Shown: positions 1-64,000 of the stretch, one piece after another | Layout of the letters: every line of letters starts with the position of its first letter | Numbering within the stretch: the first letter of the stretch is position 1 | DNA from: an uncultured Alphaproteobacteria bacterium | GTDB taxonomy: Bacteria; Pseudomonadota; Alphaproteobacteria; Rs-D84 | Direction of reading: 5' to 3' | Assembly (NCBI GenBank): GCA_905233975.1 | Contig: CAJOGD010000001.1 | Coordinates: 86,263-150,262, forward strand | DNA length: 64,000 bases | Notes under the pieces: model-generated | Told to the model about the DNA's origin: nothing | What the model saw: the letters and a program-made list of their open reading frames with translations, nothing else | Databases searched by the model: none | Made by a program: the position numbers and the translations under genes

Positions 1-236
1 AGAAAATTTGCGCTTTACGGCGGATTCCGGCGTATACACAATTTCACAAAAAGATTTTGATATTATTTATCTCAAAAATTTTGTATCACTCTCTAAAAAC
101 TTTTCATCCCTTTGCGATAATCCGCGCGTCAAATACATCTCATCAAATTTTGATATAAATTCTGAAAAATGCGCCGATAAAATCATCGATGGCGGTGGCG
201 TAATATACAAATCTGGGAAAATGATTCAAATTCCGT

Positions 237-980
237 CTAATCGGTGGTGGCATAATCGGCCTGAATAAAATAAAGGCCGCATGCCGGTGCGGTCGCGCCC
301 GCCGCCGAACGATTGCGCGCCGCAAAAATTTCATTTATATCGTAATCCGCACCAGCACCAATTTCGACCAACGTTCCAACCATATTTCGAACCTGGTGAT
401 GCAAAAAAGAACGTGCAGAAAAATCAAAAACAACCAAATCATCTTTTCGTTCTATACGGCAAGAATCCAAGGTTTTTATCGGACTTTTCGCCTGACACTG
501 ACTTGCACGAAAAGATGTAAAATCATGTTCACCGACCAAAACCCGCGCCGCATCGCGCATTTTTTTTATGTTTAATTTCTGCGGTACCCACCACGCACGA
601 TTTTTATCCAACACCGGCGGCGCCAAACGATTTAGGACAATATATTTATAATGCCGCATAACACATGAAAATCGCGCATTAAAATCATCGGGAACGATTT
701 CGCAATCCAAAACCGACACCGGCGTATTATTTAAATAAAAGTTCACCGCCCGCATAACGGTATTCGCATCCGCCCCGGAATCCAAATCAAAGTGCGCCAC
801 CATTGCAACGGCATGCACGCCCGCATCGGTCCGCCCCGCACCAACGACATTTGGCCGCACACCACAGAACTTTTCGATGGCGTCTTTTAGCAATGATTGC
901 ACCGACGGCCCCTGGCGGTTTTCTTGCCACCCAATCAGATTCGTTCCATCGTATTCCAAGATTACTTTATACCGCGTCAT
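237..980 (-). CDS. truA: tRNA pseudouridine(38-40) synthase
   Basis: ORF 237..1034 has the TruA N-terminus (MTRYKVILEYDGT..GWQ) and the catalytic GAGRTDAGVHA motif. Start trimmed to the Met at 980, which abuts the fmt stop. Confidence 0.85.
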   Translation of the reverse strand: MTRYKVILEYDGTNLIGWQENRQGPSVQSLLKDAIEKFCGVRPNVVGAGRTDAGVHAVAMVAHFDLDSGADANTVMRAVNFYLNNTPVSVLDCEIVPDDFNARFSCVMRHYKYIVLNRLAPPVLDKNRAWWVPQKLNIKKMRDAARVLVGEHDFTSFRASQCQAKSPIKTLDSCRIERKDDLVVFDFSARSFLHHQVRNMVGTLVEIGAGADYDINEIFAARNRSAAGATAPACGLYFIQADYATTD

Positions 981-1783
981 TATTCCCCAAACTTTATTTC
1001 CGCACCGCGCAGGCCATTTACAAAACTTTGCCAATCCATCGGCTTTTTACCCGCCGGTTGAATTGTTAGCATTTCAAGTTTGTCGCCATTCATTTTTGTC
1101 TTTAAAATCTTGACATCAATTCCGTTTATTTTTGTCCGCCCCGCGCCATGCGCACGCACCAGGTTATGAATTTCAATCGGCGTCTTTTTCCAATCGATAA
1201 TTTCGTCGTATACGCCGGTTTTCGCCGTATAGACGATTTTTCCACTTTGCGGAACCGCCACATATTTTTCCGGATTTTCCATATATTCCAAAATCATCTC
1301 TGTGCCGATTTTTGAAACCTTTTGTTCCACAGTGTCACGCGTGTCATCAATATCAATATTAAATTTGCGACACATTAAAACATCGCCCGCATCCAATTCC
1401 GTCGTCATTTTCATTAGGCACACGCCACTTTCCGCATCGCCGTTTTTAATTGCGGTTATAATCGGCGACGGCCCACGATACAGCGGCAACAAACTTGGGT
1501 GCAGGTTCACACATGGCGCCGAATTCAAAACATTATCACGCAGTATCGCACCATACGCCGCAACAAAAACCATATCAGGCGCAAAATTATATTCGGCGGG
1601 TTTATGATAAACCGATAGCCCATGCGATTCCGCCCACACATGCACCGGCGATTTTGTAATAACATGCTTTCGTCCAACCGGCTTTGGCGCACGCGTAAAG
1701 ACCGCAATCACATTATGCCGCGCGGCAATCGCATCAAAAATCGGTACAACAAAATCGGGTGTCCCCATCAATACAACATTCAT
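980..1783 (-). CDS. fmt: methionyl-tRNA formyltransferase
   Basis: N-terminus MNVVLMGTPDFVVPIFDAI is typical of the formyltransferase N-domain. Lies in a def-fmt-truA operon. C-terminus is shorter than E. coli Fmt. Confidence 0.8.
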   Translation of the reverse strand: MNVVLMGTPDFVVPIFDAIAARHNVIAVFTRAPKPVGRKHVITKSPVHVWAESHGLSVYHKPAEYNFAPDMVFVAAYGAILRDNVLNSAPCVNLHPSLLPLYRGPSPIITAIKNGDAESGVCLMKMTTELDAGDVLMCRKFNIDIDDTRDTVEQKVSKIGTEMILEYMENPEKYVAVPQSGKIVYTAKTGVYDEIIDWKKTPIEIHNLVRAHGAGRTKINGIDVKILKTKMNGDKLEMLTIQPAGKKPMDWQSFVNGLRGAEIKFGE

Positions 1784-2286
1784 TTGCGACGTCTTACCTT
1801 GCTCATAATCATTTCACGTTTCACAGGTGACAAATGGTCAATAAACAAAATTCCGTCCAAATGATCGGTTTCATGTTGCACAATCCGCGCACGCAGTCCC
1901 GACATTTCGGTGACATTTTGCTTTCCATCGATATCGGTCCATTGAACCGTCACACTTGCCGGCCGCGCAACATCGGCATAAACCGGCAACCCATCGGGCC
2001 CCAACACCGAAAGACAACCCTCTTCTTTCACGACCATTTCGGCCGAACGCGACAAAATCACCGGATTTATCAGTTTCATGATTTTATTATTGGACGGATT
2101 TCGCATAACCAAGAACCGCTTTGATATACCAACCTGGGGCGCGGCAAGTCCGACGCCATGTTGTTCGTCCATCATTTTAACCATTTCGTCCATAATTTCC
2201 AAAATTTCCGGCGTAATGGTTTCCACAGGCGCACATTTTTCCCGCAAAACCAAATCGCCACAAAGTTTCATTTGCAACATAGACAA
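1780..2286 (-). CDS. def: peptide deformylase
   Basis: Motifs GLAAPQVG, EGCLS and HETDHLDG in a 168 aa protein. Overlaps the fmt start by 4 nt. Confidence 0.9.
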   Translation of the reverse strand: MSMLQMKLCGDLVLREKCAPVETITPEILEIMDEMVKMMDEQHGVGLAAPQVGISKRFLVMRNPSNNKIMKLINPVILSRSAEMVVKEEGCLSVLGPDGLPVYADVARPASVTVQWTDIDGKQNVTEMSGLRARIVQHETDHLDGILFIDHLSPVKREMIMSKVRRRK

Positions 2287-2325
2287 ATCCTTTTATAATA
2301 AAAAATTATAGCAAAGGAATTCCAA

Positions 2326-3204
2326 ATGACAACTTATATTTTGATTGCAATGTGCGCGGTTATCATCATCATGCTGGGCGCGCTGCTTATGCGGCCGGCG
2401 AAAACGGACATGTCCGCATTACACGAAGACAACGCACGCCTGCGCGAACGCCTTGCGGAACGGCTTGGCGCATTGTCGCAAAATGCGATTGAACTTAAAA
2501 ACATCAGTTCGGACATCGCGAATTTCAAAAATATCCTTATGGGCAACAAACAGGCGCGCGGCACATTCGGCGAACGACAATTAGAGGATTTAATCACCGA
2601 CATTATGCCACCGGAAACATATGCTTTTCAAAGTGTGCTAAACACCGGCGTTCGACCGGATTGCATAATCCGCCTGCCTTATCCGCCGGGCGACATGATT
2701 ATCGACAGCAAATTTCCATTGGAATCGTATAACCACATGTGCGGCGACGACAACCCGGAAATGTATCGCAAGCAATTCGAATTGGACGTCCGCAAACACA
2801 TCGACGCAATCGCCGAAAAATACATAATCCCCGGCCAAACCGCAGAGGTCGCAATGATGTTCATCGCGTCCGAATCTATATTCGAAACGTTGCACCGCGA
2901 ATTTCCGGGCACAGTCGAATACGCCGCACGCAAGAAAGTATTTATCGTTTCTCCGGCGACGCTTTGGGCAACACTTAACACGATTCGCGCGGTGCTATCG
3001 GATATAAAAATCAAACGCGTCGCGGGCCAAATTAAACGCGAACTTGACATGTTGCTGACGGACCTTTCACGACTTGCAGACCGCGCAGCCCGGGTACAAA
3101 GTCACTTTGCGATGACACAGACGGATTTGGAACAACTGCAAACATCAATCGGCAAAATCACCCCCCGCGCAGAAAAGATAAAAGAATTGGATTTTGAGAA
3201 ATAG
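2326..3204 (+). CDS. rmuC: DNA recombination protein RmuC
   Basis: 292 aa with an N-terminal TM segment and a coiled-coil (AELKNISSDIANF), consistent with RmuC family architecture. Confidence 0.7.
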   Translation: MTTYILIAMCAVIIIMLGALLMRPAKTDMSALHEDNARLRERLAERLGALSQNAIELKNISSDIANFKNILMGNKQARGTFGERQLEDLITDIMPPETYAFQSVLNTGVRPDCIIRLPYPPGDMIIDSKFPLESYNHMCGDDNPEMYRKQFELDVRKHIDAIAEKYIIPGQTAEVAMMFIASESIFETLHREFPGTVEYAARKKVFIVSPATLWATLNTIRAVLSDIKIKRVAGQIKRELDMLLTDLSRLADRAARVQSHFAMTQTDLEQLQTSIGKITPRAEKIKELDFEK

Positions 3205-3207
3205 AGG

Positions 3208-3302
3208 ATAGTGTTAGTGCAAGTGGTTAGTGTAAGTGCGGGCGCGTTGCGCCCGTTTGTGTTCCCGACCCACTAACCACTAATCACTAACACTTACACT
3301 AA
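3208..3302. repeat. MITE-like palindromic repeat, copy R1. Arms built from AGTGTTAGTG / CACTAACACT units around a GC hairpin CGGGCGCGTTGCGCCCG.
   Basis: Left arm tagtgttagtgcaagtggttagtgtaagtg (3208-3238) is the reverse complement of right arm cactaaccactaatcactaacacttacact (3271-3300). Same family recurs at 4768, 22507, 51768 and 62321. Confidence 0.8.
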
Positions 3303-4366
3303 TTCTGATTCTGTGGGATATAGACGTTTTCGTTATATGTTGTTTCTGTCCAATCTTCTTCAAGCGGTGTGGCCAGTAGGTATATTACGATTACAGGTGT
3401 GCCTGCTGCGTATTGTGCGGCAAGATATTGTTTCCAATCTTCAACACTTGTGCAATCGTTGTATTTAAAAGAAAAAACACCGGATGTAGTACCTGTTGCA
3501 TAAGTTTGTTTTACGCTTCCGTCTGGCATATTAGCATTTGACGCGTCAGACCCAACGAAAAGATTTGACAACGCTGGTTTCGGCGGGTTACAAGACAACA
3601 CGTCGGCAAAACTAGCATAAAATACATTGTAATTGTTAATTTTTGTCCAGTTTTCCGTTCCATCAAGTACTTTTACACCAACGCGTCTTGTGATTTTGTG
3701 TGTGGTGGCGTCGAAAGAATCGGCATAGTCACCGACTTTGCGTAATACCATATCGCCCTGGCGATAGAAAACGGGATAAATCGGATTCGTTGGCGTTGGT
3801 GTGCCGTTTTGGGTGGCGGTACCAGTTGCCGAAACGTATTCTGTATTGTTATGTATCGTATAAAGCCAACAAAGTCCGGACACCGGATCGCGGTTTTCGG
3901 AACAAACGAATTCACTATCAAGTCCGTTTTTAAGTGCCGCATTAAATGTTTTTGCGTCGATTAAATTATCAGATTGTTCCGCATACGCGCCGGTTGCTTG
4001 GTAAATTCCCTTTTGTCCGATTTGTCCGGCCGTTCCGGTATATGTGACCGCGGTGTGATCGTTAAACGGGTCTATGTCGTCCTGTTTTTGGTTTAGTTTT
4101 GTATTTACACCACCAACCATGGGCAGTGATGTGTCGGTAGTACTGGTTCCCAAATCAGATTTGACTGCGCGTTTCTGCACCGTTCCGGCCGCGTTTGTGT
4201 ATTCCATGGCTTTGTTTTGTTCCGCGTCGAATTTGTTTTGTCGCGTATCAAGTTCATGTTCGACATATTTCAATGACGTTGCGGTTTTGCGGTCCGCCGC
4301 TTCTTCGGCAAACGCCGGCAACACCGCCGCCAACAATCCGAACATCAAAAACTTTTTCAACTGCAT
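3299..4366 (-). CDS. secreted protein, paralog family A copy 1. Sec signal peptide; Thr/Gly/Asn-rich with a variable C-terminal half.
   Basis: N-terminus MQLKKFLMFGLLAAVLPAFA-EEA is a signal peptide. About 85-90 percent identical over the first ~160 aa to ORF 37882..38988. AGGAGA SD sits 8 nt upstream. Confidence 0.7.
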   Translation of the reverse strand: MQLKKFLMFGLLAAVLPAFAEEAADRKTATSLKYVEHELDTRQNKFDAEQNKAMEYTNAAGTVQKRAVKSDLGTSTTDTSLPMVGGVNTKLNQKQDDIDPFNDHTAVTYTGTAGQIGQKGIYQATGAYAEQSDNLIDAKTFNAALKNGLDSEFVCSENRDPVSGLCWLYTIHNNTEYVSATGTATQNGTPTPTNPIYPVFYRQGDMVLRKVGDYADSFDATTHKITRRVGVKVLDGTENWTKINNYNVFYASFADVLSCNPPKPALSNLFVGSDASNANMPDGSVKQTYATGTTSGVFSFKYNDCTSVEDWKQYLAAQYAAGTPVIVIYLLATPLEEDWTETTYNENVYIPQNQN

Positions 4367-4390
4367 TTAACTCTCCTTTCTCTTTTTTTT

Positions 4391-4487
4391 CCGTCATCCC
4401 GCGCTTGACGCGGGATCTCCTCAGGCTTTCCTGAGAATTAACTCTCTGCCGGTCCAACGGGATTCCGGCTTTCGCCGGAATGACGGC
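4391..4487 (-). promoter_or_regulatory. structured 5-prime leader element of paralog-A gene. Three hairpins closed by a CCGUCAU/AUGACGG helix; riboswitch-like.
   Basis: On the gene strand, GCCGUCAU..UCCGGC-GAAA-GCCGGA..CUCAGG-AAAG-CCUGAG..UCCCGCG-UCAAG-CGCGGGA..AUGACGG lies directly upstream of the SD. The second copy at 39014..39152 has compensatory changes in the last hairpin (ACCGCC-UUUC-GGCGGU). Confidence 0.5.
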
Positions 4488-4564
4488 TCCTACCCGTCTC
4501 CGCTATCGCTCCGTCGCGGTTCGTTTATTTGCGCACAAATAAACGAAACCACCGAAAATCTTCT

Positions 4565-4722
4565 AGTGGTTGGAGGTTAACGACTATGTTCCGAGAAAAT
4601 AGTGGGCTTATTCGATATATTCACCGCCCTCCAACCACTTTTTTGGTTGGAGGTATTTTATGTCCCCGCAGACACTCGGAAGCCAAGGGTCGTTACACCC
4701 CGCCGGCGGAACACCCACCGAC
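4565..4722. promoter_or_regulatory. conserved distal leader box shared by both paralog-A loci. Perfect hairpin CCTCCAACC(N6-8)GGTTGGAGG plus a CCCCGCCGGCG(A/G)AACAC(C/T)CACCGAC box.
   Basis: Nucleotide-level conservation with 39196..39368. The small ORFs overlapping it are in different frames in the two copies, so conservation is not at the protein level. Confidence 0.4.
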
Positions 4723-4767
4723 AAATTCATTTTATCAAAAAACGTAAACAAAAAACAAGTGAAAAAA

Positions 4768-4933
4768 GTGGTTAGTGTTAGTGATTAGTAGATAGTATAC
4801 CACACCCCGGCCTGCGGCCACCCCTCTCTTCGTCGCGCCCAAGGCGCGACAGAGGGGAACTTTGGCCCGCAACAGCAAAAACGCGGGGCATTGCCCCGCG
4901 CACTAACCACTTACACTAATCACTAGCCACTAT
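4768..4933. repeat. MITE-like palindromic repeat, copy R2, with a ~110 bp GC-rich internal insertion
   Basis: Arms gtggttagtgttagtgattagtag and cactaaccacttacactaatcactagccact. Interior holds nested palindromes CCCCTCT..AGAGGGG and GCGGGGCATTGCCCCGC. Confidence 0.75.
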
Positions 4934-5529
4934 CTTCTCATTCCTGTCTTGGAATCTATCCACACCTGTTCATCGGCGATGTTCATCATGGGCAAATCGG
5001 ATTTACTGTCCGAATAGGCACGCACGACATGCGGAATATATTTATGCGCCACCGCCCATTCGTCCATCGCAATAACCTTTGCTTTGCCATAACACAGGCC
5101 GGCGTCATATTTCCATGGATTCTTTTCATTCATTTTCGAACAAATCACCGCGTCAAAAGGCAAATCACGAACCAACTTTGAAATCAAATAATCCGGCGAC
5201 GCGGTAATCAGCAAAACCATATTCCCGCGCGCGCGTTCGTTTGCAACCTGGTCCGCGGCCCAGCCAAACCGATTACGCCGATGTTCGCGCACAAAGTCCG
5301 GAACGAATTTTTTGACCATGTCGGCGGTTATAAAGCGACGCATATTTTGCCGCCACCACATACCACCACTATTGAAAAAGCGCGCAACATAACACACACC
5401 AATCAATGGCAAAAACAGCCATGGCCGCAAACTGCGCCGAAAACAATAACGCCCAAATGCGAAATTCGAATCCGGCCAGGACAGCGTTCCATCAAAGTCA
5501 AACAAAACTACATCAACGGGTTTTAACAT
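4930..5529 (-). CDS. HAD-superfamily hydrolase (HAD-IB / phosphoserine-phosphatase-like)
   Basis: N-terminal DFDGTL motif (VVLFDFDGTLS); 199 aa. Confidence 0.6.
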   Translation of the reverse strand: MLKPVDVVLFDFDGTLSWPDSNFAFGRYCFRRSLRPWLFLPLIGVCYVARFFNSGGMWWRQNMRRFITADMVKKFVPDFVREHRRNRFGWAADQVANERARGNMVLLITASPDYLISKLVRDLPFDAVICSKMNEKNPWKYDAGLCYGKAKVIAMDEWAVAHKYIPHVVRAYSDSKSDLPMMNIADEQVWIDSKTGMRR

Positions 5530-5605
5530 GAATTAACACCTTTATCTAAAATTCACCGAATTATAATAATGAAAAAATATATAGCAAATAAAAAACGCTG
5601 CGTTT

Positions 5606-6058
5606 CTACAATTCGGACCGAATTTGCATCAACACTTTTCCGATACGATTTTCACCACTGCCTTCACCGAAACCACATTTATAACAAATCGGACAAGATT
5701 TAATTAAAATCGCATCACCAGTGGATTTCAACAATTCCGCCGCATTTGGGTTTTGTTCAAACTTTGCACGCAACGCACGTTCCATAATATCAAATTTAAT
5801 TTCATCAAAATTTTCACGACGATTTACTTTATACTCTGGGGTTTTCGTAAGCAGCCGCGCTGCATCGGGGTCCGGCAAATTCAAAATCACACTAAACCGC
5901 GAATCATTTGAATAAAACTTCATCGCCTGGTAATAATGTTCCACCGTTGGGAAAGTAAAATATTCACCGTCCACAGACATTTTTATCGGAAACGCCGCCA
6001 ACGGACTTAAAAAACCATATTTGCCTTCGGGCTTGCAAAATCGAATTTCTTGCGGCAT
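5606..6058 (-). CDS. NADAR (YbiA/DUF1768) domain protein
   Basis: 150 aa with GFLSP..F motif and an overall YbiA-like pattern. Confidence 0.55.
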   Translation of the reverse strand: MPQEIRFCKPEGKYGFLSPLAAFPIKMSVDGEYFTFPTVEHYYQAMKFYSNDSRFSVILNLPDPDAARLLTKTPEYKVNRRENFDEIKFDIMERALRAKFEQNPNAAELLKSTGDAILIKSCPICYKCGFGEGSGENRIGKVLMQIRSEL

Positions 6059-6059
6059 T

Positions 6060-9000
6060 TTATTTCTTTCCTTTTAACCGTTGACGCAATCTTTCCATCG
6101 CAAAGAACAACGCCGGCGTCAATGTAAATGTCCATATCAGCGACGCCAACATACCACCAATCATAACCGCCGCCATCGCACGCTTCATACCGTCGGCACT
6201 CCAAAGTTGCGGCAACATACCCGCCATAACCGCAATAGATGTCATCAACACCATATTCTTTTTCGCGTTCAGTTCGTCCCACAATGCGGTCTTTGGGTTT
6301 TCGCCGCGTGCGATTCTTTGCACCGTTGGTTCCAACACCAAAATGTTATTGTTCACAACCAATCCAACAAGCATGACGAACGCAAGCATCGCACCGACAT
6401 TCGTTGACGCGCCTGACAAGAACAGCAATATAAACACGCCGGCAAAACTTGTAATAATAGATGTCGCAATGGTAAGTGGGTGAATCAAAGAATTCAAAAT
6501 CGCCGCCAACAACATGAATGTCAAAACGGTGGCAAGCAAGAAAGCCGTTCCGATTTCGCCGGTTGTTTCATCTTGTATTTCCGCCATGCCACCAAACGAA
6601 TACCCATAACCACGTTTCCAATCCATCTTGTTCAATTCAGAAACTATCTTTGCCTGGACGGGGCCACTGGTTGACTTACCGATATTAATATCGATTTCGG
6701 TAATACGACTTTTATCCAATCGATAAATATTCGGCGTCGCAGGTTCGGTCTTCATCGTTCCAATTTGCGATAGCGCAACCATACCCTTTTGCGAATTCAC
6801 CAAAACATTTTCAAACATTTTTGGATTTTTAAATGGCCGCGCAAATTCCAAAACAATCGGATATTCTTCGCCGTTTTCTTTATATTTATATGTATCATTC
6901 CCATACAACGCGGTTCGCAGCGTCGCCCCCGCATAAGAATTTTTAATCCCCCAAAAATCCATTTTTTCCGCATCTGGGATAAACTTTATTTCATTACCGG
7001 GCACCTGTTGTGCGAGCACCGCCGTTTGCACTTCGGAAATATTGTTTATCGCACTCAATGCACGCGCCGCATATTCCGCGCGCACCGCGTCATCATCGCC
7101 ATGTATATTCAAAACAATATCAGACGACACCGACGAAGACACACCTTCGCCCGCACGAATCTGAATTTCTGCGTCCGGAATTTCGGCAAGTTGTGGCAAC
7201 ATTCGACGCGCAATTTCTTTATCACTGTGCCGACGTTTTGATTTATCAACCAATTTGATTTTAATACCGATATTTTGCAATCCGCGTTCGCCAATCTTTA
7301 CCGATGTAGATTTTACTTCCGCAAAACTTGATAATACTTTTTCTATATCTTTTGCAATCGATTGCGATTTTTCATACGTCGCCCCCATTGGCGCACGCGC
7401 AATAATATTTATTTCATTCGCGTCGGTTGACGGACTAAACTCGTTTCCTGTGAACCGCATCAACATCGCACTGCCCACCAATACAAGAAACGCAAACAAT
7501 ATCACGCGACCCGCATGTTTATATTGATATGCAAACCATTTCTGTAATGGCGATTCTTTCGATTTGCCGACAGATGCGCGACGTTTTCCCCCTGTGATAC
7601 GTAAAATCTTTGCAATCATCATCGGCGTCAGCGTGAACGAAAACACCAAAGATAATAATGTCAGATACACAACCGTCATACCAAACTGCGTCATAAACTT
7701 ACCGGCGATTCCACCCATAAACGCCAACGGCAAAAACACCACGACATTTGTTCCAACACCGGCAAGTACGGAAACCGCAACTTTTTTCGTTCCGTCAATT
7801 GCGGCGTTTTCTGCCGTTTTGCCACTTCGCATTTCTTGCAACGCCGATTCAATAAGAATAATCGCGTTTGACACCAATGTCCCCAACGCCGACGAATACG
7901 CAAGCAACGTCATAACATTTATCGTAAAGCCACTTGCGTTAACAAAGAACAAACCCGCAATCAACGATGCCGGAATCACAACGCCCGCAACAACCGTAGA
8001 ACGCCAATTTCCTGTGAACGCCAACAATACCAAAATCGTGAACACAACACCAATCAGAATCCCATATATTGTCCCGGTCGTTTCGTTTGAAATCACAACG
8101 GATGAATCAGATATTATTTCCATCTGGGCCCCCGGAAACCGCGAAGATAAATCCGCATTGAATTCCGGCAACTTTTTATTTAATGCGCGCGCGACCTTTA
8201 TCGCATTACCGTCCGAAGCCTTGACCACCGACAACATCACAACATCATCACCATTAAACCGCGCCCCAGTGTCAATGTCACGCGCAGAATCCGTCACCGT
8301 CGCGACATCAGAAAGTTTAAACTTTTGTCCTTCGGCGGTTGTTATGTGCAAATTTCGAATTGCGTCCACCGATTCAAATTCACCAATAAAACGAACGTTT
8401 GCCGAATCCGCACCAACCTCTATCTTGCCGCCCGGCACATTTATATTGTTTGCACCCATCGCGGTCACAACGTCCATTACCGTTATGCCATACGCCGCCA
8501 TGGTTTCCGGATTCAGTGCCACACGTATTGCACGCTTTTCACCACCGAAAATGGACACACTTGCGACACCATTTATTGATGTAATTTTATTGGAAAGCGT
8601 ATTACGTGCATATTCTTGCAGGTCACGCAAAGACGCACCATAAAGCACAACATCAACAACCGACGTTTGCAACGGATTTAACTTTTCGATAACCGGTTGT
8701 TTTAATTCAGATGGAAATTCCGAAGCCAATGCGTCAATCTTGGATTTAACCTCACTGGCCTTGTCATTAACATTTACGCCCAAATTAAATTCCGCCATCA
8801 CATAGCCGCCATTTTCAAACGCCTGGGACGTAATTTTTTTAAGTTCCGGGACTTGGGAAATCGCGTCCTCGGCCTTTTTAATAACCTGGGATTCTATCTC
8901 AACCGGCGCGGCACCGGGGTAAATAAACGTTGCGGTCACCATTGGAAAGTCAAGTGCCGGTGTGCGTTCCACATTCATTTTTGGAAAAGCAACAAACCCA

Positions 9001-9065
9001 AGCACAACCCACAACAACACAAACATAACCGTTGTGACCGGCCGACGAACAAAGAATTTTAACAT
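6060..9065 (-). CDS. RND multidrug efflux transporter, AcrB/AcrD family (inner-membrane pump)
   Basis: 1001 aa with 12-TM topology and two large periplasmic loops. Lies in an operon with an adaptor and a TolC-like OMP. Confidence 0.85.
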   Translation of the reverse strand: MLKFFVRRPVTTVMFVLLWVVLGFVAFPKMNVERTPALDFPMVTATFIYPGAAPVEIESQVIKKAEDAISQVPELKKITSQAFENGGYVMAEFNLGVNVNDKASEVKSKIDALASEFPSELKQPVIEKLNPLQTSVVDVVLYGASLRDLQEYARNTLSNKITSINGVASVSIFGGEKRAIRVALNPETMAAYGITVMDVVTAMGANNINVPGGKIEVGADSANVRFIGEFESVDAIRNLHITTAEGQKFKLSDVATVTDSARDIDTGARFNGDDVVMLSVVKASDGNAIKVARALNKKLPEFNADLSSRFPGAQMEIISDSSVVISNETTGTIYGILIGVVFTILVLLAFTGNWRSTVVAGVVIPASLIAGLFFVNASGFTINVMTLLAYSSALGTLVSNAIILIESALQEMRSGKTAENAAIDGTKKVAVSVLAGVGTNVVVFLPLAFMGGIAGKFMTQFGMTVVYLTLLSLVFSFTLTPMMIAKILRITGGKRRASVGKSKESPLQKWFAYQYKHAGRVILFAFLVLVGSAMLMRFTGNEFSPSTDANEINIIARAPMGATYEKSQSIAKDIEKVLSSFAEVKSTSVKIGERGLQNIGIKIKLVDKSKRRHSDKEIARRMLPQLAEIPDAEIQIRAGEGVSSSVSSDIVLNIHGDDDAVRAEYAARALSAINNISEVQTAVLAQQVPGNEIKFIPDAEKMDFWGIKNSYAGATLRTALYGNDTYKYKENGEEYPIVLEFARPFKNPKMFENVLVNSQKGMVALSQIGTMKTEPATPNIYRLDKSRITEIDINIGKSTSGPVQAKIVSELNKMDWKRGYGYSFGGMAEIQDETTGEIGTAFLLATVLTFMLLAAILNSLIHPLTIATSIITSFAGVFILLFLSGASTNVGAMLAFVMLVGLVVNNNILVLEPTVQRIARGENPKTALWDELNAKKNMVLMTSIAVMAGMLPQLWSADGMKRAMAAVMIGGMLASLIWTFTLTPALFFAMERLRQRLKGKK

Positions 9066-9084
9066 ATCCGCACCTTTTCTTTAT

Positions 9085-9684
9085 TTATTTTTGAACGTTT
9101 ATTTTTTGTCCCGCTTCGACTTTGGACAGCACGATAACATCGCCATCGTGTATATCGCCAACGACACATGAAAAATCAGAATCACCGGCCTTTACCGTCA
9201 CAGGCACCGCAACCGCCGCACCTGATTCGGCACGCATAATTTGCGATTCGCGCACCGCATAGGTCGGAATAAAGAATCCATTACATTCGGTTTCTGCAAA
9301 CACAACACCGTTATCAACATTACGCGTTTTAACGACATACATACCCGTATTTAAATCCAACTGATTCGCCACAGAAACAATCGTACCCGCGCCGACCTTT
9401 TGTCCAACTTTTAAGCCACGTCGATGCGCACCCGAAACATATGCGCGATTATTTTCGACCGAAAGCGGGGTTTTAATAATACCTGTCTTTTGTTCGGCAA
9501 CAATGGTCGCGACCACCGTTCCATTTTTTCCGGCATCACGCACAGGGTTAAAAACATTCATTCGCGATTCAATTGCAACCATAACGAAACGATACACGAA
9601 CCAAAGCGCCAATACGACCAAAACCGCCGTATAGACGTTTTTCTTTACTTTTTTATCATCAAATTTTTTACCAAATATTTTCAT
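9085..9684 (-). CDS. efflux periplasmic adaptor (membrane-fusion protein), unusually short
   Basis: N-terminal TM anchor then a beta-rich domain. At 199 aa it lacks the usual long coiled-coil hairpin. Position between the RND and OMP genes fits an adaptor. Confidence 0.5.
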   Translation of the reverse strand: MKIFGKKFDDKKVKKNVYTAVLVVLALWFVYRFVMVAIESRMNVFNPVRDAGKNGTVVATIVAEQKTGIIKTPLSVENNRAYVSGAHRRGLKVGQKVGAGTIVSVANQLDLNTGMYVVKTRNVDNGVVFAETECNGFFIPTYAVRESQIMRAESGAAVAVPVTVKAGDSDFSCVVGDIHDGDVIVLSKVEAGQKINVQK

Positions 9685-9686
9685 GA

Positions 9687-11006
9687 TTATTCACCCAATT
9701 TTTTAATTGATTCTGCCGACATCAAAATTTTGTATTTTGCATTAAGCAACGCCATATCTAATTGATACAACCCGTTGGACACATCGGCCAATTCAACCGC
9801 CGACGTTTGACCGGCCGCAAACCTGTCGCGCGAAAAACCATACGCCTTGGCCGCCAAATTTCTGGCATTAGTAAGTCCTTTCAGATTTCCACGCAAATGA
9901 TTATATTGCTTTATCGCATTGGTATATTTTTCCGAAGTAATCTTTTTAGATTTTTCAAAATCTTGGCGTACGGCCTCTGCATTCATTACCTCTACCGTCG
10001 CATTCGCCCGATTGACACCACCACTAAAAATCGGCACTTTCAGTGCAAGTCCTAAATACGCGGCCTGCTCTGCCCGGCTGTTAAACATATTTTTCAAATC
10101 TTTATCCATAGTAAAATAGTCGTACGCACCAACGGCCGCAAGTGTCGGATAACCATTCGCCCGATTTGCAGACGCCTTGGCTTCATACATTTTTATTTGT
10201 TGGTCTAACACCTGCCATTCCGGCGTACTGGACAATTTTTTATTTTCTATTTCCGGGAAAGATTCCGGAAAATTATCGGTCAAATTTAAGGGTTCATCAA
10301 TATCTATACCCGCAAGAATTTTCAACATTCTGTGCGCGGTGTCGCGATTAAATTCCGCATCAGAAAGGTTAATTTCTTTGGTCGCAATATCTGATTCAAT
10401 CTTTACCAAATTTCCACGATTCGCGCGCCCCGCACCGGTCAATTTCTTTTTTGCCGACACCGCATCATTCAAATTTTTCCGCGCAATTTCAACAATTTCA
10501 TCGGTCATTTTGGCCGTCCAATACAAATCAACGGCCGCATAGCGCACTTCGCGCATGACCATTTCTTTGCTATATTCACTCATCTTTATCGCATTGCGCA
10601 CACTATCGACCGCATTTCCAATTTTGCCAAACGTATAGATTGGTTGTGTAATCGTCACACCCGCCATAAAGATATTATCTGGGACATCTATATTTTCTAT
10701 TCCCGCCATTTGCGGAATCAGTCCACCAATTTCCGGTGGCAATTGCACATTGAACGAATCGAAAGGTTTTTCAACATTAATCAGGCTCATATACGTTGCG
10801 GTTCCTTCGATGTTAAACCAACGCAACGCATTTACCGCGTCCAAAGACGCCTGGGCCTTTTTTACATTAGCATCGGCCTTTTTCAAATCATGCGATTCAG
10901 CCATAATTTTTTGCACCGCATCACCAAGCGACAAATCCATCGCAAAACCGTCTATACAGCAAAATCCGGCGTATAGCGCAAAAAGACAACCAAAAAATTT
11001 ACGCAT
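9687..11006 (-). CDS. TolC-family outer-membrane efflux protein
   Basis: 439 aa with a signal peptide and repeated coiled-coil/beta segments. Operon context fits an efflux OMP. Confidence 0.7.
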   Translation of the reverse strand: MRKFFGCLFALYAGFCCIDGFAMDLSLGDAVQKIMAESHDLKKADANVKKAQASLDAVNALRWFNIEGTATYMSLINVEKPFDSFNVQLPPEIGGLIPQMAGIENIDVPDNIFMAGVTITQPIYTFGKIGNAVDSVRNAIKMSEYSKEMVMREVRYAAVDLYWTAKMTDEIVEIARKNLNDAVSAKKKLTGAGRANRGNLVKIESDIATKEINLSDAEFNRDTAHRMLKILAGIDIDEPLNLTDNFPESFPEIENKKLSSTPEWQVLDQQIKMYEAKASANRANGYPTLAAVGAYDYFTMDKDLKNMFNSRAEQAAYLGLALKVPIFSGGVNRANATVEVMNAEAVRQDFEKSKKITSEKYTNAIKQYNHLRGNLKGLTNARNLAAKAYGFSRDRFAAGQTSAVELADVSNGLYQLDMALLNAKYKILMSAESIKKLGE

Positions 11007-11460
11007 TATTCGACTCCATCTTTAACAGAATTTCATTCATAGATTTAAAAGAACGAACCAATTCTTCTTCGTCTTTTTTATCAATATCTTTGAACATGCT
11101 TGCAATCGCATTATGCAACATTTCGATAATTTCCGTTGCAACCCGCGTGCCATGTTCGCTGACCGAATACCACGTATTCCGCCTATCGTTTTCATCAACC
11201 GCACGAATAACCAATCCGTCGCGTTCCATCTTGCGAAAGGCGGTACACAAATTCGGCGCCGGCACAAATTCCCGCGCCGCCAAATCTTTTAATCGCACCC
11301 GCCCCCCAAGGTACAGACGAATCAGCAATTGCATTTGTGTCCGCGAATAATCGTTAAAAATCACCTGACTGCGGTTTATGCGTTCCGACAATTTCGCGAA
11401 CGCCAAAATATTCTTCCACATTAAAGAGACCAGTTCTTTATGAGCCATTTTGCCCCCCAT
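10999..11460 (-). CDS. MarR-family transcriptional regulator
   Basis: 153 aa with a winged-HTH pattern (LAAREFVPAPNLCTAFRKMERDGLV), sitting upstream of the efflux operon. Confidence 0.7.
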   Translation of the reverse strand: MGGKMAHKELVSLMWKNILAFAKLSERINRSQVIFNDYSRTQMQLLIRLYLGGRVRLKDLAAREFVPAPNLCTAFRKMERDGLVIRAVDENDRRNTWYSVSEHGTRVATEIIEMLHNAIASMFKDIDKKDEEELVRSFKSMNEILLKMESNNA

Positions 11461-11576
11461 TTGTTAAAATCGGCAATCATTATAAATTTTAACGATTAAA
11501 AAATCAAGACATAAAATAACAAAAATTATTTTATTATTGCAAAAATCATAAAACCTACTATAATCAAGACCACTTT

Positions 11577-11650
11577 TGGGGTGTCGTCTAATGGTAGGAC
11601 AAGAGATTTTGGTTCTCTTTATCATGGTTCGAATCCGTGCGCCCCAACCA
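11577..11650 (+). tRNA. tRNA-Gln (anticodon TTG)
   Basis: Cloverleaf TGGGGTG..GAGC D-arm..anticodon loop TTTTGGT..GGTTCGAATCC T-arm..CGCCCCAACCA, with the U1:A72 pair typical of bacterial tRNA-Gln. CCA is encoded. Confidence 0.85.
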
Positions 11651-11655
11651 GAATA

Positions 11656-11684
11656 AACAAAAACACCCTTTTGGGTGTTTTTAT
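11656..11684 (+). terminator. rho-independent terminator after tRNA-Gln
   Basis: AAACACCC-TTTT-GGGTGTTT followed by a T-run. Confidence 0.6.
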
Positions 11685-12070
11685 TTATTCCTGGGCGCAC
11701 GGATACGCCAGAGCGAAGCGCATGGCGAATACGCAGATGAACAATTAGCAACCGCGCAAAAACGGATATTTTTAATAGAGTTTTTGCCCTGCGGTTGGTT
11801 ATTGTTTATCAAGGCCTCGTGCGCATTCCAGAGAGCAAAAATATAAGACTTTGGCAAGTTCGAAAGTCATATTTCAATTTTTTATCTTTCTAAACATACT
11901 TTCGAACTAGCTATTTTAACGTTTTTACATTCGAACTAATAGAAACACTGGAAATCCAACCAAAAATCGCTCTAGTTGCTATTCTCGTTCAATATGGTTG
12001 TGGTGTGTGGGCGAGAAAATTATAGAAAATCTTATATTCTATGTTATTATAAAACAGAAAAGGACTTCAA

Positions 12071-12787
12071 ATGAAAACGGTTATGATAACAGGAAGCGCA
12101 AACGGCATTGGAAAAGCAATCGCACAAATTTTAAAAGACAACACTTTAATTCTTGTGGACAATGATGAAGCGAATTTAATTAAAACAGCCAATAAATTAG
12201 ATTGTGATTATTATGTGTGCGATATATCAGTTGAAAAAGATATTACTGTTTTGTTTGAAAATATAAAGGAAAAATATAATAACATAGATTGTTTGATAAA
12301 TTGTGCAGGAATATGGATTTCTGGGGATATGTCAAAACTTAATGAACCAATATATAAAGAGATGAACGAAATAAAAAGGTTAAAAAAAGTTATAGACACA
12401 AATGTTTTTGGCACGATAGCCATGATAAAAAATATCTTTCCAATTATGAAAAAACAAGGATATGGGCAAATAATTAATATCAACTCACAAAGTGGTGTAA
12501 TGTGCGAACCACCTTTCCCTGTTTATAATGCCACAAAACACGCAACCGCTGCTTTCAGGAAGGCAATTCAAGATGATTTAGCTAGAAATAATATAAAAAT
12601 AACAGATGTTTGTCCTGGACTTGTTCAAACCGATTTCTATACAAGGGCAAATAATCCATTATCAAAAGAAATTATGGATACTGGATTAACCCCAAATGAA
12701 ATCGCAAAAACAGTAAAGTATTTATTTGATTTACCACACGAAATTACGATACCAAGTATAGAAATCAGACACATAAAAAATTATTAA
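12071..12787 (+). CDS. short-chain dehydrogenase/reductase (classical SDR)
   Basis: TGSANGIGKA Rossmann motif and YNATK catalytic motif. Markedly AT-rich compared with its neighbours. Confidence 0.8.
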   Translation: MKTVMITGSANGIGKAIAQILKDNTLILVDNDEANLIKTANKLDCDYYVCDISVEKDITVLFENIKEKYNNIDCLINCAGIWISGDMSKLNEPIYKEMNEIKRLKKVIDTNVFGTIAMIKNIFPIMKKQGYGQIININSQSGVMCEPPFPVYNATKHATAAFRKAIQDDLARNNIKITDVCPGLVQTDFYTRANNPLSKEIMDTGLTPNEIAKTVKYLFDLPHEITIPSIEIRHIKNY

Positions 12788-12838
12788 CACCTTTATTCTC
12801 CATAAATTTATGTTATAATAATGGCGCGGGGGTGAAAC

Positions 12839-13396
12839 ATGATACACAAAAAATCTGATGCCATTATTGCGAATAAAAAGATTAACGCCGCGGAACTTGC
12901 GCGGGCGCAGGAAATTATTACCGGCCTGTACGACCAATTGCCGAAATATATCGCGCGCGGCTATGGGCCATTCTTGGCGGCGGTCTATGACGAAAACGGG
13001 TGCATGGTGTCGCGGGCCGCAAACACCGTCACACGCGACCAATGCAGTCATAATCACGCAGAAATAAACGCCATACGCAAGGCGGAAAAGCGATTAAAAA
13101 CTTACGATTTATCGCCGTATAATTTAAGTCTGTATATCACCGCGGAACCATGTATTATGTGTTTGGGTGGCATTATGTGGTCGGGAATAAGGGCCGTCTA
13201 TTTTGGAACACCGTCACGCGTCGCCGAAAGAATTACCGGGTTTGACGAAGGCTTTAAGCCGAATTGGTTAACCGAATTCAAAAAGCGCGGCATTACCGTA
13301 TATGGCAACATCGAACCCGAAATGGGCAAAAAGATTTTGCAAGACTATGTCCGCGATAAACATATCATATACAAGCCCAAACGGAATATGTTATAA
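12839..13396 (+). CDS. CDA-fold zinc deaminase (cytidine/deoxycytidylate/tRNA-adenosine deaminase family)
   Basis: HAEINAI and PCIMCLGG zinc-binding motifs; 185 aa. Confidence 0.7.
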   Translation: MIHKKSDAIIANKKINAAELARAQEIITGLYDQLPKYIARGYGPFLAAVYDENGCMVSRAANTVTRDQCSHNHAEINAIRKAEKRLKTYDLSPYNLSLYITAEPCIMCLGGIMWSGIRAVYFGTPSRVAERITGFDEGFKPNWLTEFKKRGITVYGNIEPEMGKKILQDYVRDKHIIYKPKRNML

Positions 13397-13416
13397 TACC
13401 GCGAAAGGAGATAAAT

Positions 13417-14121
13417 ATGATTGAATTAATCGGTGCAATTTTGGGGACATCTATGTTCTATGGATTGGTTTGCTGGATTTTTCGGGTCAAGCATTCCAAA
13501 AGATTCATCATGGCGGGAATTATTACTTGGTTGCTGTGTGCGACCATATACGGTCTAACAAACATGGAACATTTTTATATCCGATTCTTGACAGGGTTGT
13601 TTATGTACCTGATTGGCGCCGCCGTATGGACGGGACTTGCGATTTACTTTGATAAAACCAACAAGAATATCAAATGGATTTTGCGGTATATCCCAATTAC
13701 TACGTTGATAATCGCCGTTGCCCTGCCCTTTTTGCTTTTTATAATTTACAAGGCATATAACGAAGAAAAACTATCCAGGGTCCATGATGAAGTCGCACTT
13801 ATTTCCACTGGTGCACATATGCTTATGGGCGAATATTCTGATTATTCGGCATTGAATAACGATTGGCTTTTCAGGGCTATGGACATGTCGAACAAAAATC
13901 CATACAACGGGGTTTATATGGTTGAACCATACGCGGGGAATCCGGAATACTTTATCGTTTCAATCACAAACGTTCCGTCCGCCGATTGCAAGAAACTGAT
14001 TGAACACAAATGGACGGGTTCCGCGCTATACGAATTGGACAGCACGCAATACACCGGCGCAGTGGCGATACCCGCGGATTGTTCCGGCAAATATAACATT
14101 GTCCAAATAATGTTTGATTAA
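13417..14121 (+). CDS. integral membrane protein (about 5 N-terminal TM helices plus a soluble C-domain), unknown function
   Basis: Hydrophobic N-terminal 130 aa. Start lies 21 nt after the deaminase stop. Confidence 0.5.
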   Translation: MIELIGAILGTSMFYGLVCWIFRVKHSKRFIMAGIITWLLCATIYGLTNMEHFYIRFLTGLFMYLIGAAVWTGLAIYFDKTNKNIKWILRYIPITTLIIAVALPFLLFIIYKAYNEEKLSRVHDEVALISTGAHMLMGEYSDYSALNNDWLFRAMDMSNKNPYNGVYMVEPYAGNPEYFIVSITNVPSADCKKLIEHKWTGSALYELDSTQYTGAVAIPADCSGKYNIVQIMFD

Positions 14122-14135
14122 CGCGAATAGTTTTT

Positions 14136-14856
14136 TTAATACCCACCATCGACGGTCAAAACGGCACCGTTAATATACGACGCGTCGTCACTTGCCAAAA
14201 AGTAAATAACACGCGCAATTTCTTCGGGCCGCGCGAAACGTTCAAGATAAATCTTGTCTGTTTCTTCCCGAATATACTCTGGGCTTAAATTTGCATTCAT
14301 TCGTGTATCAACCCAACCCGGCGCCACAGCATTCACACGAATACGCGGTTTAAATTGAAACGCCAAATCACGCGTCAAACTTTGTAATCCGATTTTTGCG
14401 ATGTTATAATCCAAACAGTCCGGCGACACCGTTTTCGTCCCGTTGGTAGAGGAAACGTTGACTATGGTAGCCCCCCCCCCCCGCCCTGGACACGATAAAA
14501 GCGCCCAAAACATCGACATTTAATGTCTCTTTTACCTCTTCTATTTTTATATCAGAAAAAGGCCGATCATAGACAATTCCGGCATTATTTACCAACGCAT
14601 TGATTTTTCCATATTTTTCACCAACGTACGCCATCATGGCGTTAACCTGGACCTCGTCAGAAACATCCGCGCGATATGTTGTTGCGTTGATATGATAGCG
14701 TTCTTCTAAATCCTGCTTTAACGCATTGGCGGCGTCATCTTCGCGAACATAGTTAATAATCACATCGTATCCATGCTTTGCAAATTCGGTCGCCGTCGCG
14801 CGCCCGATTCCGGAAACACCACCCGTCACCAAAACAACCTTGTCCGCCATAGCCAA
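14136..14856 (-). pseudogene. SDR (FabG-like oxidoreductase) interrupted by a frameshift in a poly-C(12) tract. Possible phase-variable gene or pseudogene.
   Basis: ORFs 14404..14856 (TGGVSGIGRA Rossmann N-terminus) and 14136..14519 (SDR C-terminal half with YNIAK) overlap in different frames. A C12 homopolymer at 14471..14482 lies inside the overlap. Confidence 0.7.
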
Positions 14857-14868
14857 TCCTTTTTTATT

Positions 14869-15015
14869 TTACCGTCTGTGGGTACAAGCACTGCTGACAT
14901 GCGCCGCATTCGCATTTTTTACCTGTTGGGCCGCGCCAAAACTAAGAACCCCGGCAATCGCCAACAAAACATAAAACAAAGCACGTTTAGATTCTGGACT
15001 TAATTTCTTCATCAT
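14869..15015 (-). CDS. small (48 aa) signal-peptide protein MMKKLSPESKRALFYVLLAIAGVLSFGAAQQVKNANAAHVSSACTHRR
   Basis: Hand-translated minus-strand ORF directly upstream of the frameshifted SDR. Hydrophobic core after a basic N-terminus. Absent from the ORF track because it is under 60 aa. Confidence 0.25.
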   Translation of the reverse strand: MMKKLSPESKRALFYVLLAIAGVLSFGAAQQVKNANAAHVSSACTHRR

Positions 15016-15034
15016 CGTCCCTTTTTATAATTGT

Positions 15035-15493
15035 CTAAATTGATATTTGACTGCCGCGCCCCCCGCGACCCCGCGGCCCTATATAGAAAGGATTTGGAAT
15101 TCCCTGCTCGGCCCAAAAACGCAAGTCCGGCTCATCAACAGGTTCACCACAAACAACCATTCCCGCAGAGATACTTTTCCCAGCACTACGCAACTTATTC
15201 ATTTCCTTTAGCCGTTTATGCTGAAACCTTAAGTTTGTCATGGTCAATTTCTCTTCAAAAGTATCCGACCACACCCTAAACTTAATCTCTTTTTTTGTTT
15301 CCTCTGGCTCACCAAAAAAACGGGCTAGACCACGCTCTTCAAGCAATTTGCGCAAATCATCAGCCGAACCCTTGTCATTTTTAAAAACGACGCATGTCCA
15401 CGCCACAACACCCTTGTCGCCATCTTCAAAACGATCTATCTTGGCCGCAAGTTTTAAAAGATTATATTTATATTGCCCGCTTTTATCCGCCAC
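15035..15493 (-). CDS. hypothetical protein (152 aa, C-terminal RGG-like tail GPRGRGGRGS)
   Basis: Clean ORF lying divergent from the radical-SAM gene. No motif recognised. Confidence 0.45.
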   Translation of the reverse strand: MADKSGQYKYNLLKLAAKIDRFEDGDKGVVAWTCVVFKNDKGSADDLRKLLEERGLARFFGEPEETKKEIKFRVWSDTFEEKLTMTNLRFQHKRLKEMNKLRSAGKSISAGMVVCGEPVDEPDLRFWAEQGIPNPFYIGPRGRGGRGSQISI

Positions 15494-15694
15494 AATGCAC
15501 TCCTTTTTATTTCATAGGGACAGGATAACATAAACGGCAACAGTTGTCAATTTTACGTTTCGTGCGCTTTTATTATTTCCTGAACGGTGCCACTGTTTTT
15601 GTATAGAGCAAACTTAACACGCCCCCACGAAACAAAAAAACGATTGACAAACTACAATTTTGTGTTATTTTGCTATCAAACAAAGGTAAAAACA

Positions 15695-16807
15695 ATGAAA
15701 AGTTTTAGCGCACCATTGGAATTTGATGTACACTTTTTTCTTACAACGTTTTGCAACGCGTTTTGTCGGCATTGCCTTATGTCCGCAGGTCCACACCAGC
15801 CAAAAAATTTTATGAAACTAAAAGACGTTTTGTTCTATCTTGACGAACTTGGCAAAGACCCAAATTTTAACGGCGGTGTCGGTTTTAATGGTGGCGAAGT
15901 CATGACCGCATACAAAGAATATTCGCCCACATACATACCAAAAATCTTGCAAGAATGTATAAACCGAAATTACAGAATAGATATTCGAACCAATTCCCTT
16001 TGGGCCTCTGATGAAAAAATAAATCACATTATATGGGACAGTTTGACCAATCTAGATTTTTCAAAATACACAGAAAAAATAAATTTTTCATTATCTGTTG
16101 ATCAATTTCATGCCAATGAAGAAGCCAATGCAAAATTAATTTCAAAAATATGTCACTATGATTTAGCCGATACCGGCTATCCAACTAATTTGAATTTATT
16201 ACGTGATCGTTGTACATTTAGCGCTTATGTAATTCCCGATAACTATAAAGAAAATGAAAACGAAACAACATACGCACGTCTTTACAGTTCATTAGTAGAC
16301 TTAAGAGATAGGTATAATGTCGAACTTGGTCAAATGAGTGAAAATTCTATACCAGAAAGATACTCTGCTGGTGTCTATCTGAACGGCATACCTTTATTGA
16401 TAGAATGTCACGCACTTGGTCAATGGGGACGCGCAAAAGATTTTGGAATCGGCAACATAAGTGCCGAAGAACGAATATTCGCCAGTTTCGATATCATACA
16501 CAAAAATTCAAACGCGAATCTTGATAGAAACAGTTGTGTAAAAACCAACAACGGAAAATTTCATCTTATATTCTTCCCATCTGAAAACGGGGGAACTGCA
16601 GATTTCATACCACCTGTTGAAAAAGTAACACCGGGTGTTCCATATCATATTGGTAACAAATGCAAACCTTGGTCACAACTTTATCCAGAAATGGTCGCAA
16701 ATCTACAAACACGTTTTGACGCATTAAAAAAAGAATTTCCACAAATTACCGAAGAATCTGTTGGATTGCCAAATCTATTAAGAACACTTGGCGCAAAACA
16801 AATGTAA
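15695..16807 (+). CDS. radical SAM domain protein, orphan
   Basis: CNAFCRHC (CX3CX2C) cluster in FFLTTFCNAFCRHCLM, plus a GGE-type SAM motif GFNGGEVM. Start placed at MKSFSAPLEF; the ORF track extends it to 15587. Confidence 0.7.
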   Translation: MKSFSAPLEFDVHFFLTTFCNAFCRHCLMSAGPHQPKNFMKLKDVLFYLDELGKDPNFNGGVGFNGGEVMTAYKEYSPTYIPKILQECINRNYRIDIRTNSLWASDEKINHIIWDSLTNLDFSKYTEKINFSLSVDQFHANEEANAKLISKICHYDLADTGYPTNLNLLRDRCTFSAYVIPDNYKENENETTYARLYSSLVDLRDRYNVELGQMSENSIPERYSAGVYLNGIPLLIECHALGQWGRAKDFGIGNISAEERIFASFDIIHKNSNANLDRNSCVKTNNGKFHLIFFPSENGGTADFIPPVEKVTPGVPYHIGNKCKPWSQLYPEMVANLQTRFDALKKEFPQITEESVGLPNLLRTLGAKQM

Positions 16808-16833
16808 AAAAATATGCCTTGCGGCATATTTTT

Positions 16834-17520
16834 TTATTTCTTGAACGGTGCGCGGCATTCGCCATCGCCGTCTTTTGGACAGCATGCGAAATTCAGGTGT
16901 TCTATCTGCTTGAAAACCTCACCCTCACAGCAACCATATTTATTTGGTTTACTGCCGTCGCCACAAAGCCCCTTGGCAAAGTTTTCCGCGATTTGTGCCT
17001 GGCGATCTTCTTCCGAAACCGCGGGTTCGGCGGCAACCGCCTGCGTTGTCTTTTTCGCCACAACCGGTGCGGGTGCGACCTCTTCTACCTCTGGCGCCGG
17101 GGCTTCTATATCAACAATCGGATTCACGTTTTTATAGTTATGCACCGGACGACGTGTGGCACGTGGCGCACACTGATTACGTTGACGCGTCAACATATAT
17201 TCCAAATCCGCGCGCAGTTCCGGATAGGCCTTGACATCGGCACGCAATTCCGCGATACGCGTTTCAATATCGACACACGTCATACGATCGGCAACGGCGC
17301 GCGGTGCCGGGACATCCGCGGCCGCCGTTTCTGATTCCGCGGTGTCATCTGTATTATCGGTTAATTCTTCGTCTATCAAATCTTCGACATCGTCAAAGAC
17401 TTCATAGTCTTCGTATTCTTCGGTGGTATAATCAGAATACACATCGTCTTCGGCATAACCGACGGGCGCCGCAAAGCACAGCGCAACGCCCATCAAGATT
17501 CCGATTGTTTTTATTTTCAT
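16834..17520 (-). CDS. secreted acidic protein with a Cys-rich C-terminus
   Basis: Signal peptide MKIKTIGILMGVALCFAAPVGYA, then an Asp/Glu-rich stretch, ending CGDGSKPNKYGCCEGE..ACCPKDGDGEC. Confidence 0.5.
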   Translation of the reverse strand: MKIKTIGILMGVALCFAAPVGYAEDDVYSDYTTEEYEDYEVFDDVEDLIDEELTDNTDDTAESETAAADVPAPRAVADRMTCVDIETRIAELRADVKAYPELRADLEYMLTRQRNQCAPRATRRPVHNYKNVNPIVDIEAPAPEVEEVAPAPVVAKKTTQAVAAEPAVSEEDRQAQIAENFAKGLCGDGSKPNKYGCCEGEVFKQIEHLNFACCPKDGDGECRAPFKK

Positions 17521-17533
17521 ATTTATTTGCCCT

Positions 17534-18355
17534 TTATTCTTCGATGACCTTTTGCAATTCCATAATGAATTCGATTCCCGGGTCCAACATCTTTTCAACC
17601 TTGTTCAGGTACCGGCGCGCTTCATTTTGCATGCGTAATTTTTTATACGTGTTAATCGTAGAACGAACTTCACGCGGATTCACATCACTGGCATTTATGC
17701 GCACACCGTCGGCAATCTGCAATTCGTCCAACGCGTTTTTACGATACATATCCGCGTTTTCGGCGCACCCATCTTCGGCAAGTTTCGAATAAACCTCGGC
17801 ATTATTAAGGTGGCATTCAGAAACATATTGATGTGTATCACAGCTGTATATAATACGTCTTGTCAACGCGTTTTCAATTTCACGACAAGGCTTTTCAACA
17901 AATTCCGTATTTGTTTTTTCAACGCCGGTTATCGCACTCATATATGTCCGTTCGTTGGCCGCCATTTCTGCAAAATATCCGCGATTTTCCAAACAGCCTG
18001 TATCCATCAAACGCCGATAGACCATCATATTACTTTGGTGCAAACTTAACGCATTCGGATTTCTATCATCAATAGATTTTACAATTCTATTTTTCAACAC
18101 GCGTTCATTTATTTGGCATGGTTCTTGGGGTTCGGGGTCGGCCACATCAACAACCGTTTCCGCCACCGCAACCTTTTCCTCTGTCTTTACGGCGGAATCC
18201 GGCGTATTCGCCAATTTGTGTCCCAACGGATAAAGCCCCGTCATAACACCACAACCAAATATGCCTATCAGCAATACCCACGCCCAAAACTTTTGTTTGC
18301 GCGAACAGATATAGCAATTTTCGCATGTATTATAATTAAACTTTTTTTCGTTCAT
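17534..18355 (-). CDS. membrane-anchored hypothetical protein (N-terminal CxxC pair and a single TM)
   Basis: N-terminus CENCYIC then a TM segment WAWVLLIGIFGCGVMTGLY. 273 aa, no recognised domain. Confidence 0.45.
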   Translation of the reverse strand: MNEKKFNYNTCENCYICSRKQKFWAWVLLIGIFGCGVMTGLYPLGHKLANTPDSAVKTEEKVAVAETVVDVADPEPQEPCQINERVLKNRIVKSIDDRNPNALSLHQSNMMVYRRLMDTGCLENRGYFAEMAANERTYMSAITGVEKTNTEFVEKPCREIENALTRRIIYSCDTHQYVSECHLNNAEVYSKLAEDGCAENADMYRKNALDELQIADGVRINASDVNPREVRSTINTYKKLRMQNEARRYLNKVEKMLDPGIEFIMELQKVIEE

Positions 18356-18391
18356 TTTTCTCTCTCCTTTTGTTTTTTTGTTTATTGTTTT

Positions 18392-19102
18392 TTATTTAAC
18401 TGTTCCATTTTTTATTGTTATGCGTCGATCCGCACGATTGGCCAACGACATGTCATGTGTGACAAACAACATCGCCATTTTATTCTTGCGCACCAACGAA
18501 AGCAACAATTCAAAAACCGCAACCGCGTGATTCGGATCCAAACTGCCCGTTGGTTCATCGGCAAGTAATATGTCGGGATTATTCGCCAACGCGCGCGCGA
18601 CCGCGGTCCGTTGTTGTTCACCACCCGACATTTGCGCCGGTAAATGCGATGCACGATGTGCAACATTCGCCGACTTTAAAAGCGTCATCGCACGTTGCGT
18701 CGCCGTATCCGTTGCAATACCATTCGCCAACATCGGCAACATCACATTTTCAAGCGCGGTAAAATCCGACAACAAATTATGCCGCTGGTACACAAAGCCC
18801 ATTTTACGACGCCGAACCATTGTCCGCATTTCATCATTCATTTTATGCACCGGCGTGCCGGATACAATAATACTGCCGCCCGACGGTTTATCCAATAACC
18901 CGACACATTGCAATAACGTCGATTTACCACAGCCCGACGGCCCAACAATCGCAACAATTTCACCACGATGCAAATCAAACCCACCGCCGGTTAGGATATG
19001 TAATGGCTGGCCCCCTTCGACAAAGGTCTTTTTTATATCACGCACCGAAAGGACGACTTCGCCCTTTTTCACCCGCGATAAAGAATTCAATATCGACGCC
19101 AT
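18392..19102 (-). CDS. lolD: lipoprotein-releasing system ATP-binding protein
   Basis: Walker A GPSGCGKST, ABC signature LSGGEQQRTAVARAL, Walker B ILLADEPTG. Lies adjacent to a LolC/E-type permease. Confidence 0.8.
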   Translation of the reverse strand: MASILNSLSRVKKGEVVLSVRDIKKTFVEGGQPLHILTGGGFDLHRGEIVAIVGPSGCGKSTLLQCVGLLDKPSGGSIIVSGTPVHKMNDEMRTMVRRRKMGFVYQRHNLLSDFTALENVMLPMLANGIATDTATQRAMTLLKSANVAHRASHLPAQMSGGEQQRTAVARALANNPDILLADEPTGSLDPNHAVAVFELLLSLVRKNKMAMLFVTHDMSLANRADRRITIKNGTVK

Positions 19103-19110
19103 TTATCTCT

Positions 19111-20364
19111 CTATTCGTTTCTCAACACCTCTACTGGGTCTGTGTTTGCCGCTTTCCATGCCGGATAAATCGTGGCCAGGAACGCAAGTGCAATCGCAAT
19201 CAGCGCAATTCCCAACACCGTCACAAACTCTACACGCGATGGCAATTCCGACAAATAATACAGTTCCGCCGGAAACAGGTCGCGCCCAGTTGCCCACTGA
19301 AAGAATCGCCGTATTGGTTCGATATATGTTGCAACCACCACGCCCAATGCCGTTCCGAACACCGCACCGATAACACCGATACTGGTTCCCGACAATATGA
19401 ATATGCGCATCATCGAACGCCGCGACACACCAAACGTCCGCAACACCGCGATATCTTTGGATTTATCCTTTACCAACATCACCAACGACGAAACTATATT
19501 AAACGCTGCGACAATAACAATCAACATCAAAATTAAAAACATAACATTTGATTCTACTTGCAACGCACCAACAAAGCCCCGATTTAAATCGCGCCAATCG
19601 CGCACAATGTATCCATCGGGCAAAACATCAATCAATACGTCGCGCACCGCGTCTGTATCATTCGGATTTTTCAAAAACAAATCAATGTGCGTGACCGCGT
19701 CACCAAGGTTCAAATATTTCTGCGCCGTTTCCAATGGCATAAATATATACCCCGAATCATATTCATACATTCCCATAAAGAACGATGTCATTACCGGATA
19801 CGACATAATCCGCGGCATTGTTCCAAACGCGGTCGGCGTTGCATTATCGGCGGAAACAAGTGAAACATTTTCACCCATATGCACCCCCAAATTCCGCGAA
19901 AGCGTTGACCCAATAATCAATTCCCCATCGCGAATGTCCGACAAATTACGGCCATACATGCGCACACCACTGTTGGTTTTCGTCATCAAATCATTCATGC
20001 GAATACCGCGCACCATCGCACCAGAATTTTTTCCATTCGCGGTCACCATTACCTGGCCTTCGGCAATTGGGACAATGGCGGAAACGCCACGCGCCACCGT
20101 TTTGTTTTCCAACATTTTTTCGGCCAAGAAATCATAGTCCGCAATTGCGCCGTCTTGGTGATACACAACAACATGACCATTCATTCCAACAATCCGCGCA
20201 AGCAACGTATCATGAAAACCGCCCATCACCGACATCACAACAATAAGTGTTGCGACACCCAACATAATACCAATCAACGACACCCACGACACAACCGAAC
20301 CAAACCCGCGCCGCCGCGCCGCCAAATATCTGAATGCAATTTTTCGCTCTAGCCTTGTGAACAT
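19111..20364 (-). CDS. lipoprotein-releasing system permease (LolC/LolE, MacB-type FtsX fold)
   Basis: 417 aa with a TM1-periplasmic domain-3TM layout. Immediately upstream of lolD. Confidence 0.75.
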   Translation of the reverse strand: MFTRLERKIAFRYLAARRRGFGSVVSWVSLIGIMLGVATLIVVMSVMGGFHDTLLARIVGMNGHVVVYHQDGAIADYDFLAEKMLENKTVARGVSAIVPIAEGQVMVTANGKNSGAMVRGIRMNDLMTKTNSGVRMYGRNLSDIRDGELIIGSTLSRNLGVHMGENVSLVSADNATPTAFGTMPRIMSYPVMTSFFMGMYEYDSGYIFMPLETAQKYLNLGDAVTHIDLFLKNPNDTDAVRDVLIDVLPDGYIVRDWRDLNRGFVGALQVESNVMFLILMLIVIVAAFNIVSSLVMLVKDKSKDIAVLRTFGVSRRSMMRIFILSGTSIGVIGAVFGTALGVVVATYIEPIRRFFQWATGRDLFPAELYYLSELPSRVEFVTVLGIALIAIALAFLATIYPAWKAANTDPVEVLRNE

Positions 20365-20377
20365 GAATCAAACACCC

Positions 20378-21709
20378 TTATTTCTTTAACCAATCGCGCA
20401 ACGCATCGCCAACCAACGGCACATCATTTGGAATATCCGCCGGATTCACAATCGACACAAGACGCGGCGACATAAACACGACAAGTTCCGCAAACGGACT
20501 TATCAATGTTTCCGGCGTAGTCACAAACGAATGCGTCGGAATACCAACAATCAGATAATTATCCCCTATGCTGGACGGAATGGTGAACGAAGACAATTCG
20601 CCATTACTGGTGCGCAAAACAATTTTTGCATCGATTTTATCTTTGCCACCGAAATCGCCATACTTTGCGGTTGCGCCAACAATTAAATCAGTTTCCAATC
20701 TTTCTTCTTTACCACACTGCCCAATATCAAACCGCGATTGCCAACCGTCCGGCACAACAAAATGCCCCTGGGATATAAGGACGACATTCGCCTGTTGCGA
20801 TAAAAATTCTTGCAACGTTTTCGTATTAACCTCTGGCCCAACGACCAACGCACGCCCGACAACACCGGGAATTGACATTTTGATATTTTTTTCGCCAAAC
20901 GCCGGCAACATATTCATCCATATAATCGGATTATCGGTCCGCGGATAAACACGATACACGTCCATATCCCACGCGATGACATACTTTTTGGACGATATGT
21001 CAGAAATGATTCGTGCAACCTCGCGCTCTGTCTGATAATTACCTTCGAATATAAGTGTATTATCGGACCAATCAACAATCACATTCCGGACATCGGCGCC
21101 ATGCATCGCGTCCAAAATGGCCATAACAATATCTTCGTCCTTTGGCATTTTAACAAGCCACTTTCCACGATTAAACAATTTCAATTCGCCAAGTTTCGCG
21201 TCATACGAATAATACGCCCGCCCAAGGTGCGTCATCAAATCCACCGCATCGCCAAGGTTTCCGCCCGCAATAGACCCGGATATTCTTTCAAAAATCTGTT
21301 CTTGCTCTATGACCGCAATATCCGTCCCCGAAAGCAATTTATCCAACGCGTCGCGAACAGTTTGCTTTCTAAAATCGTAATTCGAAACGGTCAGTTCCGG
21401 CAACGGGTCGCCAACATTCAAACGCACCAATTCAATCTTTTCGTCCGGCACCACAGACATAACCGATTGCGAATCCCAATCCACAGTGCAACGTCGTGGC
21501 AATTCAACCGAAAAACGACGCGCCGTATCCGTTGTGAGCGCCGCCTTTTTCGGAAAGATTGGCACAGAATTATCATCTATGACCAAACTATCAACAACCT
21601 GAACCGTATTATATTCCACGTTTTCTATATCTTTCGGATCCGTCACCTCCATACAACCGGCCAAAGACACAGACGCACATAGTAAAATAAAGTTTTTTAT
21701 TTTTTTCAT
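20378..21709 (-). CDS. lipoprotein, unknown function
   Basis: Lipobox LAGC in MKKIKNFILLCASVSLAGCMEV; 443 aa. Precedes the lol genes on the same strand. Confidence 0.55.
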   Translation of the reverse strand: MKKIKNFILLCASVSLAGCMEVTDPKDIENVEYNTVQVVDSLVIDDNSVPIFPKKAALTTDTARRFSVELPRRCTVDWDSQSVMSVVPDEKIELVRLNVGDPLPELTVSNYDFRKQTVRDALDKLLSGTDIAVIEQEQIFERISGSIAGGNLGDAVDLMTHLGRAYYSYDAKLGELKLFNRGKWLVKMPKDEDIVMAILDAMHGADVRNVIVDWSDNTLIFEGNYQTEREVARIISDISSKKYVIAWDMDVYRVYPRTDNPIIWMNMLPAFGEKNIKMSIPGVVGRALVVGPEVNTKTLQEFLSQQANVVLISQGHFVVPDGWQSRFDIGQCGKEERLETDLIVGATAKYGDFGGKDKIDAKIVLRTSNGELSSFTIPSSIGDNYLIVGIPTHSFVTTPETLISPFAELVVFMSPRLVSIVNPADIPNDVPLVGDALRDWLKK

Positions 21710-21727
21710 ATTATCCTTCCCATATCT

Positions 21728-22051
21728 TTATATATTCATCGCCCTTTCGAATTCTTCGAGTGACATTTCATAAATCGGCTTTTGCGAAGGCGTCACCCAT
21801 TCATGCACACCCGCCAATTGTTTTTTAAACATTTCCATCACAGATACAACATCTTTTTCAACACCCTTGGTTGATTTTAGCAAACGTTCACCATATTCCA
21901 CAACAAATTCTAATACATCGGCGGCAAAGAAGCGACCAACATAATTTTCTATTGGAATTCCGCCCTTTGACACACATATCGCAGACATGGTTTTTGCCAT
22001 CTGGTTATAAAAATTTGCCAACTTTATAAAGTTTTCAACTGTGACCGCCAT
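21728..22051 (-). CDS. hypothetical protein
   Basis: ORF trimmed to MAVTVENFIKL. No motif recognised. Confidence 0.4.
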   Translation of the reverse strand: MAVTVENFIKLANFYNQMAKTMSAICVSKGGIPIENYVGRFFAADVLEFVVEYGERLLKSTKGVEKDVVSVMEMFKKQLAGVHEWVTPSQKPIYEMSLEEFERAMNI

Positions 22052-22127
22052 CTCTTTTCTCCCAATGTACTTTTTCACATTATAAAAACTATTGCCACAA
22101 AAACGCAATTAAATTATAATGTGAAAT

Positions 22128-22508
22128 ATGAAAATGTTAAAAGTATTTTTATTGCTGGTTTTATGCGCCTGTGCATCGCCCAATGGGGGCAGTATTGATG
22201 ACGCCACAATCCTGAATTGGGAAAACGAATCCGTCACAATGGAACAATTTGTTCGCGACCACAAGGCGTGTTTGGGAATAACAAAGCCATCATATTTGCC
22301 ACGTTCGCGTATAGCAAAATTGCTTTCACCGAATCAAAGTGCGCGCATGCCTGACTGGGACGGTCTTTGGGTGACATTCCAATCGAACGAATATCGTGAC
22401 GTTGGTCAACGCGCACTGCTGTCCGTTCCGCGCAATACAACATCGCGGTCTGTGGGTTCTTATCGCAAGTGTATGTTTAATCGTGGCTATTTACTCCGCG
22501 CCACGTAG
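22128..22508 (+). CDS. small lipoprotein
   Basis: MKMLKVFLLLVLCACASP lipobox. Confidence 0.5.
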   Translation: MKMLKVFLLLVLCACASPNGGSIDDATILNWENESVTMEQFVRDHKACLGITKPSYLPRSRIAKLLSPNQSARMPDWDGLWVTFQSNEYRDVGQRALLSVPRNTTSRSVGSYRKCMFNRGYLLRAT

Positions 22509-22606
22509 TGGCTAGTGGTTAGTGAATGAATTCTGTAATAATCGCGTAATTACAAACTAATTCCAGATATTACTAACCACTAACACTAATCACTAACACT
22601 TCCCAC
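22507..22606. repeat. MITE-like palindromic repeat, copy R3
   Basis: Arms agtggctagtggttagtgaatg and ctaaccactaacactaatcactaacacttcccact. Interior cgtaattacaaactaattccaga is shared with copy R4. Starts at the stop codon of the preceding gene. Confidence 0.8.
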
Positions 22607-22629
22607 TAAAATATGTTATAATACCCACC

Positions 22630-23310
22630 ATGAAACGTAATCTTTGGTTTTGGCTGTATTTTATTGCCGCAATTCTGCTTGCGATATATTTTGCGACGCG
22701 GATTGTTATGGCGCATATGGGCTATGGCCCAACCGCGATGATAAGGAACGTATCGGTATTTGCGGATACAAATGACAAAGACCTTACCACTATCGTTGCG
22801 GCGGCCGGCATACCGTCCGGGACACATACATATGCAATAAAACTTACATTTGTGAACGAACGAATCGCCCAAACACACATTGCGCGTGAATCCGCCGTCC
22901 GACGTTTGGCAAATGGAAATTTGGCGATAAAGGTTAATCTTTATCGTGCCGTTGCCGAAAGAACAGACGGTGTAAACTATTACCAACTTTCTGCGGACGG
23001 CAAAGATATAAAAAATCCGTCCGCCACACGTGGCACCGGCACAGTATTGTTCCGCGGTCGTGTTCCAAACGAAATTGGCGAAATTACCAAGGCCGCCGCA
23101 AACCTTGTCGGCGATCTTGATTATCTTGAATGGATTGATAATCGCCGGTGGAACCTTGTGACACTTGGTGGAATTACTGTTATGCTGCCCGAAACCGACC
23201 CTATTGCCGCGATTGGAAATCTTGTTGTATTAAATAAAAAATATAATATTCTATCAAAGGACATAAAGGTCATCGATATGCGCGACAACGCAAGAATTTT
23301 GGTTAAATAA
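22630..23310 (+). CDS. ftsQ: cell division protein FtsQ-like (TM plus POTRA)
   Basis: N-terminal TM, POTRA-like IRNVSVF, and a C-terminal beta domain. Lies immediately upstream of ftsA. Confidence 0.55.
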   Translation: MKRNLWFWLYFIAAILLAIYFATRIVMAHMGYGPTAMIRNVSVFADTNDKDLTTIVAAAGIPSGTHTYAIKLTFVNERIAQTHIARESAVRRLANGNLAIKVNLYRAVAERTDGVNYYQLSADGKDIKNPSATRGTGTVLFRGRVPNEIGEITKAAANLVGDLDYLEWIDNRRWNLVTLGGITVMLPETDPIAAIGNLVVLNKKYNILSKDIKVIDMRDNARILVK

Positions 23311-23311
23311 A

Positions 23312-25099
23312 ATGCGAATGATTGATTCTTGTTTTTTGTGTCTTGATATTGGGACGTGCGGTGTTCGTGGTGTTGCGCATCGCGTTCGAAACGCGGTAAT
23401 TGATAAATCCGCATATTATGCCATTGACGATTTTGACACTGTGTTTGCATTAAAATCTGTGGCGGACGAACTTGAAAAACAAATTGGAACGCATTTTGAT
23501 ACTGCATACATAACCGGAAATTTCGGAAACGCTTTTTTCAGTATATCTGCCAAGGAAACGAAATGGTCAACCGAACACAAAATTACAAACTCTGATATAC
23601 GGACGCAAATCGCACAAATTGATGCACCTGATGATTTTTATCCAATGCATATAATACCATTGCGATACGATTCCACAAAAATCCGTAATATGTTAACCCC
23701 CATTGGCCAGGCGGACACCGCACTTGTATCTACTTTTGCTGGGATATTTTTTGAAAACGAACGCATGCAAAAAATCCTTAGTCTTTTGCGCCAATCACAT
23801 ATTCAGCCTTCGGCATTTTACGCACCGCAATTTCTTTACGGAAATGTTCTACGAAAAAAGAAAACAATCGTAATGTTTATTGATTTTGGGGCCGAACACA
23901 CAACCGCATCCATTTGGACCGATCGTGGCCCGGTTTGGTATTCTGCAAATTTTGCCGGCGGCAACGATTTGACCGAAGAAATATCAACCAGACTTGATAT
24001 ATCTTTTTCCGAAGCCGAACGCATAAAGCGCAACACCGCCGATTTATATTCAAACGAAATGGCGCGTTTTAGCCCCGCGGACAGCGCATACGCTTTTTCT
24101 TGCGCCGACGTAAATGAAATTGTTGTTCCGTTTATATACAATCTTGTTGAACAAATCCAAACGGCTTCGGCCAAATATGTTGAAAAATATGCACCTTGCG
24201 AAATCGTATTGACCGGCGGCGGCGCACAATTAAAAGGCATCGTCGAATTATTATCTGGACGCTTTAATATTCAAATAACACAAACCGGCCCCGACACAAA
24301 TGTTCGCGCACTGGCCAAATATATATGGGATTCTGTCCGTCCGTACCGCAGTGCATATATTGCAAGATTAAAACGTTGGCAAAAAATCACGAATAAAATC
24401 TTTGGAATATTCCACCATCGCAAACAACCCAAGAAACAAAAAACATTTATCCCAATTATGCCAAGCACACTTTGCTTTGACATGGCCCGGCCGGAAACAT
24501 ACACCATGTTTCGTTCAGGCGGCATATCAATTATACACGTCGATATTATGGACGGGCTTTACGTTGACAAGATTACCGGTGGCATTACGGAACTGCGCAA
24601 CATACGCGCCGCATGGCCCGGACATTTGCATGTTCATCTGATGACGGACGCACCCGCAACATGGGCAACCGACGCCATAAACGCGGGCGCGGATACGGTA
24701 ATACTTTCAACAAACACCGTCGGATTGCGTCGCGCCGTCCAAATTGTCCGCACATCGGGCAAACGTGTCGGAATCGCACTTAATCCCGAATCTTCGGTAT
24801 CTTTATTAAAAACGATTCTGCGCGACATTGATGAAATTATGGTGATGGGTGTCGCGCCCGGTGCGGCGGGTCAAAAATTCAATATGAATGTGCTAAATAA
24901 AATATCCATACTTGCCAAAGCACGCAAAAAATACGGACTTAAATTTATAATTTCCGTAGATGGTGGAATAAACCCCGAAACCGCAAGACTTTGTTGGGGC
25001 GCCGGCGCCGATTTGTTGGTCAGTGGTTCATACCTTGCGCACGCCGCCGATTTTCCAATCGCTGTGATGTCATTGTTGCCATCGGCAACCGGTATTTAA
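23312..25099 (+). CDS. FtsA (actin-like cell-division ATPase) fused in frame to ribulose-phosphate 3-epimerase (Rpe)
   Basis: Residues 1-375 carry FtsA motifs LDIGT, MFIDFGAEHTTASIW, ANFAGGNDLTEEIS and VLTGGGAQLKG, then an amphipathic helix. Residues ~380-595 carry Rpe motifs (HVDIMDG and a TIM-barrel pattern). Single ORF with no intervening stop. Confidence 0.7.
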   Translation: MRMIDSCFLCLDIGTCGVRGVAHRVRNAVIDKSAYYAIDDFDTVFALKSVADELEKQIGTHFDTAYITGNFGNAFFSISAKETKWSTEHKITNSDIRTQIAQIDAPDDFYPMHIIPLRYDSTKIRNMLTPIGQADTALVSTFAGIFFENERMQKILSLLRQSHIQPSAFYAPQFLYGNVLRKKKTIVMFIDFGAEHTTASIWTDRGPVWYSANFAGGNDLTEEISTRLDISFSEAERIKRNTADLYSNEMARFSPADSAYAFSCADVNEIVVPFIYNLVEQIQTASAKYVEKYAPCEIVLTGGGAQLKGIVELLSGRFNIQITQTGPDTNVRALAKYIWDSVRPYRSAYIARLKRWQKITNKIFGIFHHRKQPKKQKTFIPIMPSTLCFDMARPETYTMFRSGGISIIHVDIMDGLYVDKITGGITELRNIRAAWPGHLHVHLMTDAPATWATDAINAGADTVILSTNTVGLRRAVQIVRTSGKRVGIALNPESSVSLLKTILRDIDEIMVMGVAPGAAGQKFNMNVLNKISILAKARKKYGLKFIISVDGGINPETARLCWGAGADLLVSGSYLAHAADFPIAVMSLLPSATGI

Positions 25100-25509
25100 T
25101 CCGCAATTTCTATTTTTCGTCCGTCTTGGAATTCTGATATATACACATGCAATGTATCATGTGGCAGAAAATCTTTCGCAATGTCCGGCCATTCTATCAA
25201 AGTAATATCGTTCTGTATCGCATGCACCAAACCAATTTCAACAAGTTCCGAAGCGTCCACAACACGATACAAATCAAAGTGCGATATTTTATTTCCACCA
25301 CTTTCATACGATTGCACAATTGTAAATGTTGGACTTGGCACCACCGTATCCGCACCACAAAGCGATTGAATTATCGTTCTTGCAATTTCTGATTTTCCCA
25401 CACCCAAATCGCCATGCAACGCAATCGTCACCGGCGCATGCAAAGTTTTTGCAAAATTCCTTGCCCAATCGCGCGTTTCATTTATATTTTTTGTTATATA
25501 TGTTTTCAT
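25096..25509 (-). CDS. tsaE: tRNA threonylcarbamoyladenosine biosynthesis ATPase TsaE
   Basis: P-loop GDLGVGKS; 137 aa, YjeE-like. Confidence 0.75.
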   Translation of the reverse strand: MKTYITKNINETRDWARNFAKTLHAPVTIALHGDLGVGKSEIARTIIQSLCGADTVVPSPTFTIVQSYESGGNKISHFDLYRVVDASELVEIGLVHAIQNDITLIEWPDIAKDFLPHDTLHVYISEFQDGRKIEIAD

Positions 25510-25512
25510 TTT

Positions 25513-27501
25513 TTACTCCAACACTAATAAATCATCTTCCATTTTTCGTATTGCGTCACGAATTTCCGCCGCGGTTTCAAAGTCCAAATTTTCCGCCGCA
25601 TCACGCATTTGCTTGTTTAACTTTTTTATTTCACGCCGTAAAGTTTCCGCGTCAAACACACCTTCTTTGGTATAAATAAACCGACGTTTTTTATCCGTCT
25701 TTTCTTGCGGCCCGGTCACTTCATCAAACACCGCCTTGGACACAGTTTTTGGGGTTATTCCATGCGCCGCATTATACGCCATCTGTTTTTCACGCCGGCG
25801 ATTCGTCTCATAGAGGGCCGCACGCATAGATTCGGTTATAACATCGGCATACAATATCACACGCCCATTTGCATTTCGTGCCGCCCGCCCTATTGTTTGA
25901 ATCAGCGAACGCGTTGACCGCAAAAATCCCTCTTTATCGGCGTCCATTATCGCAACCAATTCGCATTCCGGAACGTCCAAACCTTCACGCAACAAATTTA
26001 TTCCGACCAACACATCAAATTTTCCCATACGTAAATCACGCAACAATTCAATACGTTCCAATGTTTCAATATCACTGTGCAGGTATCGCGCACGAACACC
26101 ATTTTCAACGAAATAGTCCGTCAACTGTTCCGCCATTTTTTTCGTAAGCGTCGTCACAAGCACCCTGCCCTTTACCGATTTCACTTCCGCCAACAAATCA
26201 TCAACTTGATTTTTTATCGGCCGCACAATACATTCGGGGTCCAGCAGCCCCGTTGGGCGTATCACCTGTTCCGCAACAATTCCGTTCGATTGTTTCATTT
26301 CCCATTCGGCCGGCGTTGCCGAAACAAAAATGGTCTGGGGCCGCATTGAATCCCACTCATCAAACGTAAGTGGACGATTATCAATGCACGACGGCAACCG
26401 AAAACCATATTGCGAAAGCGTTTCTTTGCGTGCGCGGTCGCCACGCGACATCGCGGCAATTTGTGGCACCGTCACATGACTTTCATCAATAAAAAGTATC
26501 GCGTCACGTGGCAAATATTCAAACAATGTCGGTGGCGGTTGCCCGGGCGCACGCCCAGATAAATATCGCGAATAATTTTCAATACCACGACATGTTCCGG
26601 TCGATTCCATCATTTCTATATCCATATTCACACGTTCCCGCAAACGCTGTTCTTCGATATATTTCATATTATCATGGAAATATTGCAGTCGTTCATTCAA
26701 ATCCGCCCGAATGTTGCCAATCGCCTGTAATATCGACGGCATAGGCGTTGCATAGTGCGTGTTCGGATAAACCGCAATTCTATCAGTTTTCCGCAACTTT
26801 GCACCGGTCAGTGCATCAAATTCCCAAATCTCTTCTATTTCATCACCCCAAAAAGAAACCTTCCAGCCGATGTCTTGACTGTGCGACGGAAATATATCCA
26901 ACGTATCACCACGCGCACGAAAATTGCCACGTTCAAATGCGACATCATTTCTTTTGTATTGTATGTTTACCAATTCCCGCATGACACCGGAAATACCAAT
27001 CACATCGCCAACATTTAAAACCAACTTCATACTTGAATATTGTTCCGGTGTCCCAAGTCCATATATCGACGACACCGAAGACACAACTATAACATCGCGC
27101 TCTTCCAACATTGCACGTGTCGCGCTGTGCCGCATACGATCCAATTGGTCATTTATCGACGCATCTTTATCAATATACGTATCGGTTGTGGGCAAATACG
27201 CCTCTGGCTGATAATAGTCATAATACGAAACAAAATATTCCACATGATTATGCGGGAAAAAAGATTTCATTTCGGTGAATAACTGTGCCGCAAGGATTTT
27301 ATTCGGCGCCATAAGCAACGCCGGCCGCCCAAGTTCCGCAATCACATTCGCCATTGTAAATGTTTTTCCCGACCCCGTCACCCCAAGTAAAACCTGGGAC
27401 CGGCGACCATCTTCGATTCCCTTGACCAAATCTGCAATGGCCGTTGGTTGGTCGCCCATCGGTTTATAATCACTTTCAAGATTAAAAATTTTTTTGTTCA
27501 C
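25513..27501 (-). CDS. uvrB: excinuclease ABC subunit B
   Basis: GVTGSGKTFTMA Walker A, helicase motifs, and a C-terminal UVR domain (ETAAEIRDAIRKME). 662 aa. Confidence 0.9.
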   Translation of the reverse strand: MNKKIFNLESDYKPMGDQPTAIADLVKGIEDGRRSQVLLGVTGSGKTFTMANVIAELGRPALLMAPNKILAAQLFTEMKSFFPHNHVEYFVSYYDYYQPEAYLPTTDTYIDKDASINDQLDRMRHSATRAMLEERDVIVVSSVSSIYGLGTPEQYSSMKLVLNVGDVIGISGVMRELVNIQYKRNDVAFERGNFRARGDTLDIFPSHSQDIGWKVSFWGDEIEEIWEFDALTGAKLRKTDRIAVYPNTHYATPMPSILQAIGNIRADLNERLQYFHDNMKYIEEQRLRERVNMDIEMMESTGTCRGIENYSRYLSGRAPGQPPPTLFEYLPRDAILFIDESHVTVPQIAAMSRGDRARKETLSQYGFRLPSCIDNRPLTFDEWDSMRPQTIFVSATPAEWEMKQSNGIVAEQVIRPTGLLDPECIVRPIKNQVDDLLAEVKSVKGRVLVTTLTKKMAEQLTDYFVENGVRARYLHSDIETLERIELLRDLRMGKFDVLVGINLLREGLDVPECELVAIMDADKEGFLRSTRSLIQTIGRAARNANGRVILYADVITESMRAALYETNRRREKQMAYNAAHGITPKTVSKAVFDEVTGPQEKTDKKRRFIYTKEGVFDAETLRREIKKLNKQMRDAAENLDFETAAEIRDAIRKMEDDLLVLE

Positions 27502-27549
27502 AAGATAAAGTATAATAAATTATAATGAAAAAACAAGAGGACCGAGAGA

Positions 27550-30027
27550 ATGTCAATCAAGCCAAGATACAAACGCAGATTTTTTTGGACGATTATGACC
27601 ATCATCGCCATTGCCCTTGCGATGGTGTTGGTTGCGCCACTGTTTATGACACTGAATAATATTCGGCCGCGCCTTGAAACGGCCATCGCAACACAAACCG
27701 GCATGCAGGTTAAAATAAACGGCGATGTCACATTTGGCATTGTCGGCAAAACGACAATTCTTGCGAACGAAGTATCAACACCGTTCGGCGACATCAGCAA
27801 GATTTCCGTCCAAATACCATTTCGCGATTTGTTCGATATACAAAACGCGTCACTGACCGGAACAATGTCCATATCTGGTGCGCGCATTAGAATTGATTCA
27901 CTTAGTCCATTCATGAAAAATTATAATATAATTGTCGAAGATTCCATTATCGAATTCCTTGGCAAAGATTATAAAATCATCAATGGTGTATTCCGCAACG
28001 GAACCTTTAACGGCCTTGTCCGCACCGGCCAACACAAATACAGCATCGAATTTCATGGCGACCAATTCACAATCACAAACAAAAATGTCGAATTAAAAAT
28101 CATCGGAAAATTATATCCGTCTGGTGGCGCGTCCGGAACATTGTCCATTAATACAGACCAAATAAATTCTTGGTTTGAATTCCGCGAACCACAAATCAAC
28201 AAACGCGTTGAATTATCCACAGACTTTACATGGGATGGCGAATATGGATTCAAATTTAACAACATTGTTGCGAATAATGTTCGCGGCAACATTGAACTTA
28301 GCCCCAACGGTTGGCGCACGATTGATTTAACATCCCACAGTGTTAGTTTTGATTTTTCATTTCTTGCGCGTTCCACAAAAATTTTGCACGACACAAAATT
28401 GAATATAGATTTCCATGGCGATTTGACATTTGATAATAAAAAATTCGAACATATAAATATCAACGCAATCGGCACCACAGATTCCATTCAAATTGATAAA
28501 ATTATTGCGGACAACACATCTTTTACCGGCGGCACAATCGATTCAAACGGCGCGCACGATATAATGATAAAAACGAACATGGCGGGCACAGATATCGAAT
28601 GTCTGTTTTCCGGCACACCCGACAAATGGCAATGCGCAAAGTTTAAATACGGCGACATTTATGGATTTATAAAAAGCTACAAAAATCACATAACCGCCGA
28701 AGTTGCATCAAACAAAAACATCACGCAACAAGAATTAACCGCATACATTGCGAAACTGGACGGCCGGCCCGCAAACATAAAATTTACATTTAAAAATATC
28801 GGCGGCACATACACATCGAATGCCAATGAATCACACACCGAATACGAATACATATACAACCAACCGATTTCCGCACTGAATCCGCATTTGCATATTTTGC
28901 CCGAAACAATGCTAAACGAACCCGGCAACATAGTTTGGAACGGCGACGCGATAACATTTATTCCGAATTCAAACACTTGGTCATTGATTATCCAAGACAA
29001 TTCGTTTTACCTGAATGGCACAAACATCAAAGATTGGTTTCCGAAAATTGATTTACAATTCATACGTAAACTTGATTACATTGCGTCCGGTTCATACAAC
29101 GAACGCGGCGACATATCGAATTTAACGGTGAAAATTGCCGGCCATGTGTTTACCGGTTCGGTTGACATAAACGGCATAACATTAAAAACCGACACGCTTA
29201 ACATCGACAACTTTTTAAATCCCGCATATTTCGACCATTACGAAGAAATGGAATTTTTAACCAATGCGCCAATTCTTGCGCCATTTGACATTGATAAAAA
29301 TTTATATCTTTCGGCCAAGACGTTGGTATATAACAACAACGCATACAAAAACTTTGTGTATTCGTTAAAGTCCGGCACACAAACATTTTCAATCACCGAC
29401 CGCGCGCGCGGAAACCTGATGGCCACCATCATCAAAGAACGTTCAAACTATGACATATTTATTCAATTAAGTAATTTTGTAATCAATGGCGCGTTGCTAA
29501 CAACGGATTTTCCATTAAACGTTATGAATACGACGATAACCGCGGAAATGGCACTAAACACAAACGGCCATATTGCGCACGACATTTGGTACAACATGAC
29601 GGGGGATATCGATTTAACATTTGATGGCGGATACATTGACGGCATCGGCCTTGACGCATTTTACATCGCATACGACGATTTAACACGATTAAATGTCGAA
29701 GATCGCCTTATGACGGCACTTGAATCCGGCGTGACGAAAATCAAAGACATGCGCATTATCGGAAAGTATAATCGCGGCACATTTACAACAACGAAACCGA
29801 TTGAAATATCTATGCGCCATGCGGACGCAATCGGGAAAATGAATATAGAAAACGGCGCGATGACGGCGGAATTAAATATCACAATGCGCGGCACCGCCCC
29901 CGACCCGGTCACAGTATCGGTCGGCATAGCCCCCAACGGCCGCCGCGGATATTCCATGGGCGAAATCATACGTTATTTCGACCCCGCCTATATGCGAACA
30001 TTCATCAAAACCCATGACAAATTCTAA
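27550..30027 (+). CDS. AsmA-family outer-membrane biogenesis protein
   Basis: N-terminal TM anchor followed by ~780 aa of beta-rich, Asn/Thr/Gly-rich repeats. Confidence 0.5.
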   Translation: MSIKPRYKRRFFWTIMTIIAIALAMVLVAPLFMTLNNIRPRLETAIATQTGMQVKINGDVTFGIVGKTTILANEVSTPFGDISKISVQIPFRDLFDIQNASLTGTMSISGARIRIDSLSPFMKNYNIIVEDSIIEFLGKDYKIINGVFRNGTFNGLVRTGQHKYSIEFHGDQFTITNKNVELKIIGKLYPSGGASGTLSINTDQINSWFEFREPQINKRVELSTDFTWDGEYGFKFNNIVANNVRGNIELSPNGWRTIDLTSHSVSFDFSFLARSTKILHDTKLNIDFHGDLTFDNKKFEHININAIGTTDSIQIDKIIADNTSFTGGTIDSNGAHDIMIKTNMAGTDIECLFSGTPDKWQCAKFKYGDIYGFIKSYKNHITAEVASNKNITQQELTAYIAKLDGRPANIKFTFKNIGGTYTSNANESHTEYEYIYNQPISALNPHLHILPETMLNEPGNIVWNGDAITFIPNSNTWSLIIQDNSFYLNGTNIKDWFPKIDLQFIRKLDYIASGSYNERGDISNLTVKIAGHVFTGSVDINGITLKTDTLNIDNFLNPAYFDHYEEMEFLTNAPILAPFDIDKNLYLSAKTLVYNNNAYKNFVYSLKSGTQTFSITDRARGNLMATIIKERSNYDIFIQLSNFVINGALLTTDFPLNVMNTTITAEMALNTNGHIAHDIWYNMTGDIDLTFDGGYIDGIGLDAFYIAYDDLTRLNVEDRLMTALESGVTKIKDMRIIGKYNRGTFTTTKPIEISMRHADAIGKMNIENGAMTAELNITMRGTAPDPVTVSVGIAPNGRRGYSMGEIIRYFDPAYMRTFIKTHDKF

Positions 30028-30035
30028 ACAAAAAA

Positions 30036-30112
30036 CCGCCCGCAACCGCGGGCGACACTAACACCAAGCCGGGGCAAAGCCCCGGCGCAGTCTCGCCGTA
30101 GCCCTTTGGGCG
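30036..30112 (+). terminator. pair of GC-rich hairpins between the convergent asmA-like and aspS genes
   Basis: CGCCCGCAACCGCGGGCG and CCGGGGCAAAGCCCCGG. Confidence 0.35.
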
Positions 30113-30125
30113 AAGGCGGATAACA

Positions 30126-31880
30126 TTAATTCTTCTTCCTTACCTGAATATGCACTTCGCGCAGTTGTTGTTCGGTCACTTCGCGCGGCGCACCCAACAT
30201 CAGGTCTTGGCCCCGTTGGTTTGTCGGGAACAACACCACTTCACGCAGGTTATTCGTCCCCAAAATAATCGACACCAACCGGTCAATTCCAAACGCACAG
30301 CCCCCATGTGGTGGCGCGCCATATTGGAACGCGGCATACATACCACCGAACTTTTCTTTCACAACTTCCGGCCCATAACCCGCAATGGCAAATGCTTTTA
30401 CCATTGTTTCCGGATTATAGTTGCGCAATCCCCCACTGCAAATTTCGGCACCATTCAAAACCATATCGAATTGGTTCGCCTTGATTTTAAGCGGGTCGCC
30501 GTCCAATTCGCCCTTTGGCAAACTAAACGGATTATGCCCAAAATCAATCGCGCCGGTTTCTTCGTTCAATTCATACATTGGAAAATCTTCTATCCAACAG
30601 AATTTAAATTCATGCGGATTAACAAGTCCCAAATCTTCGCCAAGTTTAATACGCAACTTACCCGCCGCCTTGGCCGCCGTATCAGCCGTATCGCACACAA
30701 AGAACAACGACGAATTATCCCCGGCGATTTCGCGCAGTTTCGCAATACGGTCCGCGTCTAACTTTTTCGCAACCGGCCCTTTGGCTTCGTCCGCAAAAAC
30801 GATATAGCCAAGTCCGCCCAGGCCCAACTCCTTTACCGCATATTCGCCAAGTTTATCAAACCATGAACGCGGTTTGTCCGCACTGTTCGGTGCCGGAATC
30901 GCACGCACCACCGCACCATTTTCAATCGCATTCGCAAAGATTCCAAAATCCGACCCGCGGAAAATTTCCGTCACATCGGAAATTATAATCGGGTTGCGCA
31001 AATCTGGTTTATCCGAACCGTATTTTAACATCGCCTCGTCAAACGGGATATGCGGGATTTCTGGATCGATAATCGCGTCCGGCACAAATGCCCGTATAAG
31101 TTCCGGCATAACCTCGTTCCCTACGGCCTGAATATCGCGCAGGTCCACAAAAGACATTTCCAAATCCAATTGATAGAATTCCAACAACCGGTCGGCGCGC
31201 AAATCTTCATCGCGGAAACATGGCGCAATCTGGAAATAACGGTCAAATCCGGCAATCTGAATCAACTGTTTAAATTGCTGTGGTGCCTGGGGCAACGCAT
31301 AGAACATGCCATGATGATTACGACTTGGCACTATATAGTCGCGCGCACCTTCGGGACTGGACACCGTAAGAATCGGCGTTTGGAATTCCGAAAATCCCAA
31401 ATCCCACATTTTATCGCGCAAGAATTTCATAATGCGATTGCGCGTCAAAATATTATTGTGCAAACTGTCGCGCCGCAAATCGATATAGCGATATTTCAAA
31501 CGCAAATCTTCGGACACCGTATCGTCATCGCCAAACACTTGGAAAGGCAACACATCGGCGTTCGTCAAAACATTCCAAGATTCAACACTTATTTCAATCG
31601 CGCCCGTTGGGATTTTTTCATTTACCTGGGACGCGTCACGTGCAACGACTTTACCGGTCACCTGTAATACAGATTCCGGCCGCACGCGTTCCAAATCGTC
31701 ATTTCCGCCGTCAAGGACAATCTGGGTAATTCCATAATTATCGCGCAGGTCGATAAACAGCAACGATCCATGATCGCGTTTACGATGAACCCAACCAGAT
31801 AACGTTACGGTTTCACCAACATTTTTCGCGGACAATTCCCCGCAAGTATGCGTTCTGTATTTTGATTGAAGTGATAACAT
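30126..31880 (-). CDS. aspS: aspartate--tRNA ligase
   Basis: 584 aa with class II motifs, an N-terminal OB-fold anticodon-binding region and a GAD insertion. Full-length AspS pattern. Confidence 0.9.
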   Translation of the reverse strand: MLSLQSKYRTHTCGELSAKNVGETVTLSGWVHRKRDHGSLLFIDLRDNYGITQIVLDGGNDDLERVRPESVLQVTGKVVARDASQVNEKIPTGAIEISVESWNVLTNADVLPFQVFGDDDTVSEDLRLKYRYIDLRRDSLHNNILTRNRIMKFLRDKMWDLGFSEFQTPILTVSSPEGARDYIVPSRNHHGMFYALPQAPQQFKQLIQIAGFDRYFQIAPCFRDEDLRADRLLEFYQLDLEMSFVDLRDIQAVGNEVMPELIRAFVPDAIIDPEIPHIPFDEAMLKYGSDKPDLRNPIIISDVTEIFRGSDFGIFANAIENGAVVRAIPAPNSADKPRSWFDKLGEYAVKELGLGGLGYIVFADEAKGPVAKKLDADRIAKLREIAGDNSSLFFVCDTADTAAKAAGKLRIKLGEDLGLVNPHEFKFCWIEDFPMYELNEETGAIDFGHNPFSLPKGELDGDPLKIKANQFDMVLNGAEICSGGLRNYNPETMVKAFAIAGYGPEVVKEKFGGMYAAFQYGAPPHGGCAFGIDRLVSIILGTNNLREVVLFPTNQRGQDLMLGAPREVTEQQLREVHIQVRKKN

Positions 31881-32108
31881 TTCTGTTTCCTCTTTACTCT
31901 ACGGGCGACAAAAAACATATTGAATTTTGGCACCCATTGGTTAAACAAATTTTTCTTTCGGGGCGCATAAAGATTCGACTATGCGCGGTGCCACCCGAAT
32001 TTATCACTTTTTTGTTTTATGCAATCACTCCGTGGTTGTTGGTCACATCATTATAATTACAAAAAACTCACTGATATTATAATCTGTCTTTTTGGAATTT
32101 TCAAGAAC

Positions 32109-32438
32109 CTAGTCCACTATTTTATTTTGCCCTGGGTCAAACGCTGGGGTTCCCGACATAACCATAGAAAAATTACCATCAAACCAATATTTTTCCGCAC
32201 TCAAGATATTAAAAGCGTCACCTTTTGATATCGCTTGACCACAGAACTCCCCTTCCCCATCTAAAACATAACAAACACACGTATATTCAGAATTCACAAG
32301 TTGACCTTTTTCTGGAACCCGACCATTAACATTAACAACACACAGGTCTATTTTTTTATCCTGCATATAGTATTCATACACTTTGGAATTTCCATGTGCA
32401 TCATGCACAACGATTTCTTGCTGTTTAACAATTTGCAT
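32109..32438 (-). CDS. cupin-domain protein
   Basis: Small beta-barrel pattern. Start trimmed to MQIVKQQ because the longer ORF overlaps tRNA-Thr. Confidence 0.45.
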   Translation of the reverse strand: MQIVKQQEIVVHDAHGNSKVYEYYMQDKKIDLCVVNVNGRVPEKGQLVNSEYTCVCYVLDGEGEFCGQAISKGDAFNILSAEKYWFDGNFSMVMSGTPAFDPGQNKIVD

Positions 32439-32478
32439 AAAAAAAACTCCAGAACAATGAAAACAGATGATACATTCG

Positions 32479-32552
32479 TGGTGCCCTAAGCAAGAATCGG
32501 ACTTGCGACTCGTCCTTACCAAGGACGTGTTTTACCACTAGACTATTAGGGC
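32479..32552 (-). tRNA. tRNA-Thr (anticodon GGT)
   Basis: Reverse complement GCCCTAATAGTCTAGTGGTAAAAC..anticodon loop TTGGTAA..GTCGCAAGTCCGATTCTTGCTTAGGGCACCA folds as a cloverleaf. Confidence 0.8.
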
Positions 32553-32649
32553 TATTCGCAAAATTACCCCCCGATTATACGGTTCCCAACAAAAAAATCA
32601 AGGAAAAACGTTCTCCTCTGGCTAGAGGGGTGGCCGCAGGCCGGGGGGG

Positions 32650-33240
32650 TCACCCCACCACCCTAACCCGCCCGGGAATATCGATGTCTGGTCGCGTATC
32701 TGGCGCGGTGGCGATTCCGCCGAATGGCATTTGTGCAACCAATATCCACCCGGCCGGCAAATCAAACATTTCGCGCACCATATTATCAATCACCGGGTTA
32801 TAGTGCTGTAAATTCGCGCCAATATTCATTCCGCCCAGGCCGGTCCAAATTGCGAACTGCAACATTCCGTTCGATTGCATAACCCAATCGTGAAAATTTT
32901 CGGCATAGCCCGGATATGCCCGCCGCGTTTCTTCGACCGCCGCCGTATCATAAAAATAAAGAACCGTTCCATACGCCGCCGCAAACGAATCGATTTTGTC
33001 GCGCGAAAAACGTCCGCCGGTAAATTTCACCATTTCATCATAAACGGCGTTCCAAAATTTTTCGTGCCGTTCGCCCATAACCAGAACCACGCGTTGACTT
33101 TTCATATTAAACGCGTCCGGCACATATTGCACCGCCGCACGAACAAAGTCGGCAACCGCCCCCTCGGCCACTGGCAACATTTTATTCAGTCCATACACCG
33201 ACCGACGGCTTTTAAGCAAGTTTATAAATTTATTCATCAT
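32650..33240 (-). CDS. nitroreductase-family protein
   Basis: N-terminal LLKSRRSVYG, a variant of the nitroreductase RRSxR motif. Confidence 0.6.
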   Translation of the reverse strand: MMNKFINLLKSRRSVYGLNKMLPVAEGAVADFVRAAVQYVPDAFNMKSQRVVLVMGERHEKFWNAVYDEMVKFTGGRFSRDKIDSFAAAYGTVLYFYDTAAVEETRRAYPGYAENFHDWVMQSNGMLQFAIWTGLGGMNIGANLQHYNPVIDNMVREMFDLPAGWILVAQMPFGGIATAPDTRPDIDIPGRVRVVG

Positions 33241-33920
33241 TTCCCCCTTAACTTTTTTAATTTTAGTTTATGTTCCGGCAACACGCGATAGGATTCTATG
33301 GCCTTTTGAATTGCACGCGCCCGCGTCCACAAATCAAGGCGTTCAAAATAAGGATAAACGACATCAAAGTGCTTTGCGGCGGCGGTTGCGAAATACCACG
33401 CCCGCATCATATTTATATAATATTCATCTGAATTTATATTCAACACCATATCGGCATATTTTTTATCAAACCCCACATCCATATAGTATCGCATCAGACA
33501 CAACACCGCGAAACGCACCGCATAGACGTGTTTTGACCGCAACCATTTTTCGATATACAGCAAAAGTTTATCGGCATTTTTTGCAAAAATCTTTGGCGAC
33601 ATTTGATCGCATGTTGCCCAGTTATCAATGTATCCCAAGAATTTATCCACCGCACGCACCGCCGAATCAAAATCATGAATTTCGGAAATTATAAACGCAT
33701 GCAACTGATTTTCTTCGAAATATTTGTGTGGCAATTCCGCAACAAAATCCACGCATACGCCGGATTTAGCCATATCGCGCGCCATCGCACGCAACACCGG
33801 CGTTCGCACACCAATAAATTTATCCGCCACAACCGTCGGAACAAGTCCCGAATTAAAATCCCTGTATCCGGCGTCCGCCGCCGCATACAGGGATCTAAGA
33901 ATCGTATTTTCTTTTACCAC
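33237..33920 (-). CDS. DNA alkylation repair enzyme (AlkC/AlkD HEAT-like repeat family)
   Basis: 227 aa all-helical repeat protein with an AlkD-like pattern. Confidence 0.5.
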   Translation of the reverse strand: MVKENTILRSLYAAADAGYRDFNSGLVPTVVADKFIGVRTPVLRAMARDMAKSGVCVDFVAELPHKYFEENQLHAFIISEIHDFDSAVRAVDKFLGYIDNWATCDQMSPKIFAKNADKLLLYIEKWLRSKHVYAVRFAVLCLMRYYMDVGFDKKYADMVLNINSDEYYINMMRAWYFATAAAKHFDVVYPYFERLDLWTRARAIQKAIESYRVLPEHKLKLKKLRGK

Positions 33921-33926
33921 CCGATA

Positions 33927-34460
33927 TTAATCCAATAATTTTGTTAACCATTCTTTGACCTTTTCCGAATGGTCTTCGGTTGTTTCGCGTCCCCGCATAG
34001 AAAACCCGTCCATGACCGTTGCACCACGCGCGACGCGTTTTATTTCACTAAATGAATCGCCGGCCCCGGACGACGCATAGGTATTAAACGGAATGATTAT
34101 CTTTCTGTTGAAATTATTATTTTCCAAGAACGTGTACATTATCATCGGCATTTTGCCCCACCACGTCGGATAGCCCAAGAATATAACATCATAGTCGGCC
34201 ACATCAATCCCCAAATCAACATATTCCGGCCGCGCCTCGGTCTCTTGTTCGCGCTTTGCCACATACGTTTTGTCGGTATCAGAATTCGGATACGGGATAA
34301 CCGCCTCTATCCGCGCCATGTCGCCACCGACCAATTTCTGAATGGTCGTCGCCACACGTTCCGTATTCCCAGATTCAGAAAAATACACTATCAAATTATC
34401 TGCGCGTGCCGCCCCAAAAACGAAAAACAGCCCCAAAGCCAAGAATTTTAAGACTTTCAT
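33927..34460 (-). CDS. flavodoxin-like protein with an N-terminal signal peptide
   Basis: MKVLKFLALGLFFVFGAARA then LIVYFSESGNTE, a flavodoxin FMN-binding start. Confidence 0.6.
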   Translation of the reverse strand: MKVLKFLALGLFFVFGAARADNLIVYFSESGNTERVATTIQKLVGGDMARIEAVIPYPNSDTDKTYVAKREQETEARPEYVDLGIDVADYDVIFLGYPTWWGKMPMIMYTFLENNNFNRKIIIPFNTYASSGAGDSFSEIKRVARGATVMDGFSMRGRETTEDHSEKVKEWLTKLLD

Positions 34461-34554
34461 AATTTCTCCTTTCCTTCCACCGACAATCATAGCGAAAAAA
34501 CATTCAGAAAAGCAACAGTATATTTTGTAAAAAAATCTCGACCGTATCTGTCGG

Positions 34555-35085
34555 TTATTTTTTCAACCGCACAGATTCCAAAAATTTGTTGGCGCCGGCA
34601 TAAGATTTTAATCTAACGACCTGTAACTTCGGGTGTTTTTGTATTGCTTCCTCTATCATGGCGTACGGCGCATCTTTTTTACGCAACATATACCAAACAT
34701 GATCAAGTCGAAAATTCTTAACCGAAAAGCCTTGGCGTCCATGTCGCGGAATTTTTTTAACACATGTTTTTATATACATCCAAACCCTTTTATATGCGGG
34801 CGCCCATAACAATATCAATGTATCCGCGCGTTTCAACCGTTCTTCGAACGCATACCATTCGTATATTCCATCGATTACCCAACGGTCACCCGCAACAGTA
34901 TCATTTATCACCTGATTGATTTTTTGCTTTCTTGCCTCGCGTTCTTTACCCGCCGCCACCGCATACGGGTCATATAAATCCAGGTGTAAAACCGGCAAAT
35001 TAAACTTCCGCCCTAACCTTTCCGACATCGTAGATTTCCCCGAACAAGACCCACCAAAAACAATTATCTTTTGTCCAATATTCAT
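34555..35085 (-). CDS. P-loop NTPase / nucleoside-monophosphate-kinase-like protein
   Basis: Walker A IIVFGGSCSGKST. Start trimmed to MNIGQKI to avoid overlap with the upstream gene. Confidence 0.5.
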   Translation of the reverse strand: MNIGQKIIVFGGSCSGKSTMSERLGRKFNLPVLHLDLYDPYAVAAGKEREARKQKINQVINDTVAGDRWVIDGIYEWYAFEERLKRADTLILLWAPAYKRVWMYIKTCVKKIPRHGRQGFSVKNFRLDHVWYMLRKKDAPYAMIEEAIQKHPKLQVVRLKSYAGANKFLESVRLKK

Positions 35086-35165
35086 ATTGCCGCCATTTTT
35101 GCACAAAACAATATTACAACAATTTTGGTGCGGTGTGTACAAATATAATGCAAAAGACAAAAATA

Positions 35166-35840
35166 CTATTTTACCAAACCATAAAAACATTTTCTTTTGC
35201 CCAAATATGCCGCCCACATACGATCGCCATAGCAAAAGTGCCACCATTCATTTGGATAATTTACAAAACCGTTTTTCTTCATAACACGACATAGCAAATC
35301 TCTGTTGGCCCGGGCCGTTTCATTCACCGCCGCATTCGTCCTTATGTCTTTACCGGTGACCAAATATATTGCACCCATATCCAATTCAACACCGTTTTCA
35401 TCGCACAGACCAATGTCTATGGCACCACCCGTTTGATGCCCGCCATGCCCACGCCGCGGATCGGCAATAACGCGTTTTGTTCGCAGTGTTATTTGATCGT
35501 CTGTTTCATCTGGATACATCGCTTTATAGTATGCATACTTTTCATTCCACGCTTGCGTTTGAACACTCAAAGGCCGATACGCATCATATATTATAAAACA
35601 GATTCCGGCCGGCAAAGCCCCGGCCGCCTTTATTATTTTATCCGCAACCGTTTGCCGCAACAAAACCTCTTTTTCCTTGGCTAATCGGCCACCAAAGAAA
35701 AATTTCACATTAGCTTTTTTAATATCAACCAACGGTTCGCCATTATCACATTCTTTTACACCATTGATAACAAACGCAGGCAATCCGGCGGCCAAACCCA
35801 ATTTGTATTTCACATAGGCCTTTAAAACACTGAAACGCAT
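35166..35840 (-). CDS. D-Ala-D-Ala dipeptidase (VanX/DdpX, peptidase M15D)
   Basis: VanX-like length and motifs, including RGHGGHQTGGAIDI (H..D zinc ligands). Confidence 0.55.
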   Translation of the reverse strand: MRFSVLKAYVKYKLGLAAGLPAFVINGVKECDNGEPLVDIKKANVKFFFGGRLAKEKEVLLRQTVADKIIKAAGALPAGICFIIYDAYRPLSVQTQAWNEKYAYYKAMYPDETDDQITLRTKRVIADPRRGHGGHQTGGAIDIGLCDENGVELDMGAIYLVTGKDIRTNAAVNETARANRDLLCRVMKKNGFVNYPNEWWHFCYGDRMWAAYLGKRKCFYGLVK

Positions 35841-35976
35841 ACCCCCCACCCTTTGTCAATTTGCCGGGGCCAAAATAGCAAAAAAAAAAAATTGTCAATC
35901 GATTTCTGAAAAACCCGCACTTTTGTAATGCAAAACACCCGCTTTTACGATAGAATTAACAAAAAAAGGAGACGTA

Positions 35977-36498
35977 ATGGCATACCAAACAACCGACAGC
36001 ATATATAAACGCCGCAGCATTCGGTCTTTCTGTAAAGACGAAATTTCGGACAACGATTTAAACTTTATTTTATCCAGTGGTCTATCGGCGCCCAGTGGCG
36101 AAGGCATTCACCCGTTGGAACTAATCATAATCAAAAACGACGAAACCAAAGAAAAAATTAAATCTTTTTATGAATGGGCGGGATTTTGCACTGAATCCCC
36201 GGTATCGGTTTTGGTTTGCTATGACGCAAATAAAATTCTTGCGGCGGGTTATGATAACGATGACCTTGGCAAACTTGACGCCGCGGCATGCATAGAAAAC
36301 ATGTTGTTGCGCGCGACCGATTTGGGAATCGCGACATGTTGGACGCACGCATTGGAAAACGCGGACGATTACCGCCACCTGCTTGGGATTCCAAAAAACA
36401 TTGTCCCGGTTGCATTGGTTGTGATGGGATATTCAGACCAACCCTTTGTCGCCAAAGACCAATTCGATAAAAACAAAATCCATATCGACCGGTGGTAG
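35977..36498 (+). CDS. nitroreductase-family protein
   Basis: IYKRRSIRSF nitroreductase N-terminal motif. Confidence 0.65.
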   Translation: MAYQTTDSIYKRRSIRSFCKDEISDNDLNFILSSGLSAPSGEGIHPLELIIIKNDETKEKIKSFYEWAGFCTESPVSVLVCYDANKILAAGYDNDDLGKLDAAACIENMLLRATDLGIATCWTHALENADDYRHLLGIPKNIVPVALVVMGYSDQPFVAKDQFDKNKIHIDRW

Positions 36499-36502
36499 AA
36501 AA

Positions 36503-37384
36503 TCAGAAACCGCGGCTCTGCACCGGCATAACCACAGGTTGCTTTTCGGGGTTCATTATAAAACTTGTGTCAAAATCAATACTGGGGTCATTAAACCCAT
36601 AGTACCACAAATGCTGGGCCCACGCCGCATAAATCGACCTTGCCGCCACAAAAGCGCTTTTAATCGCATCTTCTGATGGCAAATGTATTCGCGTTTCAAA
36701 CTTCTGCCTTTGTTCCGGCGTTACATCAACAGACGACACAAACGGCAACACTCTTTCACCTGTTTTCACTGGATTGGCCGGATCATATATATACTCTTTC
36801 TCTTTTGCATTACCTTTTTCGTCTTTCTCTTTCCAAGAAACCGATATAAAACTATGCCTTTCGCCCGAAAGTTGATTCTTTGACCGCACCAATTCACCAC
36901 CGATGTATTTTGTTGATATATTCGTGTGCTTTTGGAAATACAATTGTGCCAAAATCGCGATTTCCTTGCACGTGCAAACGCCGGCATCAACCGCCGCAGA
37001 TAAAGTTTGCGGTTTATCATAGAAACTAACACTTTCTTTCGCATTTTTGAACGCGTTTGGATACACCTTTTTAAAGACATTATTAAAAGCGTACATATGC
37101 GCCAAAAGACCTATATCAAACCCCGGCGCGGCAGTATCCGCCCATTTTTTAAAAGCATCTTTTTCTTCAAAAGCCGCCGCATTTTTCGCAACCATTTGAA
37201 AAAAATCGTTGAATTTGTTTGAATCTACCTGCACAAAAATACTAAACTTATCACCAAAGGCCGATCCCCCGATCGGCACCATATCGCCATCTTGGATATT
37301 ATCTACCCTGCAATTAACCCCATCTATTATTTCACAGTTCATTTCAAATCCTTTTTCCTTATTATACCACAGATAATATACCAA
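36503..37384 (-). CDS. hypothetical protein, possibly a Cys-His hydrolase (transglutaminase-like)
   Basis: 293 aa with GVCTCKEIA and a downstream GERHSF. No firm family assignment. Confidence 0.35.
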   Translation of the reverse strand: MVYYLWYNKEKGFEMNCEIIDGVNCRVDNIQDGDMVPIGGSAFGDKFSIFVQVDSNKFNDFFQMVAKNAAAFEEKDAFKKWADTAAPGFDIGLLAHMYAFNNVFKKVYPNAFKNAKESVSFYDKPQTLSAAVDAGVCTCKEIAILAQLYFQKHTNISTKYIGGELVRSKNQLSGERHSFISVSWKEKDEKGNAKEKEYIYDPANPVKTGERVLPFVSSVDVTPEQRQKFETRIHLPSEDAIKSAFVAARSIYAAWAQHLWYYGFNDPSIDFDTSFIMNPEKQPVVMPVQSRGF

Positions 37385-37593
37385 TCAAAGTCCAACATTT
37401 GCTCTGCCCCGGGGCCCAAACCGCGGCGAAGGGATTGTATATTCCCACTGCGCTTTGCTTGCGGGAACCCTTTCCACTCGCAACGGTTTCACTGCATTAC
37501 ACTTGTGAAACCCGCTATCGTGTCGGACCCAGGGGCCTCATCTTTCGCGACTATACCAAAATTAAAACCGGGATAAACCCGGTTTGAATTTTG

Positions 37594-37613
37594 GTAGCGG
37601 CGAAGGGATTGCT
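37594..37613. repeat. duplicated 3-prime fragment of tRNA-Met (tggtagcggcgaagggatt), about 160 bp downstream of the intact tRNA, with a terminator-like hairpin repeated next to it
   Basis: Same 20-mer as 37756..37775. Both copies are preceded by an AAACCSGRATAAAYCSGGTTTGAATTTT hairpin. Confidence 0.6.
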
Positions 37614-37755
37614 TCGCCACCTTGCAAAATCCACCTTCGTTAAAACTTCGGTGGACCGGCGTTATTCCGCCTTTTTGCTGCGGTTCGGACCCCTGTGCCG
37701 GTGTCCAAATTCCTGTACCAAAAATTAAACCCCGAATAAATCGGGGTTGAATTTT

Positions 37756-37830
37756 TGGTAGCGGCGAAGGGATTCGGACCCCTGACCAAAGGATTATGAT
37801 TCCTCTGCTCTACCACTGAGCTACGCCGCC
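37756..37830 (-). tRNA. tRNA-Met (anticodon CAT; elongator or Ile-lysidine type)
   Basis: Reverse complement GGCGGCGTAGCTCAGTGGTAGAGC..anticodon loop ATCATAA..GGTCAGGGGTCCGAATCCCTTCGCCGCTACCA. Confidence 0.8.
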
Positions 37831-37881
37831 ATAACACCGCGCATTATAACAGACTTTTTCCCAATTGCAAGAATTTCGTAA

Positions 37882-38988
37882 TTATTGATTTTGCGGGATA
37901 TAAACGCTGTCATTATACATCGTATCCGACCAATCTTCTTCCACCGGCGTGGCGAGTGGATACCAAACCGTCACCGGTGTACCGGCGGCATACTGCGCCG
38001 CAAAGTATGATTTTAAATCGTCAATCGCGGAAGCATCGTTACTTTCCCACCTAACAGCAAAATACGCCCCACCCACCGCAATGGTACCCTGTACATTATT
38101 ATCCCAATTTGCATCGCTAGCAACACACCGCCCCCTGACAAAATGCGACGTTATCAATGGTAACAACTGGTTATATGCTGTACCAATGTTTGCCATGTTA
38201 TTAAATGCATAAGCGTTATCGATATATAGTGCGGGATACCCACCAAAACTACCAACATGCCACCATTCCGTCCCATCAAGCACCTTTACACCAACGCGTC
38301 TTGTGATTTTATGTGTCGCAGCGTCATATGAATCTTTGTATGTATCGTCGATTTTTCGCAGGATCATTTCGCCCTGCTGAAAAAATTTTGGGTAAATTGG
38401 ATTCGTTGGCGTTGGTGCCCCATCTTGGACAACGGTACCGATGGCCGAAACATATTGTTTCAGTATTCCATTATTATGAATCGAATAAACCCAACAAAGG
38501 TTTGTATCGGGTTTGAATTCGGAACATATGAATTCACTATCAAGACCATTCTTTAATGCCGCATTAAATGTCTTTGCGTCAATCAGGTTGTCGGATTGTT
38601 CCGCATACGATTCGGTTGTTTGATATATTCCTTTCTGCCCTATTCCGCCGGGTTGGCCTGTGTATGTGACCGCCGTATGATCGTTGACCGGGCCGATGTC
38701 GTCCTGTTTCTGATTTAATTTTGTATTTACGCCGCCGACCATGGGAAGTGATGTGTCGGACGTGTCACTGCCCAAATCGGATTTAACTGTGCGTTTTTGG
38801 ACGTCCCCGGCTGTATTAGTGTATTCCATGGCCTTGTTTTGTTCCGCGGTAAATTTGTTTTGGCGTGTATCCAATTCATGTTCGACGTATTTCAACGACG
38901 TTGCCGTCTTGCGATCCGCCGCTTCTTCCGCCACCGCCGGCATTATGGCCGCAATTAATCCGAACAACAAAAACTTTTTCAAAAACAT
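37882..38988 (-). CDS. secreted protein, paralog family A copy 2
   Basis: Signal peptide MFLKKFLLFGLIAAIMPAVA-EEA. Conserved N-terminal 160 aa and internal ITRRVGVKVLDGTE and PTPTNPIYP blocks shared with 3299..4366. C-terminus ends VYIPQNQ in both. Confidence 0.7.
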   Translation of the reverse strand: MFLKKFLLFGLIAAIMPAVAEEAADRKTATSLKYVEHELDTRQNKFTAEQNKAMEYTNTAGDVQKRTVKSDLGSDTSDTSLPMVGGVNTKLNQKQDDIGPVNDHTAVTYTGQPGGIGQKGIYQTTESYAEQSDNLIDAKTFNAALKNGLDSEFICSEFKPDTNLCWVYSIHNNGILKQYVSAIGTVVQDGAPTPTNPIYPKFFQQGEMILRKIDDTYKDSYDAATHKITRRVGVKVLDGTEWWHVGSFGGYPALYIDNAYAFNNMANIGTAYNQLLPLITSHFVRGRCVASDANWDNNVQGTIAVGGAYFAVRWESNDASAIDDLKSYFAAQYAAGTPVTVWYPLATPVEEDWSDTMYNDSVYIPQNQ

Positions 38989-39013
38989 TTTTCTCCCCTT
39001 TTTTCCTTTCTTC

Positions 39014-39152
39014 TCGTCATACCGCCGAAAGGCGGTATCTCCTCAGGCTTCCTGAGAACTGGCCCGCAACGGTTCCGACGGGATTCCGCTTGAAATCACC
39101 CACAAAAAACGCTGCGCGTTTTTCGCGGGGCCCGATACCGCGGAATGACGGC
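39014..39152 (-). promoter_or_regulatory. structured 5-prime leader element, copy 2 (same architecture as 4391..4487 with a larger first hairpin)
   Basis: CGUCAU..AUGACG closing helix, CUCAGG-AAG-CCUGAG hairpin, and ACCGCC-UUUC-GGCGGU hairpin covarying with copy 1. Confidence 0.5.
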
Positions 39153-39195
39153 GCTAACTACTGACCACTAACAAAAACACCACCGAAACGTTTCA

Positions 39196-39368
39196 AGTGG
39201 TTGGAGGTTCAGAACAATTTGAGTTGAAATTGTGTGCTTATTTTATCGAACAAATCCGATATTATTCGCAACCCTCCAACCAATTCTGGTTGGAGTACTT
39301 TTCACCACATAGATATGGCGCAACTCAAAAGGGTTCTGACACCCCGCCGGCGAAACACTCACCGACGC
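39196..39368. promoter_or_regulatory. conserved distal leader box, copy 2
   Basis: agtggttggagg..ccctccaacca..ggttggag hairpin and the caccccgccggcgaaacactcaccgac box. Confidence 0.4.
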
Positions 39369-39503
39369 AAATATTCTATCAAAAATCACAAATAAAACAC
39401 AAGCAATTTTTGCGCCCTATCGACACAACACATCAACATTCGGACAAAATCCCGCCCAATTACTATTTGAACATTGCCCAAAAATAGTGTATAATTATTC
39501 GTC

Positions 39504-40070
39504 ATGAAAAAAATCGCGATTGTTTCAGTTATTGCAATATTCTGCGGCGTTCCGGTGTTTGCGGCGGCGACGCGTAATACATTTACGGGTTATTACAAGA
39601 ATCAAATCGCATTTAATTTTGGCCAAGGTATCGACAGTGGTTTCCTTTTGCCGCCTCCGTTAAAGCCGGTTCCTTTTTATCTGTTCAGTTTGCAATATTC
39701 CCAGCCGACAACTTTCTTTAGTTTGCCGGCGCGTCAATCGTTAAGTGTCGGTCAAACAATCGGCTTTGGTTCCAAATACGGTTGGGACTGGGACAAATAC
39801 ACAATTCCAATGGTAATGCTTTCTGGCGACGTGCGCCTTTCGGAATATAAAAACCTCTACGTCGCGGCCGGCGCCGGTGTCGGCATGCAGGCACAACAAA
39901 ACGAAAGACTTGGTGCGAAACTTTTATTCCAATTCAAAATAATTGCCGGCTATCATCTCAATAATAATTGGGGACTGGAATTATTTATGCACCATTTTTC
40001 AAACGGAAATACCGCCCCGCAAAATTATTCCTATGCATTCTATGGCCTGGGCATGACGTATAGTTTTTAA
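39504..40070 (+). CDS. PagL-like lipid A 3-O-deacylase (outer-membrane beta-barrel)
   Basis: Signal peptide, 188 aa, and an HHFSNGN motif matching the PagL His-Ser catalytic site. Confidence 0.55.
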   Translation: MKKIAIVSVIAIFCGVPVFAAATRNTFTGYYKNQIAFNFGQGIDSGFLLPPPLKPVPFYLFSLQYSQPTTFFSLPARQSLSVGQTIGFGSKYGWDWDKYTIPMVMLSGDVRLSEYKNLYVAAGAGVGMQAQQNERLGAKLLFQFKIIAGYHLNNNWGLELFMHHFSNGNTAPQNYSYAFYGLGMTYSF

Positions 40071-40736
40071 CTACCACTCAATCGCCCGCCCGCCATGCGC
40101 AACGATGTATTCATTTGCCATTGAAAAATGTTTGCATCCGAAAAATCCGCGATATGCCGAAAGCGGCGATGGGTGCGCGCTTTTCAAAACCAGATTGCGC
40201 GACGCATCAACAAATTCCGCCTTGCGTTGCGCATATGAACCCCACAGCATATAAACCAAACCGTCGCGCGCGGATAATGCGCGAATCACCGCGTCGGTAA
40301 ACAGTTCCCAACCGCGACCCGCATGCGATGCCGCCAAATGCGCCGCAACCGTAAGCGTGGAATTAAGCAACAATACACCCTGACGCGCCCACGATGTCAA
40401 ATCGCCATGCGTCGCGCTGGGGCGGCCAATATCCGATTCGATTTCTTTATAAATGTTCACCAGTGACGGCGGCGGCGTAATTCCGTCCGGCACAGAAAAA
40501 CACAGCCCATGCGCCTGGCCAGGTTCATGATACGGGTCTTGACCAATAATCACAACGCGCACAGAATCAAACGGACACAAATCAAACGCGTTAAAAATAT
40601 TTTTTGCCGCCGGGTAAATTTGTTTCCCCGCCATATATTCCGCGCGAACAAAATCCGTCAGTTTGATAAAATAGTCTTTATCAAATTCGGGCGCCAACAC
40701 CCGCTTCCAAGATTCTTCTATTTTTACATCGACCAT
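40071..40736 (-). CDS. ung: uracil-DNA glycosylase
   Basis: GQDPYH and HPSPLS motifs; 221 aa. Confidence 0.85.
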   Translation of the reverse strand: MVDVKIEESWKRVLAPEFDKDYFIKLTDFVRAEYMAGKQIYPAAKNIFNAFDLCPFDSVRVVIIGQDPYHEPGQAHGLCFSVPDGITPPPSLVNIYKEIESDIGRPSATHGDLTSWARQGVLLLNSTLTVAAHLAASHAGRGWELFTDAVIRALSARDGLVYMLWGSYAQRKAEFVDASRNLVLKSAHPSPLSAYRGFFGCKHFSMANEYIVAHGGRAIEW

Positions 40737-40746
40737 TGTTCACTCC

Positions 40747-41376
40747 CTATAATTTTATCAACCCTATTTGCGCCGATTTCCACAGAACAACATCAATGTA
40801 TCCGCGGGGCAACCCGGTTTCCGAAACCAAATGCGCAAACATATCATCACAGGCCGCTTTTATTTCCGGTGTCAAATCGTCCATACGGCGGATTCCGGCG
40901 TATAGCGCGCCCAGGCGTCGAATCCAAACATCATATTTAACCACGTCAACGCCCAAATTCCGCGCCAAATGATTCGCGGTTATTTTTCCAATATGCGGCA
41001 ATTTTGATAAATAATCTATTTTTTCCGAATCCGTCGCGCAATTATAAAACCCATCGCAAAACTGCGCACGATTTTCCCAGATTTTACAAATCGCATTTAC
41101 TTTATTTTTGTTATGAAACATTTGAAACAGCGCGTCAAAATCCGCACCATTTTTATAAATATATTCCATTATGTTTTTATGAATCCGCTTTGCGGTTTTC
41201 TGGGAAAATCCGCCCGCCAAAATCACATAGGCGCACATAGTCGCAAATTCGTCGGCCGTAAAAGTGCGCGGATTCGCCAACATCTCACGAATCCCATCAA
41301 AAGATTGGGCGTCACTGTCCGCGCCCAAATCTTTTATTTTCTTTTCCAAATCAAAAAACCATTCCGCAGTGAACAT
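40747..41376 (-). CDS. HhH-GPD superfamily DNA glycosylase (3-methyladenine glycosylase-like)
   Basis: HhH motif LPHIGKITANHLARNLG; 209 aa. Confidence 0.45.
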   Translation of the reverse strand: MFTAEWFFDLEKKIKDLGADSDAQSFDGIREMLANPRTFTADEFATMCAYVILAGGFSQKTAKRIHKNIMEYIYKNGADFDALFQMFHNKNKVNAICKIWENRAQFCDGFYNCATDSEKIDYLSKLPHIGKITANHLARNLGVDVVKYDVWIRRLGALYAGIRRMDDLTPEIKAACDDMFAHLVSETGLPRGYIDVVLWKSAQIGLIKL

Positions 41377-41378
41377 TT

Positions 41379-42050
41379 CTAGCGCCCCATATTACGTCCA
41401 TATCCCAAAGTCGCAACATCTGGTCCAAACGAAGGCAACCGAACAATTTGTCCATTTTCATTTTGCGTATAAACATTATCTATTCGATAAACATCCTTGC
41501 CGTCACAAAAAACAAAATTAAAATTTCCACCGGTCAACAAACAACCGCAAACCATAACATTTTGCAACCACGTCTTTCGACGCATACCAAAGTAACCCCG
41601 CATATCACTAAGTGAAAAATTCAGATAATATTTACCATGTTGCGGATGCGAATGGCCATGCGCCACAACTTTATTTTCTTGCTTTTTTGCCCCCAGGCCA
41701 AAATCAAAAACTTTCTGTTGCAAATCGCGCGAAAAATTGGCTTCGTCTGGATTATCCCCGTCACTAACATCTGCATACACAGAATCAAAAACAAAAACGC
41801 TATTATTGTAATCGCCAAACAACAGGAAAGGTACCTCGGCCCCACGCACATTTGTGCCATCTATAATTATTTTCAAAGTTTCATATACATTGTTTGTTAA
41901 GATAACTTTTCTATCGGAATCCAAATGCGGCAGTTGCGTATTATCAACAACACTATTTTCCCCAGCATGTAAAATAATACGTGACTGCATTTGGGCCAAA
42001 CCCTGCAAACCTGCGGCCGCTTCATTAAGAACAGACGTTTGATCAACCAT
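41379..42050 (-). CDS. metallophosphoesterase-family protein
   Basis: GDYNN..GDNPDE and VVAHGHSH fit a calcineurin-like phosphoesterase signature. Confidence 0.4.
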   Translation of the reverse strand: MVDQTSVLNEAAAGLQGLAQMQSRIILHAGENSVVDNTQLPHLDSDRKVILTNNVYETLKIIIDGTNVRGAEVPFLLFGDYNNSVFVFDSVYADVSDGDNPDEANFSRDLQQKVFDFGLGAKKQENKVVAHGHSHPQHGKYYLNFSLSDMRGYFGMRRKTWLQNVMVCGCLLTGGNFNFVFCDGKDVYRIDNVYTQNENGQIVRLPSFGPDVATLGYGRNMGR

Positions 42051-42052
42051 TT

Positions 42053-42448
42053 TTAATATTTTTCTTTAAACGGAGACCGGCCAATAGGCAACCCTTGTCT
42101 CCCCGCCAAAATACCCATTGCTTCTGTAAAAGCATCTTGTGACAAAGACTCTGTTTGTTCTTTACGACAAGTTTCCAATTTTTGCCTCAATGCATTTACA
42201 TATGCCTGTCGATTAGCAAACTTGTAATAATCTATAGATGTAAATTCCTGCGCCAAATCATTTGGAACTTTTTCAGATTTTGTGATCTGACGCCCAAACT
42301 CCTCCAACGCGCCACGAAAAAAAGGTTCCGATATATCATCTGCTTTAAGCAAAGCTTCCAACAAAGCTATCTTTTTTTCTATAAAATCCAACGCAACCTT
42401 GGGATAAGCCACAGCGGTGCTATCTTTTTCATTTTTAACCATTGGCAT
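42053..42448 (-). CDS. hypothetical protein (131 aa)
   Basis: ORF in the gyrB-ung operon with no recognisable motif. Confidence 0.4.
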   Translation of the reverse strand: MPMVKNEKDSTAVAYPKVALDFIEKKIALLEALLKADDISEPFFRGALEEFGRQITKSEKVPNDLAQEFTSIDYYKFANRQAYVNALRQKLETCRKEQTESLSQDAFTEAMGILAGRQGLPIGRSPFKEKY

Positions 42449-42468
42449 TATATCTCTCCTTTTGTTTA

Positions 42469-44913
<2,445 letters not shown>

Positions 44914-44957
44914 CTATAATTGTCAAAGAAAAAGGCAAAAAATAAAGGAAAAAAGAA

Positions 44958-45212
44958 ATGGCAGAAATATACACAAAAGATGATTATTTAACCCCAACGG
45001 AATATGCAAAAAGATATAATGTCCCTGTGGCTAATGTCATAGCCGCCGTCGAAAGGGCGCGACGCAATCATGCCTCTATATCTCGGGAACGTGGTGGTGG
45101 CAAACAAGAAATTATCATAACCAACAAAGGCCGTTATCGTATTCGTCCAGAAGAAGCGGCGCACACAACACTAAATACAATCATTGAACAAATGAAAGGA
45201 CATCAACAATGA
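44958..45212 (+). CDS. small putative DNA-binding protein (84 aa, HTH-like LTPTEYAKRYNVPVANVIAAVERA)
   Basis: Lies divergent from gyrB and is translationally coupled to the next ORF by an ATGA overlap. Confidence 0.45.
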   Translation: MAEIYTKDDYLTPTEYAKRYNVPVANVIAAVERARRNHASISRERGGGKQEIIITNKGRYRIRPEEAAHTTLNTIIEQMKGHQQ

Positions 45213-45781
45213 AATTCAAATTATTATATTTTGGCGAAATCTTGATTAATCCAAAAAAACGCGCCCAGCATATATCTGATATACGTATGCAGTTTCACCC
45301 GCAATTAAAAAAATTACTTGAACACCAACCATGGAATAACCTGACCCAATACATGGGACCGAATGCCCAGAAAAGTCCGATTATAACCCGCCATGTCGGT
45401 GGCATAGATTGGAATCCGATTATCACACCGAAACTAAAACTGATTGCGGAATTGGATATTCAAATGCTGCACCCGGAAATTATCGGTGTTCCGCGTTCGG
45501 ATATCGACAACCGTATGAAGACATTGTTCGACGGCCTGCGTTGTCCGCAAAACGAACACGAAATCGGCCAAAATGTCCCACGCGACATCGGCCCGATTTA
45601 TACACTGCTGGACGACGACCATTTGATTACCAAGGTGTCCGTTAACACAAGCCACTTGCTATCAACCCACATGTTCGATCCCGAACTTGTGGTGTCCAGT
45701 CCGGATTGCGTTTTCCTGATGATAGACGTGAACCTGCGTGTTGCCGAAGGCACATTGGAAAACCTGCCCTTTATGGTGTGA
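45209..45781 (+). CDS. hypothetical protein (190 aa), partner of the 84-aa protein
   Basis: Soluble protein with no recognised motif. Its 4-nt overlap with the upstream ORF indicates an operon. Confidence 0.45.
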   Translation: MKFKLLYFGEILINPKKRAQHISDIRMQFHPQLKKLLEHQPWNNLTQYMGPNAQKSPIITRHVGGIDWNPIITPKLKLIAELDIQMLHPEIIGVPRSDIDNRMKTLFDGLRCPQNEHEIGQNVPRDIGPIYTLLDDDHLITKVSVNTSHLLSTHMFDPELVVSSPDCVFLMIDVNLRVAEGTLENLPFMV

Positions 45782-45904
45782 TGATATCATTACGCTTCTG
45801 AAACAAATTTGGAATTAAAAAACAATTTTTCGTCATTGCGGTTTGCGAACTGAATCTGCAGTGACGATTACTGTTTATGAAAAATTTACCAAGACAATAA
45901 AACT

Positions 45905-46033
45905 TTATTTTTTGCCTTTCATCGCTTCCGCGGACAGCATGCTAACCAATCCGACGAATTCTTCGGGCGATATTTTATAGTCCGGATTTTTTGCAAAAAA
46001 CTCTAAAACAGCGGTATATAACGGTTTTTCCAT
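45905..46033 (-). CDS. small protein (42 aa) MEKPLYTAVLEFFAKNPDYKISPEEFVGLVSMLSAEAMKGKK
   Basis: Hand-translated ORF with GGAG 5 nt upstream of the ATG. It is the last gene of the minus-strand pil-like operon. Confidence 0.35.
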   Translation of the reverse strand: MEKPLYTAVLEFFAKNPDYKISPEEFVGLVSMLSAEAMKGKK

Positions 46034-46101
46034 AGGAATCTCCTCTATGCATTCCAGTTATACAAGAAACGCACAGAAAAATCAAGATGATTAAACATTC
46101 A

Positions 46102-47004
46102 TTATTTACCGCGACACAATCCTAACTGTTTACGAAGTCGATCGTTTTCGTCAAAAAGTTCCCCACACACATCCAACAAATCTTCATATGTTACAACCGT
46201 TGGTTCCGGTACGCGTCGCATTGCTTGTCTTTCTTTTTTCTCTGCGATTTCTTTCTGTCTGGCTTCTTCTAACCTTTGGTTCGTCTTGGCCAATAACCCC
46301 GCCGTATATTCGACCATATCCACCGGTCTTCCATTGGAATCATGATACTGCTGAGAAGATATAAAGCTATTCCTGTGGTTCAACATTTTGTCATATAAAG
46401 ATTGCAATTCGCCAACCGAAAGACGTATATCCGGCATGCCCGCTATTCTTGCATAGCAAATGAATTTTTCTTGAAATTTTGTATTATCTGCAATCTTAAA
46501 CAATAATCTTTTCTTTTTATATCCATCTGTTATACGCAAACGACCATCACTGGTCCCATACAAAAATTGCTGACAAACCCTGGCAAAATGCGTTTCATGT
46601 CCACTACGTTCAATCTGTGGAAACTTTTTCCATTCACTTAATAAATAGAATAATTTTCTCTGGCCAACCCTATCATTCGGATTATTCAATATCATTAATA
46701 TATGACGCATATCTTCGACAGCATCTGTATTACCGATGGTAATGTTATGTTCATTAACCCGAGTCTTGCCCATCAACAACGCCGTCAATATGTCATAAGA
46801 CACTTTCCCTTTGTCCAAATGCGTTATATTTTTATAAAGTTCGTCCGCAATGTTCACTTTTTTTTCACTAATATACAAATTATAAATATCCGTTGTTCCA
46901 AGATTTTTTATAAACCATTCAAACGCCATTGGGGGAATTCCCAACGCAAATGTCAACAGGTCATATAATATGGGCTTTGGATTTTTGAATTCATAACGTT
47001 CCAT
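46102..47004 (-). CDS. hypothetical protein (300 aa), AT-rich, downstream member of the pil-like operon
   Basis: No TM segment and no recognised motif. Lies 45 nt downstream of the platform gene on the same strand. Confidence 0.5.
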   Translation of the reverse strand: MERYEFKNPKPILYDLLTFALGIPPMAFEWFIKNLGTTDIYNLYISEKKVNIADELYKNITHLDKGKVSYDILTALLMGKTRVNEHNITIGNTDAVEDMRHILMILNNPNDRVGQRKLFYLLSEWKKFPQIERSGHETHFARVCQQFLYGTSDGRLRITDGYKKKRLLFKIADNTKFQEKFICYARIAGMPDIRLSVGELQSLYDKMLNHRNSFISSQQYHDSNGRPVDMVEYTAGLLAKTNQRLEEARQKEIAEKKERQAMRRVPEPTVVTYEDLLDVCGELFDENDRLRKQLGLCRGK

Positions 47005-47049
47005 GATAAAACTCCATTTGTCGTATTTGATTATATCATATTTTTTTAA

Positions 47050-48120
47050 CTATGACAAGAACGCGGTGATTTGATCTTGCATTTGAAACGTGCCCAAAAC
47101 GACCCACGCAATCACGCCCGATATTAACAATATGCCAACCGTATTTAACGCGTCCGACACAGATTCAATTCTCCTTACCGAATCTTCCAAATATTCATTT
47201 GAAATATGCGACAGGTTTTCATCAAAATCATTCATATCTGAATACACCGACAAATCGCCAATCAATTCTTGGTTTGGAAAATCCATTCCTGTATTTTGCA
47301 ATGCGTTCCCAAGGTTATCGCCGTTCGCAATATGTCGTAATGTTCGATCCAAAATATCACGCAAATATTTATTCGCATTGTCCGCAATAACACGCATCGC
47401 GTCCGGAATCGAAACGCCCGCAGAAACCATTGCGGCCAACGACATCATCCAACCAACCGACACACGAATTTTATAAATACTCCATGGTGGTAATTTATCA
47501 AAGGTCGCACGCAAACGCCCCGACCACACCGGCAAAGAAAGCCATATCAAACCTATGACAACAACCAACACAAACGCCATAAATTTCCAATACTTTCCAA
47601 CCCAACTTGACAACCATATCAATGACGACGCCCCACCCGTCCAAACCATATTATCGCCCGCAATTTCGGCCAACGGCGGAACCAGGTAAATACCAACCAT
47701 CACAATTATACCCAACACCAACACAAACAATAATAACGGATATGCAATCGCACTGAACACCGCGCGACTAATTCTTTTTGTTGCGACAACAATACGACCA
47801 ACATTTTCAAGCGCGACAATCAAACTTGACATATTACTTGACGTCAGCAGCAATGTTTCTTCGGTTGGAATCCACCCACGTGTGGCCTCGGCAAAACTTA
47901 AACCTTTTTCCAAATTTTTTTCCCATTCGCGCATGCATATTGCAAACGGTTCGTTCGGTTTTGCACCACCATGCGATTCCGTCATTTGAAGTCTGTTTAA
48001 CGCATTCACCAAAGTGAAATCGTTTTTAAGCAATGATACCAACTTGCGCCAAATTGCAATACGCTTGTCCGTACTAAATCGACAGACCATTTTTGCATAA
48101 AATATTTCAACACTTGTCAT
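47050..48120 (-). CDS. type II secretion / type IV pilus inner-membrane platform protein (GspF/PilC/PilR-like)
   Basis: 356 aa. A cytoplasmic N-domain is followed by 3 TM segments with a duplicated-domain pattern. Sits 2 nt after the ATPase gene. Confidence 0.65.
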   Translation of the reverse strand: MTSVEIFYAKMVCRFSTDKRIAIWRKLVSLLKNDFTLVNALNRLQMTESHGGAKPNEPFAICMREWEKNLEKGLSFAEATRGWIPTEETLLLTSSNMSSLIVALENVGRIVVATKRISRAVFSAIAYPLLLFVLVLGIIVMVGIYLVPPLAEIAGDNMVWTGGASSLIWLSSWVGKYWKFMAFVLVVVIGLIWLSLPVWSGRLRATFDKLPPWSIYKIRVSVGWMMSLAAMVSAGVSIPDAMRVIADNANKYLRDILDRTLRHIANGDNLGNALQNTGMDFPNQELIGDLSVYSDMNDFDENLSHISNEYLEDSVRRIESVSDALNTVGILLISGVIAWVVLGTFQMQDQITAFLS

Positions 48121-48122
48121 TT

Positions 48123-49745
48123 TTAATAAACCCCTGGCCTATCCAATAACCCGACCCAGCGTTCCAATTCATCAACACCAATGATACCTTGCAACATCAA
48201 CGAACACGCCGCTTCTTTTAGTGTGCGACCGTCCATTTCTTCCAACCAATACTTTACCGCCGCATCTGTATCCCCGGCGAGTGCAAGTTTCAAAAAATCA
48301 CTGTTTGTTATAATTATTTCGCCGGCCTTGATACGTCCCATTGTTCCCGTTCCATTACAATGTTCACAACCCTTGCCACGAACATAAACCTGATTTAAAC
48401 CCAAATCACCAAACGCATCTTTGACACGACCATATTCCGCATATTCCGTATGATTAATCAGCCGTTCCCGACAATGCGGACAAAGACGTTTAAACAAACG
48501 CATGGAAACAAGTCCGCGCATCATCGTTTCTTCTTTTAACTTAAACGCTTCGACCCCCATATCAAGCAATCGCACCAACGCCGCCATCGCAGAATTCGCA
48601 TGCAACGTCGTCCAAACATTATGCCCCGACAACGCACCTTTGACCGTAAGTTGCGCGGCGGCCAGTGTTCGAATTTCCCCGACCATCAATGTGTCGGGGT
48701 CACTGCGTAATGCGGCGGCCAACGCTTCGGTGTATTCGTTTTCACGTTGTTCTTCGTTGGCGGTATTTATAACCGGAATTTGATGTGCACCAAAAATTTT
48801 CTGTTCCACCGGATCTTCAACCGTAATAAGGTTTATTTCATAATGATGTTCTTTTAACATCAAAACCATATTACGAACAAGTGTTGTTGATTTACCGGAA
48901 CTTGTCGGTCCCGCAACCACAACCAATCCCGTCGGGAAAGAACGCAGCCGATGCAATAATTTTTGTTCGTATTTTCCAAATTCTTGTTCGGTTGTAATGC
49001 TTTCAGACGGATTATCATACAACAATCGCATAACAACATACCGCGAACCGAACGCAACCGGATTAAATTGCATACGAATACTTAACACACCTTGGGGCAA
49101 ATACAAATCCTTGGTCCCGCGCAACGGTGTTCGCCCATCTTTTTGTGCCGATTGATATTCGTTTTGCGCATAGTTTGAATTAGAAATATCGGCGGACGCA
49201 AACGCGGCACGAACAAAAGATTCGCCCCACCCCGAATTAAATTCCAACACCGGTTGCATACTGCCATCTATACGAAAATAAATTGTTGTTTGGTCTGCAA
49301 CCTCTATATGAATATCAGAAACCTTTTGTGCGGCGGCCTTGGCCACAATATCGATAAAATCTTTTTGCATTTGGTTGTTGTAATCAACGCGCGCACGCGC
49401 ACCACCAACCTTGTTTTCTTGATGTTTGTATATCGCTGATAACAACCCCAGGTCCGAATAAAACGGCGCCAATATTTTACGATTTTTCTTTTGCAACAAA
49501 TCTAAAAACGCAAGGACACGACCATCATATCGATGTGTCCGCGATATAACAATTCCGCCACCCGAAAAATACGCCAATAACCCCTGGGTTTCCTTGGGCA
49601 GTTCAAATTCAGAACCGTTTGCCGTCAAAAGCCTGTTGTTTTCAGAAAAAAGATATTCAATTATATCGTTCGTATCGGACCGTTCCATTCCAATTGGTAC
49701 GGTCGGCCGTTTATCAAAAACGATATTTCCTGAAACATCTTTCAT
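48123..49745 (-). CDS. type II/IV secretion system assembly ATPase (GspE/PilB/PilQ(R64)-like)
   Basis: Walker A GPTSSGKST, Asp box, His box, and a tetracysteine CPHC..CEHC zinc motif. 540 aa. Confidence 0.8.
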   Translation of the reverse strand: MKDVSGNIVFDKRPTVPIGMERSDTNDIIEYLFSENNRLLTANGSEFELPKETQGLLAYFSGGGIVISRTHRYDGRVLAFLDLLQKKNRKILAPFYSDLGLLSAIYKHQENKVGGARARVDYNNQMQKDFIDIVAKAAAQKVSDIHIEVADQTTIYFRIDGSMQPVLEFNSGWGESFVRAAFASADISNSNYAQNEYQSAQKDGRTPLRGTKDLYLPQGVLSIRMQFNPVAFGSRYVVMRLLYDNPSESITTEQEFGKYEQKLLHRLRSFPTGLVVVAGPTSSGKSTTLVRNMVLMLKEHHYEINLITVEDPVEQKIFGAHQIPVINTANEEQRENEYTEALAAALRSDPDTLMVGEIRTLAAAQLTVKGALSGHNVWTTLHANSAMAALVRLLDMGVEAFKLKEETMMRGLVSMRLFKRLCPHCRERLINHTEYAEYGRVKDAFGDLGLNQVYVRGKGCEHCNGTGTMGRIKAGEIIITNSDFLKLALAGDTDAAVKYWLEEMDGRTLKEAACSLMLQGIIGVDELERWVGLLDRPGVY

Positions 49746-49748
49746 TTC

Positions 49749-50441
49749 TTAATTACCATTCGCAACATTTAATGTTTGTATTTCACCATCTTTGGAAAAC
49801 ACCACACCTTCGTCCAACGATATAGATTTGACCGTATATCCATCAAGTTCTTTGCCAACACTCAATTTTTTATTTTGTCCGTTGGCCAAATCTTGAACGG
49901 TTGCCTGTAATTGCGCGCCGGCACCAAACACATTAATAAGTTTGTATCTTTTTTCTATTTCTTGGGGCAAACTTGGTTGTTCCGGGGCCGCATAAACCGG
50001 CTGCGCGGGCGCATATGTTGCCGCCGGCGCCGGATTCGCCGTTTTATTAGATAACGCTTCGCGTTCGTTTTCCAAACGTTTTGCTTCGTTTTGCAAACGT
50101 GCACGTTCGGTTTCAAATTCTTGCTGTTGTTGTTCGGCACGTCCCGATAAAGTATCGATTTCCATATGCAACTTTATTTTTTCCGCGGCCAATCTATCCA
50201 AATCAAGATTTAATTGCGCGCGTTCCTTTTCCAACTGCATAAGGACTTTTTCTTGTTCCAAATCAGTAATTTGTTGAAACAGCGAACCATTAACATCGTA
50301 ATCTTCGACCGCATTTGCCGAAAAATCTTCATTCGCCGCAAATTCATCGACCCGGACATCTATCACAGAATCGACCGCATAAGACGCAGATGTTATTCCA
50401 AAAACAAAAGCGCACAACAAAAGTTTTATTTTATTTTGCAT
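49749..50441 (-). CDS. secreted coiled-coil protein with a C-terminal beta domain (PilP/GspC-like periplasmic component)
   Basis: Signal peptide MQNKIKLLLCAFVFGITSASYA, a long Gln/Glu/Arg-rich coiled-coil, and a C-terminal ~80 aa domain (KRYKLINVFGAG..). Overlaps the upstream gene by 11 nt. Confidence 0.45.
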   Translation of the reverse strand: MQNKIKLLLCAFVFGITSASYAVDSVIDVRVDEFAANEDFSANAVEDYDVNGSLFQQITDLEQEKVLMQLEKERAQLNLDLDRLAAEKIKLHMEIDTLSGRAEQQQQEFETERARLQNEAKRLENEREALSNKTANPAPAATYAPAQPVYAAPEQPSLPQEIEKRYKLINVFGAGAQLQATVQDLANGQNKKLSVGKELDGYTVKSISLDEGVVFSKDGEIQTLNVANGN

Positions 50442-51693
50442 AGATTATCACCTCATAGTTCCACATTTTTCTGGTGGCATTCCACGACACCTTGGTCATA
50501 TACACACCACCAAAATCTTCGAATATCGTCATGAATTGTTCCGGTATCAGTTTTGATTCCGCGGACACACCGACGAAAAGCACATCTTTTGAATCCCGAC
50601 CATTTGACACAACATCAACCATTGACACAACTTCTGCGTCCATGTTTATAGATTGAAAGCGACTTGTTAATTCACGCACCATCGTTTCAGTATCGCGTTC
50701 ATCATACGATTGCGATAATACGCGTTCCGGCAATTTTGCACGAACGATTACTTCGTTGTCATTCACTTCTTGGACAAACACCCCTGGCATCACATCGCCG
50801 GCTATGTTGTAAAAATCATCTAATGTTCCAAAAGACCGCTTAAACGTTGCCGTCACATGCGATTTACCACATTCAACCACAGTTTGGTTCCAACCCGCGA
50901 TTTGTTGCATCAAAAACCCAATCGCACGATAGCACAAATCCGCACGTTCTTCCGGATTTGGCAAAGAATCATACGGCATAACTATTGGTTGATATTCCGG
51001 TTCTTGCCTTATCTCAAATTCTTTATCTAATTCTTTTTCTTTCTCTTCTATCTGTCTTTTATATTCAGCCGCCAATTCAGGATTTATCTTTGCCATTTGT
51101 GGTTTCGGCGCAAAAACTTGATTTATCGGTTCACGAAAGAAATATAAAACAACGAACACAAACGCGGCGAACAAAACCGTTGACATTATACTTCTTGCGA
51201 ACAAACTTATCGGGTGCAAAACCGAATGCACACGCCCAGAAAGCAATTCCATTAAATTACGTTCAACCGCACGCGGCATTCCCCAATCCGCCGGTGCAAA
51301 CGAAGCATTCCAATCAGGAATTTCGTTCAATTCGGCATATTTTTCGCGCGCACTGTCTTCGTCATCAAATAACAAATCGTGCAAAATGACACCGTTTCGC
51401 ACCGCAACAAGAACGTATTTATTATCAACCCTAAATGCGCCCAACATCGAAGAATATCCCGGCAGCGCATTAATAATTTCAATCGCAATAGATGGCATTC
51501 CGGAACGATGCCCCTTGGCCCGCGCACCCAAACCAACCATTTCATTATATCGTATATAAAGGTTCAAATGTTTGTCTATGCCGTTTGCCAATTTTTGTGC
51601 ATACGCGCGCGTCGTAAAGCCAGACACCATCGGTTGCCATATCAATTCCGATGCATATTTTTTTCTTTTAATATGAACATATTGACCCGACAA
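50431..51693 (-). CDS. bitopic inner-membrane assembly protein (PilO(R64)/BfpC/GspL-like topology)
   Basis: 420 aa: a ~165 aa cytoplasmic domain, a single TM (SIMSTVLFAAFVFVVLYFF), and a ~235 aa periplasmic domain. First gene of the operon. Confidence 0.5.
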   Translation of the reverse strand: MSGQYVHIKRKKYASELIWQPMVSGFTTRAYAQKLANGIDKHLNLYIRYNEMVGLGARAKGHRSGMPSIAIEIINALPGYSSMLGAFRVDNKYVLVAVRNGVILHDLLFDDEDSAREKYAELNEIPDWNASFAPADWGMPRAVERNLMELLSGRVHSVLHPISLFARSIMSTVLFAAFVFVVLYFFREPINQVFAPKPQMAKINPELAAEYKRQIEEKEKELDKEFEIRQEPEYQPIVMPYDSLPNPEERADLCYRAIGFLMQQIAGWNQTVVECGKSHVTATFKRSFGTLDDFYNIAGDVMPGVFVQEVNDNEVIVRAKLPERVLSQSYDERDTETMVRELTSRFQSINMDAEVVSMVDVVSNGRDSKDVLFVGVSAESKLIPEQFMTIFEDFGGVYMTKVSWNATRKMWNYEVIIYAK

Positions 51694-51767
51694 AATCTCT
51701 CTCCGAAATACTCCTGTGTGGATTATAACACAAAACGAACATTTAATTCCAGTGTAAATTATTAAAT

Positions 51768-51873
51768 AGTGTTAGTGTAAGTGATTAGTGGTTAGTCGTT
51801 TCTGGAACAAATCCGTAATTACGAATAATTCCAGACACTACTAACCACTAACACTAATCGCTTACACTAATCG
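51768..51873. repeat. MITE-like palindromic repeat, copy R4
   Basis: Arms agtgttagtgtaagtgattagtggttagt and ctactaaccactaacactaatcgcttacactaatcg. Interior cgtaattacgaataattccaga is shared with R3. Confidence 0.8.
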
Positions 51874-52286
51874 CAATTTCCGTTAAACGATGCGGCACAT
51901 GGTTTAATATCATAATCCGGCATAGGCCTATCGGCACGCGCGGTCTTTACGGCATGTATATTCGGACATTCATAAACATTTGCCGCCAAAACGAATGCGC
52001 GTTCCGGTCCAAACACAACCCATTCATTTGGTTTGGTCCGTTGGCTAACAATCCAATATGCGTTTCCTGGGCGCGCCTGGTCGGCAATACGATTTTCCAA
52101 ATAGCGTCTTGCGTCATCGACATCATAAACAGAAACCTCGGATTCTATTTTATACAAAAACACGCAACCGATTGGTTCACCATCAAGTTGTTTTATATAC
52201 TCACTGCCGTTTTCGTTTTTGATATAGCCACTGCACCCAGCAAGCGCACCAAGGCATAAAAGCAACAAAGCAAATTTTTTCATCAT
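51867..52286 (-). CDS. small lipoprotein (139 aa)
   Basis: MMKKFALLLLCLGALAGCSG lipobox. Confidence 0.5.
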   Translation of the reverse strand: MMKKFALLLLCLGALAGCSGYIKNENGSEYIKQLDGEPIGCVFLYKIESEVSVYDVDDARRYLENRIADQARPGNAYWIVSQRTKPNEWVVFGPERAFVLAANVYECPNIHAVKTARADRPMPDYDIKPCAASFNGNCD

Positions 52287-52301
52287 TTCCCCCCTGTTTT
52301 A

Positions 52302-53243
52302 TCACGCGTCTATTATATCATAATTATCCGGATTGCTAAACAGTTTTTTAAGCAGTGCATTATTCAACGCATGACTGCCCTTGTACGATTCTAAACTGCC
52401 GATAATAAAGCCACCGGACGTGAACATGTCGCCAAGTGCATCAACAATTTTATGCCGCACAAATTCGTCCGGCCACAAAATTCTATTTAACACACCATCA
52501 CCGGCATAGTTCAAAACAATAACATTTTTTTCATCTGCGCCGCGCGCCATACCATGTGCCTTAAGGTAATTCCATTCAGAATATTTTCCAAACGTCCGCG
52601 CGGCGGAAATGTTCCGCAGGAAATTTTGCCTTGACCATTTTGTATCATCAAAGGAATACACAAAACTCTGTTTTCCTATTATCGGTTCGCGATACACCAA
52701 TGTCGCCTTGATATTCAGCGCCCCATCATACGACGGCGATAACTTTACAAAACCATCAGACCGCCGCCCGTATAAAAAATTCGAAAGATATACATTCATG
52801 CGCGTCCAAAACGGCAATTTGCGTAAAACCTCACGCGCGGTAACGGTAATTTCTTTTTTCACAACGATTTTTTTACCCACACCATTTGTCACACCAACCG
52901 TTATAAGACCTTTATAAAAATTAACCGCACTGCCCTCTAAAATCGGCACTTCGGCACTATCAACATCAATCAGCGCACTATCAACCCCCGCGACAAAAAG
53001 CGCCGCCATCAAATGTTCAATTGTTTTAACATGCGCACCATTTAAATTGCCAATGGTCGTATTCCGCATTGTTGTATCCGAAACATTATCATATGTCGCC
53101 GGAATTGGTTCTTTATCGTCCAAATCGATACGACGAAAGAAAATCCCCGGCCGATCAAACGGTCGTATAATCATATTTACCGGCAATCCCGAATGAATAC
53201 CAACTCCGGAAAATTCAACATTATCTTTAACGGTTCTCATCAA
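52302..53243 (-). CDS. lpxC: UDP-3-O-acyl-N-acetylglucosamine deacetylase
   Basis: 313 aa with N-terminus TVKDNVEFSGVGIHSGLPVNMIIRP and overall LpxC length and pattern. Confidence 0.85.
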   Translation of the reverse strand: MMRTVKDNVEFSGVGIHSGLPVNMIIRPFDRPGIFFRRIDLDDKEPIPATYDNVSDTTMRNTTIGNLNGAHVKTIEHLMAALFVAGVDSALIDVDSAEVPILEGSAVNFYKGLITVGVTNGVGKKIVVKKEITVTAREVLRKLPFWTRMNVYLSNFLYGRRSDGFVKLSPSYDGALNIKATLVYREPIIGKQSFVYSFDDTKWSRQNFLRNISAARTFGKYSEWNYLKAHGMARGADEKNVIVLNYAGDGVLNRILWPDEFVRHKIVDALGDMFTSGGFIIGSLESYKGSHALNNALLKKLFSNPDNYDIIDA

Positions 53244-54141
53244 TTTTCTCCTTTAACCAAACAAAGAAATTATCATCTATTTTTGTTTCTAACTTTGCAA
53301 ATTTTATTGTTTCGCGAACATCGGCGGGCAATCTGACCCAATCTTTTTCGGTCGTCACAAGTTTCGCCTTTTTGCGTTTTGCGCTTTCAATTAGATACGC
53401 AATATCATTTTCATTATATTGATAATGGTCGCCGAAACTGCGCCGCGCAACGACACCGGAAAGCGAATTAAAAAACTTTTTCGGATACCCAATACCGGCA
53501 AAGGCAAACAACTTTTCACCGCGCGGATACGGCGACACAGTATGATTTTCCGCGTAAAAGACGGGTATTCCGACCGGCAACACAAATTTTTTATGCGGCT
53601 TTTTATTTTTTATAACGATAATCGCATCGGCTTTCTTTACATGACTTTTTGGCACCCGCAACGGCCCCGACGGAATCAGAAAACCATTCCCAAACCCCAA
53701 ACCTTGGTCAAAAACCAAAATAGAAATATTCTTGGCAATAGATGGATTTTGCAAACCGTCGTCCATAACAATCGGGCCATTGTCGTTTTTTTGCCGGTCC
53801 AACAACATTATATTGCTTTTTCTGTGTCCGACATGCACCGCGATACCATCAGACATCAACATTGCCGCCTCGTCCCCAATATTGTCTGTGTATGTCGTCC
53901 GCTTATATCCGCGCATAACAACCGGCGCGTCAAGATAATTTGCAATTATGCGCACAATTGGCGTTTTACCAACCCCACCCGCAAAGATTCCGCCGACACA
54001 TATAATTTTCCGCCGCGATTTATACGCAAACATTTTGCGCCATAAAAACACAACGCGTCCCGCCAAGTAATAAACAAACGCAACCGGCAACAATAAAAAA
54101 CTAATCGGCGTTTTGTGTAAAAACCACCAAGGTGTCTTCAT
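53227..54141 (-). CDS. lpxK: tetraacyldisaccharide 4-prime-kinase
   Basis: P-loop GGIFAGGVGKTP; 304 aa. Confidence 0.8.
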   Translation of the reverse strand: MKTPWWFLHKTPISFLLLPVAFVYYLAGRVVFLWRKMFAYKSRRKIICVGGIFAGGVGKTPIVRIIANYLDAPVVMRGYKRTTYTDNIGDEAAMLMSDGIAVHVGHRKSNIMLLDRQKNDNGPIVMDDGLQNPSIAKNISILVFDQGLGFGNGFLIPSGPLRVPKSHVKKADAIIVIKNKKPHKKFVLPVGIPVFYAENHTVSPYPRGEKLFAFAGIGYPKKFFNSLSGVVARRSFGDHYQYNENDIAYLIESAKRKKAKLVTTEKDWVRLPADVRETIKFAKLETKIDDNFFVWLKEKIDENR

Positions 54142-54921
54142 TTATTTATACCTTTTTGTAAGTTTTGGCTCTTTGCCCCCTCTCTTTGCCTTTTTAAAAT
54201 CCGCGGCATTAAAATCTTGTTCTATTATCGGCAGGTTAAATTCCGCGTCCAAAGTCCGCAGTTGCCCAACCATCGCATCTTCCAATTCTTTACGTTTCAA
54301 TTCAAAATCTTTGGCGGATATTTTTGAATCTATATACATTGGTTCGCCAACAATACACTTTACGCGGGTAAAAGGATACACCAACAAATACCGGTCCCAA
54401 CGCCGCTGAATCCAAACATGCCGCGCCGAAAAGCATACCGGAATAATCGGCGCACCGGTCATTTTCGCAAAATAAAGCGCACCTTCCTGCACACGCAGCG
54501 ACGGCCCACCCGGCCCATCGGGCGAAATACAAAGCGAATGGTCGCCACGCCGCAAAACACGCACACCATCACGCAAAACCGAAAGGCCACCGTTATGCGA
54601 ACTGCCATAAATCGCGCGCAGACCGAACAAATGTTGCAACTTTGCCATCATTCGGCCGTCTTTATGCCGACTTGTCACCGCATAGGACTTCATGCCACCC
54701 AAACACACAATCGGCGACAACATAAAACTGCGCCCATGCCAGAACACAAAAATCGCCGGTTTATGCCGAAACCGCTTAAAAGTTTCATAATTAACGACTT
54801 TTTTACGACATGTAAAATACACAAACCAAATCAGCAACGCCATAATTCCGGCGATAATCCACTGAAAAATAGACAGCCCCAAAATCGGTTCCCAAAATTT
54901 TTTCCAAAGTTTTCTAAACAT
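54142..54921 (-). CDS. lysophospholipid acyltransferase-like protein (DUF374 family, commonly in kdtA-lpxK operons)
   Basis: N-terminal TM, then FWHGRSF and a basic C-terminus. Immediately upstream of lpxK on the same strand. Confidence 0.55.
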   Translation of the reverse strand: MFRKLWKKFWEPILGLSIFQWIIAGIMALLIWFVYFTCRKKVVNYETFKRFRHKPAIFVFWHGRSFMLSPIVCLGGMKSYAVTSRHKDGRMMAKLQHLFGLRAIYGSSHNGGLSVLRDGVRVLRRGDHSLCISPDGPGGPSLRVQEGALYFAKMTGAPIIPVCFSARHVWIQRRWDRYLLVYPFTRVKCIVGEPMYIDSKISAKDFELKRKELEDAMVGQLRTLDAEFNLPIIEQDFNAADFKKAKRGGKEPKLTKRYK

Positions 54922-55011
54922 AGCACAGCGATTTTAGCAACAAAGAAAACGGATTTCAAGCATACTTTGGCCACCACCCCACCCCCACAACACAATAAAA
55001 CGAACAAAAAT

Positions 55012-55045
55012 CTTGACAATGTGTTATTTTGTATTATATTATAAC
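55012..55045 (+). promoter_or_regulatory. sigma70-like promoter (TTGACA-16-TATATT) for the large hypothetical gene
   Basis: cTTGACAatgtgttattttgtatTATATTat, with an AAAGGA SD before the ATG at 55068. Confidence 0.4.
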
Positions 55046-55067
55046 CAACAATAAAAGGATGTTGAAA

Positions 55068-56891
55068 ATGGATTTGAAAGAAATAGAACGAATGCTTGGA
55101 CTTCCGAACAAACCACAGCCTAGCCCGGTTGGGGTACCGCTCGTTGCACTGCCATATCTGGCTTTGGACGGATTAAAACTTGCAATCTTGGCCTGTTTAG
55201 AACCAACAACCGCATACAAAAAAGCCAAAACATACGAACAAAAGTTGGAAGAATTAGGCAAAATCTTACAAACACTGGCAAGTTCAAATATTGAAGACTC
55301 TTTGGCCAAAGGTTCCGAAGCGCAAATCCATGTAAATTTTGCTAAAAATGCCTCCGAAGAAATATGCACGCTAATACAAGAGGCAATAAATAAAGCAACG
55401 GGGCTGAATGACAAAAAATTGTTCACTTTTAAGGTTTTTAACACCCCAAACAGTCGCAAAGAAACGGCGGTATTTCAATCCCCAAAAGAAAACCTTCGGA
55501 CAACCATCGGCACCATGTTAGAGCGTTATTCGGGACGTTATTTCAAATTTTCCGGCGATTTAAATGCAGAAGACATTGTTTTCAAAAACACCGACAATTC
55601 TTGGATTTCAAACCTTACCGTAACCGGCACTTTTAAATGTGACAAGCATAATAAAATATTCCCCGCCAAGGTTGGAACTCTTGATTGCTATAATCTTCGC
55701 AAAAATTATATAACACCCGATACACAACTCCCCGAAGCAAAAGTCATCAATTGCGCATACAGCGTAACCGGTTTTGATGTACTTATGGATATATTACCCA
55801 GTGGATTAAGACACTTAATCGTTGAACCGGGCATGATACGACTTGAACCCAATCCGCAAAACCCGGATGCCCCAATCCGGAAACTGCGTTTAGCAACAGC
55901 ACGAGAATTCAGAAAGAAATATCCACGATTAAAGATTACTGACACAAACGGTAAAAATCTATCAGATATATTGAAAAGACTCGATAACGAAGGCAATCTT
56001 AAACCAATAAAAAAACCAAAAACGGCGCCAAAACCGCGCACCACACCAACAAACACATTGCCCAACCAAATAATAGGCCAACATTTGTCGGTCCCGGATT
56101 TAATAATGTTTTGTCGTACAATTCCGGACAAATACGGCAAAGATAAATTTCCAGAAAATAACGACCTAAAAGATCCGATTACAAGAGCTTTGTTGTCTGG
56201 CAAACTCAAAACAAAAAAATTCGTGATTGCCAGGGATGGCCATACAAAAATTCAGGTTATTGACATATCCGAATTTGAACTTTTCACAACTATCCTGGAT
56301 CAGGTAATTGTCGAAGACGAAAAGGCAAAAGCGATGAAACAGGTGGCGAAACAAACCGTCCACGTTGTCATGCCACAGAAACAACAAACCGTTCAACCGA
56401 CAAAAACCAACGAACAAAATCAAACAAAAATTGTAAAATATATACAACCAAGCGTATTCGACGAAATTGTGTCTGACGTAAATTACAAGTTTGCTATGCA
56501 AGTTTTGCACGATATTGAATCCGTAAACACCGACCCATCAGACCCCACAATAAAGAACAACACTTCTTTAAACTCAACCGCCCCAACCAAGATAACAAAA
56601 GCCGGCGGATGCTATATCAAACAAACCAACGGAAAAGAAAAAACCATTATATGGATTGTCGCACAGGACGAAAACGGGAACAAAATATTTGTGTGCCAAG
56701 GATTCTTTAAAAAGAACACTCGCCCAAAAAAATTTATACTTCAACAAGGTTCTCGAAAGTTGCAGACGTTCACAAAAGAAGAGTTAAACGACTATATTTC
56801 TGTCTCAAGTTTGATTGAGTTTGATAAGGCTCCAAAACCTGGACCTTTAATACAACAACATTTCGGAAGAAACCTGTACCAAAAATCATAA
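55068..56891 (+). CDS. large hypothetical protein (~607 aa) with a Lys/Pro-rich linker (KPIKKPKTAPKPRTTPTNTLP); candidate secreted effector
   Basis: Start set at MDLKEIERML behind the SD. No TM segment or signal peptide. No recognised domain. Confidence 0.55.
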   Translation: MDLKEIERMLGLPNKPQPSPVGVPLVALPYLALDGLKLAILACLEPTTAYKKAKTYEQKLEELGKILQTLASSNIEDSLAKGSEAQIHVNFAKNASEEICTLIQEAINKATGLNDKKLFTFKVFNTPNSRKETAVFQSPKENLRTTIGTMLERYSGRYFKFSGDLNAEDIVFKNTDNSWISNLTVTGTFKCDKHNKIFPAKVGTLDCYNLRKNYITPDTQLPEAKVINCAYSVTGFDVLMDILPSGLRHLIVEPGMIRLEPNPQNPDAPIRKLRLATAREFRKKYPRLKITDTNGKNLSDILKRLDNEGNLKPIKKPKTAPKPRTTPTNTLPNQIIGQHLSVPDLIMFCRTIPDKYGKDKFPENNDLKDPITRALLSGKLKTKKFVIARDGHTKIQVIDISEFELFTTILDQVIVEDEKAKAMKQVAKQTVHVVMPQKQQTVQPTKTNEQNQTKIVKYIQPSVFDEIVSDVNYKFAMQVLHDIESVNTDPSDPTIKNNTSLNSTAPTKITKAGGCYIKQTNGKEKTIIWIVAQDENGNKIFVCQGFFKKNTRPKKFILQQGSRKLQTFTKEELNDYISVSSLIEFDKAPKPGPLIQQHFGRNLYQKS

Positions 56892-56938
56892 TTTTGTTTG
56901 ACAATGATAAAATATGATTTATAATTATTGCCGTTTAT

Positions 56939-57015
<77 letters not shown>

Positions 57016-57027
57016 GTTTAAATGAAA

Positions 57028-57053
57028 AATACACCGCAATGGTGTATTTTTTG
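57028..57053 (+). terminator. rho-independent terminator after tRNA-fMet
   Basis: AATACACC-GCAA-TGGTGTATT followed by TTTTT. Confidence 0.6.
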
Positions 57054-57196
57054 TTTAAATCTTGTTGTGGTCTGTGGTTTGTGACCCGCAACGCAGTTGC
57101 CGGTTCAAAATTTGTATATAAGAACGAACGATAGTGAAGTTCGAATAACTACAAATTTGCGCGCAGCCGGCACATAATGTGCCGCGCGAGCGAAAT

Positions 57197-57211
57197 CATC
57201 CCCCGCAACCA
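57197..57211 (+). repeat. direct repeat of the tRNA-fMet 3-prime end (CATCCCCCGCAACCA), copy 2
   Basis: Identical 15-mer to 57001..57015. Confidence 0.8.
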
Positions 57212-57330
57212 AAGTTTCAAAACTTGCCCTCTGGGGCAAGTTTTTATTTGTTTTACAATACATACATGAGGTTCGAAAGTTAACTTTTTGAAATAGGCAA
57301 ATTTTCGCCACTTTTTGAACTGTACAGAAT

Positions 57331-57984
57331 TTAGTATTTGTTATTATAATAACCATTTTTTAATGCATCTATACATATTTCTTGAGCTTCAGCAAGCTGT
57401 TTTGAAATTTTTGAATAACTTCTGGGATTATTCTTATCTCCCGTTATTTTTGCTATGTTTTTTCCTTGTTCATCTTGAATAATACAATCTGTAGTTCTAT
57501 AAATTTTTTGACATTCTTGTGAACCAGCATAATCATAAGTAAAGAACCCTGTCGTATAAGTATTAGACGATCCATATGCAGATGCATAATTACCATAACT
57601 ATATGCATTTGCAGTACCATAAGTATGACTTCCGGTTGGAACGTATCTAGTATTATAAATAGGACATTTTGTTGAATACGGATAGTTTGTTATTTTTATT
57701 ACTAAATTATAATTTTTTCCTGTTTTGTTACATATATCAACATCTTCTTTTGTATAATTTGAGCAAACATCCAGGTCAGATTTTAATTCTTTAACCTCTA
57801 AACTATTACCACCATCTACTTTGGACATATATATTTCTTCGCTATTTTGTTCAAGAATTAAGATAGTATCTTTATAATAAGTATTAGCAAAATTTATAGG
57901 TGTTTCTGTAGTATATTGTTCCATATGATAAGTACTAGTACACCCACACAAAAATAATAAAAACAAAGTAAATAATCTTTTCAT
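57331..57984 (-). CDS. lipoprotein, AT-rich, island cargo
   Basis: MKRLFTLFLLFLCGCTST lipobox. Tyr/Asn-rich. Confidence 0.5.
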   Translation of the reverse strand: MKRLFTLFLLFLCGCTSTYHMEQYTTETPINFANTYYKDTILILEQNSEEIYMSKVDGGNSLEVKELKSDLDVCSNYTKEDVDICNKTGKNYNLVIKITNYPYSTKCPIYNTRYVPTGSHTYGTANAYSYGNYASAYGSSNTYTTGFFTYDYAGSQECQKIYRTTDCIIQDEQGKNIAKITGDKNNPRSYSKISKQLAEAQEICIDALKNGYYNNKY

Positions 57985-58052
57985 ATGCTCACCATTTTTA
58001 ACATTATCATTATATCTCAAATGTATTATTTTTCAATATAATTAAGTTCTAC

Positions 58053-59159
58053 TTATGCATCTACTATATCTATAAGTTCTTGAAACTGATACATGGCAGC
58101 ACGTCGACCGGATGATTTTCTTCTTTCTTTTAAAATACCTGCTTTTATCAACTTTTCTAAAATATTTCTTGATGTAGCTCTATTTGGGATGCCACACTCA
58201 TGAATAAACTGCGTGGATGTAAAAATTGGTCTTTTAAACAAGGCGTCTAACGCACTCACTGAAAATCGAGATTTTGTTATTTCTTGAAATATTGATTTGT
58301 TTTCCTCATATAATTCCAAAATTTTTTTAGCTTTTTCGTAATTTTTGTGTGATTGTTCTTTTACAGCATTTAAAAAGAATAACACCCACGAATTCCAATC
58401 ATTTTTATTTTCTATATATTTAAATGCCTGTTCATATTCATCTCTATGCTTATTGAGATATTCGCTAAGATAAAAAACAGGTTTAATCAATATACTCTTT
58501 TGATATAAAAATAATGGTATTAACATCCGACCTAAACGTCCATTCCCATCATTAAAAGGATGTATCATCTCAAATTGTGCATGCAAAACAGCCAACTGAA
58601 CAAGTGGGGTATCTTCAGTACTATTTACATAATCCATCAAATCTGTCATACAAGGATTAACGGATTCCGGTACAGGTGGAATAAAAGTCATTTCTTCAAC
58701 CGGTCTTCCTGGTATTCCTATATAATTTTGGGTTATCCTAAATTCACCAGGATTCTTATCTTTTCCTCTTACATCTCTCATTAAAATTCCATGTAAAGAC
58801 CTAATCAATGATGCAGAAATTTTATGACCTTTGCTAACCGAGTTTTCTCCTATTATTAGGGCCATACGATAATTTAAAACTTCCTTTATATCATCCTTTT
58901 TGCGTTGAGACAAATCTGTATTTTCATCAGCATCATACTCTAATACGTCCGTTAACGTGGCTTGTGTACCTTCTATTTCAGAAGAAACGCGAGCTTCATT
59001 ACTTGTTAAAGGCGATAATAAAACATTCGGATTTGGTATAGCTAACAATAACCCATTGTAAGTAGCCAAACCCCTTTCAGCTAGTGCTAAATACGGTGCC
59101 AACAATTTCCAATCTAAATTGTTTATAGGTAATAAAGATGGACTATACGGAGATAACAT
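58053..59159 (-). CDS. fic: Fic/Doc family protein (AMPylation-type toxin/effector)
   Basis: Canonical Fic motif HPFNDGNGRLGRML. 368 aa with a C-terminal winged-helix-like tail. Confidence 0.85.
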   Translation of the reverse strand: MLSPYSPSLLPINNLDWKLLAPYLALAERGLATYNGLLLAIPNPNVLLSPLTSNEARVSSEIEGTQATLTDVLEYDADENTDLSQRKKDDIKEVLNYRMALIIGENSVSKGHKISASLIRSLHGILMRDVRGKDKNPGEFRITQNYIGIPGRPVEEMTFIPPVPESVNPCMTDLMDYVNSTEDTPLVQLAVLHAQFEMIHPFNDGNGRLGRMLIPLFLYQKSILIKPVFYLSEYLNKHRDEYEQAFKYIENKNDWNSWVLFFLNAVKEQSHKNYEKAKKILELYEENKSIFQEITKSRFSVSALDALFKRPIFTSTQFIHECGIPNRATSRNILEKLIKAGILKERRKSSGRRAAMYQFQELIDIVDA

Positions 59160-59169
59160 ACTTTACATA

Positions 59170-59295
59170 TTAAACACTTTTTGTGTAAAATCAAGTTAAA
59201 TTTATTTTACACAAACACTTTTGTGTAAAACCCAATATTATCAAACTATTTTGTGTAAAACATCGATTAATTTATTTTACACAAACACTTTTGTT
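59170..59295. promoter_or_regulatory. iterated palindromic operator upstream of fic: five copies of TTTTGTGTAAAA / TTTTACACAAA, including a perfect 26-bp palindrome
   Basis: aaacacTTTTGTGTAAAA, TTTTACACAAAcacTTTTGTGTAAAA, TTTTGTGTAAAA and TTTTACACAAAcacttttgt, all within 130 bp of the fic start codon. Confidence 0.5.
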
Positions 59296-59505
59296 TGCTT
59301 TTGAGCTATATTTTTGTAGTGTTATTGTTAAACCATCTAGGTAAAAATCAATAATTTGATTACGTTAGACTTCTTGCCCAGATGGGCATAAATTTATCAA
59401 TAAAAATGTTTAATATATATTCGGTAAACCTAATTTGTCTTTAAAAAGTCGTATTTCATGTCCAAATGCTATTAAATCCGTATAGTTATTGGCTCGAGAA
59501 CTGCA

Positions 59506-59520
59506 CATCCCCCGCAACCA
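59506..59520 (+). repeat. direct repeat of the tRNA-fMet 3-prime end, copy 3 (distal att-like end)
   Basis: CATCCCCCGCAACCA, identical to the tRNA end. Confidence 0.8.
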
Positions 59521-59540
59521 GTTAAATAATAAAAATAACC

Positions 59541-59570
59541 CCAAATGGGTTATTTTTATTATTTAATTTG
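59541..59570. terminator. bidirectional hairpin terminator (AACCCAAATGGGTT) flanked by T/A runs
   Basis: aataaccccaaatgggttatttttatt. Probably the ancestral terminator displaced by the island insertions. Confidence 0.5.
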
Positions 59571-59739
59571 TTCCGATGGTTGAATCACCGAAACAAGGTG
59601 GTTCACCACAAGCGAGAGCCAGACGGCAGTATGGCGGTCAACCGTCAAGGTTGACGAGCGCAGTTGCGGCGCGGTTTTTAACCGCGCCAAATCCCCCCCA
59701 GCTATAAAAAGTCGTGACTTTATAATCGTTTGTGATACA

Positions 59740-60138
59740 ATGACCACTATGAAAGCACTTACTTTATATCAACCTTATGCAACCGCGATAGCAATCGGGT
59801 TAAAAAAATACGAAACGCGGTCTTGGGCTACGAAATATCGTGGTCCACTGGCAATACATGCATCTTTAAAACCGTTATCGCCTGAATTAAAAGAACTAGC
59901 CAAACGTTATGGAATAAATAATCTTGAATATGGAAAAATAATAGCGATTTGTGAATTACAAGACTGTATTGAAATGACAGACGAAATTATAAAACACCAA
60001 TCAACCACAGAAAAAGATTTTGGTATCTGGACACCGGGTCGTTATGCATGGAAATTAAAAGTTTTAAAAATTTTAAATGAACCTTTTCCCGCCCGCGGGT
60101 ATCAAATGCTTTGGAATATTGATTTAGATAATAAATAA
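59740..60138 (+). CDS. ASCH (PUA-like) domain protein
   Basis: 132 aa; N-terminus MKALTLYQPYATAI fits the ASCH pattern. Confidence 0.5.
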   Translation: MTTMKALTLYQPYATAIAIGLKKYETRSWATKYRGPLAIHASLKPLSPELKELAKRYGINNLEYGKIIAICELQDCIEMTDEIIKHQSTTEKDFGIWTPGRYAWKLKVLKILNEPFPARGYQMLWNIDLDNK

Positions 60139-60150
60139 AAGGATAAAAAA

Positions 60151-61470
60151 TTGAAATTCACCGTTGAACAATTAAAAAACATTACAAATGGTCAAATCCT
60201 GACGGCGGGCGATTTACCCGACGCATCGTTTAACATATCAACCGACACACGAACAATACAAAGTGGCGATATTTACCTGCCACTGCGCGGTGAAACTTTT
60301 GACGGGGAACAATTTATAAATGTGGCCATTGAAAACGGCGCGGCCGGATATTTCACAACAAATCCCGAACACGCCCCCAAAAACAATGCGTTCGCGATTT
60401 GTGTCCCGGATACCAAGATTGCATACCTGACAATTGCAAATTATTATAAAAAATGCGTAAATCCCGTCACCATTGCCATTACCGGTTCTTCGGGAAAAAC
60501 AACAACCAAAGAAATCACCAGTGCGATTTTTTCCGCAAATCGGAAAACGCATAAAACGCACCTGAATCACAACAATGAAATTGGACTATGCCAAACAATT
60601 CTTTCTATGCCCCAAGATACCGCGGTTTTAATTGTTGAAATGGGAATGCGCGGCCTTGGCGAGATTGATTTGTTGGCCAAATATGTGGAACCGAACTATG
60701 CGATGATTACAAATATTGGAACCGCGCACATTGGCCGATTGGGCAGTCGGGAAAACATAGCAAAAGCAAAATGCGAAATCGTTAATTACATGGGTCGCGA
60801 TGGTGTTTTGGTGACGCATTATGATGAACTGTATAAATCGGCATTAAAGGATTTCAAAGGACAATATATTGTCATAAATTATGATGATTATGAAAAACTT
60901 TCAATGACACAAACATGTTCTGAATTTAAATATCGCAATCATAAATATACGCTCTATGCATGCGGCGACCACAATGTCGCGGACGCTTTGTTGGCCATAG
61001 AAACGGCGTTGCAATGCGGACTTGGTCCCGAAGAAATTCAATCCGGACTTAATAACTATAAACAAATCGAAAAAAGATTCGAAGAAACCGATATAAACGG
61101 CATAAAAATCATAAACGACAGTTATAACGCAAATCCTGATTCTATGAAGGCCGCGATTAAAACATTTATTGAATTATTCAATGGAAACAAAGTGTTGGTT
61201 ATCGCCGACATGAAAGAACTTGGGACCGACGAAGTAAAATATCACGCGGAAATCGGAGAATTTTTAAACCAATACGACAACATAAAAGTTATAACTGTTG
61301 GCGAATTGGCAAAAAATATAACAGCCGCAACAAAACATGTATCCAAGAACTTTTCCGATAACCGCGAAGTGGCCCAAGAATTAAAAAAATTGCCCGCCGG
61401 TTCGGTCGTTTTTATGAAAGGTTCGCGTTCCATGAAACTTGAAGAAATAATCGACGAAATGGCAAAGTAA
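60151..61470 (+). CDS. murF: UDP-N-acetylmuramoyl-tripeptide--D-alanyl-D-alanine ligase
   Basis: GSSGKTTTKE P-loop and the Mur ligase three-domain pattern. Uses a TTG start with an AAAGGAT SD. Confidence 0.85.
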   Translation: MKFTVEQLKNITNGQILTAGDLPDASFNISTDTRTIQSGDIYLPLRGETFDGEQFINVAIENGAAGYFTTNPEHAPKNNAFAICVPDTKIAYLTIANYYKKCVNPVTIAITGSSGKTTTKEITSAIFSANRKTHKTHLNHNNEIGLCQTILSMPQDTAVLIVEMGMRGLGEIDLLAKYVEPNYAMITNIGTAHIGRLGSRENIAKAKCEIVNYMGRDGVLVTHYDELYKSALKDFKGQYIVINYDDYEKLSMTQTCSEFKYRNHKYTLYACGDHNVADALLAIETALQCGLGPEEIQSGLNNYKQIEKRFEETDINGIKIINDSYNANPDSMKAAIKTFIELFNGNKVLVIADMKELGTDEVKYHAEIGEFLNQYDNIKVITVGELAKNITAATKHVSKNFSDNREVAQELKKLPAGSVVFMKGSRSMKLEEIIDEMAK

Positions 61471-61500
61471 TGATTGGCGCCGGTAAATAGCACTATTCGT

Positions 61501-62316
61501 CTAATCAACTTTTTTTAACATTTTCGCATTGCGGCCGGTTATCACCTTTTTCCCTGTTTCTTTTTCCAACTGCAGTTTTGCCGCACGTGCGACACCGCCA
61601 CCACGTGATGCTACACACATAGTTTCGCGGAAGCCTTTTGGGTTTTCCTTTTTTGATATTTCTGTTGCCGATAATTCCGCCAACATATTCAAAACCAATT
61701 CCGCATTTGTCATATTGTCGCGCAAAGACTCTTTTTTTAACCCTTTTATTTTTTTATAATCACGCGTATTCATTCCGGACCATGCACGTGTTATTTCATC
61801 GGTAAGCAACGCATATTCTAATCCTTGTTTTATTCCGCCGCGGTCCCATTCGTTGGTTAAATCCTTTCGAATTTCAATAGATTTTAACCGTTGCGCAATC
61901 CATTCGTTGGAATAGCCCATACGTTGATAATACCGCAGTGCGCGTTGAATCGCGATTTCCGGATCGGCGATTTCATCAATTCTTTCAGACCCCACACTTG
62001 CCAACCATATTTTGAAAGGTTCGGCCTTTTTTGATGGCACAGATTGAATAAGCCGCAAAATTTGTTCAGTATCCGCAACATCGGTATTGTAAAATTTACC
62101 ATCAGACGATTGCATTTTCAGTTGTCCGATTTTTTCGGACAACTCACTTCCTTCTTGGTGCAACTTTATTTTTAAGTCATTCCAATACTTTCGTGGACGT
62201 TCCGTACCTGTCAACGCCGCTATAACATCGACAATTGAAAAATACCATTTTTCTTTGGATTCGTCCCAATGTGTCCTGATTTTTTTATCTTCAAATAATT
62301 TTAAAGCCGTTTCCAT
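61501..62316 (-). CDS. Bro-N / DinD-RhuM-like domain protein
   Basis: N-terminal KKIRTHWDESKEKWYFSIVDVIAALTG resembles Bro-N/KilA-N. Start trimmed to METALKLF. Confidence 0.4.
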   Translation of the reverse strand: METALKLFEDKKIRTHWDESKEKWYFSIVDVIAALTGTERPRKYWNDLKIKLHQEGSELSEKIGQLKMQSSDGKFYNTDVADTEQILRLIQSVPSKKAEPFKIWLASVGSERIDEIADPEIAIQRALRYYQRMGYSNEWIAQRLKSIEIRKDLTNEWDRGGIKQGLEYALLTDEITRAWSGMNTRDYKKIKGLKKESLRDNMTNAELVLNMLAELSATEISKKENPKGFRETMCVASRGGGVARAAKLQLEKETGKKVITGRNAKMLKKVD

Positions 62317-62320
62317 AATA

Positions 62321-62358
62321 CACTTTCCACTAACCACTTACACTAAACACTAATTATT
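62321..62358. repeat. MITE-like repeat, solo half-copy R5 (cactttccactaaccacttacactaaacactaatta)
   Basis: A single arm of the CACTAA-unit repeat, lying between the Bro-N gene start and the ychF stop. Confidence 0.7.
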
Positions 62359-63429
62359 AAATAAGAAATGGCAAATATCGCCTTCTTGCATAACATAATC
62401 ACGACCGACCAGGCGCATTTTACCGGCTTCCTTCACCGCAACTTCGCCACCGTAATTTATATAATCTTCGGGCGAAATTATTTCCGCGCGGATAAAACCT
62501 TTCTCGAAATCTGTATGAATTTTTCCGGCGGCCTGTGGCGCGGTCATACCGCGGGTTATTGTCCACGCGTGCGCTTCCTTTGGGCCAACGGTATAAAAAG
62601 TCTGCAATCCCAATGTTTCATATCCGGTTTTTATCACCTGCTCTAGCCCCGAATGTTTAAGTCCCAAATCGTCCAAGAACATTTTGCGTTCGTCCGGGTC
62701 AACAATTTGCGCAATTTCCATTTCTATTTTACCGGATATAACCAAAACAGGATTTTTTGCACCAAATTTTTGTTTTACCGCGTCCGAAAATTTATTTCCG
62801 TTTGCGGCGGCGGATTCTTCAACATTGCACACATAAATCACCGGTTTTGATGTCAGCAAATTAAACGGTTTACTATCAATATCCACATCACGCGCCGGCA
62901 CAGATTTTTCCAGATTTTCTTTTATCATATTCGCATCGGCCAAAAGTTTTATCGCAACCTTGTCAAGACCATGCGCCTTTTTCTCAAGATTTTTTATTTG
63001 TTTATTCAAACTCTCTAAATCCGCCAACATAAGTTCTGTTTCGATTGTATCAATGTCGGCAACCGGGTCAATTCGTCCATCAACATGCACAATATCATCA
63101 TTTTCAAAACACCGCACAACATGAATTATTGCATCTGTTTCCAAAATATTTCCCAAAAATTTATTCCCCAGTCCCTCGCCAGTTGATGCACCACGCACCA
63201 GGCCCGCAATATCAACAATTTCAAGTTGCGTCGGTATAACCTTGGCCGAATTATCAACCGCCGCCAATTTGTGCAACATTTCGTCCGGCACAACCACACG
63301 CCCGGTATTCGGTTCGATTGTACAAAAAGGGTAATTTTGCGCGTCCGCCGCGGCACTTTGCGTCAGTGCATTAAATAATGTTGATTTTCCAACATTTGGC
63401 AATCCAACAATTCCACAATTGAAACCCAT
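62350..63429 (-). CDS. ychF: ribosome-binding ATPase YchF
   Basis: GIVGLPNVGKSTLFNALT G1 motif and a C-terminal TGS domain. 359 aa. Confidence 0.9.
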   Translation of the reverse strand: MGFNCGIVGLPNVGKSTLFNALTQSAAADAQNYPFCTIEPNTGRVVVPDEMLHKLAAVDNSAKVIPTQLEIVDIAGLVRGASTGEGLGNKFLGNILETDAIIHVVRCFENDDIVHVDGRIDPVADIDTIETELMLADLESLNKQIKNLEKKAHGLDKVAIKLLADANMIKENLEKSVPARDVDIDSKPFNLLTSKPVIYVCNVEESAAANGNKFSDAVKQKFGAKNPVLVISGKIEMEIAQIVDPDERKMFLDDLGLKHSGLEQVIKTGYETLGLQTFYTVGPKEAHAWTITRGMTAPQAAGKIHTDFEKGFIRAEIISPEDYINYGGEVAVKEAGKMRLVGRDYVMQEGDICHFLFNN

Positions 63430-63458
63430 AACAAAATCCTTTATAATATATGCATAAA

Positions 63459-64000
63459 TATGTCATACATGTGGAACAAATTCAATATAAAAACCTTTCC
63501 GTCCGAAACGCTTGTTTACGTTGACGGTGTTTTTCAGTCGGATATATCAACACTTGCCGAAACAGAAAACATTTCGACCAAATACGATTTACCAATACAT
63601 ATTATATATGTCGGAACATTGGAACGCGAAAATACATTGAATATAAACATCACCGCCGAAAATCAACCGGTGTTTTTGACGGTTGATATAAAAAATAAAA
63701 CCCCGGCCTTTTTGAACATTTTTATCAAAAACGCCGGGAAAAATTCTGAATTACGCGGACATATTATGATGCAAAATTACTCTGATTTGGTGACCAAGAT
63801 TATCGCGGAACACACCGCACCCGATACCGGAATTTTATTACAGTCAAAAATAATCGGAAACAAAGACAGTTATTCAAAAATATCTGGAACCGCGATTATA
63901 AACCAAGGTTGCCCACATACCAAATCGGACATACGCCTTTCGGGATACGCGACCGATAAAAGTGCAAAAATACGCCTTAACCCGGTCCAGCGTATAAAAT
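63459..64000 (+). CDS. partial CDS running off the window end, SufD/SufB-like beta-helix pattern
   Basis: MSYMWNKF..LVYVDGVFQSD resembles the SufD N-region. Truncated at the window end. Confidence 0.3.

Follow-up and report, generated by a model that had tools for sequence, protein, structure and literature searches.

FtsA (TIGR01174; PF14450 and PF02491; structures 1E4F, 4A2A and 7Q6F) is encoded behind ftsQ, in the canonical order ftsQ-ftsA-ftsZ, and combines an ASKHA fold, in which a 1C (SHS2) subdomain takes the place of 1B, with nucleotide-binding motifs and an amphipathic helix that follows the core. FtsA binds the C-terminal peptide of FtsZ, its sole known anchor client, and is not known to carry its membrane-targeting helix anywhere but at the extreme C-terminus. 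PilM (PF11104; 2YCH, 5EOX) belongs to the same FtsA-like fold family and is encoded together with pilN, pilO, pilP and pilQ. Ribulose-phosphate 3-epimerase (Rpe; PF00834; 2FLI from S. pyogenes) forms dimers or hexamers in crystals. Rpe can also be attached C-terminally to unrelated domains, such as thiamine pyrophosphokinase domains (P0291), PASTA (P0301) or PF01261 (P0293), but these combinations are isolated clusters among the proteins listed and none of them includes FtsA. The known links between metabolism and cell division are separate moonlighting enzymes such as UgtP, OpgH, KidO and GdhZ. Our literature search found no description of a fusion between FtsA and Rpe, and Fts proteins are unmentioned in the paper on Enterousia/Rs-D84 genomes (PMC12306168). 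The fusion is thus undescribed, while both of its component families are already known.

The gene presented here, ftsA::rpe, is located in a 64-kb stretch of alphaproteobacterial DNA, to which we refer as the window (Table 1). It is a single ORF of 595 codons that runs from FtsA into a full Rpe without an internal stop, as the first-pass annotation had proposed, and both the ORF itself and the Pfam and NCBIfam domains bear this out, together with the HVDIMDG motif (aa 409-415) singled out at that time. The start codon follows the stop of ftsQ after 1 nt. The next gene is indeed a convergent tsaE, as its PF02367 and TIGR00150 matches confirm, and in the window sequence the stop codons of tsaE and ftsA::rpe overlap. 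A second copy of either the FtsA half or the Rpe half was not found in the 64-kb window, and scanning the window for Rfam families and tRNAs gave four tRNAs only, with nothing at the ftsA::rpe locus. A type-IV-pilus-like cluster (T2SSE ATPase, PAP_PilO) is situated at 46-54 kb of the window.

Table 1. Features of the ftsA::rpe locus, in window coordinates.
Feature	Position	Strand	Remarks
ftsQ	22630..23310	+	226 aa; N-terminal TM segment; FtsQ_DivIB_C, Pfam PF03799, E 2.9e-7
ftsA::rpe, whole fused gene	23312..25099	+	595 aa; stop TAA at 25097-25099; full-length homologues at 57-100% identity have 590-598 aa
FtsA core	23312..24346	+	aa 1-345; actin-like ATPase fold with 1C (SHS2) subdomain
Helix	24347..24412	+	aa 346-367; contains the amphipathic segment KRWQKITNKIFGIF; presumed membrane-targeting helix of FtsA, internal
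Polybasic disordered linker	24413..24448	+	aa 368-379; HHRKQPKKQKTF; pLDDT below 50 for aa 369-377
Junction peptide region			aa 368-392 of the fused protein; includes TFIPIMPSTLCFDMAR
Rpe domain	24449..25075	+	aa 380-588; complete (beta/alpha)8 barrel
In-frame ATG, Met383	24458..24460	+	at the natural Rpe N-terminus; not a conserved start
tsaE	25096..25509	-	convergent; PF02367 E 2.6e-32, TIGR00150 E 2.2e-28

To judge from comparative sequence data, ftsA::rpe is probably a genuine gene fusion that became fixed long ago and yields a single polypeptide, a reading to which we assign a probability of about 85%. It had been suggested earlier that the same fusion be sought in relatives, and it is indeed present there: in all 87 sequences compared (86 related loci and the window) both halves share one stop-free frame. 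The family samples at least 80 species-level MAGs from Ca. Enterousia and other gut and rumen Alphaproteobacteria, and the 80 best loci from GTDB species representatives are fused without exception. Closed or near-closed genomes are among the carriers, namely OZ007020.1 (958,618 bp, circular), OZ246409.1 (716,531 bp) and CACWNX010000001.1 (688,656 bp). Likewise, at least 120 protein clusters, which are 57-100% identical, carry both Pfam domains, and all of them measure 588-599 aa except for two contig-truncated entries. In the clusters P0143, P0144, P0147, P0149, P0156, P0157, P0169 and P0190 the FtsA half is only 25-30% identical and the Rpe domain is kept. The gene is preceded directly by ftsQ in 80/80 genome loci and also in the distant loci L082, L084, L086, L087, L089 and L091, and this adjacency persists even where the remaining neighbours differ among loci; in L082 the order is ftsI-ftsQ-ftsA::rpe. 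Purifying selection acts strongly on both halves, with dN/dS values of 0.07 (FtsA) and 0.04 (Rpe).

The Rpe half, with a mean identity of 74%, is the most constrained part of the protein. Pfam Ribul_P_3_epim (PF00834) matches aa 382-575 with an E-value of 5e-42, covering profile positions 2-197 of 198 and scoring 143.9 bits against a gathering cut-off of 21.1, and the NCBIfam rpe models match aa 382-585. The equivalog cut-off of TIGR01163 is not reached (152.2 vs 212.6 bits), and the subfamily model NF004076 remains just under its cut-off of 165 with 164.1 bits. The S. pyogenes enzyme 2FLI is matched over residues 5-214 of 220 (E 3.6e-32) at 33% identity, and this comparison likewise covers a complete barrel and all metal and catalytic residues. 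These are H409, D411, D414, H442 and D550 (HxDxxDG, HxM and DGG motifs), whose individual roles are assigned by analogy with Rpe structures; 80/80 close relatives and 17/18 distant members of the family have them unchanged. On these grounds the Rpe half is predicted to be a complete, catalytically competent epimerase. In contrast to free Rpe, it possesses neither a start codon nor a ribosome-binding site of its own, and the FtsA linker takes the place of its first few residues. Genes of the non-oxidative pentose-phosphate pathway are reported to be kept in Enterousia genomes (PMC12306168), and this pathway requires an rpe.

Between the two halves lie an amphipathic helix and a polybasic linker. 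The amphipathic motif RWQKITNKIFGIF occupies aa 355-367 within a helix predicted by AF2 at 343-369, the hydrophobic moment of which (0.62; family median 0.645) is higher than the 95th percentile for the protein (0.51). The C-terminal amphipathic helix of the first-pass annotation is present as a motif and, like the polybasic stretch, is conserved in character, but it lies inside the protein, ahead of a 24-kDa enzyme domain. The linker behind the helix is the least conserved stretch of the protein (30% mean identity), and helix plus linker have a dN/dS of 0.15. The length of the linker is conserved across the family; the net charge of the linker region is +5 in the window protein, with a family median of +6 and a range from +5 to +7. 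The junction peptide FIPI[MLFY]PSTLCF, finally, is among the most conserved stretches. The AF2 model (pLDDT 90.3, pTM 0.60) consists of two confident domains, with a pLDDT of about 90-97 in the FtsA core, which are joined by a linker that holds the only disorder (aa 369-377), and the pTM of 0.60 means that the geometry between the domains is not confidently predicted. In a Foldseek search the Rpe half matched 2fli with a TM-score of 0.92 and an rmsd of 1.3 A.

It has to be considered that one gene may yield two proteins, whether through a translation start inside the gene, at Met383, or through proteolytic cleavage of the exposed basic linker, so that the fusion would amount to compact coding; we regard this as improbable. 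Residues 369-377 are disordered and rich in lysine and arginine and hence accessible to proteases in principle, and the codon equivalent to Met383 is ATG (40) or TTG (12) in 52 of 83 loci. In the other 31 loci, however, a non-start codon is found (TTA in 25, CTG in 4, TTC and TAC in one each), and an SD-like 4-mer precedes the position in a single locus out of 83, compared with 26 of the 49 putative gene starts in the window. We reject internal initiation at Met383 on account of this variation together with the near absence of SD-like motifs, and the sole conserved in-frame ATG (Met391) falls within the first beta-alpha unit of the barrel. Nor is a conserved cleavage motif evident, because only 30% of the linker sequence is conserved. 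Since start codons are missing in 31/83 loci and SD-like signals in 82/83, Rpe appears to be made as part of FtsA.

Similarly unlikely is the view that FtsA has recruited the Rpe domain for structural or regulatory purposes, such as oligomerisation or the sensing of pentose phosphates, and that the domain is not primarily an enzyme. In favour of this view, P0134, from an AT-rich sister lineage with 20%-GC DNA, carries the replacements H409Y, D411T and D550C in an intact ORF of 589 codons, i.e. the architecture outlived an evident loss of catalysis, and some deep lineages that have lost the phosphate-1 Asp of FtsA nevertheless keep the fusion. Indeed, key residues are lost in both halves in the AT-rich sister lineage, so that the notion of both activities being retained fails for some members. 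Solved Rpe structures are, moreover, oligomeric (e.g. 2FLI, with 12 chains per entry). On the other hand, the invariant catalytic and metal residues of the window lineage and the dN/dS of 0.04 have the look of an active, essential enzyme, and in the lineage of P0134 the dN/dS values of ftsQ, ftsA and rpe are all elevated (0.23-0.56), a pattern that accords better with general relaxation than with a conserved structural role. The persistence of the fusion despite catalytic loss and the shared acceleration of ftsQ, ftsA and rpe leave some room for a related idea, which we consider unlikely, namely that the epimerase is an integral working part of the divisome that sets the oligomeric state of FtsA by forming Rpe dimers or hexamers, or gates FtsA by binding pentose phosphates. 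Were this so, septation would be tied physically to central carbon status or to the supply of precursors for LPS and nucleotides. Such coupling could occur in a lineage in which the relationship between FtsA and FtsZ has itself changed, ftsZ being unlinked from the fusion and absent from the stretches searched.

The identity of the N-terminal half requires more comment, as it could be a PilM-like or other actin-fold scaffold that has no role in division and is not the FtsA of the divisome. Pfam places a FtsA/PilM_2 match at aa 182-331, where PilM_2 (E 2.6e-12) scores marginally better than FtsA (E 2.3e-11); some NCBI records read 'pilus assembly protein PilM', and the pilus-like cluster at 46-54 kb lies in the same window. 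We nevertheless find this very unlikely. The gene always stands directly behind ftsQ (behind ftsI-ftsQ in L082) and never beside pilN/O/P/Q, and the NCBIfam model TIGR01174 (ftsA) matches aa 43-337 with an E-value of 2.6e-19, as opposed to 4.4e-11 for TIGR01175 (pilM), which scores 42 bits and falls short of its cut-off of 133. A profile of the distant fusions retrieves canonical FtsA proteins bearing SHS2_FTSA with E-values of 1e-32 to 1e-15, and this Pfam domain, undetected in the window protein, is on record for P0147, P0144 and P0285. In the Foldseek search, ranks 1-19 are all FtsA chains, with TM-scores up to 0.75 over 384 columns (range about 346-385), whereas PilM first appears at rank 47 with a TM-score of 0.51; the best match of the FtsA half in a PDB sequence search is likewise an FtsA (7q6f, E 3.9e-7). 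Identity with the solved FtsAs amounts to only about 15-19%, and with 69.6 bits the equivalog cut-off of TIGR01174 (175.85 bits) is not reached, so that the FtsA half is a homologue too divergent to be named automatically. The nucleotide-binding motifs are present as D12-x-G14 (phosphate-1), D191-x-G193 (phosphate-2) and G302-G303-G304 (adenosine). All Enterousia-like sequences (80/80) have D12, G14, D191, G193 and G302, while G303 is kept in 79/80 and G304 in 74/80 of these close relatives; in some distant lineages the motifs are degenerate. Taken together, aa 1-345 read as a divergent but complete FtsA.

Finally, the proposal that the frame is an artefact of a single assembly or a private mutation (a mis-join, an erased stop, or a recent stop loss with non-functional read-through) can be dismissed as extremely improbable: the architecture is unusual, and the early contig end of P0125 and the frameshift near the 3' end of P0121 show that such errors do occur in MAGs, but the 87 uninterrupted frames come from independent projects and hosts, the length of the linker and the sequence of the junction peptide are conserved, and dN/dS stays well under 1 on either side of the junction as well as across it. 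Three readings had initially been left side by side, and the same evidence (frames, linker length and dN/dS) retains the genuine fusion and discards assembly error and lost stop codon as artefacts of a single genome.

A further difference from ordinary FtsA loci is that ftsZ does not follow. The broken ftsQ-ftsA-ftsZ order, already remarked upon in the window, holds there and for the 92 related loci searched. A regular expression for the tubulin signature had no match in six frames of the 64-kb window, and tblastn with an E. coli FtsZ query, run against the window plus 80 loci and again against the window plus 86 loci, detected no ftsZ either; these searches reach about -23/+39 kb around the window gene and +-10 kb in the relatives. 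As to the origin of the fusion, a plausible scenario is that ftsZ parted from ftsA in the common ancestor of a genome-reduced alphaproteobacterial lineage, comprising Ca. Enterousia, the GTDB order Rs-D84 and deeper 'Rickettsiales bacterium' MAGs. In a second step rpe would have come to lie behind ftsA, and the stop codon and the spacer would have been lost afterwards. The loss of the stop codon is presumably ancient and dates to the base of this deep alphaproteobacterial lineage. The fusion would now be locked in, because many lineages lack the start codon or ribosome-binding site from which a separate Rpe could be translated.

If ftsA::rpe is translated as one polypeptide, a single protein may perform the jobs of both FtsA and Rpe. 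The helix and the basic linker would anchor it on the membrane's inner face in the manner of the C-terminal helix of ordinary FtsA, and the epimerase would accordingly be tethered to both membrane and divisome. The deepest members P0156 and P0157 possess a basic linker without a clear amphipathic helix, so that membrane tethering via the aa 346-379 segment is not family-wide. The tether is expected to reach the barrel through the N-terminal end of strand beta-1, on the face opposite the active site, as follows from general TIM-barrel geometry. Given the oligomeric state of Rpe in crystals, the Rpe domain may also render FtsA multivalent.

The fusion may be regarded as a natural experiment, which suggests that FtsA tolerates a 24-kDa and probably oligomeric enzyme about 12 residues past its membrane-targeting helix, and this bears on how FtsA filaments sit at the membrane. 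If the two activities are functionally coupled, the protein would physically connect central metabolism with the divisome. As a phylogenetic marker, the fusion provides a clean shared derived character of a deep, uncultured and genome-reduced alphaproteobacterial clade, and it illustrates how irreversibility arises once a downstream gene loses its own translation signals. In the databases, the only recognisable ftsA of this lineage appears under the names 'ribulose-phosphate 3-epimerase', 'PilM' or 'hypothetical protein', and automated reconstructions will consequently list FtsA as absent or give a wrong description of the pentose-phosphate gene.

The ORF list, Pfam and NCBIfam agree that ftsA is read without a stop into rpe, as the first-pass annotation had proposed. 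Within the fused protein, Pfam matches FtsA/PilM_2 at residues 182-331 and Ribul_P_3_epim at residues 382-575 (E 5e-42, profile positions 2-197 of 198), while in NCBIfam the ftsA model TIGR01174 covers residues 43-337 (E 2.6e-19; 69.6 bits, under its cut-off of 175.85) and the rpe models residues 382-585. Both peptides quoted in that annotation are present, RWQKITNKIFGIF at residues 355-367 and HVDIMDG at residues 409-415, and the gene after the fused ORF is indeed a convergent tsaE, followed by uvrB. The fused gene and tsaE overlap by 4 nt (25096-25099) with interlocking stop codons (TTTAA), which leaves no intergenic room for a terminator. Upstream of ftsQ lie a small lipoprotein-like ORF and a LolCDE-like ABC system, not ddl or murC; three ORFs without Pfam match separate the LolCDE-like genes from ftsQ and are kept clade-wide, in nearly all related loci, identity of the small lipoprotein being 81-97%, against about 50-80% for the FtsA half. 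A Mur ligase gene stands alone ~37 kb from ftsQ, other dcw genes being absent around it. The dcw cluster of this genome is widely dispersed.

Coordinates of the fused gene, its neighbours and other features (window unless a related locus is named)
Feature	Sequence	Position	Strand	Remarks
LolCDE-like ABC system	window	18392-20364		
Three ORFs without Pfam match	window	20378-22508	-, -, +	443 aa; 126 aa; 126 aa, lipoprotein-like
ftsQ	window	22630..23310	+	FtsQ_DivIB_C domain; ends 1 nt ahead of the ftsA::rpe ATG
ftsA::rpe	window	23312..25099	+	single 595-codon ORF, no internal stop
Codon of Met383	window	24458-24460		natural Rpe N-terminus
tsaE	window	25096..25509	-	3' neighbour of ftsA::rpe, convergent
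Same-strand ORF run	window	46102-54921	-	
T2SSE-type secretion ATPase	window	48123-49745	-	E 4e-66
PAP_PilO-like protein	window	50431-51693	-	
Low-GC stretch	window	56000-60000		
tRNA-Met	window	56939-57015		
Fic/DOC-domain protein	window	58053-59159		
Mur ligase	window	60151-61470	+	
lpxK-lpxC	L081	5821-7769		
lpxK-lpxC	L084	15905-17757		
P0134 fused gene	L091/L092/L093	10001-11770		ORF intact

The FtsA-Rpe fusion is real and ancient, and joins two well-known families; it is undescribed, no account of it having been found in the literature searched. Among 5.8 billion proteins, at least 120 clusters are 57-100% identical to the fused protein, all with both domains and, except for two contig-truncated entries, 588-599 aa long. 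Scanning a single genome from each GTDB species returned 371 stretches encoding a relative, and the best 80 of these all carry the full-length fusion; they stem from MAGs titled Candidatus Enterousia sp., uncultured Alphaproteobacteria or Rickettsiales bacterium, from cattle, yak, buffalo, goat, sheep, deer, horse, chicken and human gut, and include a circular chromosome (OZ007020.1, 958,618 bp). An assembly artefact or single-genome error is rejected, since one stop-free frame spans the FtsA and Rpe matches in 87/87 sequences (86 loci and the window) and ftsQ lies immediately 5' of the fusion in 80/80 genome loci, even where other neighbours are rearranged. Of the fusion, lost stop codon and assembly error offered at first, the unbroken frame conserved in relatives thus singles out a genuine fusion.

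The fusion typifies a clade of gut Alphaproteobacteria with reduced genomes. In a published survey Enterousia, assigned to GTDB order Rs-D84, has genomes of <1 Mb with incomplete glycolysis, non-oxidative pentose-phosphate genes except transaldolase, and MreB, RodA and MrdA (PMC12306168). When the FtsA half alone was searched against 1.84 billion cluster representatives, only 41 reached E <= 1e-10; proteins of fused length (552-623 aa) were retrieved at identities as low as about 25%, and ordinary ~400-aa FtsAs appear only from E 1e-13 and weaker. All distant members whose sequences were examined end in an Rpe domain, and their contexts again show ftsQ, then ftsA::rpe (ftsI-ftsQ-ftsA::rpe-rpmB in locus L082). 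Fused proteins are named 'ribulose-phosphate 3-epimerase', 'pilus assembly protein PilM' or 'hypothetical protein' at NCBI, and none of these records, from Rickettsiales or Alphaproteobacteria bacterium MAGs, bears the name 'FtsA'. The fusion corrects this annotation, and represents both an unusual natural modification of the FtsA C-terminus and a testable candidate link from metabolism to division. Other natural Rpe fusions join the epimerase to thiamine-pyrophosphokinase domains (P0291), PF01261 (P0293) or PASTA (P0301).

Fold, homology and gene position identify the N-terminal half as FtsA. In Foldseek searches of the PDB, FtsA chains of S. aureus, Vibrio, T. maritima, Xenorhabdus and E. 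coli occupy ranks 1-19 (E 4e-23 to 1e-20), with TM reaching 0.75 across about 384 columns, and PilM appears at rank 47 at the earliest (TM 0.51). Similarly, the PDB sequence search gives 7q6f as best FtsA (E 3.9e-7) versus 8.4e-5 for PilM 2ych, and a profile of distant fused members finds canonical SHS2-containing FtsAs (E 1e-32 to 1e-15). This half is, however, too divergent to pass the curated FtsA equivalog model. In 80 close relatives its phosphate-1 (D12/G14), phosphate-2 (D191/G193) and adenosine (G302-304) motifs show little or no variation. In three distant fused proteins (P0143, P0144 of L084, and P0149) Tyr stands in place of the phosphate-1 Asp (IYFG/IYPG, not DIG) and the Rpe H-x-D-x-x-D-G motif is retained; judging from these residues, their FtsA half may have lost nucleotide binding. 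The Rpe half matches 2FLI both in structure (TM 0.92, rmsd 1.3 A) and in sequence (best Rpe; E 3.6e-32, residues 5-214 of 220), and H409, D411, D414, H442 and D550 are invariant in 80/80 close relatives and retained in 17/18 distant members.

FtsA, helix, linker and Rpe form a conserved single-frame protein in which selection acts on each half and Rpe lacks a start of its own. Nei-Gojobori comparisons among seven sequences, the window and six close relatives, at dS of about 1.1-1.2, put dN/dS at 0.07 for the FtsA core, 0.15 for helix plus linker and 0.04 for Rpe. The codon equivalent to Met383, read in 83 loci, is ATG in 40, TTG in 12, TTA in 25, CTG in 4, and TTC and TAC in one each, so that 31/83 have no possible start there. 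A Shine-Dalgarno-like 4-mer precedes this position in only 1/83 loci, compared with 26/49 putative gene starts of the window, and the sole conserved in-frame ATG nearby, Met391, is internal to the barrel's first beta-alpha unit. Sequence is strongly conserved in the junction peptide FIPI[MLFY]PSTLCF, and linker length is nearly constant. From this survey we concluded that Rpe is probably made as part of FtsA; post-translational cleavage separating the two is possible.

The AlphaFold2 model (34-sequence alignment; mean pLDDT 90.3, pTM 0.60) comprises two confident domains and a long helix (343-369), with disorder predicted only at 369-377 and in the last three residues. The helical hydrophobic moment of KRWQKITNKIFGIF is 0.62, against a 95th percentile of 0.51 for the protein, and the stretch after it carries a net charge of +5 (family medians 0.645 and +6). 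An amphipathic helix of such appearance is the membrane-targeting element of FtsA in E. coli and B. subtilis, but in the fused protein it lies internally. In the deepest members, P0156 and P0157, the basic linker is kept and no clear amphipathic helix is seen.

The statement that ftsZ does not follow ftsQ-ftsA holds: no FtsZ was found in the 64-kb window by a tubulin-signature regex, nor in the window or loci L001-L086 by tblastn with an E. coli FtsZ query. The tubulin/FtsZ Pfam domain is absent from the called genes of L087-L093, and no ftsZ was found near the fusion in any distant-member locus. An unlinked ftsZ is much more likely than none in these genomes, because ftsQ, ftsI and a strongly selected ftsA are present. 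In L081 and L084, lpxK-lpxC lies within about 2-6 kb of ftsQ-ftsA::rpe, with tsaE also near; lpxC, the gene after ftsZ in E. coli, may with lpxK be left over from the ancestral surroundings of ftsZ.

We propose that in an ancestor ftsZ moved out of the ftsQ-ftsA neighbourhood, after which rpe would have come behind ftsA and the stop codon been lost. The product would serve as divisome FtsA and the cell's epimerase at once, and its helix and basic linker would hold it at the membrane, so that the epimerase would be membrane-tethered, probably by the barrel face opposite the active site. Rpe enzymes of known structure are oligomeric, so FtsA may also become multivalent through the fusion, which by now would be hard to reverse.

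A non-catalytic role of the Rpe module has some probability, mainly because of the AT-rich sister lineage of fused protein P0134 (locus GC 25.6%, gene GC 19.9%), where the ORF is intact and the whole ftsQ-ftsA::rpe unit is under relaxed or altered constraint. P0134 lacks Rpe H409, D411 and D550 as well as the FtsA phosphate-1 Asp. Its loci share the window's gene order; identity to the window is 30% for ftsQ, 28% for the ftsA half and 34% for the rpe half, and 62-75% for tsaE, uvrB, aspS, a lolC-like gene and two conserved upstream ORFs (orf443 and lipoprotein-like orf126), other weakly conserved neighbours being a small ORF upstream of ftsQ (50%) and an AsmA-like gene (35%). Between two strains of this lineage, dN/dS is 0.23 for ftsQ, 0.34 for ftsA and 0.56 for rpe, and 0.04-0.14 for five neighbouring genes, all from small counts of 3-17 changes per gene.

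Elsewhere in the window, the same-strand ORF run with the T2SSE-type ATPase and the PAP_PilO-like protein resembles a type-IV-pilus or R64-thin-pilus-like apparatus, here within a <1 Mb genome, which may bear on the proposed partner-dependent lifestyle. Finally, a stretch of 33-35% GC (about 44% elsewhere), which adjoins a tRNA-Met and contains the Fic/DOC-domain protein, may be an island.

Follow-up and report, generated by a model that had tools for sequence, protein, structure and literature searches.

An uncultured Candidatus Enterousia-like alphaproteobacterium carries four tightly packed minus-strand genes that most probably make up the operon for inner-membrane assembly of a type IVb pilus. 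The pilus would be of the PilO2/R64 variant, chromosomal, vertically inherited and encoded at dispersed loci. We put the probability of this reading at roughly three in four. The whole stretch of DNA analyzed, 64 kb in length, is referred to as the window. All six minus-strand ORFs proposed by a first-pass annotation of this region were found, and they are listed here with the other features relevant to the analysis:

50431–51693, minus strand: pilO, PilO2-type bitopic assembly protein of 420 aa with a TTG start (PF06864); cytoplasmic actin-like domain, TM segment at residues 161–191, periplasmic ferredoxin-like domain
49749–50441, minus strand: pilP, 230 aa (TIGR03021)
48123–49745, minus strand: pilQ, assembly ATPase of the GspE/PilB superfamily, 540 aa (T2SSE)
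47050–48120, minus strand: pilR, polytopic platform of the GspF/PilC family, 356 aa (T2SSF)
46102–47004, minus strand: helical orphan protein of 300 aa, judged from its distribution to lie outside the system; located in the variable slot that follows pilR
45905–46033, minus strand: gene for a hydrophilic 42-aa peptide, present in the closer subclade only, not assigned to the core system
51696–51730, minus strand: stretch that probably serves the pil operon as its own promoter and ribosome-binding site, as read from the sequence itself
51775–51875, no strand assigned: palindromic dispersed repeat of about 100 nt, REP/MITE-like, separating pilO from the lipoprotein gene upstream
42469–44907: gyrB, flanking core gene
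52302–53243: lpxC, flanking core gene
13417–14121, plus strand: pilin-domain paralogue of 234 aa, possible accessory protein

The packing described for the operon was borne out by the ORF coordinates: pilO and pilP overlap by 11 nt, and gaps of 3 nt and 2 nt separate pilP from pilQ and pilQ from pilR. Profile searches, which had been suggested for the six proteins, matched the four pil proteins to their families. They are homologues of PilO2, PilP, PilQ (the ATPase) and PilR (the platform) of the R64/PilO2-type type IVb pilus. PilO scores 37.3 bits against PAP_PilO (PF06864; cut-off 26.7) and contains one TM segment, in agreement with the bitopic topology claimed for it. In PilP the match to TIGR03021 (pilP_fam) spans residues 110–211 and also exceeds the cut-off (41.4 versus 34.65 bits). 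Both the signal peptide and the coiled coil attributed to this protein are present; the near-invariant coiled coil is followed by a variable linker and a conserved C-terminal beta domain, and across 18 aligned orthologues coiled coil and C-terminal domain are invariant. A PDB profile search with PilP found nothing. The 540-aa protein had been placed in the GspE/PilB family, which is supported by the Pfam T2SSE match (E 3.8e-66) and by the Walker A motif GPTSSGKST and the tetracysteine motif CPHC...CEHC in the translation. Its top NCBIfam matches are GspE and PilB, both under their equivalog cut-offs. It shares 35% identity over 534 aa with a Bosea type IVb pilus ATPase and 76–94% within the Enterousia clade, where dN/dS is 0.055–0.07. 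The GspF-type assignment of the 356-aa protein likewise stands: it comprises two Pfam T2SSF stretches (E 1.9e-22) and four hydrophobic stretches by hydropathy, is 36% identical over 343 aa to a Bosea platform of the same length, and evolves with a dN/dS of 0.065–0.11. The gene order PilO-PilP-PilQ-PilR had been recognized as that of R64; the clusters of Bosea and Salmonella show the same arrangement, with 29–36% identity.

The genes for the 300-aa and 42-aa proteins had been counted as members of the module as well. This assignment could not be upheld, both genes being missing from most relatives and located in a variable slot that holds a HigB/HigA pair in sister strains. Judged from this distribution, the two genes are not part of the pil system. 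Only three homologue clusters of the 300-aa protein exist among 5.8 billion proteins. The 42-aa gene gave a tblastn match in about 20 of 85 loci, with an intact ORF rebuilt in 17, and is absent where the distance from pilR to the next gene is 30–40 nt. A TM segment and a prepilin motif were sought in the 42-aa protein and neither is present. PHROGs and PADLOC returned no family for either protein and no match for the 139-aa and 190-aa neighbors of the operon; PADLOC also had no match for the 84-aa and 620-aa proteins.

The module does lie among core genes, as had been noted, with gyrB on one side and lpxC on the other. Upstream of the TTG start of pilO at 51693 we read an extended -10 element, TGTTATAAT, at 51730–51722 and the sequence GGAGAGAG at 51703–51696. 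This stretch is kept upstream of pilO in close relatives (query positions 28–69), and the operon probably has its own promoter and ribosome-binding site. A consensus promoter scan did not list the promoter because a -35 match is lacking, which is why we infer it and do not count it as detected. Further upstream, a near-perfect hairpin at 51775–51875 (RNA fold dG -48.3 kcal/mol, z -7.9) corresponds to what had been described as a capping MITE copy, R4. A palindromic dispersed repeat is indeed found there, and partial copies are located at 22545–22591 and 3208–3301 in the window as well as in other intergenic sites of relatives. The hairpin is likely to be a transcriptional insulator or terminator outside the machine itself. 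The idea that the 139-aa lipoprotein upstream is what remains of a secretin or of TcpQ gained no support, its similarity to TcpQ, secretin or PilV not exceeding chance. It is missing beside the operon in one relative (L039), the nearest outgroup has an unrelated gene in its place, it stays with lpxC, and hairpin and promoter lie between it and pilO. PDB profile searches found nothing for the lipoprotein or the 190-aa neighbor.

Intact pilOPQR genes were found in about 80 species-level genomes of Candidatus Enterousia (order Rs-D84, genomes < 1 Mb), usually between lpxC and gyrB; a relative of PilO is encoded in 215 species genomes. Most of the 80 loci share the context DUF374-lpxK-lpxC-lipoprotein-pilOPQR-slot-o190-gyrB. 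Three loci (L039, L075, L085) carry the pil block without lpxC and gyrB as neighbors; in L039 it is situated, according to Pfam, among dnaA, fba, tolB and uvrC. ORF lengths of PilP, PilQ and PilR are constant; PilO is short in a few cases, down to 177 aa, where a contig end truncates the ORF. These observations bear on the suggestion of the first-pass annotation that the module could be a decaying remnant of an integrative conjugative element (ICE) or plasmid pil cluster. In its favor, R64-type pil clusters are typically found on plasmids or ICEs (PMC3984277), the cluster is partial, and the operon is flanked by the palindromic repeat and the variable slot. However, all four ORFs are full length in 81–84 loci (about 80 species) apart from contig-end cuts, so that the inactivating lesions named in the annotation as evidence against a working module are absent from pilOPQR. 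Their dN/dS of 0.05–0.17 is as low as that of lpxC and lpxK (values of gyrB for the mid and far groups were left out as artefacts of ORF-start choice). GC content, for which a comparison with the flanking core genes had been proposed, matches the flanks, and the operon has neither an integrase nor a relaxase nor a tRNA-linked boundary next to it. Instead of plasmid or ICE carriage we find a position that is fixed among core genes in about 80 species. Conservation and selection therefore already refute decay, and we give this explanation next to no weight.

The window and the 10 kb beyond each of its ends contain no gene for a secretin, a Peptidase_A24 or a cleavable prepilin. The lack of these partners in the window had been stated correctly, but the pilin-domain protein at 13417–14121 had been overlooked. 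Secretin, TcpQ and prepilin were likewise not seen in any locus of the window's closest subclade, but only in more distant clade members, whose PilO is 45–55% identical to that of the window. In these relatives a pair of TcpQ and PilN-type secretin genes adjoins rpsT-plsY-dprA-dnaA in a conserved layout, and a solitary PilS-like prepilin gene adjoins uvrC. Three contigs (L048, L161 and L039) physically join these parts to the pil operon: the secretin is linked to pilO on L048 and L161, the latter carrying TcpQ-secretin and lpxC-pilOPQ together. At the secretin locus the matches to TcpQ (PF10671) and Secretin (PF00263) both exceed the family cut-offs, and the best family of the clade secretin is TIGR02520 (PilN type IVB secretin; E 7.5e-71). 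The secretin segment L048:3-839 is 39% identical (E 1e-53) to that of an outgroup alphaproteobacterium (L092). The clade secretin was found in 297 metagenome stretches, the best 80 of the 297 being 82–98% identical, and all 68 complete ORFs are intact (532–555 aa). Canonical PilS-type prepilins were identified in four clade loci (L039, L097, L100, L163), using a motif scan that did not require a hydrophobic stretch at +1 to +4, plus tblastn. In L039 (20005–20481) cleavage falls after ESG and before RSMIEMLGVLAIMG; the mature end in the clade reads RSMIE, with Arg at +1. Within about 2.6 Mb of clade loci there was no match for a prepilin peptidase, a retraction ATPase, a PilV-type adhesin or a lytic transglycosylase. 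The surroundings of all three loci are free of PilV- and PilT-like genes, and with PilT as query only the assembly ATPase was matched.

Judged by PilO distance, the window, L048 and L039 group together to the exclusion of L161. Since L161, too, carries a secretin, the common ancestor had one. L161 is also the only secretin locus whose genes overlap with those of the window. From this bracketing and the selection on the pil operon, we infer that the window's own genome carries secretin, TcpQ and prepilin genes.

The overlooked protein at 13417–14121 has three extra TM helices at its N terminus; a TM helix resembling alpha1 and a PilS-like globular domain, in which the Cys pair is kept, follow. 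It has neither Gly(-1) nor Glu5 and is therefore not a cleavable or polymerisable pilin. Its similarity to the Enterousia prepilin amounts to 33% identity over 136 aa (pairwise E 9e-26); tblastn against all four clade prepilins gave E values of 1e-16 to 5e-20, and the Pfam PilS match is weak (E 0.008). The gene is intact in sister strains. A protein of this kind could be taken to support another proposal of the first-pass annotation, a stripped-down machine with different partners. The four proteins would then act without canonical pilin, secretin and peptidase, in a periplasmic or inner-membrane function with partners such as this paralogue. The absence of these components from the window, its flanks and the closest subclade fits that idea, as does the absence of a secretin beside pilO in the nearest outgroups (L091 and L094). 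Yet with a genome size of about 0.9 Mb the searched stretch covers about 9% of the whole, and distant clade members on both sides of the lineage encode TcpQ, PilN-type secretin and PilS-like prepilin elsewhere, contig-linked to pil. In related systems the C-terminal domain of PilP docks to the secretin, and its strong conservation here is as expected if that partner was retained. We thus regard a stripped-down machine as distinctly improbable. Given vertical inheritance and the presence of secretin and pilin genes elsewhere in relatives, the operon is probably neither such a machine nor a dying mobile element.

For the dispersed type IVb pilus, the roles of the four proteins can be proposed from family membership. 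PilQ would act as hexameric extension ATPase and PilR as membrane platform. PilO, a bitopic GspL/BfpC-like protein, would hold the ATPase at the membrane through its cytoplasmic actin-like domain, and PilP would be the periplasmic connector whose conserved C-terminal domain reaches towards the secretin. An ancestral single cluster of TcpQ, secretin, PilO, PilP, ATPase, platform, pilins and PilT would have been dispersed in this clade, leaving TcpQ and the PilN-type secretin beside rpsT-plsY-dprA-dnaA and a single PilS-like prepilin beside uvrC. A pilus is presumably assembled. We propose attachment to a partner cell or host surface as its putative role because type IVb pili serve this purpose elsewhere and because the lineage is thought to depend on a partner (PMC12306168). 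The pilus may cooperate with the VirB-type type IV secretion genes nearby or with ComEC/DprA in DNA uptake. A more tentative and rather unlikely idea is that a domesticated type IVb pilus of conjugative-element ancestry and VirB-type secretion form a contact apparatus that grips a partner and then moves material, with the 234-aa membrane-anchored paralogue as a lineage-specific basal part; if true, a mating-pair-stabilisation device would have been re-used for episymbiosis.

Alternatively, the same machine might have another main job, either the export of soluble proteins or DNA uptake for nucleotide scavenging via ComEC/DprA. Type IVb systems do secrete proteins, TCP exporting TcpF and CFA/III exporting CofJ. 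ComEC is encoded just beyond the window start, in nearly every clade locus dprA is found at a distance of three genes from the secretin, and the clade lacks many biosynthetic pathways. On the other hand, no candidate gene for a secreted substrate is linked to the pil operon, the dprA adjacency may merely reflect conserved synteny near dnaA, and DNA uptake by a PilO2-type type IVb pilus is not known from any established example. We consider such a main function doubtful.

Candidatus Enterousia (Rs-D84) is a widespread uncultured lineage of gut and rumen whose genomes measure < 1 Mb. It lacks a respiratory chain, has few transporters and presumably lives off a partner organism; a partner-dependent lifestyle has been proposed for it (PMC12306168). 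In the same comparative genomics study type IV pili were reported only for another lineage and not for Rs-D84. A pilus machine kept under strong purifying selection in so small a genome is therefore a concrete candidate for an attachment or uptake organelle. The molecular machinery is ordinary and its interest ecological; pilOPQR, tcpQ-pilN and the uvrC-linked pilin can serve as marker genes for metatranscriptomes and imaging.

We compared the system with known machines of this superfamily. The first-pass annotation had named true gspL or gspM hits as evidence against its reading. In contrast to type II secretion, GspC, GspG-K and GspM genes are absent, the clade secretin is of the PilN type with a TcpQ partner, and ATPase and platform fall far short of the equivalog cut-offs for GspE and GspF. 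For the bitopic protein GspL is a poorer match than PilO2 and BfpC, and compared with both the bundle-forming pilus (BfpC/BfpD/BfpE) and type II secretion (GspL/GspE/GspF/GspM) its best sequence and structure matches are to PilO2. A Tad/Flp or Com pilus was likewise rejected: the ATPase, with 540 aa, an N-terminal domain and a Zn motif, is not of the short TadA type, its matches to TadA and ComGA are much weaker than those to GspE and PilB, and the clade pilin is PilS-like, not Flp.

The thin pilus of R64, PAPI-1 and Burkholderia Tfp7 comprises PilL/TcpQ, PilM, PilN, PilO2, PilP2, PilQ2, PilR2, PilS2, PilT2, PilU2 and PilV2. The window shares with this variant PilO2 (PF06864), PilP (TIGR03021), the GspE-family ATPase, the GspF-family platform and the order O-P-Q-R; the clade relatives further share a TcpQ-domain protein followed by a PilN-type secretin and a PilS/bundlin-like prepilin. 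The Enterousia system differs in being chromosomal and vertically inherited in a reduced genome, without plasmid or ICE carriage, in being split over at least three core loci, and in its one solitary prepilin with Arg at +1. In addition, the Enterousia sequence searched yielded neither a PilV adhesin or shufflon nor a PilU peptidase, PilT or PilM, and identity to the plasmid systems is only 21–36%. Mobile carriage is typical of the R64/PilO2 variant but not defining, Burkholderia Tfp7 being chromosomal; PAPI-1 and Tfp7 have no dedicated copy of a prepilin peptidase, and PilV and PilT vary among its members.

The closest full systems found are chromosomal type IVb clusters of uncultured Alphaproteobacteria, L092 and L093 (GCA_028706255), with the order TcpQ, secretin, PilO2, PilP, ATPase, platform, three PilS-type pilins and PilT-like ATPase. 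L092 contributes the part from TcpQ to the platform; the cluster of L093 is complete, including its three PilS/bundlin pilins and the PilT-like ATPase. The L093 ATPase is 53% identical to its best Enterousia match (L081) and the platform 41% (L007), and the pilin cleavage site, SG followed by RSM(I/V)EML, is the same. Whereas these genes form a single cluster beside VirB4/TrbC genes in L092 and L093, in Enterousia the pilin and the secretin pair have been relocated and a PilT-like gene was not seen. Since the cluster is complete and undivided in outgroup Alphaproteobacteria, the Enterousia system is best described as a dispersed type IVb pilus, and a cluster that appears partial can simply be a dispersed one.

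The minus-strand pil operon of the window encodes four identified and conserved pil proteins and is followed by two further genes. In window coordinates these six ORFs are:

50431-51693, minus strand: PilO, 420 aa; Pfam PAP_PilO (PF06864), 37.3 bits against a cut-off of 26.7
49749-50441, minus strand: PilP, 230 aa; NCBIfam TIGR03021 (pilP_fam), 41.4 bits against a cut-off of 34.65
48123-49745, minus strand: PilQ ATPase, 540 aa; T2SSE, E 3.8e-66, with Walker A GPTSSGKST and CPHC...CEHC
47050-48120, minus strand: PilR platform, 356 aa; two T2SSF stretches, E 1.9e-22
46102-47004, minus strand: 300-aa protein; no match in Pfam, NCBIfam, PHROGs or PADLOC
45905-46033, minus strand: 42-aa protein; no match in the same four collections

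Coordinates and packing from the first-pass annotation (an 11-nt overlap followed by gaps of 3 nt and 2 nt from pilO to pilR) were reproduced, and its assignment of the first four ORFs to the PilO-PilP-PilQ-PilR families was right. The flanks it named, gyrB on one side and lpxC on the other, were confirmed by family matches, with lpxK on the lpxC side as well. A MITE copy had also been placed at the edge of the operon: here we found a near-perfect hairpin of ~100 nt between pilO and the lipoprotein gene upstream of it (51775-51875; dG -48 kcal/mol, z -7.9), which is a full copy of a small REP/MITE-like family of dispersed palindromic repeats. Other copies in the window lie at 22545-22591 and 3208-3301, and the intergenic sites occupied differ from strain to strain.

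When the window proteins were compared with 85 loci by tblastn, the same order recurred in most species: DUF374, lpxK, lpxC, a 139-aa lipoprotein, pilO-pilP-pilQ-pilR, a variable slot, a 190-aa gene on the opposite strand and gyrB. Three loci (L039, L075 and L085) carry the pil block without lpxC and gyrB as neighbors; in L039 it is surrounded by dnaA, fba, tolB and uvrC according to Pfam. The unit is the four pil genes, which are kept together even away from lpxC and gyrB. ORF lengths are constant across the clade (PilP 217-247 aa, PilQ 540-546 aa, PilR 356-359 aa, full-length PilO 420-422 aa), and instead of inactivating lesions we found intact pil ORFs, except where contig ends truncate PilO (to as little as 177 aa). 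All four genes are under purifying selection, with dN/dS values of 0.12-0.15 for pilO, 0.09-0.17 for pilP, 0.055-0.07 for pilQ and 0.065-0.11 for pilR (reference values: lpxC 0.10-0.15, lpxK 0.08-0.14). The GC content of the operon resembles that of the surrounding sequence. Conserved synteny, intact ORFs, purifying selection and matching GC together rule out the decaying remnant of an ICE or other mobile element that had initially been considered. An ATPase identical to that of the window is present on gut and rumen metagenome contigs. Scanning species-representative genomes with a PilO alignment gave 215 genomes with a PilO relative, the best 80 of which are MAGs from rumen and faeces labelled Candidatus Enterousia or Alphaproteobacteria.

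The first-pass annotation had further proposed a stripped-down machine, based on the absence of the usual partners. This absence does not hold for the clade. A tblastn search with outgroup type IVb pilus proteins against 1.68 Mb of Enterousia loci returned two matches: a secretin (L048:3-839; 39% identity to the secretin of outgroup locus L092, E 1e-53) and a prepilin (L039:20005-20481) with the site ESG|RSMIEMLGVLAIMG, 5.4 kb from pilR and the sole match when the prepilin motif was rescanned. A second conserved locus comprises sufBC, a 344-aa TcpQ-domain protein, a 542-aa secretin, rpsT, plsY, a 284-aa protein, dprA and dnaA, and beyond dnaA follow parE, dnaJ, pgsA, uvrC, a lone 154-aa prepilin and a pseudouridine synthase. 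TcpQ (PF10671) and Secretin (PF00263) are both above their cut-offs, the secretin fits TIGR02520 (PilN type IVB secretin, E 7.5e-71) better than any other family, and each of the 68 complete secretin ORFs is intact. A metagenome scan with a secretin alignment yielded 297 relatives, the best 80 of them at 82-98% identity, and this second locus came to light through them. L048 and L161 are single contigs that carry the secretin and lpxC-pilO loci together. By PilO distance the window, L048 and L039 group together to the exclusion of L161, so the common ancestor of the window lineage and L048 had the secretin. From this bracketing and the strong selection on the operon we infer that secretin and prepilin are also encoded in the window's own genome, the clade members in which they were seen having a PilO 45-55% identical to that of the window. 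With these two components inferred for the window's genome, the system is probably a dispersed type IVb pilus and not a reduced one. A search of ~2.6 Mb of clade sequence detected neither an A24 prepilin peptidase nor a PilT-like ATPase, a PilV adhesin or a transglycosylase; some members of the type IVb family likewise have no dedicated prepilin peptidase.

The window itself contains one pilin-domain gene:

13417-14121, plus strand: 234-aa protein with a PilS-like globular domain

Its C-terminal 136 residues share 33% identity with a clade prepilin (pairwise E 9e-26), and all four clade prepilins match it by tblastn (E 1e-16 to 5e-20). The Pfam PilS match is weak, the Cys pair is retained. At the N-terminus there are three additional TM helices, and Gly(-1) and Glu5 are missing at the aligned prepilin positions, so by the usual rules the protein would be neither cleavable nor polymerisable. 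Sister strains also have an intact copy, which differs by a 4-aa indel following the last TM helix. It may encode an anchored, PilM-like accessory of the pilus machine.

Downstream of pilR the slot varies from ~30 nt to 3.4 kb among loci and is an insertion hot spot. Two sister strains with an ATPase identical to that of the window have a gene pair for a HigB-like toxin and an HTH antitoxin inserted between the 42-aa and the 190-aa gene (L001 13911-14580, L003 11114-11783), at a point corresponding to window ~45790-45900. The 300-aa gene is confined to the closest strains and two further species (40-44% identity), apart from a weak partial match of 27% in L028, and a search of 5.8 billion proteins gave no more than three clusters of homologues. 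The gene has a lower GC content and a strong promoter-like site of its own; a search with the structural model (pLDDT 76) gave no informative neighbors. The 42-aa gene is restricted to the closer subclade. Both genes, previously counted as parts of the module, are cargo of the slot outside the conserved core operon.

The 190-aa protein encoded in the interval that separates the pil operon from gyrB (45209-45781, plus strand) is cytoplasmic and extremely conserved (90% mean column identity, dN/dS ~0.03, a 155-member 90% cluster), with no significant match in Pfam, NCBIfam or PADLOC and no PDB sequence match. Its stretch D-x-D-I-D-N-R-x-K-x-L-x-D-G-L may resemble RusA-type resolvases. The 139-aa lipoprotein between lpxC and pilO (51867-52286, minus strand) has no match among protein families or solved structures; it shows 52-84% identity across the clade, above that of PilO, with a variable, Cys-rich tail. 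Where the pil operon has moved, the lipoprotein gene has stayed beside lpxC, and its product therefore probably does not belong to the pilus. Elsewhere in the window, a 620-aa protein of no family (55029-56891, plus strand) has 28-31% identity between close relatives beside neighbors at 76-93%, indicating very fast evolution. A similar divergence (33-66% identity) is seen in the secretin locus for the 284-aa signal-peptide protein whose gene separates plsY from dprA. A 595-aa product (23312-25099, plus strand) with precomputed matches to FtsA/PilM_2 and ribulose-phosphate 3-epimerase is an apparent FtsA-Rpe fusion.

Judging from the protein families, PilQ hexamers would be held at the membrane via the PilO cytoplasmic domain and PilR, and would raise processed PilS-type subunits from the inner membrane into the growing filament. 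PilP and the PilO periplasmic domain would connect to a PilN secretin assisted by TcpQ, and the filament would pass out through this secretin. Genomes of the Enterousia lineage (order Rs-D84) have ~0.75-1.0 Mb, no TCA cycle, no respiratory chain and few transporters, and dependence on a partner organism has been proposed (PMC12306168); the same study reported type IV pili solely for another lineage. Given this non-flagellated, partner-dependent lifestyle, the most likely role of the filament is to attach the organism to a partner cell or to a host surface. VirB3/VirB4 are located ~650-3400 bases past the window end (L088 6062-8778), and type IV secretion genes adjoin the outgroup pilus clusters (VirB4/TrbC in L093, VirD4 in L094). 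ComEC lies just past the window start (L086 18798-20729), and in almost every clade locus (L102-L174) dprA follows the secretin at a distance of three genes. The pilus may thus cooperate with type IV secretion or with DNA uptake. The pil system is a candidate contact organelle for Enterousia, of modest, ecological interest.

A profile search against 1.84 billion cluster representatives separated the in-group (528-281 bits) from the next matches (≤191 bits). Among plasmids, tblastn located PilO2 genes within canonical clusters on one Bosea and one Salmonella plasmid, ordered TcpQ-family protein, secretin, PilO2, PilP, ATPase, platform, second ATPase and then pilins. The window proteins are collinear with the Bosea cluster: PilO shares 26% identity over 293 aa (E 3e-17), the ATPase 35% over 534 aa and the platform, identical in length, 36% over 343 aa. 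A complete chromosomal cluster adjoins VirB4/TrbC in an alphaproteobacterial MAG (L093) and comprises TcpQ, secretin, PilO2, PilP, ATPase, platform, a 179-aa protein, three PilS/bundlin pilins and a PilT-like ATPase; L092 has the order TcpQ-secretin-PilO-PilP-ATPase-platform. In the two nearest outgroups (L091 and L094), pilO already has no secretin beside it.

Follow-up and report, generated by a model that had tools for sequence, protein, structure and literature searches.

The fic gene of the window (that is, the whole stretch of DNA analysed, 64,000 nucleotides in length) is preceded by five exact copies of the half-site TTTTACACAAA, all of them within 106 bp (59180-59285). These half-sites exist, they are non-random and they are conserved. 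The Fic protein, as modelled by AF2, has the SoFic fold with a winged helix-turn-helix (wHTH). By analogy with characterised relatives and by comparison of upstream sequences, we consider it probable that the array serves as operator for the fic promoter, with Fic itself as its reader, as a form of negative autoregulation. Most likely, the fic locus is a well-built example of the known self-repressing toxin or defence genes; autorepression by a Fic protein with a wHTH is already known from CccR, and promoter binding from SoFic. Such an arrangement would explain how a potentially toxic fic gene can stand alone in a small, horizontally acquired islet: it brings its own inhibitory helix and, in all likelihood, also an operator and the repressor function that acts on it.

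The Fic protein and its islet

The fic gene (58053-59159, minus strand) encodes a SoFic-type class II Fic protein of 368 aa. The active-site motif HxFx(D/E)GNGRxxR is present as H200-PFNDGNGRLGR-211, and its positions are invariant in a 47-sequence alignment. The inhibitory motif (S/T)xxxE(G/N) precedes the Fic motif in the same polypeptide, as S59-S-E-I-E63-G64, in which S59, E63 and G64 are invariant or nearly so in the same alignment; an inhibitory helix in this position defines class II according to PMC9755527. Pfam domains Fic (1.3e-19) and Fic_N (2e-23) were both detected. The SoFic model of PADLOC, where SoFic is a single-gene defence candidate, matches at 1.4e-109 and aligns residues 3-366 with positions 7-358 of its 361. 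In a PDB search, the best sequence matches among solved structures, at about 1e-33, are to the SoFic chains of S. oneidensis. The score for the NCBIfam equivalog NF046030 is 168 against a cutoff of 550, so we regard the window Fic as a member of the SoFic family and not as an orthologue.

The AF2 model of Fic has a pLDDT of 92.6 and reaches Foldseek TM scores of 0.84-0.86 over about 370 columns to the SoFic structures 3zcn, 3zec and 3eqx. A long N-terminal helix (H17-40) is predicted in this single-chain model. The C-terminal wHTH (58056-58274, minus strand) was delimited with the AF2 model and DSSP, and it superposes on the SoFic C-terminal domain. In the model, residues 296-368 have a pLDDT of at least 90 and the topology a1-b1-a2-a3-b2-b3, with the DSSP elements H300-309, E312-314, H315-322 and H327-339 followed by the wing strands E344-347 and E356-358. 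The predicted recognition helix is R327-K339 (58143-58181). The match of the Pfam family SoFic-like_C to Fic is sub-threshold (19.3 vs 27 bits).

The fic gene shares with a lipoprotein gene an islet of 28% GC, which adjoins the initiator tRNA-Met gene. The right-hand boundary of the islet is a direct repeat of the tRNA-Met 3' end (59507-59522, plus strand; CATCCCCCGCAACCAG), with partner copies at 57001-57016 (the tRNA itself) and 57199-57213. Between the tRNA 3'-end repeats the GC content falls to about 28%, and the homology to L003, a diverged copy of the islet, stops at the right-hand repeat. No integrase or excisionase gene is present in the islet (57214-59506), as judged by the ORF list and Pfam. 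The window comes from an uncultured Alphaproteobacterium of low GC; the YchF matches that bear a name are from Alphaproteobacteria MAGs.

The preliminary description had seen neither an antitoxin nor a regulator gene adjacent to fic and had named the 229-aa lipoprotein gene as its sole neighbour inside the islet, and both statements were borne out, the former by the ORF list and by family searches. No small antitoxin ORF flanks fic: downstream there is a gap of 32 nt and then the lipoprotein gene, and the upstream side has just the decayed remnant of an ORF. The adjacent small antitoxin gene that marks class I Fic toxin-antitoxin pairs is thus absent from the locus. Because the inhibitory helix of a class II protein is internal, the missing antitoxin gene requires no special explanation.

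The lipoprotein gene (57331-58020, minus strand) starts 32 nt downstream of fic and is probably co-transcribed with it. Its product has no match in Pfam, NCBIfam or PADLOC. A homologue exists in L003 (80%), and the gene is absent from four other fic loci that we compared (L100, L026, L128 and L131), so it lies outside the conserved module; with no family match either, the lipoprotein was rejected as a partner or regulator of Fic. A 44-codon ORF (59410-59544, minus strand) was likewise considered as a small regulator and rejected, as its start is missing in L003 and it resembles the 3' remnant of a lost gene.

The half-site array and its conservation

The promoter-proximal half-site S1 (59180-59190, minus strand) is an exact TTTTACACAAA when read on the strand of fic, and 20 nt separate its end from the ATG. 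S2 (59205-59215, plus strand), also exact, reads TTTGTGTAAAA on the fic strand and is inverted with respect to both S1, across 14 nt (N14), and S3, across 4 nt (N4). S3 (59220-59230, minus strand) is exact, pairs with S2 as an 11+4+11 palindrome of 26 bp and lies 40 bp from S1. The remaining exact copies, S4 (59250-59260, minus strand) and S5 (59275-59285, plus strand), belong to a distal duplicated unit, in which they are the counterparts of S1 and S2. Two decayed half-sites, each with 6 of 11 matches, complete the array. S6' (59290-59300, minus strand; AAGCAAACAAA) is found N4 upstream of S5, in the duplication register, as the counterpart of S3, and TTTGATAATAT (59235-59245, minus strand) is found N4 after S4 and is kept in L003 and in L100, a second diverged copy of the islet. 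Read on the fic strand, the order is S6'-N4-S5(<-)-N14-S4(->)-N4-TTTGATAATAT, followed by S3(->)-N4-S2(<-)-N14-S1(->) and, after 20 nt, the ATG. The orientation therefore alternates on this strand (-> N4 <- N14 ->), with a period of 40 bp.

The array contains a tandem duplication of 70 bp (59179-59224 and 59249-59294; 87% identity), which doubles the putative operator unit and is also present in L003 and L100. Each copy of the duplication bears one of the two decayed half-sites. The duplication represents one unit present twice, and the five sites therefore do not count as independent.

The iterated half-sites that the preliminary description had reported in front of fic are confirmed by a pattern search, with five exact copies of TTTTACACAAA in 59180-59285 against an expectation of 0.26 for the whole 64 kb. 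Its perfect 26-bp palindrome (59205-59230) stands in part: the two 11-nt arms are perfect, but the 4-nt centre, CACT, lacks self-complementarity. The spacing of 30-40 bp given there needs correction, because the centre-to-centre distances from S1 to S5 are 25, 15, 30 and 25 bp, and 40 bp is the distance between same-orientation neighbours in a unit.

In total, the 64-kb window contains 6 exact copies of TTTTACACAAA against a mean expectation of 0.26 from dinucleotide shuffles, and none of 100 shuffles reaches 6 (the maximum is 2). Copies with one mismatch occur outside the array at chance level in the window. With exact counts far above the shuffles and one-mismatch copies at chance, TTTTACACAAA is not a general AT-rich intergenic word of the window, and the suspicion that the motif is AT-rich low-complexity sequence found throughout the intergenic regions fails here. 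The sixth exact copy, at 54112, is a single half-site with no partner in the first codons of a minus-strand gene, and we treated it as chance. No second paired TTTTACACAAA site is found elsewhere in the 64-kb window.

A putative proximal promoter, P1 (59167-59194, minus strand), consists of TTGATT (59194-59189), a 16-nt spacer and TAATAT (59172-59167), and is a weak match to the consensus made by eye. S1 sits in its spacer and overlaps the -35 hexamer by two bases, and both hexamers are unchanged in L003 and L100. With the putative -10 box ending 7 nt ahead of the fic ATG and no Shine-Dalgarno sequence, the fic mRNA may be leaderless. A promoter scan picks a different pair, TTTACA-18-TAAAGT (59189-59160), which overlaps S1 too. 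Moreover, the decayed TTTGATAATAT contains a possible extended -10 box, TGaTAATAT (59243-59235), with S4 upstream and S3 and S2 just downstream, and the hexamer of this putative distal promoter is invariant in L003 and L100. On the basis of this sequence, it is possible that the duplicated unit carries a distal promoter, P2.

L003 and L100 are the sole diverged copies of the islet among the matches listed; the metagenome matches listed are otherwise at 30-47% identity. The Fic protein of L003 is 97% identical and its locus has a different left flank, while L100, from a sheep-rumen Alphaproteobacteria MAG, has a Fic of 97.6% identity and DNA of about 88%. All five half-sites are kept in both. 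Among the window, L003 and L100, 2 of 55 half-site columns are variable, compared with 15 of 51 spacer columns (Fisher p=3.4e-4). The spacer lengths in the array are identical across the three loci. For example, the spacer between S5 and S4 carries many substitutions in L003 and L100, yet it is 14 nt long in all of them. S1 and S2 are invariant. A single transition is seen in S4 of L003 and another in S5 of L100. They affect the same position of the half-site and both lead to the variant TTTTACATAAA, so they are not compensatory. A scan of species genomes for TTTTACACAAA-N(2-32)-TTTGTGTAAAA yielded at least 119 matches, most of which are due to chance in AT-rich genomes as the allowed gap was too wide, and among the matches listed only L100 and L026 are relevant.

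Arrays of distant homologues and characterised relatives

More distant fic loci, whose Fic proteins belong to the same sub-clade and whose genomic contexts are unrelated, carry the same layout. L026, from a different proteobacterial MAG (Fic 46% identity), contains the exact TTTTACACAAA-N4-TTTGTGTAAAA in an alternating array of 11 sites over 210 bp, with palindrome centres spaced 41, 30 and 41 bp. In L128, which is GC-richer and has a Fic of 44-45% identity, the arrangement is CAATACACAAA-N4-TTTGCGTATTG-N14-CGATACGCAA, and a fourth copy adjoins the ATG. L131 (41% identity) has a symmetric array, (-> N4 <-) N14 (-> N4 <-). The window Fic shares with those of L026 and L005 (53%) a one-residue insertion variant, IxN(R/K)xT, at the start of the recognition helix, and these three also have ACACAAA-type words. 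The sole gene common to the compared loci is fic, so the simplest candidate for the reader of the sites is the wHTH of Fic itself.

For the wider family, we collected 117 non-redundant 160-nt upstream regions of Fic homologues from metagenomes and IMG/VR, among the matches listed, and took as controls 149 upstream regions of other genes from the same loci. An inverted repeat was counted when the best repeat of a region beat 95% of its dinucleotide shuffles, and an alternating triple when three 9-mers each had at least 8 of 9 matches. Significant inverted repeats are found in 60 of 117 Fic regions vs 14 of 149 controls. Alternating triples are found in 37% of the Fic regions (43 of 117) vs 4% of the controls (6 of 149) and 2 of 351 shuffles. 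The periods of these triples, measured as the same-orientation distance, peak at 40-41 bp (29 loci), 51-52 bp (10 loci) and 30-31 bp (7 loci), or about four, five and three helical turns.

The half-site words differ in most of the triple-bearing loci, so these loci do not represent copies of a single ancestor. A k-mer enrichment over 67 upstream regions gave no ACACAAA-type motif common to all of them, and half-sites that are lineage-specific make a universal host factor unlikely. The classes of half-site words track the classes of winged-helix sequence, a relation that is confounded by shared descent and that we do not count as a test. These upstream sequences suggest a rule for the family: in about a third to a half of the SoFic-like genes there is an alternating array of half-sites, with lineage-specific words and a phasing of 3, 4 or 5 helical turns. 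We found no description in the literature of a helically phased alternating array across the family. If confirmed, this architecture would provide an operator prediction for hundreds of family members.

Among characterised proteins, SoFic (SO_4266, mloA) is the best structural and profile match to the window Fic. Dimeric SoFic of S. oneidensis co-elutes with its own 300-bp upstream DNA, which a monomeric mutant does not; of three 100-bp sub-fragments, the best co-elution is with the one adjoining the start codon, and there is none with a composition-matched random fragment (bioRxiv 10.64898/2026.07.09.737422). In the published promoter sequence we located ATGTCGAT at 151 (+, degenerate), 162 (-), 192 (+), 231 (+), 242 (-) and 271 (+). 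The best-bound fragment, F1, contains the triple 231(+)/242(-)/271(+), arranged as -> N3 <- N21 -> with a 40-bp period, which is the same alternating 40-bp-period architecture as in the window. If the prediction is confirmed, the copies of ATGTCGAT at 231, 242 and 271 of the published fragment would be the exact candidate sites of SoFic, whose binding is mapped to a fragment and not to defined sites. SoFic differs from the window Fic in its half-site word, and the two proteins have 22-24% identity in the structural alignment. EcSofic differs in having a 47-aa downstream antitoxin, AS1, whereas the lipoprotein gene follows the window fic after 32 nt and leaves no room for a small ORF.

A precedent for the regulation comes from Yersinia pseudotuberculosis, whose class II Fic toxin CccR (YPK_0951) carries an HTH at its C-terminus and acts as the repressor of its own promoter (PMC9755527). 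Its C-terminal half shifts a promoter probe, and the DNase I footprint covers AGATAATCAT-N26-ATGATAATCT, inverted 10-mers around the -35 and -10 boxes; when these repeats are mutated, binding is lost and reporter expression goes up (PMC9755527). CccR is dimeric, dimerisation is required, and the separation of its DNA-binding helices is reported as 70 A (PMC9755527). The window Fic is also of class II, with an N-terminal inhibitory helix, a C-terminal wHTH and inverted 11-bp half-sites near putative -35 and -10 boxes, and its AF2 model matches the CccR structure 7xux over the full length, as do the sequences. The geometry of the CccR operator is different: it has two 10-bp arms separated by N26, whereas the window has 5-7 alternating half-sites of 11 bp, spaced by N4 and N14 with a period of 40 bp. 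CccR is also more distant from the window Fic than SoFic is (phmmer 9e-13, TM about 0.6), and it is a T6SS effector that targets FtsZ, whereas nothing at the window Fic suggests secretion.

Type II toxin-antitoxin systems offer a further comparison. Phd/Doc has palindromic operators over the -35 and -10 boxes with cooperative repression from multiple sites, and Doc has the Fido fold. There, a separate antitoxin binds DNA and the toxin:antitoxin ratio tunes repression; the window Fic, unlike Phd/Doc, has no antitoxin gene, and its inhibitory helix and predicted DNA-binding domain are both in the toxin.

Proposed autorepression and competing explanations

The preliminary description had seen in the array the architecture of an operator for a cooperative dimeric repressor, and had named two candidates for that repressor: the product of a gene elsewhere, or Fic itself through its C-terminal wHTH. 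The second candidate is well supported by analogy and by the comparative evidence. We infer the mechanism, including the binding of Fic to the half-sites, the pair that is spanned by a dimer, the promoter positions and the sign of the regulation. By analogy with SoFic and CccR, Fic, as a SoFic-type class II AMP-transferase, would dimerise through its N-terminal helix and present one wHTH per subunit, each of which would read one TTTTACACAAA half-site. Same-orientation sites are 40 bp apart, or about four helical turns, so several dimers could occupy the same side of the double helix in a cooperative manner. S1 lies in the putative proximal promoter and S4 in what may be a duplicated distal one. 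Occupied sites would exclude RNA polymerase, and the array would thereby keep a defence enzyme that is potentially toxic at a low, self-limited level. The N14 pair (25 bp from centre to centre, about 85 A) would be nearer to the 70 A of CccR, which correspond to about 21 bp of straight DNA; the N4 pair is a compact palindrome that recurs as a repeated unit in L131 and L026. Two points count against this reading: the spacers are N4 and N14, where CccR, the one footprinted case, has N26, and a dimer has two wHTHs, compared with three half-sites per unit.

An extension of autorepression, to which we give a low probability, is that SoFic-type enzymes, rather than occupying their promoters as single dimers, form a helically phased chain on alternating arrays (about 31, 41 or 52 bp), and that this nucleoprotein both represses the gene and stores the enzyme in a non-toxic form until a trigger such as phage infection. 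A dimer would span N14, and the winged helices of neighbouring dimers would touch across N4, which, as a speculation, would explain both conserved spacings and the odd site numbers. If confirmed, the rule of phased arrays across the family would hint that higher-order DNA assembly helps to silence a candidate anti-phage enzyme.

Several other explanations of the array have to be weighed against autorepression. The array might be a docking or allosteric site more than a switch of transcription, in which phased half-sites drive or stabilise dimers or oligomers of Fic and so set the balance of AMPylation and deAMPylation, and release from DNA activates the toxin or defence activity. This function, which could coexist with autorepression, appears unlikely as the explanation, although it has some precedents: SoFic AMPylation varies with the oligomeric state (bioRxiv 10.64898/2026.07.09.737422), and in the available part of the report on CbFic2 of Coxiella burnetii, binding of dsDNA via the HTH induces dimerisation and changes the activity (PMC10628234). 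CbFic2 also combines Fic with a C-terminal wHTH, and its structure, 8cil, aligns with the window AF2 model from end to end. Moreover, the arrays are larger than repression of one promoter requires, as in L026 with its 11 sites over 210 bp and in S. oneidensis with two arrays over about 230 bp. However, in the same part of that report CbFic2 is assayed on generic dsDNA, defined by its length and its GC content, DNA is presented as a switch of the activity towards histone H3, and no operator is described (PMC10628234), while the window sites are sequence-specific and lie on the putative promoter. [quoted passage not shown] The sites might instead be the operator of a repressor whose gene lies at another place in the host or in a related mobile element. 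The islet has no regulator gene, our inspection of the genome covered 64 kb, and the scan of species genomes gave mostly chance matches. We nevertheless consider a repressor acting in trans distinctly improbable, because fic homologues in differing organisms and flanks (L003, L100, L026 and L128) come with the same word and spacing, because fic is the one gene that these loci have in common, and because the half-site class shifts with the winged-helix class of Fic across the family; the lack of a second paired site in the window points the same way.

The remaining two explanations assign the repeats to other processes than control of the promoter by a repressor. That they are arm-type sites of a recombinase or excisionase, or other maintenance sites of the tRNA-Met islet, would fit the direct repeats of the tRNA 3' end that bound the islet, with the array 220-340 bp from the right-hand one, and in the accessible part of PMC11963761 wHTH recombination directionality factors oligomerise on phased repeats. 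This is very improbable, since the islet is devoid of integrase and excisionase genes over 57214-59506, the same architecture occurs at L026, with no tRNA in the locus, and upstream of SoFic in S. oneidensis, and the sites abut the fic start codon and not an att core. To RNA hairpins in a 5' leader, acting in attenuation or stability, we assign next to no probability. The fic-strand RNA of 59157-59300 does fold into two 12-bp hairpins (z=-2.68 vs shuffles), but such a fold follows automatically from any inverted repeat. Rfam gave no match in e-value mode over 59380-59780 and none at the gathering threshold near the array, the likely proximal promoter leaves almost no leader, and the two arm changes to TTTTACATAAA do not compensate each other. 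Across the family the arms can be 33-45 nt apart and flank the -35 and -10 boxes, and the triples show a phasing by multiples of about 10.3 bp, which is a property of double-stranded DNA.

Alternating arrays at other fic genes

In the 300-bp SoFic promoter fragment of S. oneidensis (sequence taken from Table S2 of bioRxiv 10.64898/2026.07.09.737422), two distinct alternating arrays, each built from its own word, are found at positions 44-115 and 151-280, and the period is 40 bp in both. In fragment positions, the distal array is composed of the word GTATAGA at 46+, 64-, 86+ and 104-, and the second one of the word ATGTCGAT at 151+ (degenerate), 162-, 192+, 231+, 242- and 271+. The distal array lies mostly within F3 and extends into F2 with its 104- copy, F1 being the 100-bp sub-fragment nearest the start codon. 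Co-elution of SoFic was reported to be weaker with F2 and with F3 than with F1 (bioRxiv 10.64898/2026.07.09.737422).

Before a Fic homologue with 46% identity (locus L026), 11 alternating copies of a TTTTACACAAA-type word, the same type as in the window array, occupy about 210 bp (3100-3330, minus strand), with palindrome centres spaced by 41, 30 and 41 bp. This number of sites is far above what one promoter would be expected to need, and the Shine-Dalgarno sequence of the gene is normal.

No upstream repeats were found at some homologues of the same sub-clade, from the IMG/VR loci L205 and L207, which start only a few bases from the end of the upstream gene. In L205, the C-terminus of the upstream product (..ALISAVVTGKIDV..) presumably resembles a type I restriction specificity subunit. 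Copies of fic that are embedded in operons seem to have no operator of their own.

The islet at the initiator tRNA-Met gene

The islet containing fic and the lipoprotein gene has a GC content of 28% and adjoins the initiator tRNA-Met gene (56939-57015). The 3' end of this tRNA gene, CATCCCCCGCAACCA, recurs at 57199-57213 and 59507-59522, and these repeats delimit a remnant of about 200 bp and the 2.3-kb islet, arranged in tandem; no integrase gene was found in this region (56939-59522). In L100, a diverged islet copy from a sheep-rumen Alphaproteobacteria MAG, fic and its operator are located at the same tRNA, additional tRNA-end repeats are present and the lipoprotein gene is absent. The arrangement looks like a tandem accretion of cis-mobilisable remnants.

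At the islet edge, a 44-codon ORF (59410-59544, minus strand), for which no family was found, crosses the tRNA-end repeat with its 5' part, where L003, another diverged copy, has a stop codon. Its 3' part (..DLIAFGHEI(R/Q)LFKDK(L/I)GL..) is kept in L003 and L100, and many of its changes are of synonymous type. The ORF is probably what is left of the 3' end of an islet gene that has been lost.

Hairpins beside the islet, and two possibly acquired genes

A GC-rich stretch (59556-59712, plus strand) separates the islet from the ASCH gene and has no matching Rfam family. Its predicted fold consists of three strong hairpins, with -55.8 kcal/mol and z=-4.69 vs shuffles, the third and final being GGCGCGGTTTTTAACCGCGCC; the stretch may encode a small RNA that has not been annotated, or several terminators. 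Further acquired DNA may be marked by two other genes, one (55029-56891, plus strand) immediately before the tRNA-Met gene, whose 620-aa product matches no family of Pfam or NCBIfam, and the other (61501-62337, minus strand) between murF and ychF, encoding a protein with the phage-associated Bro-N domain.
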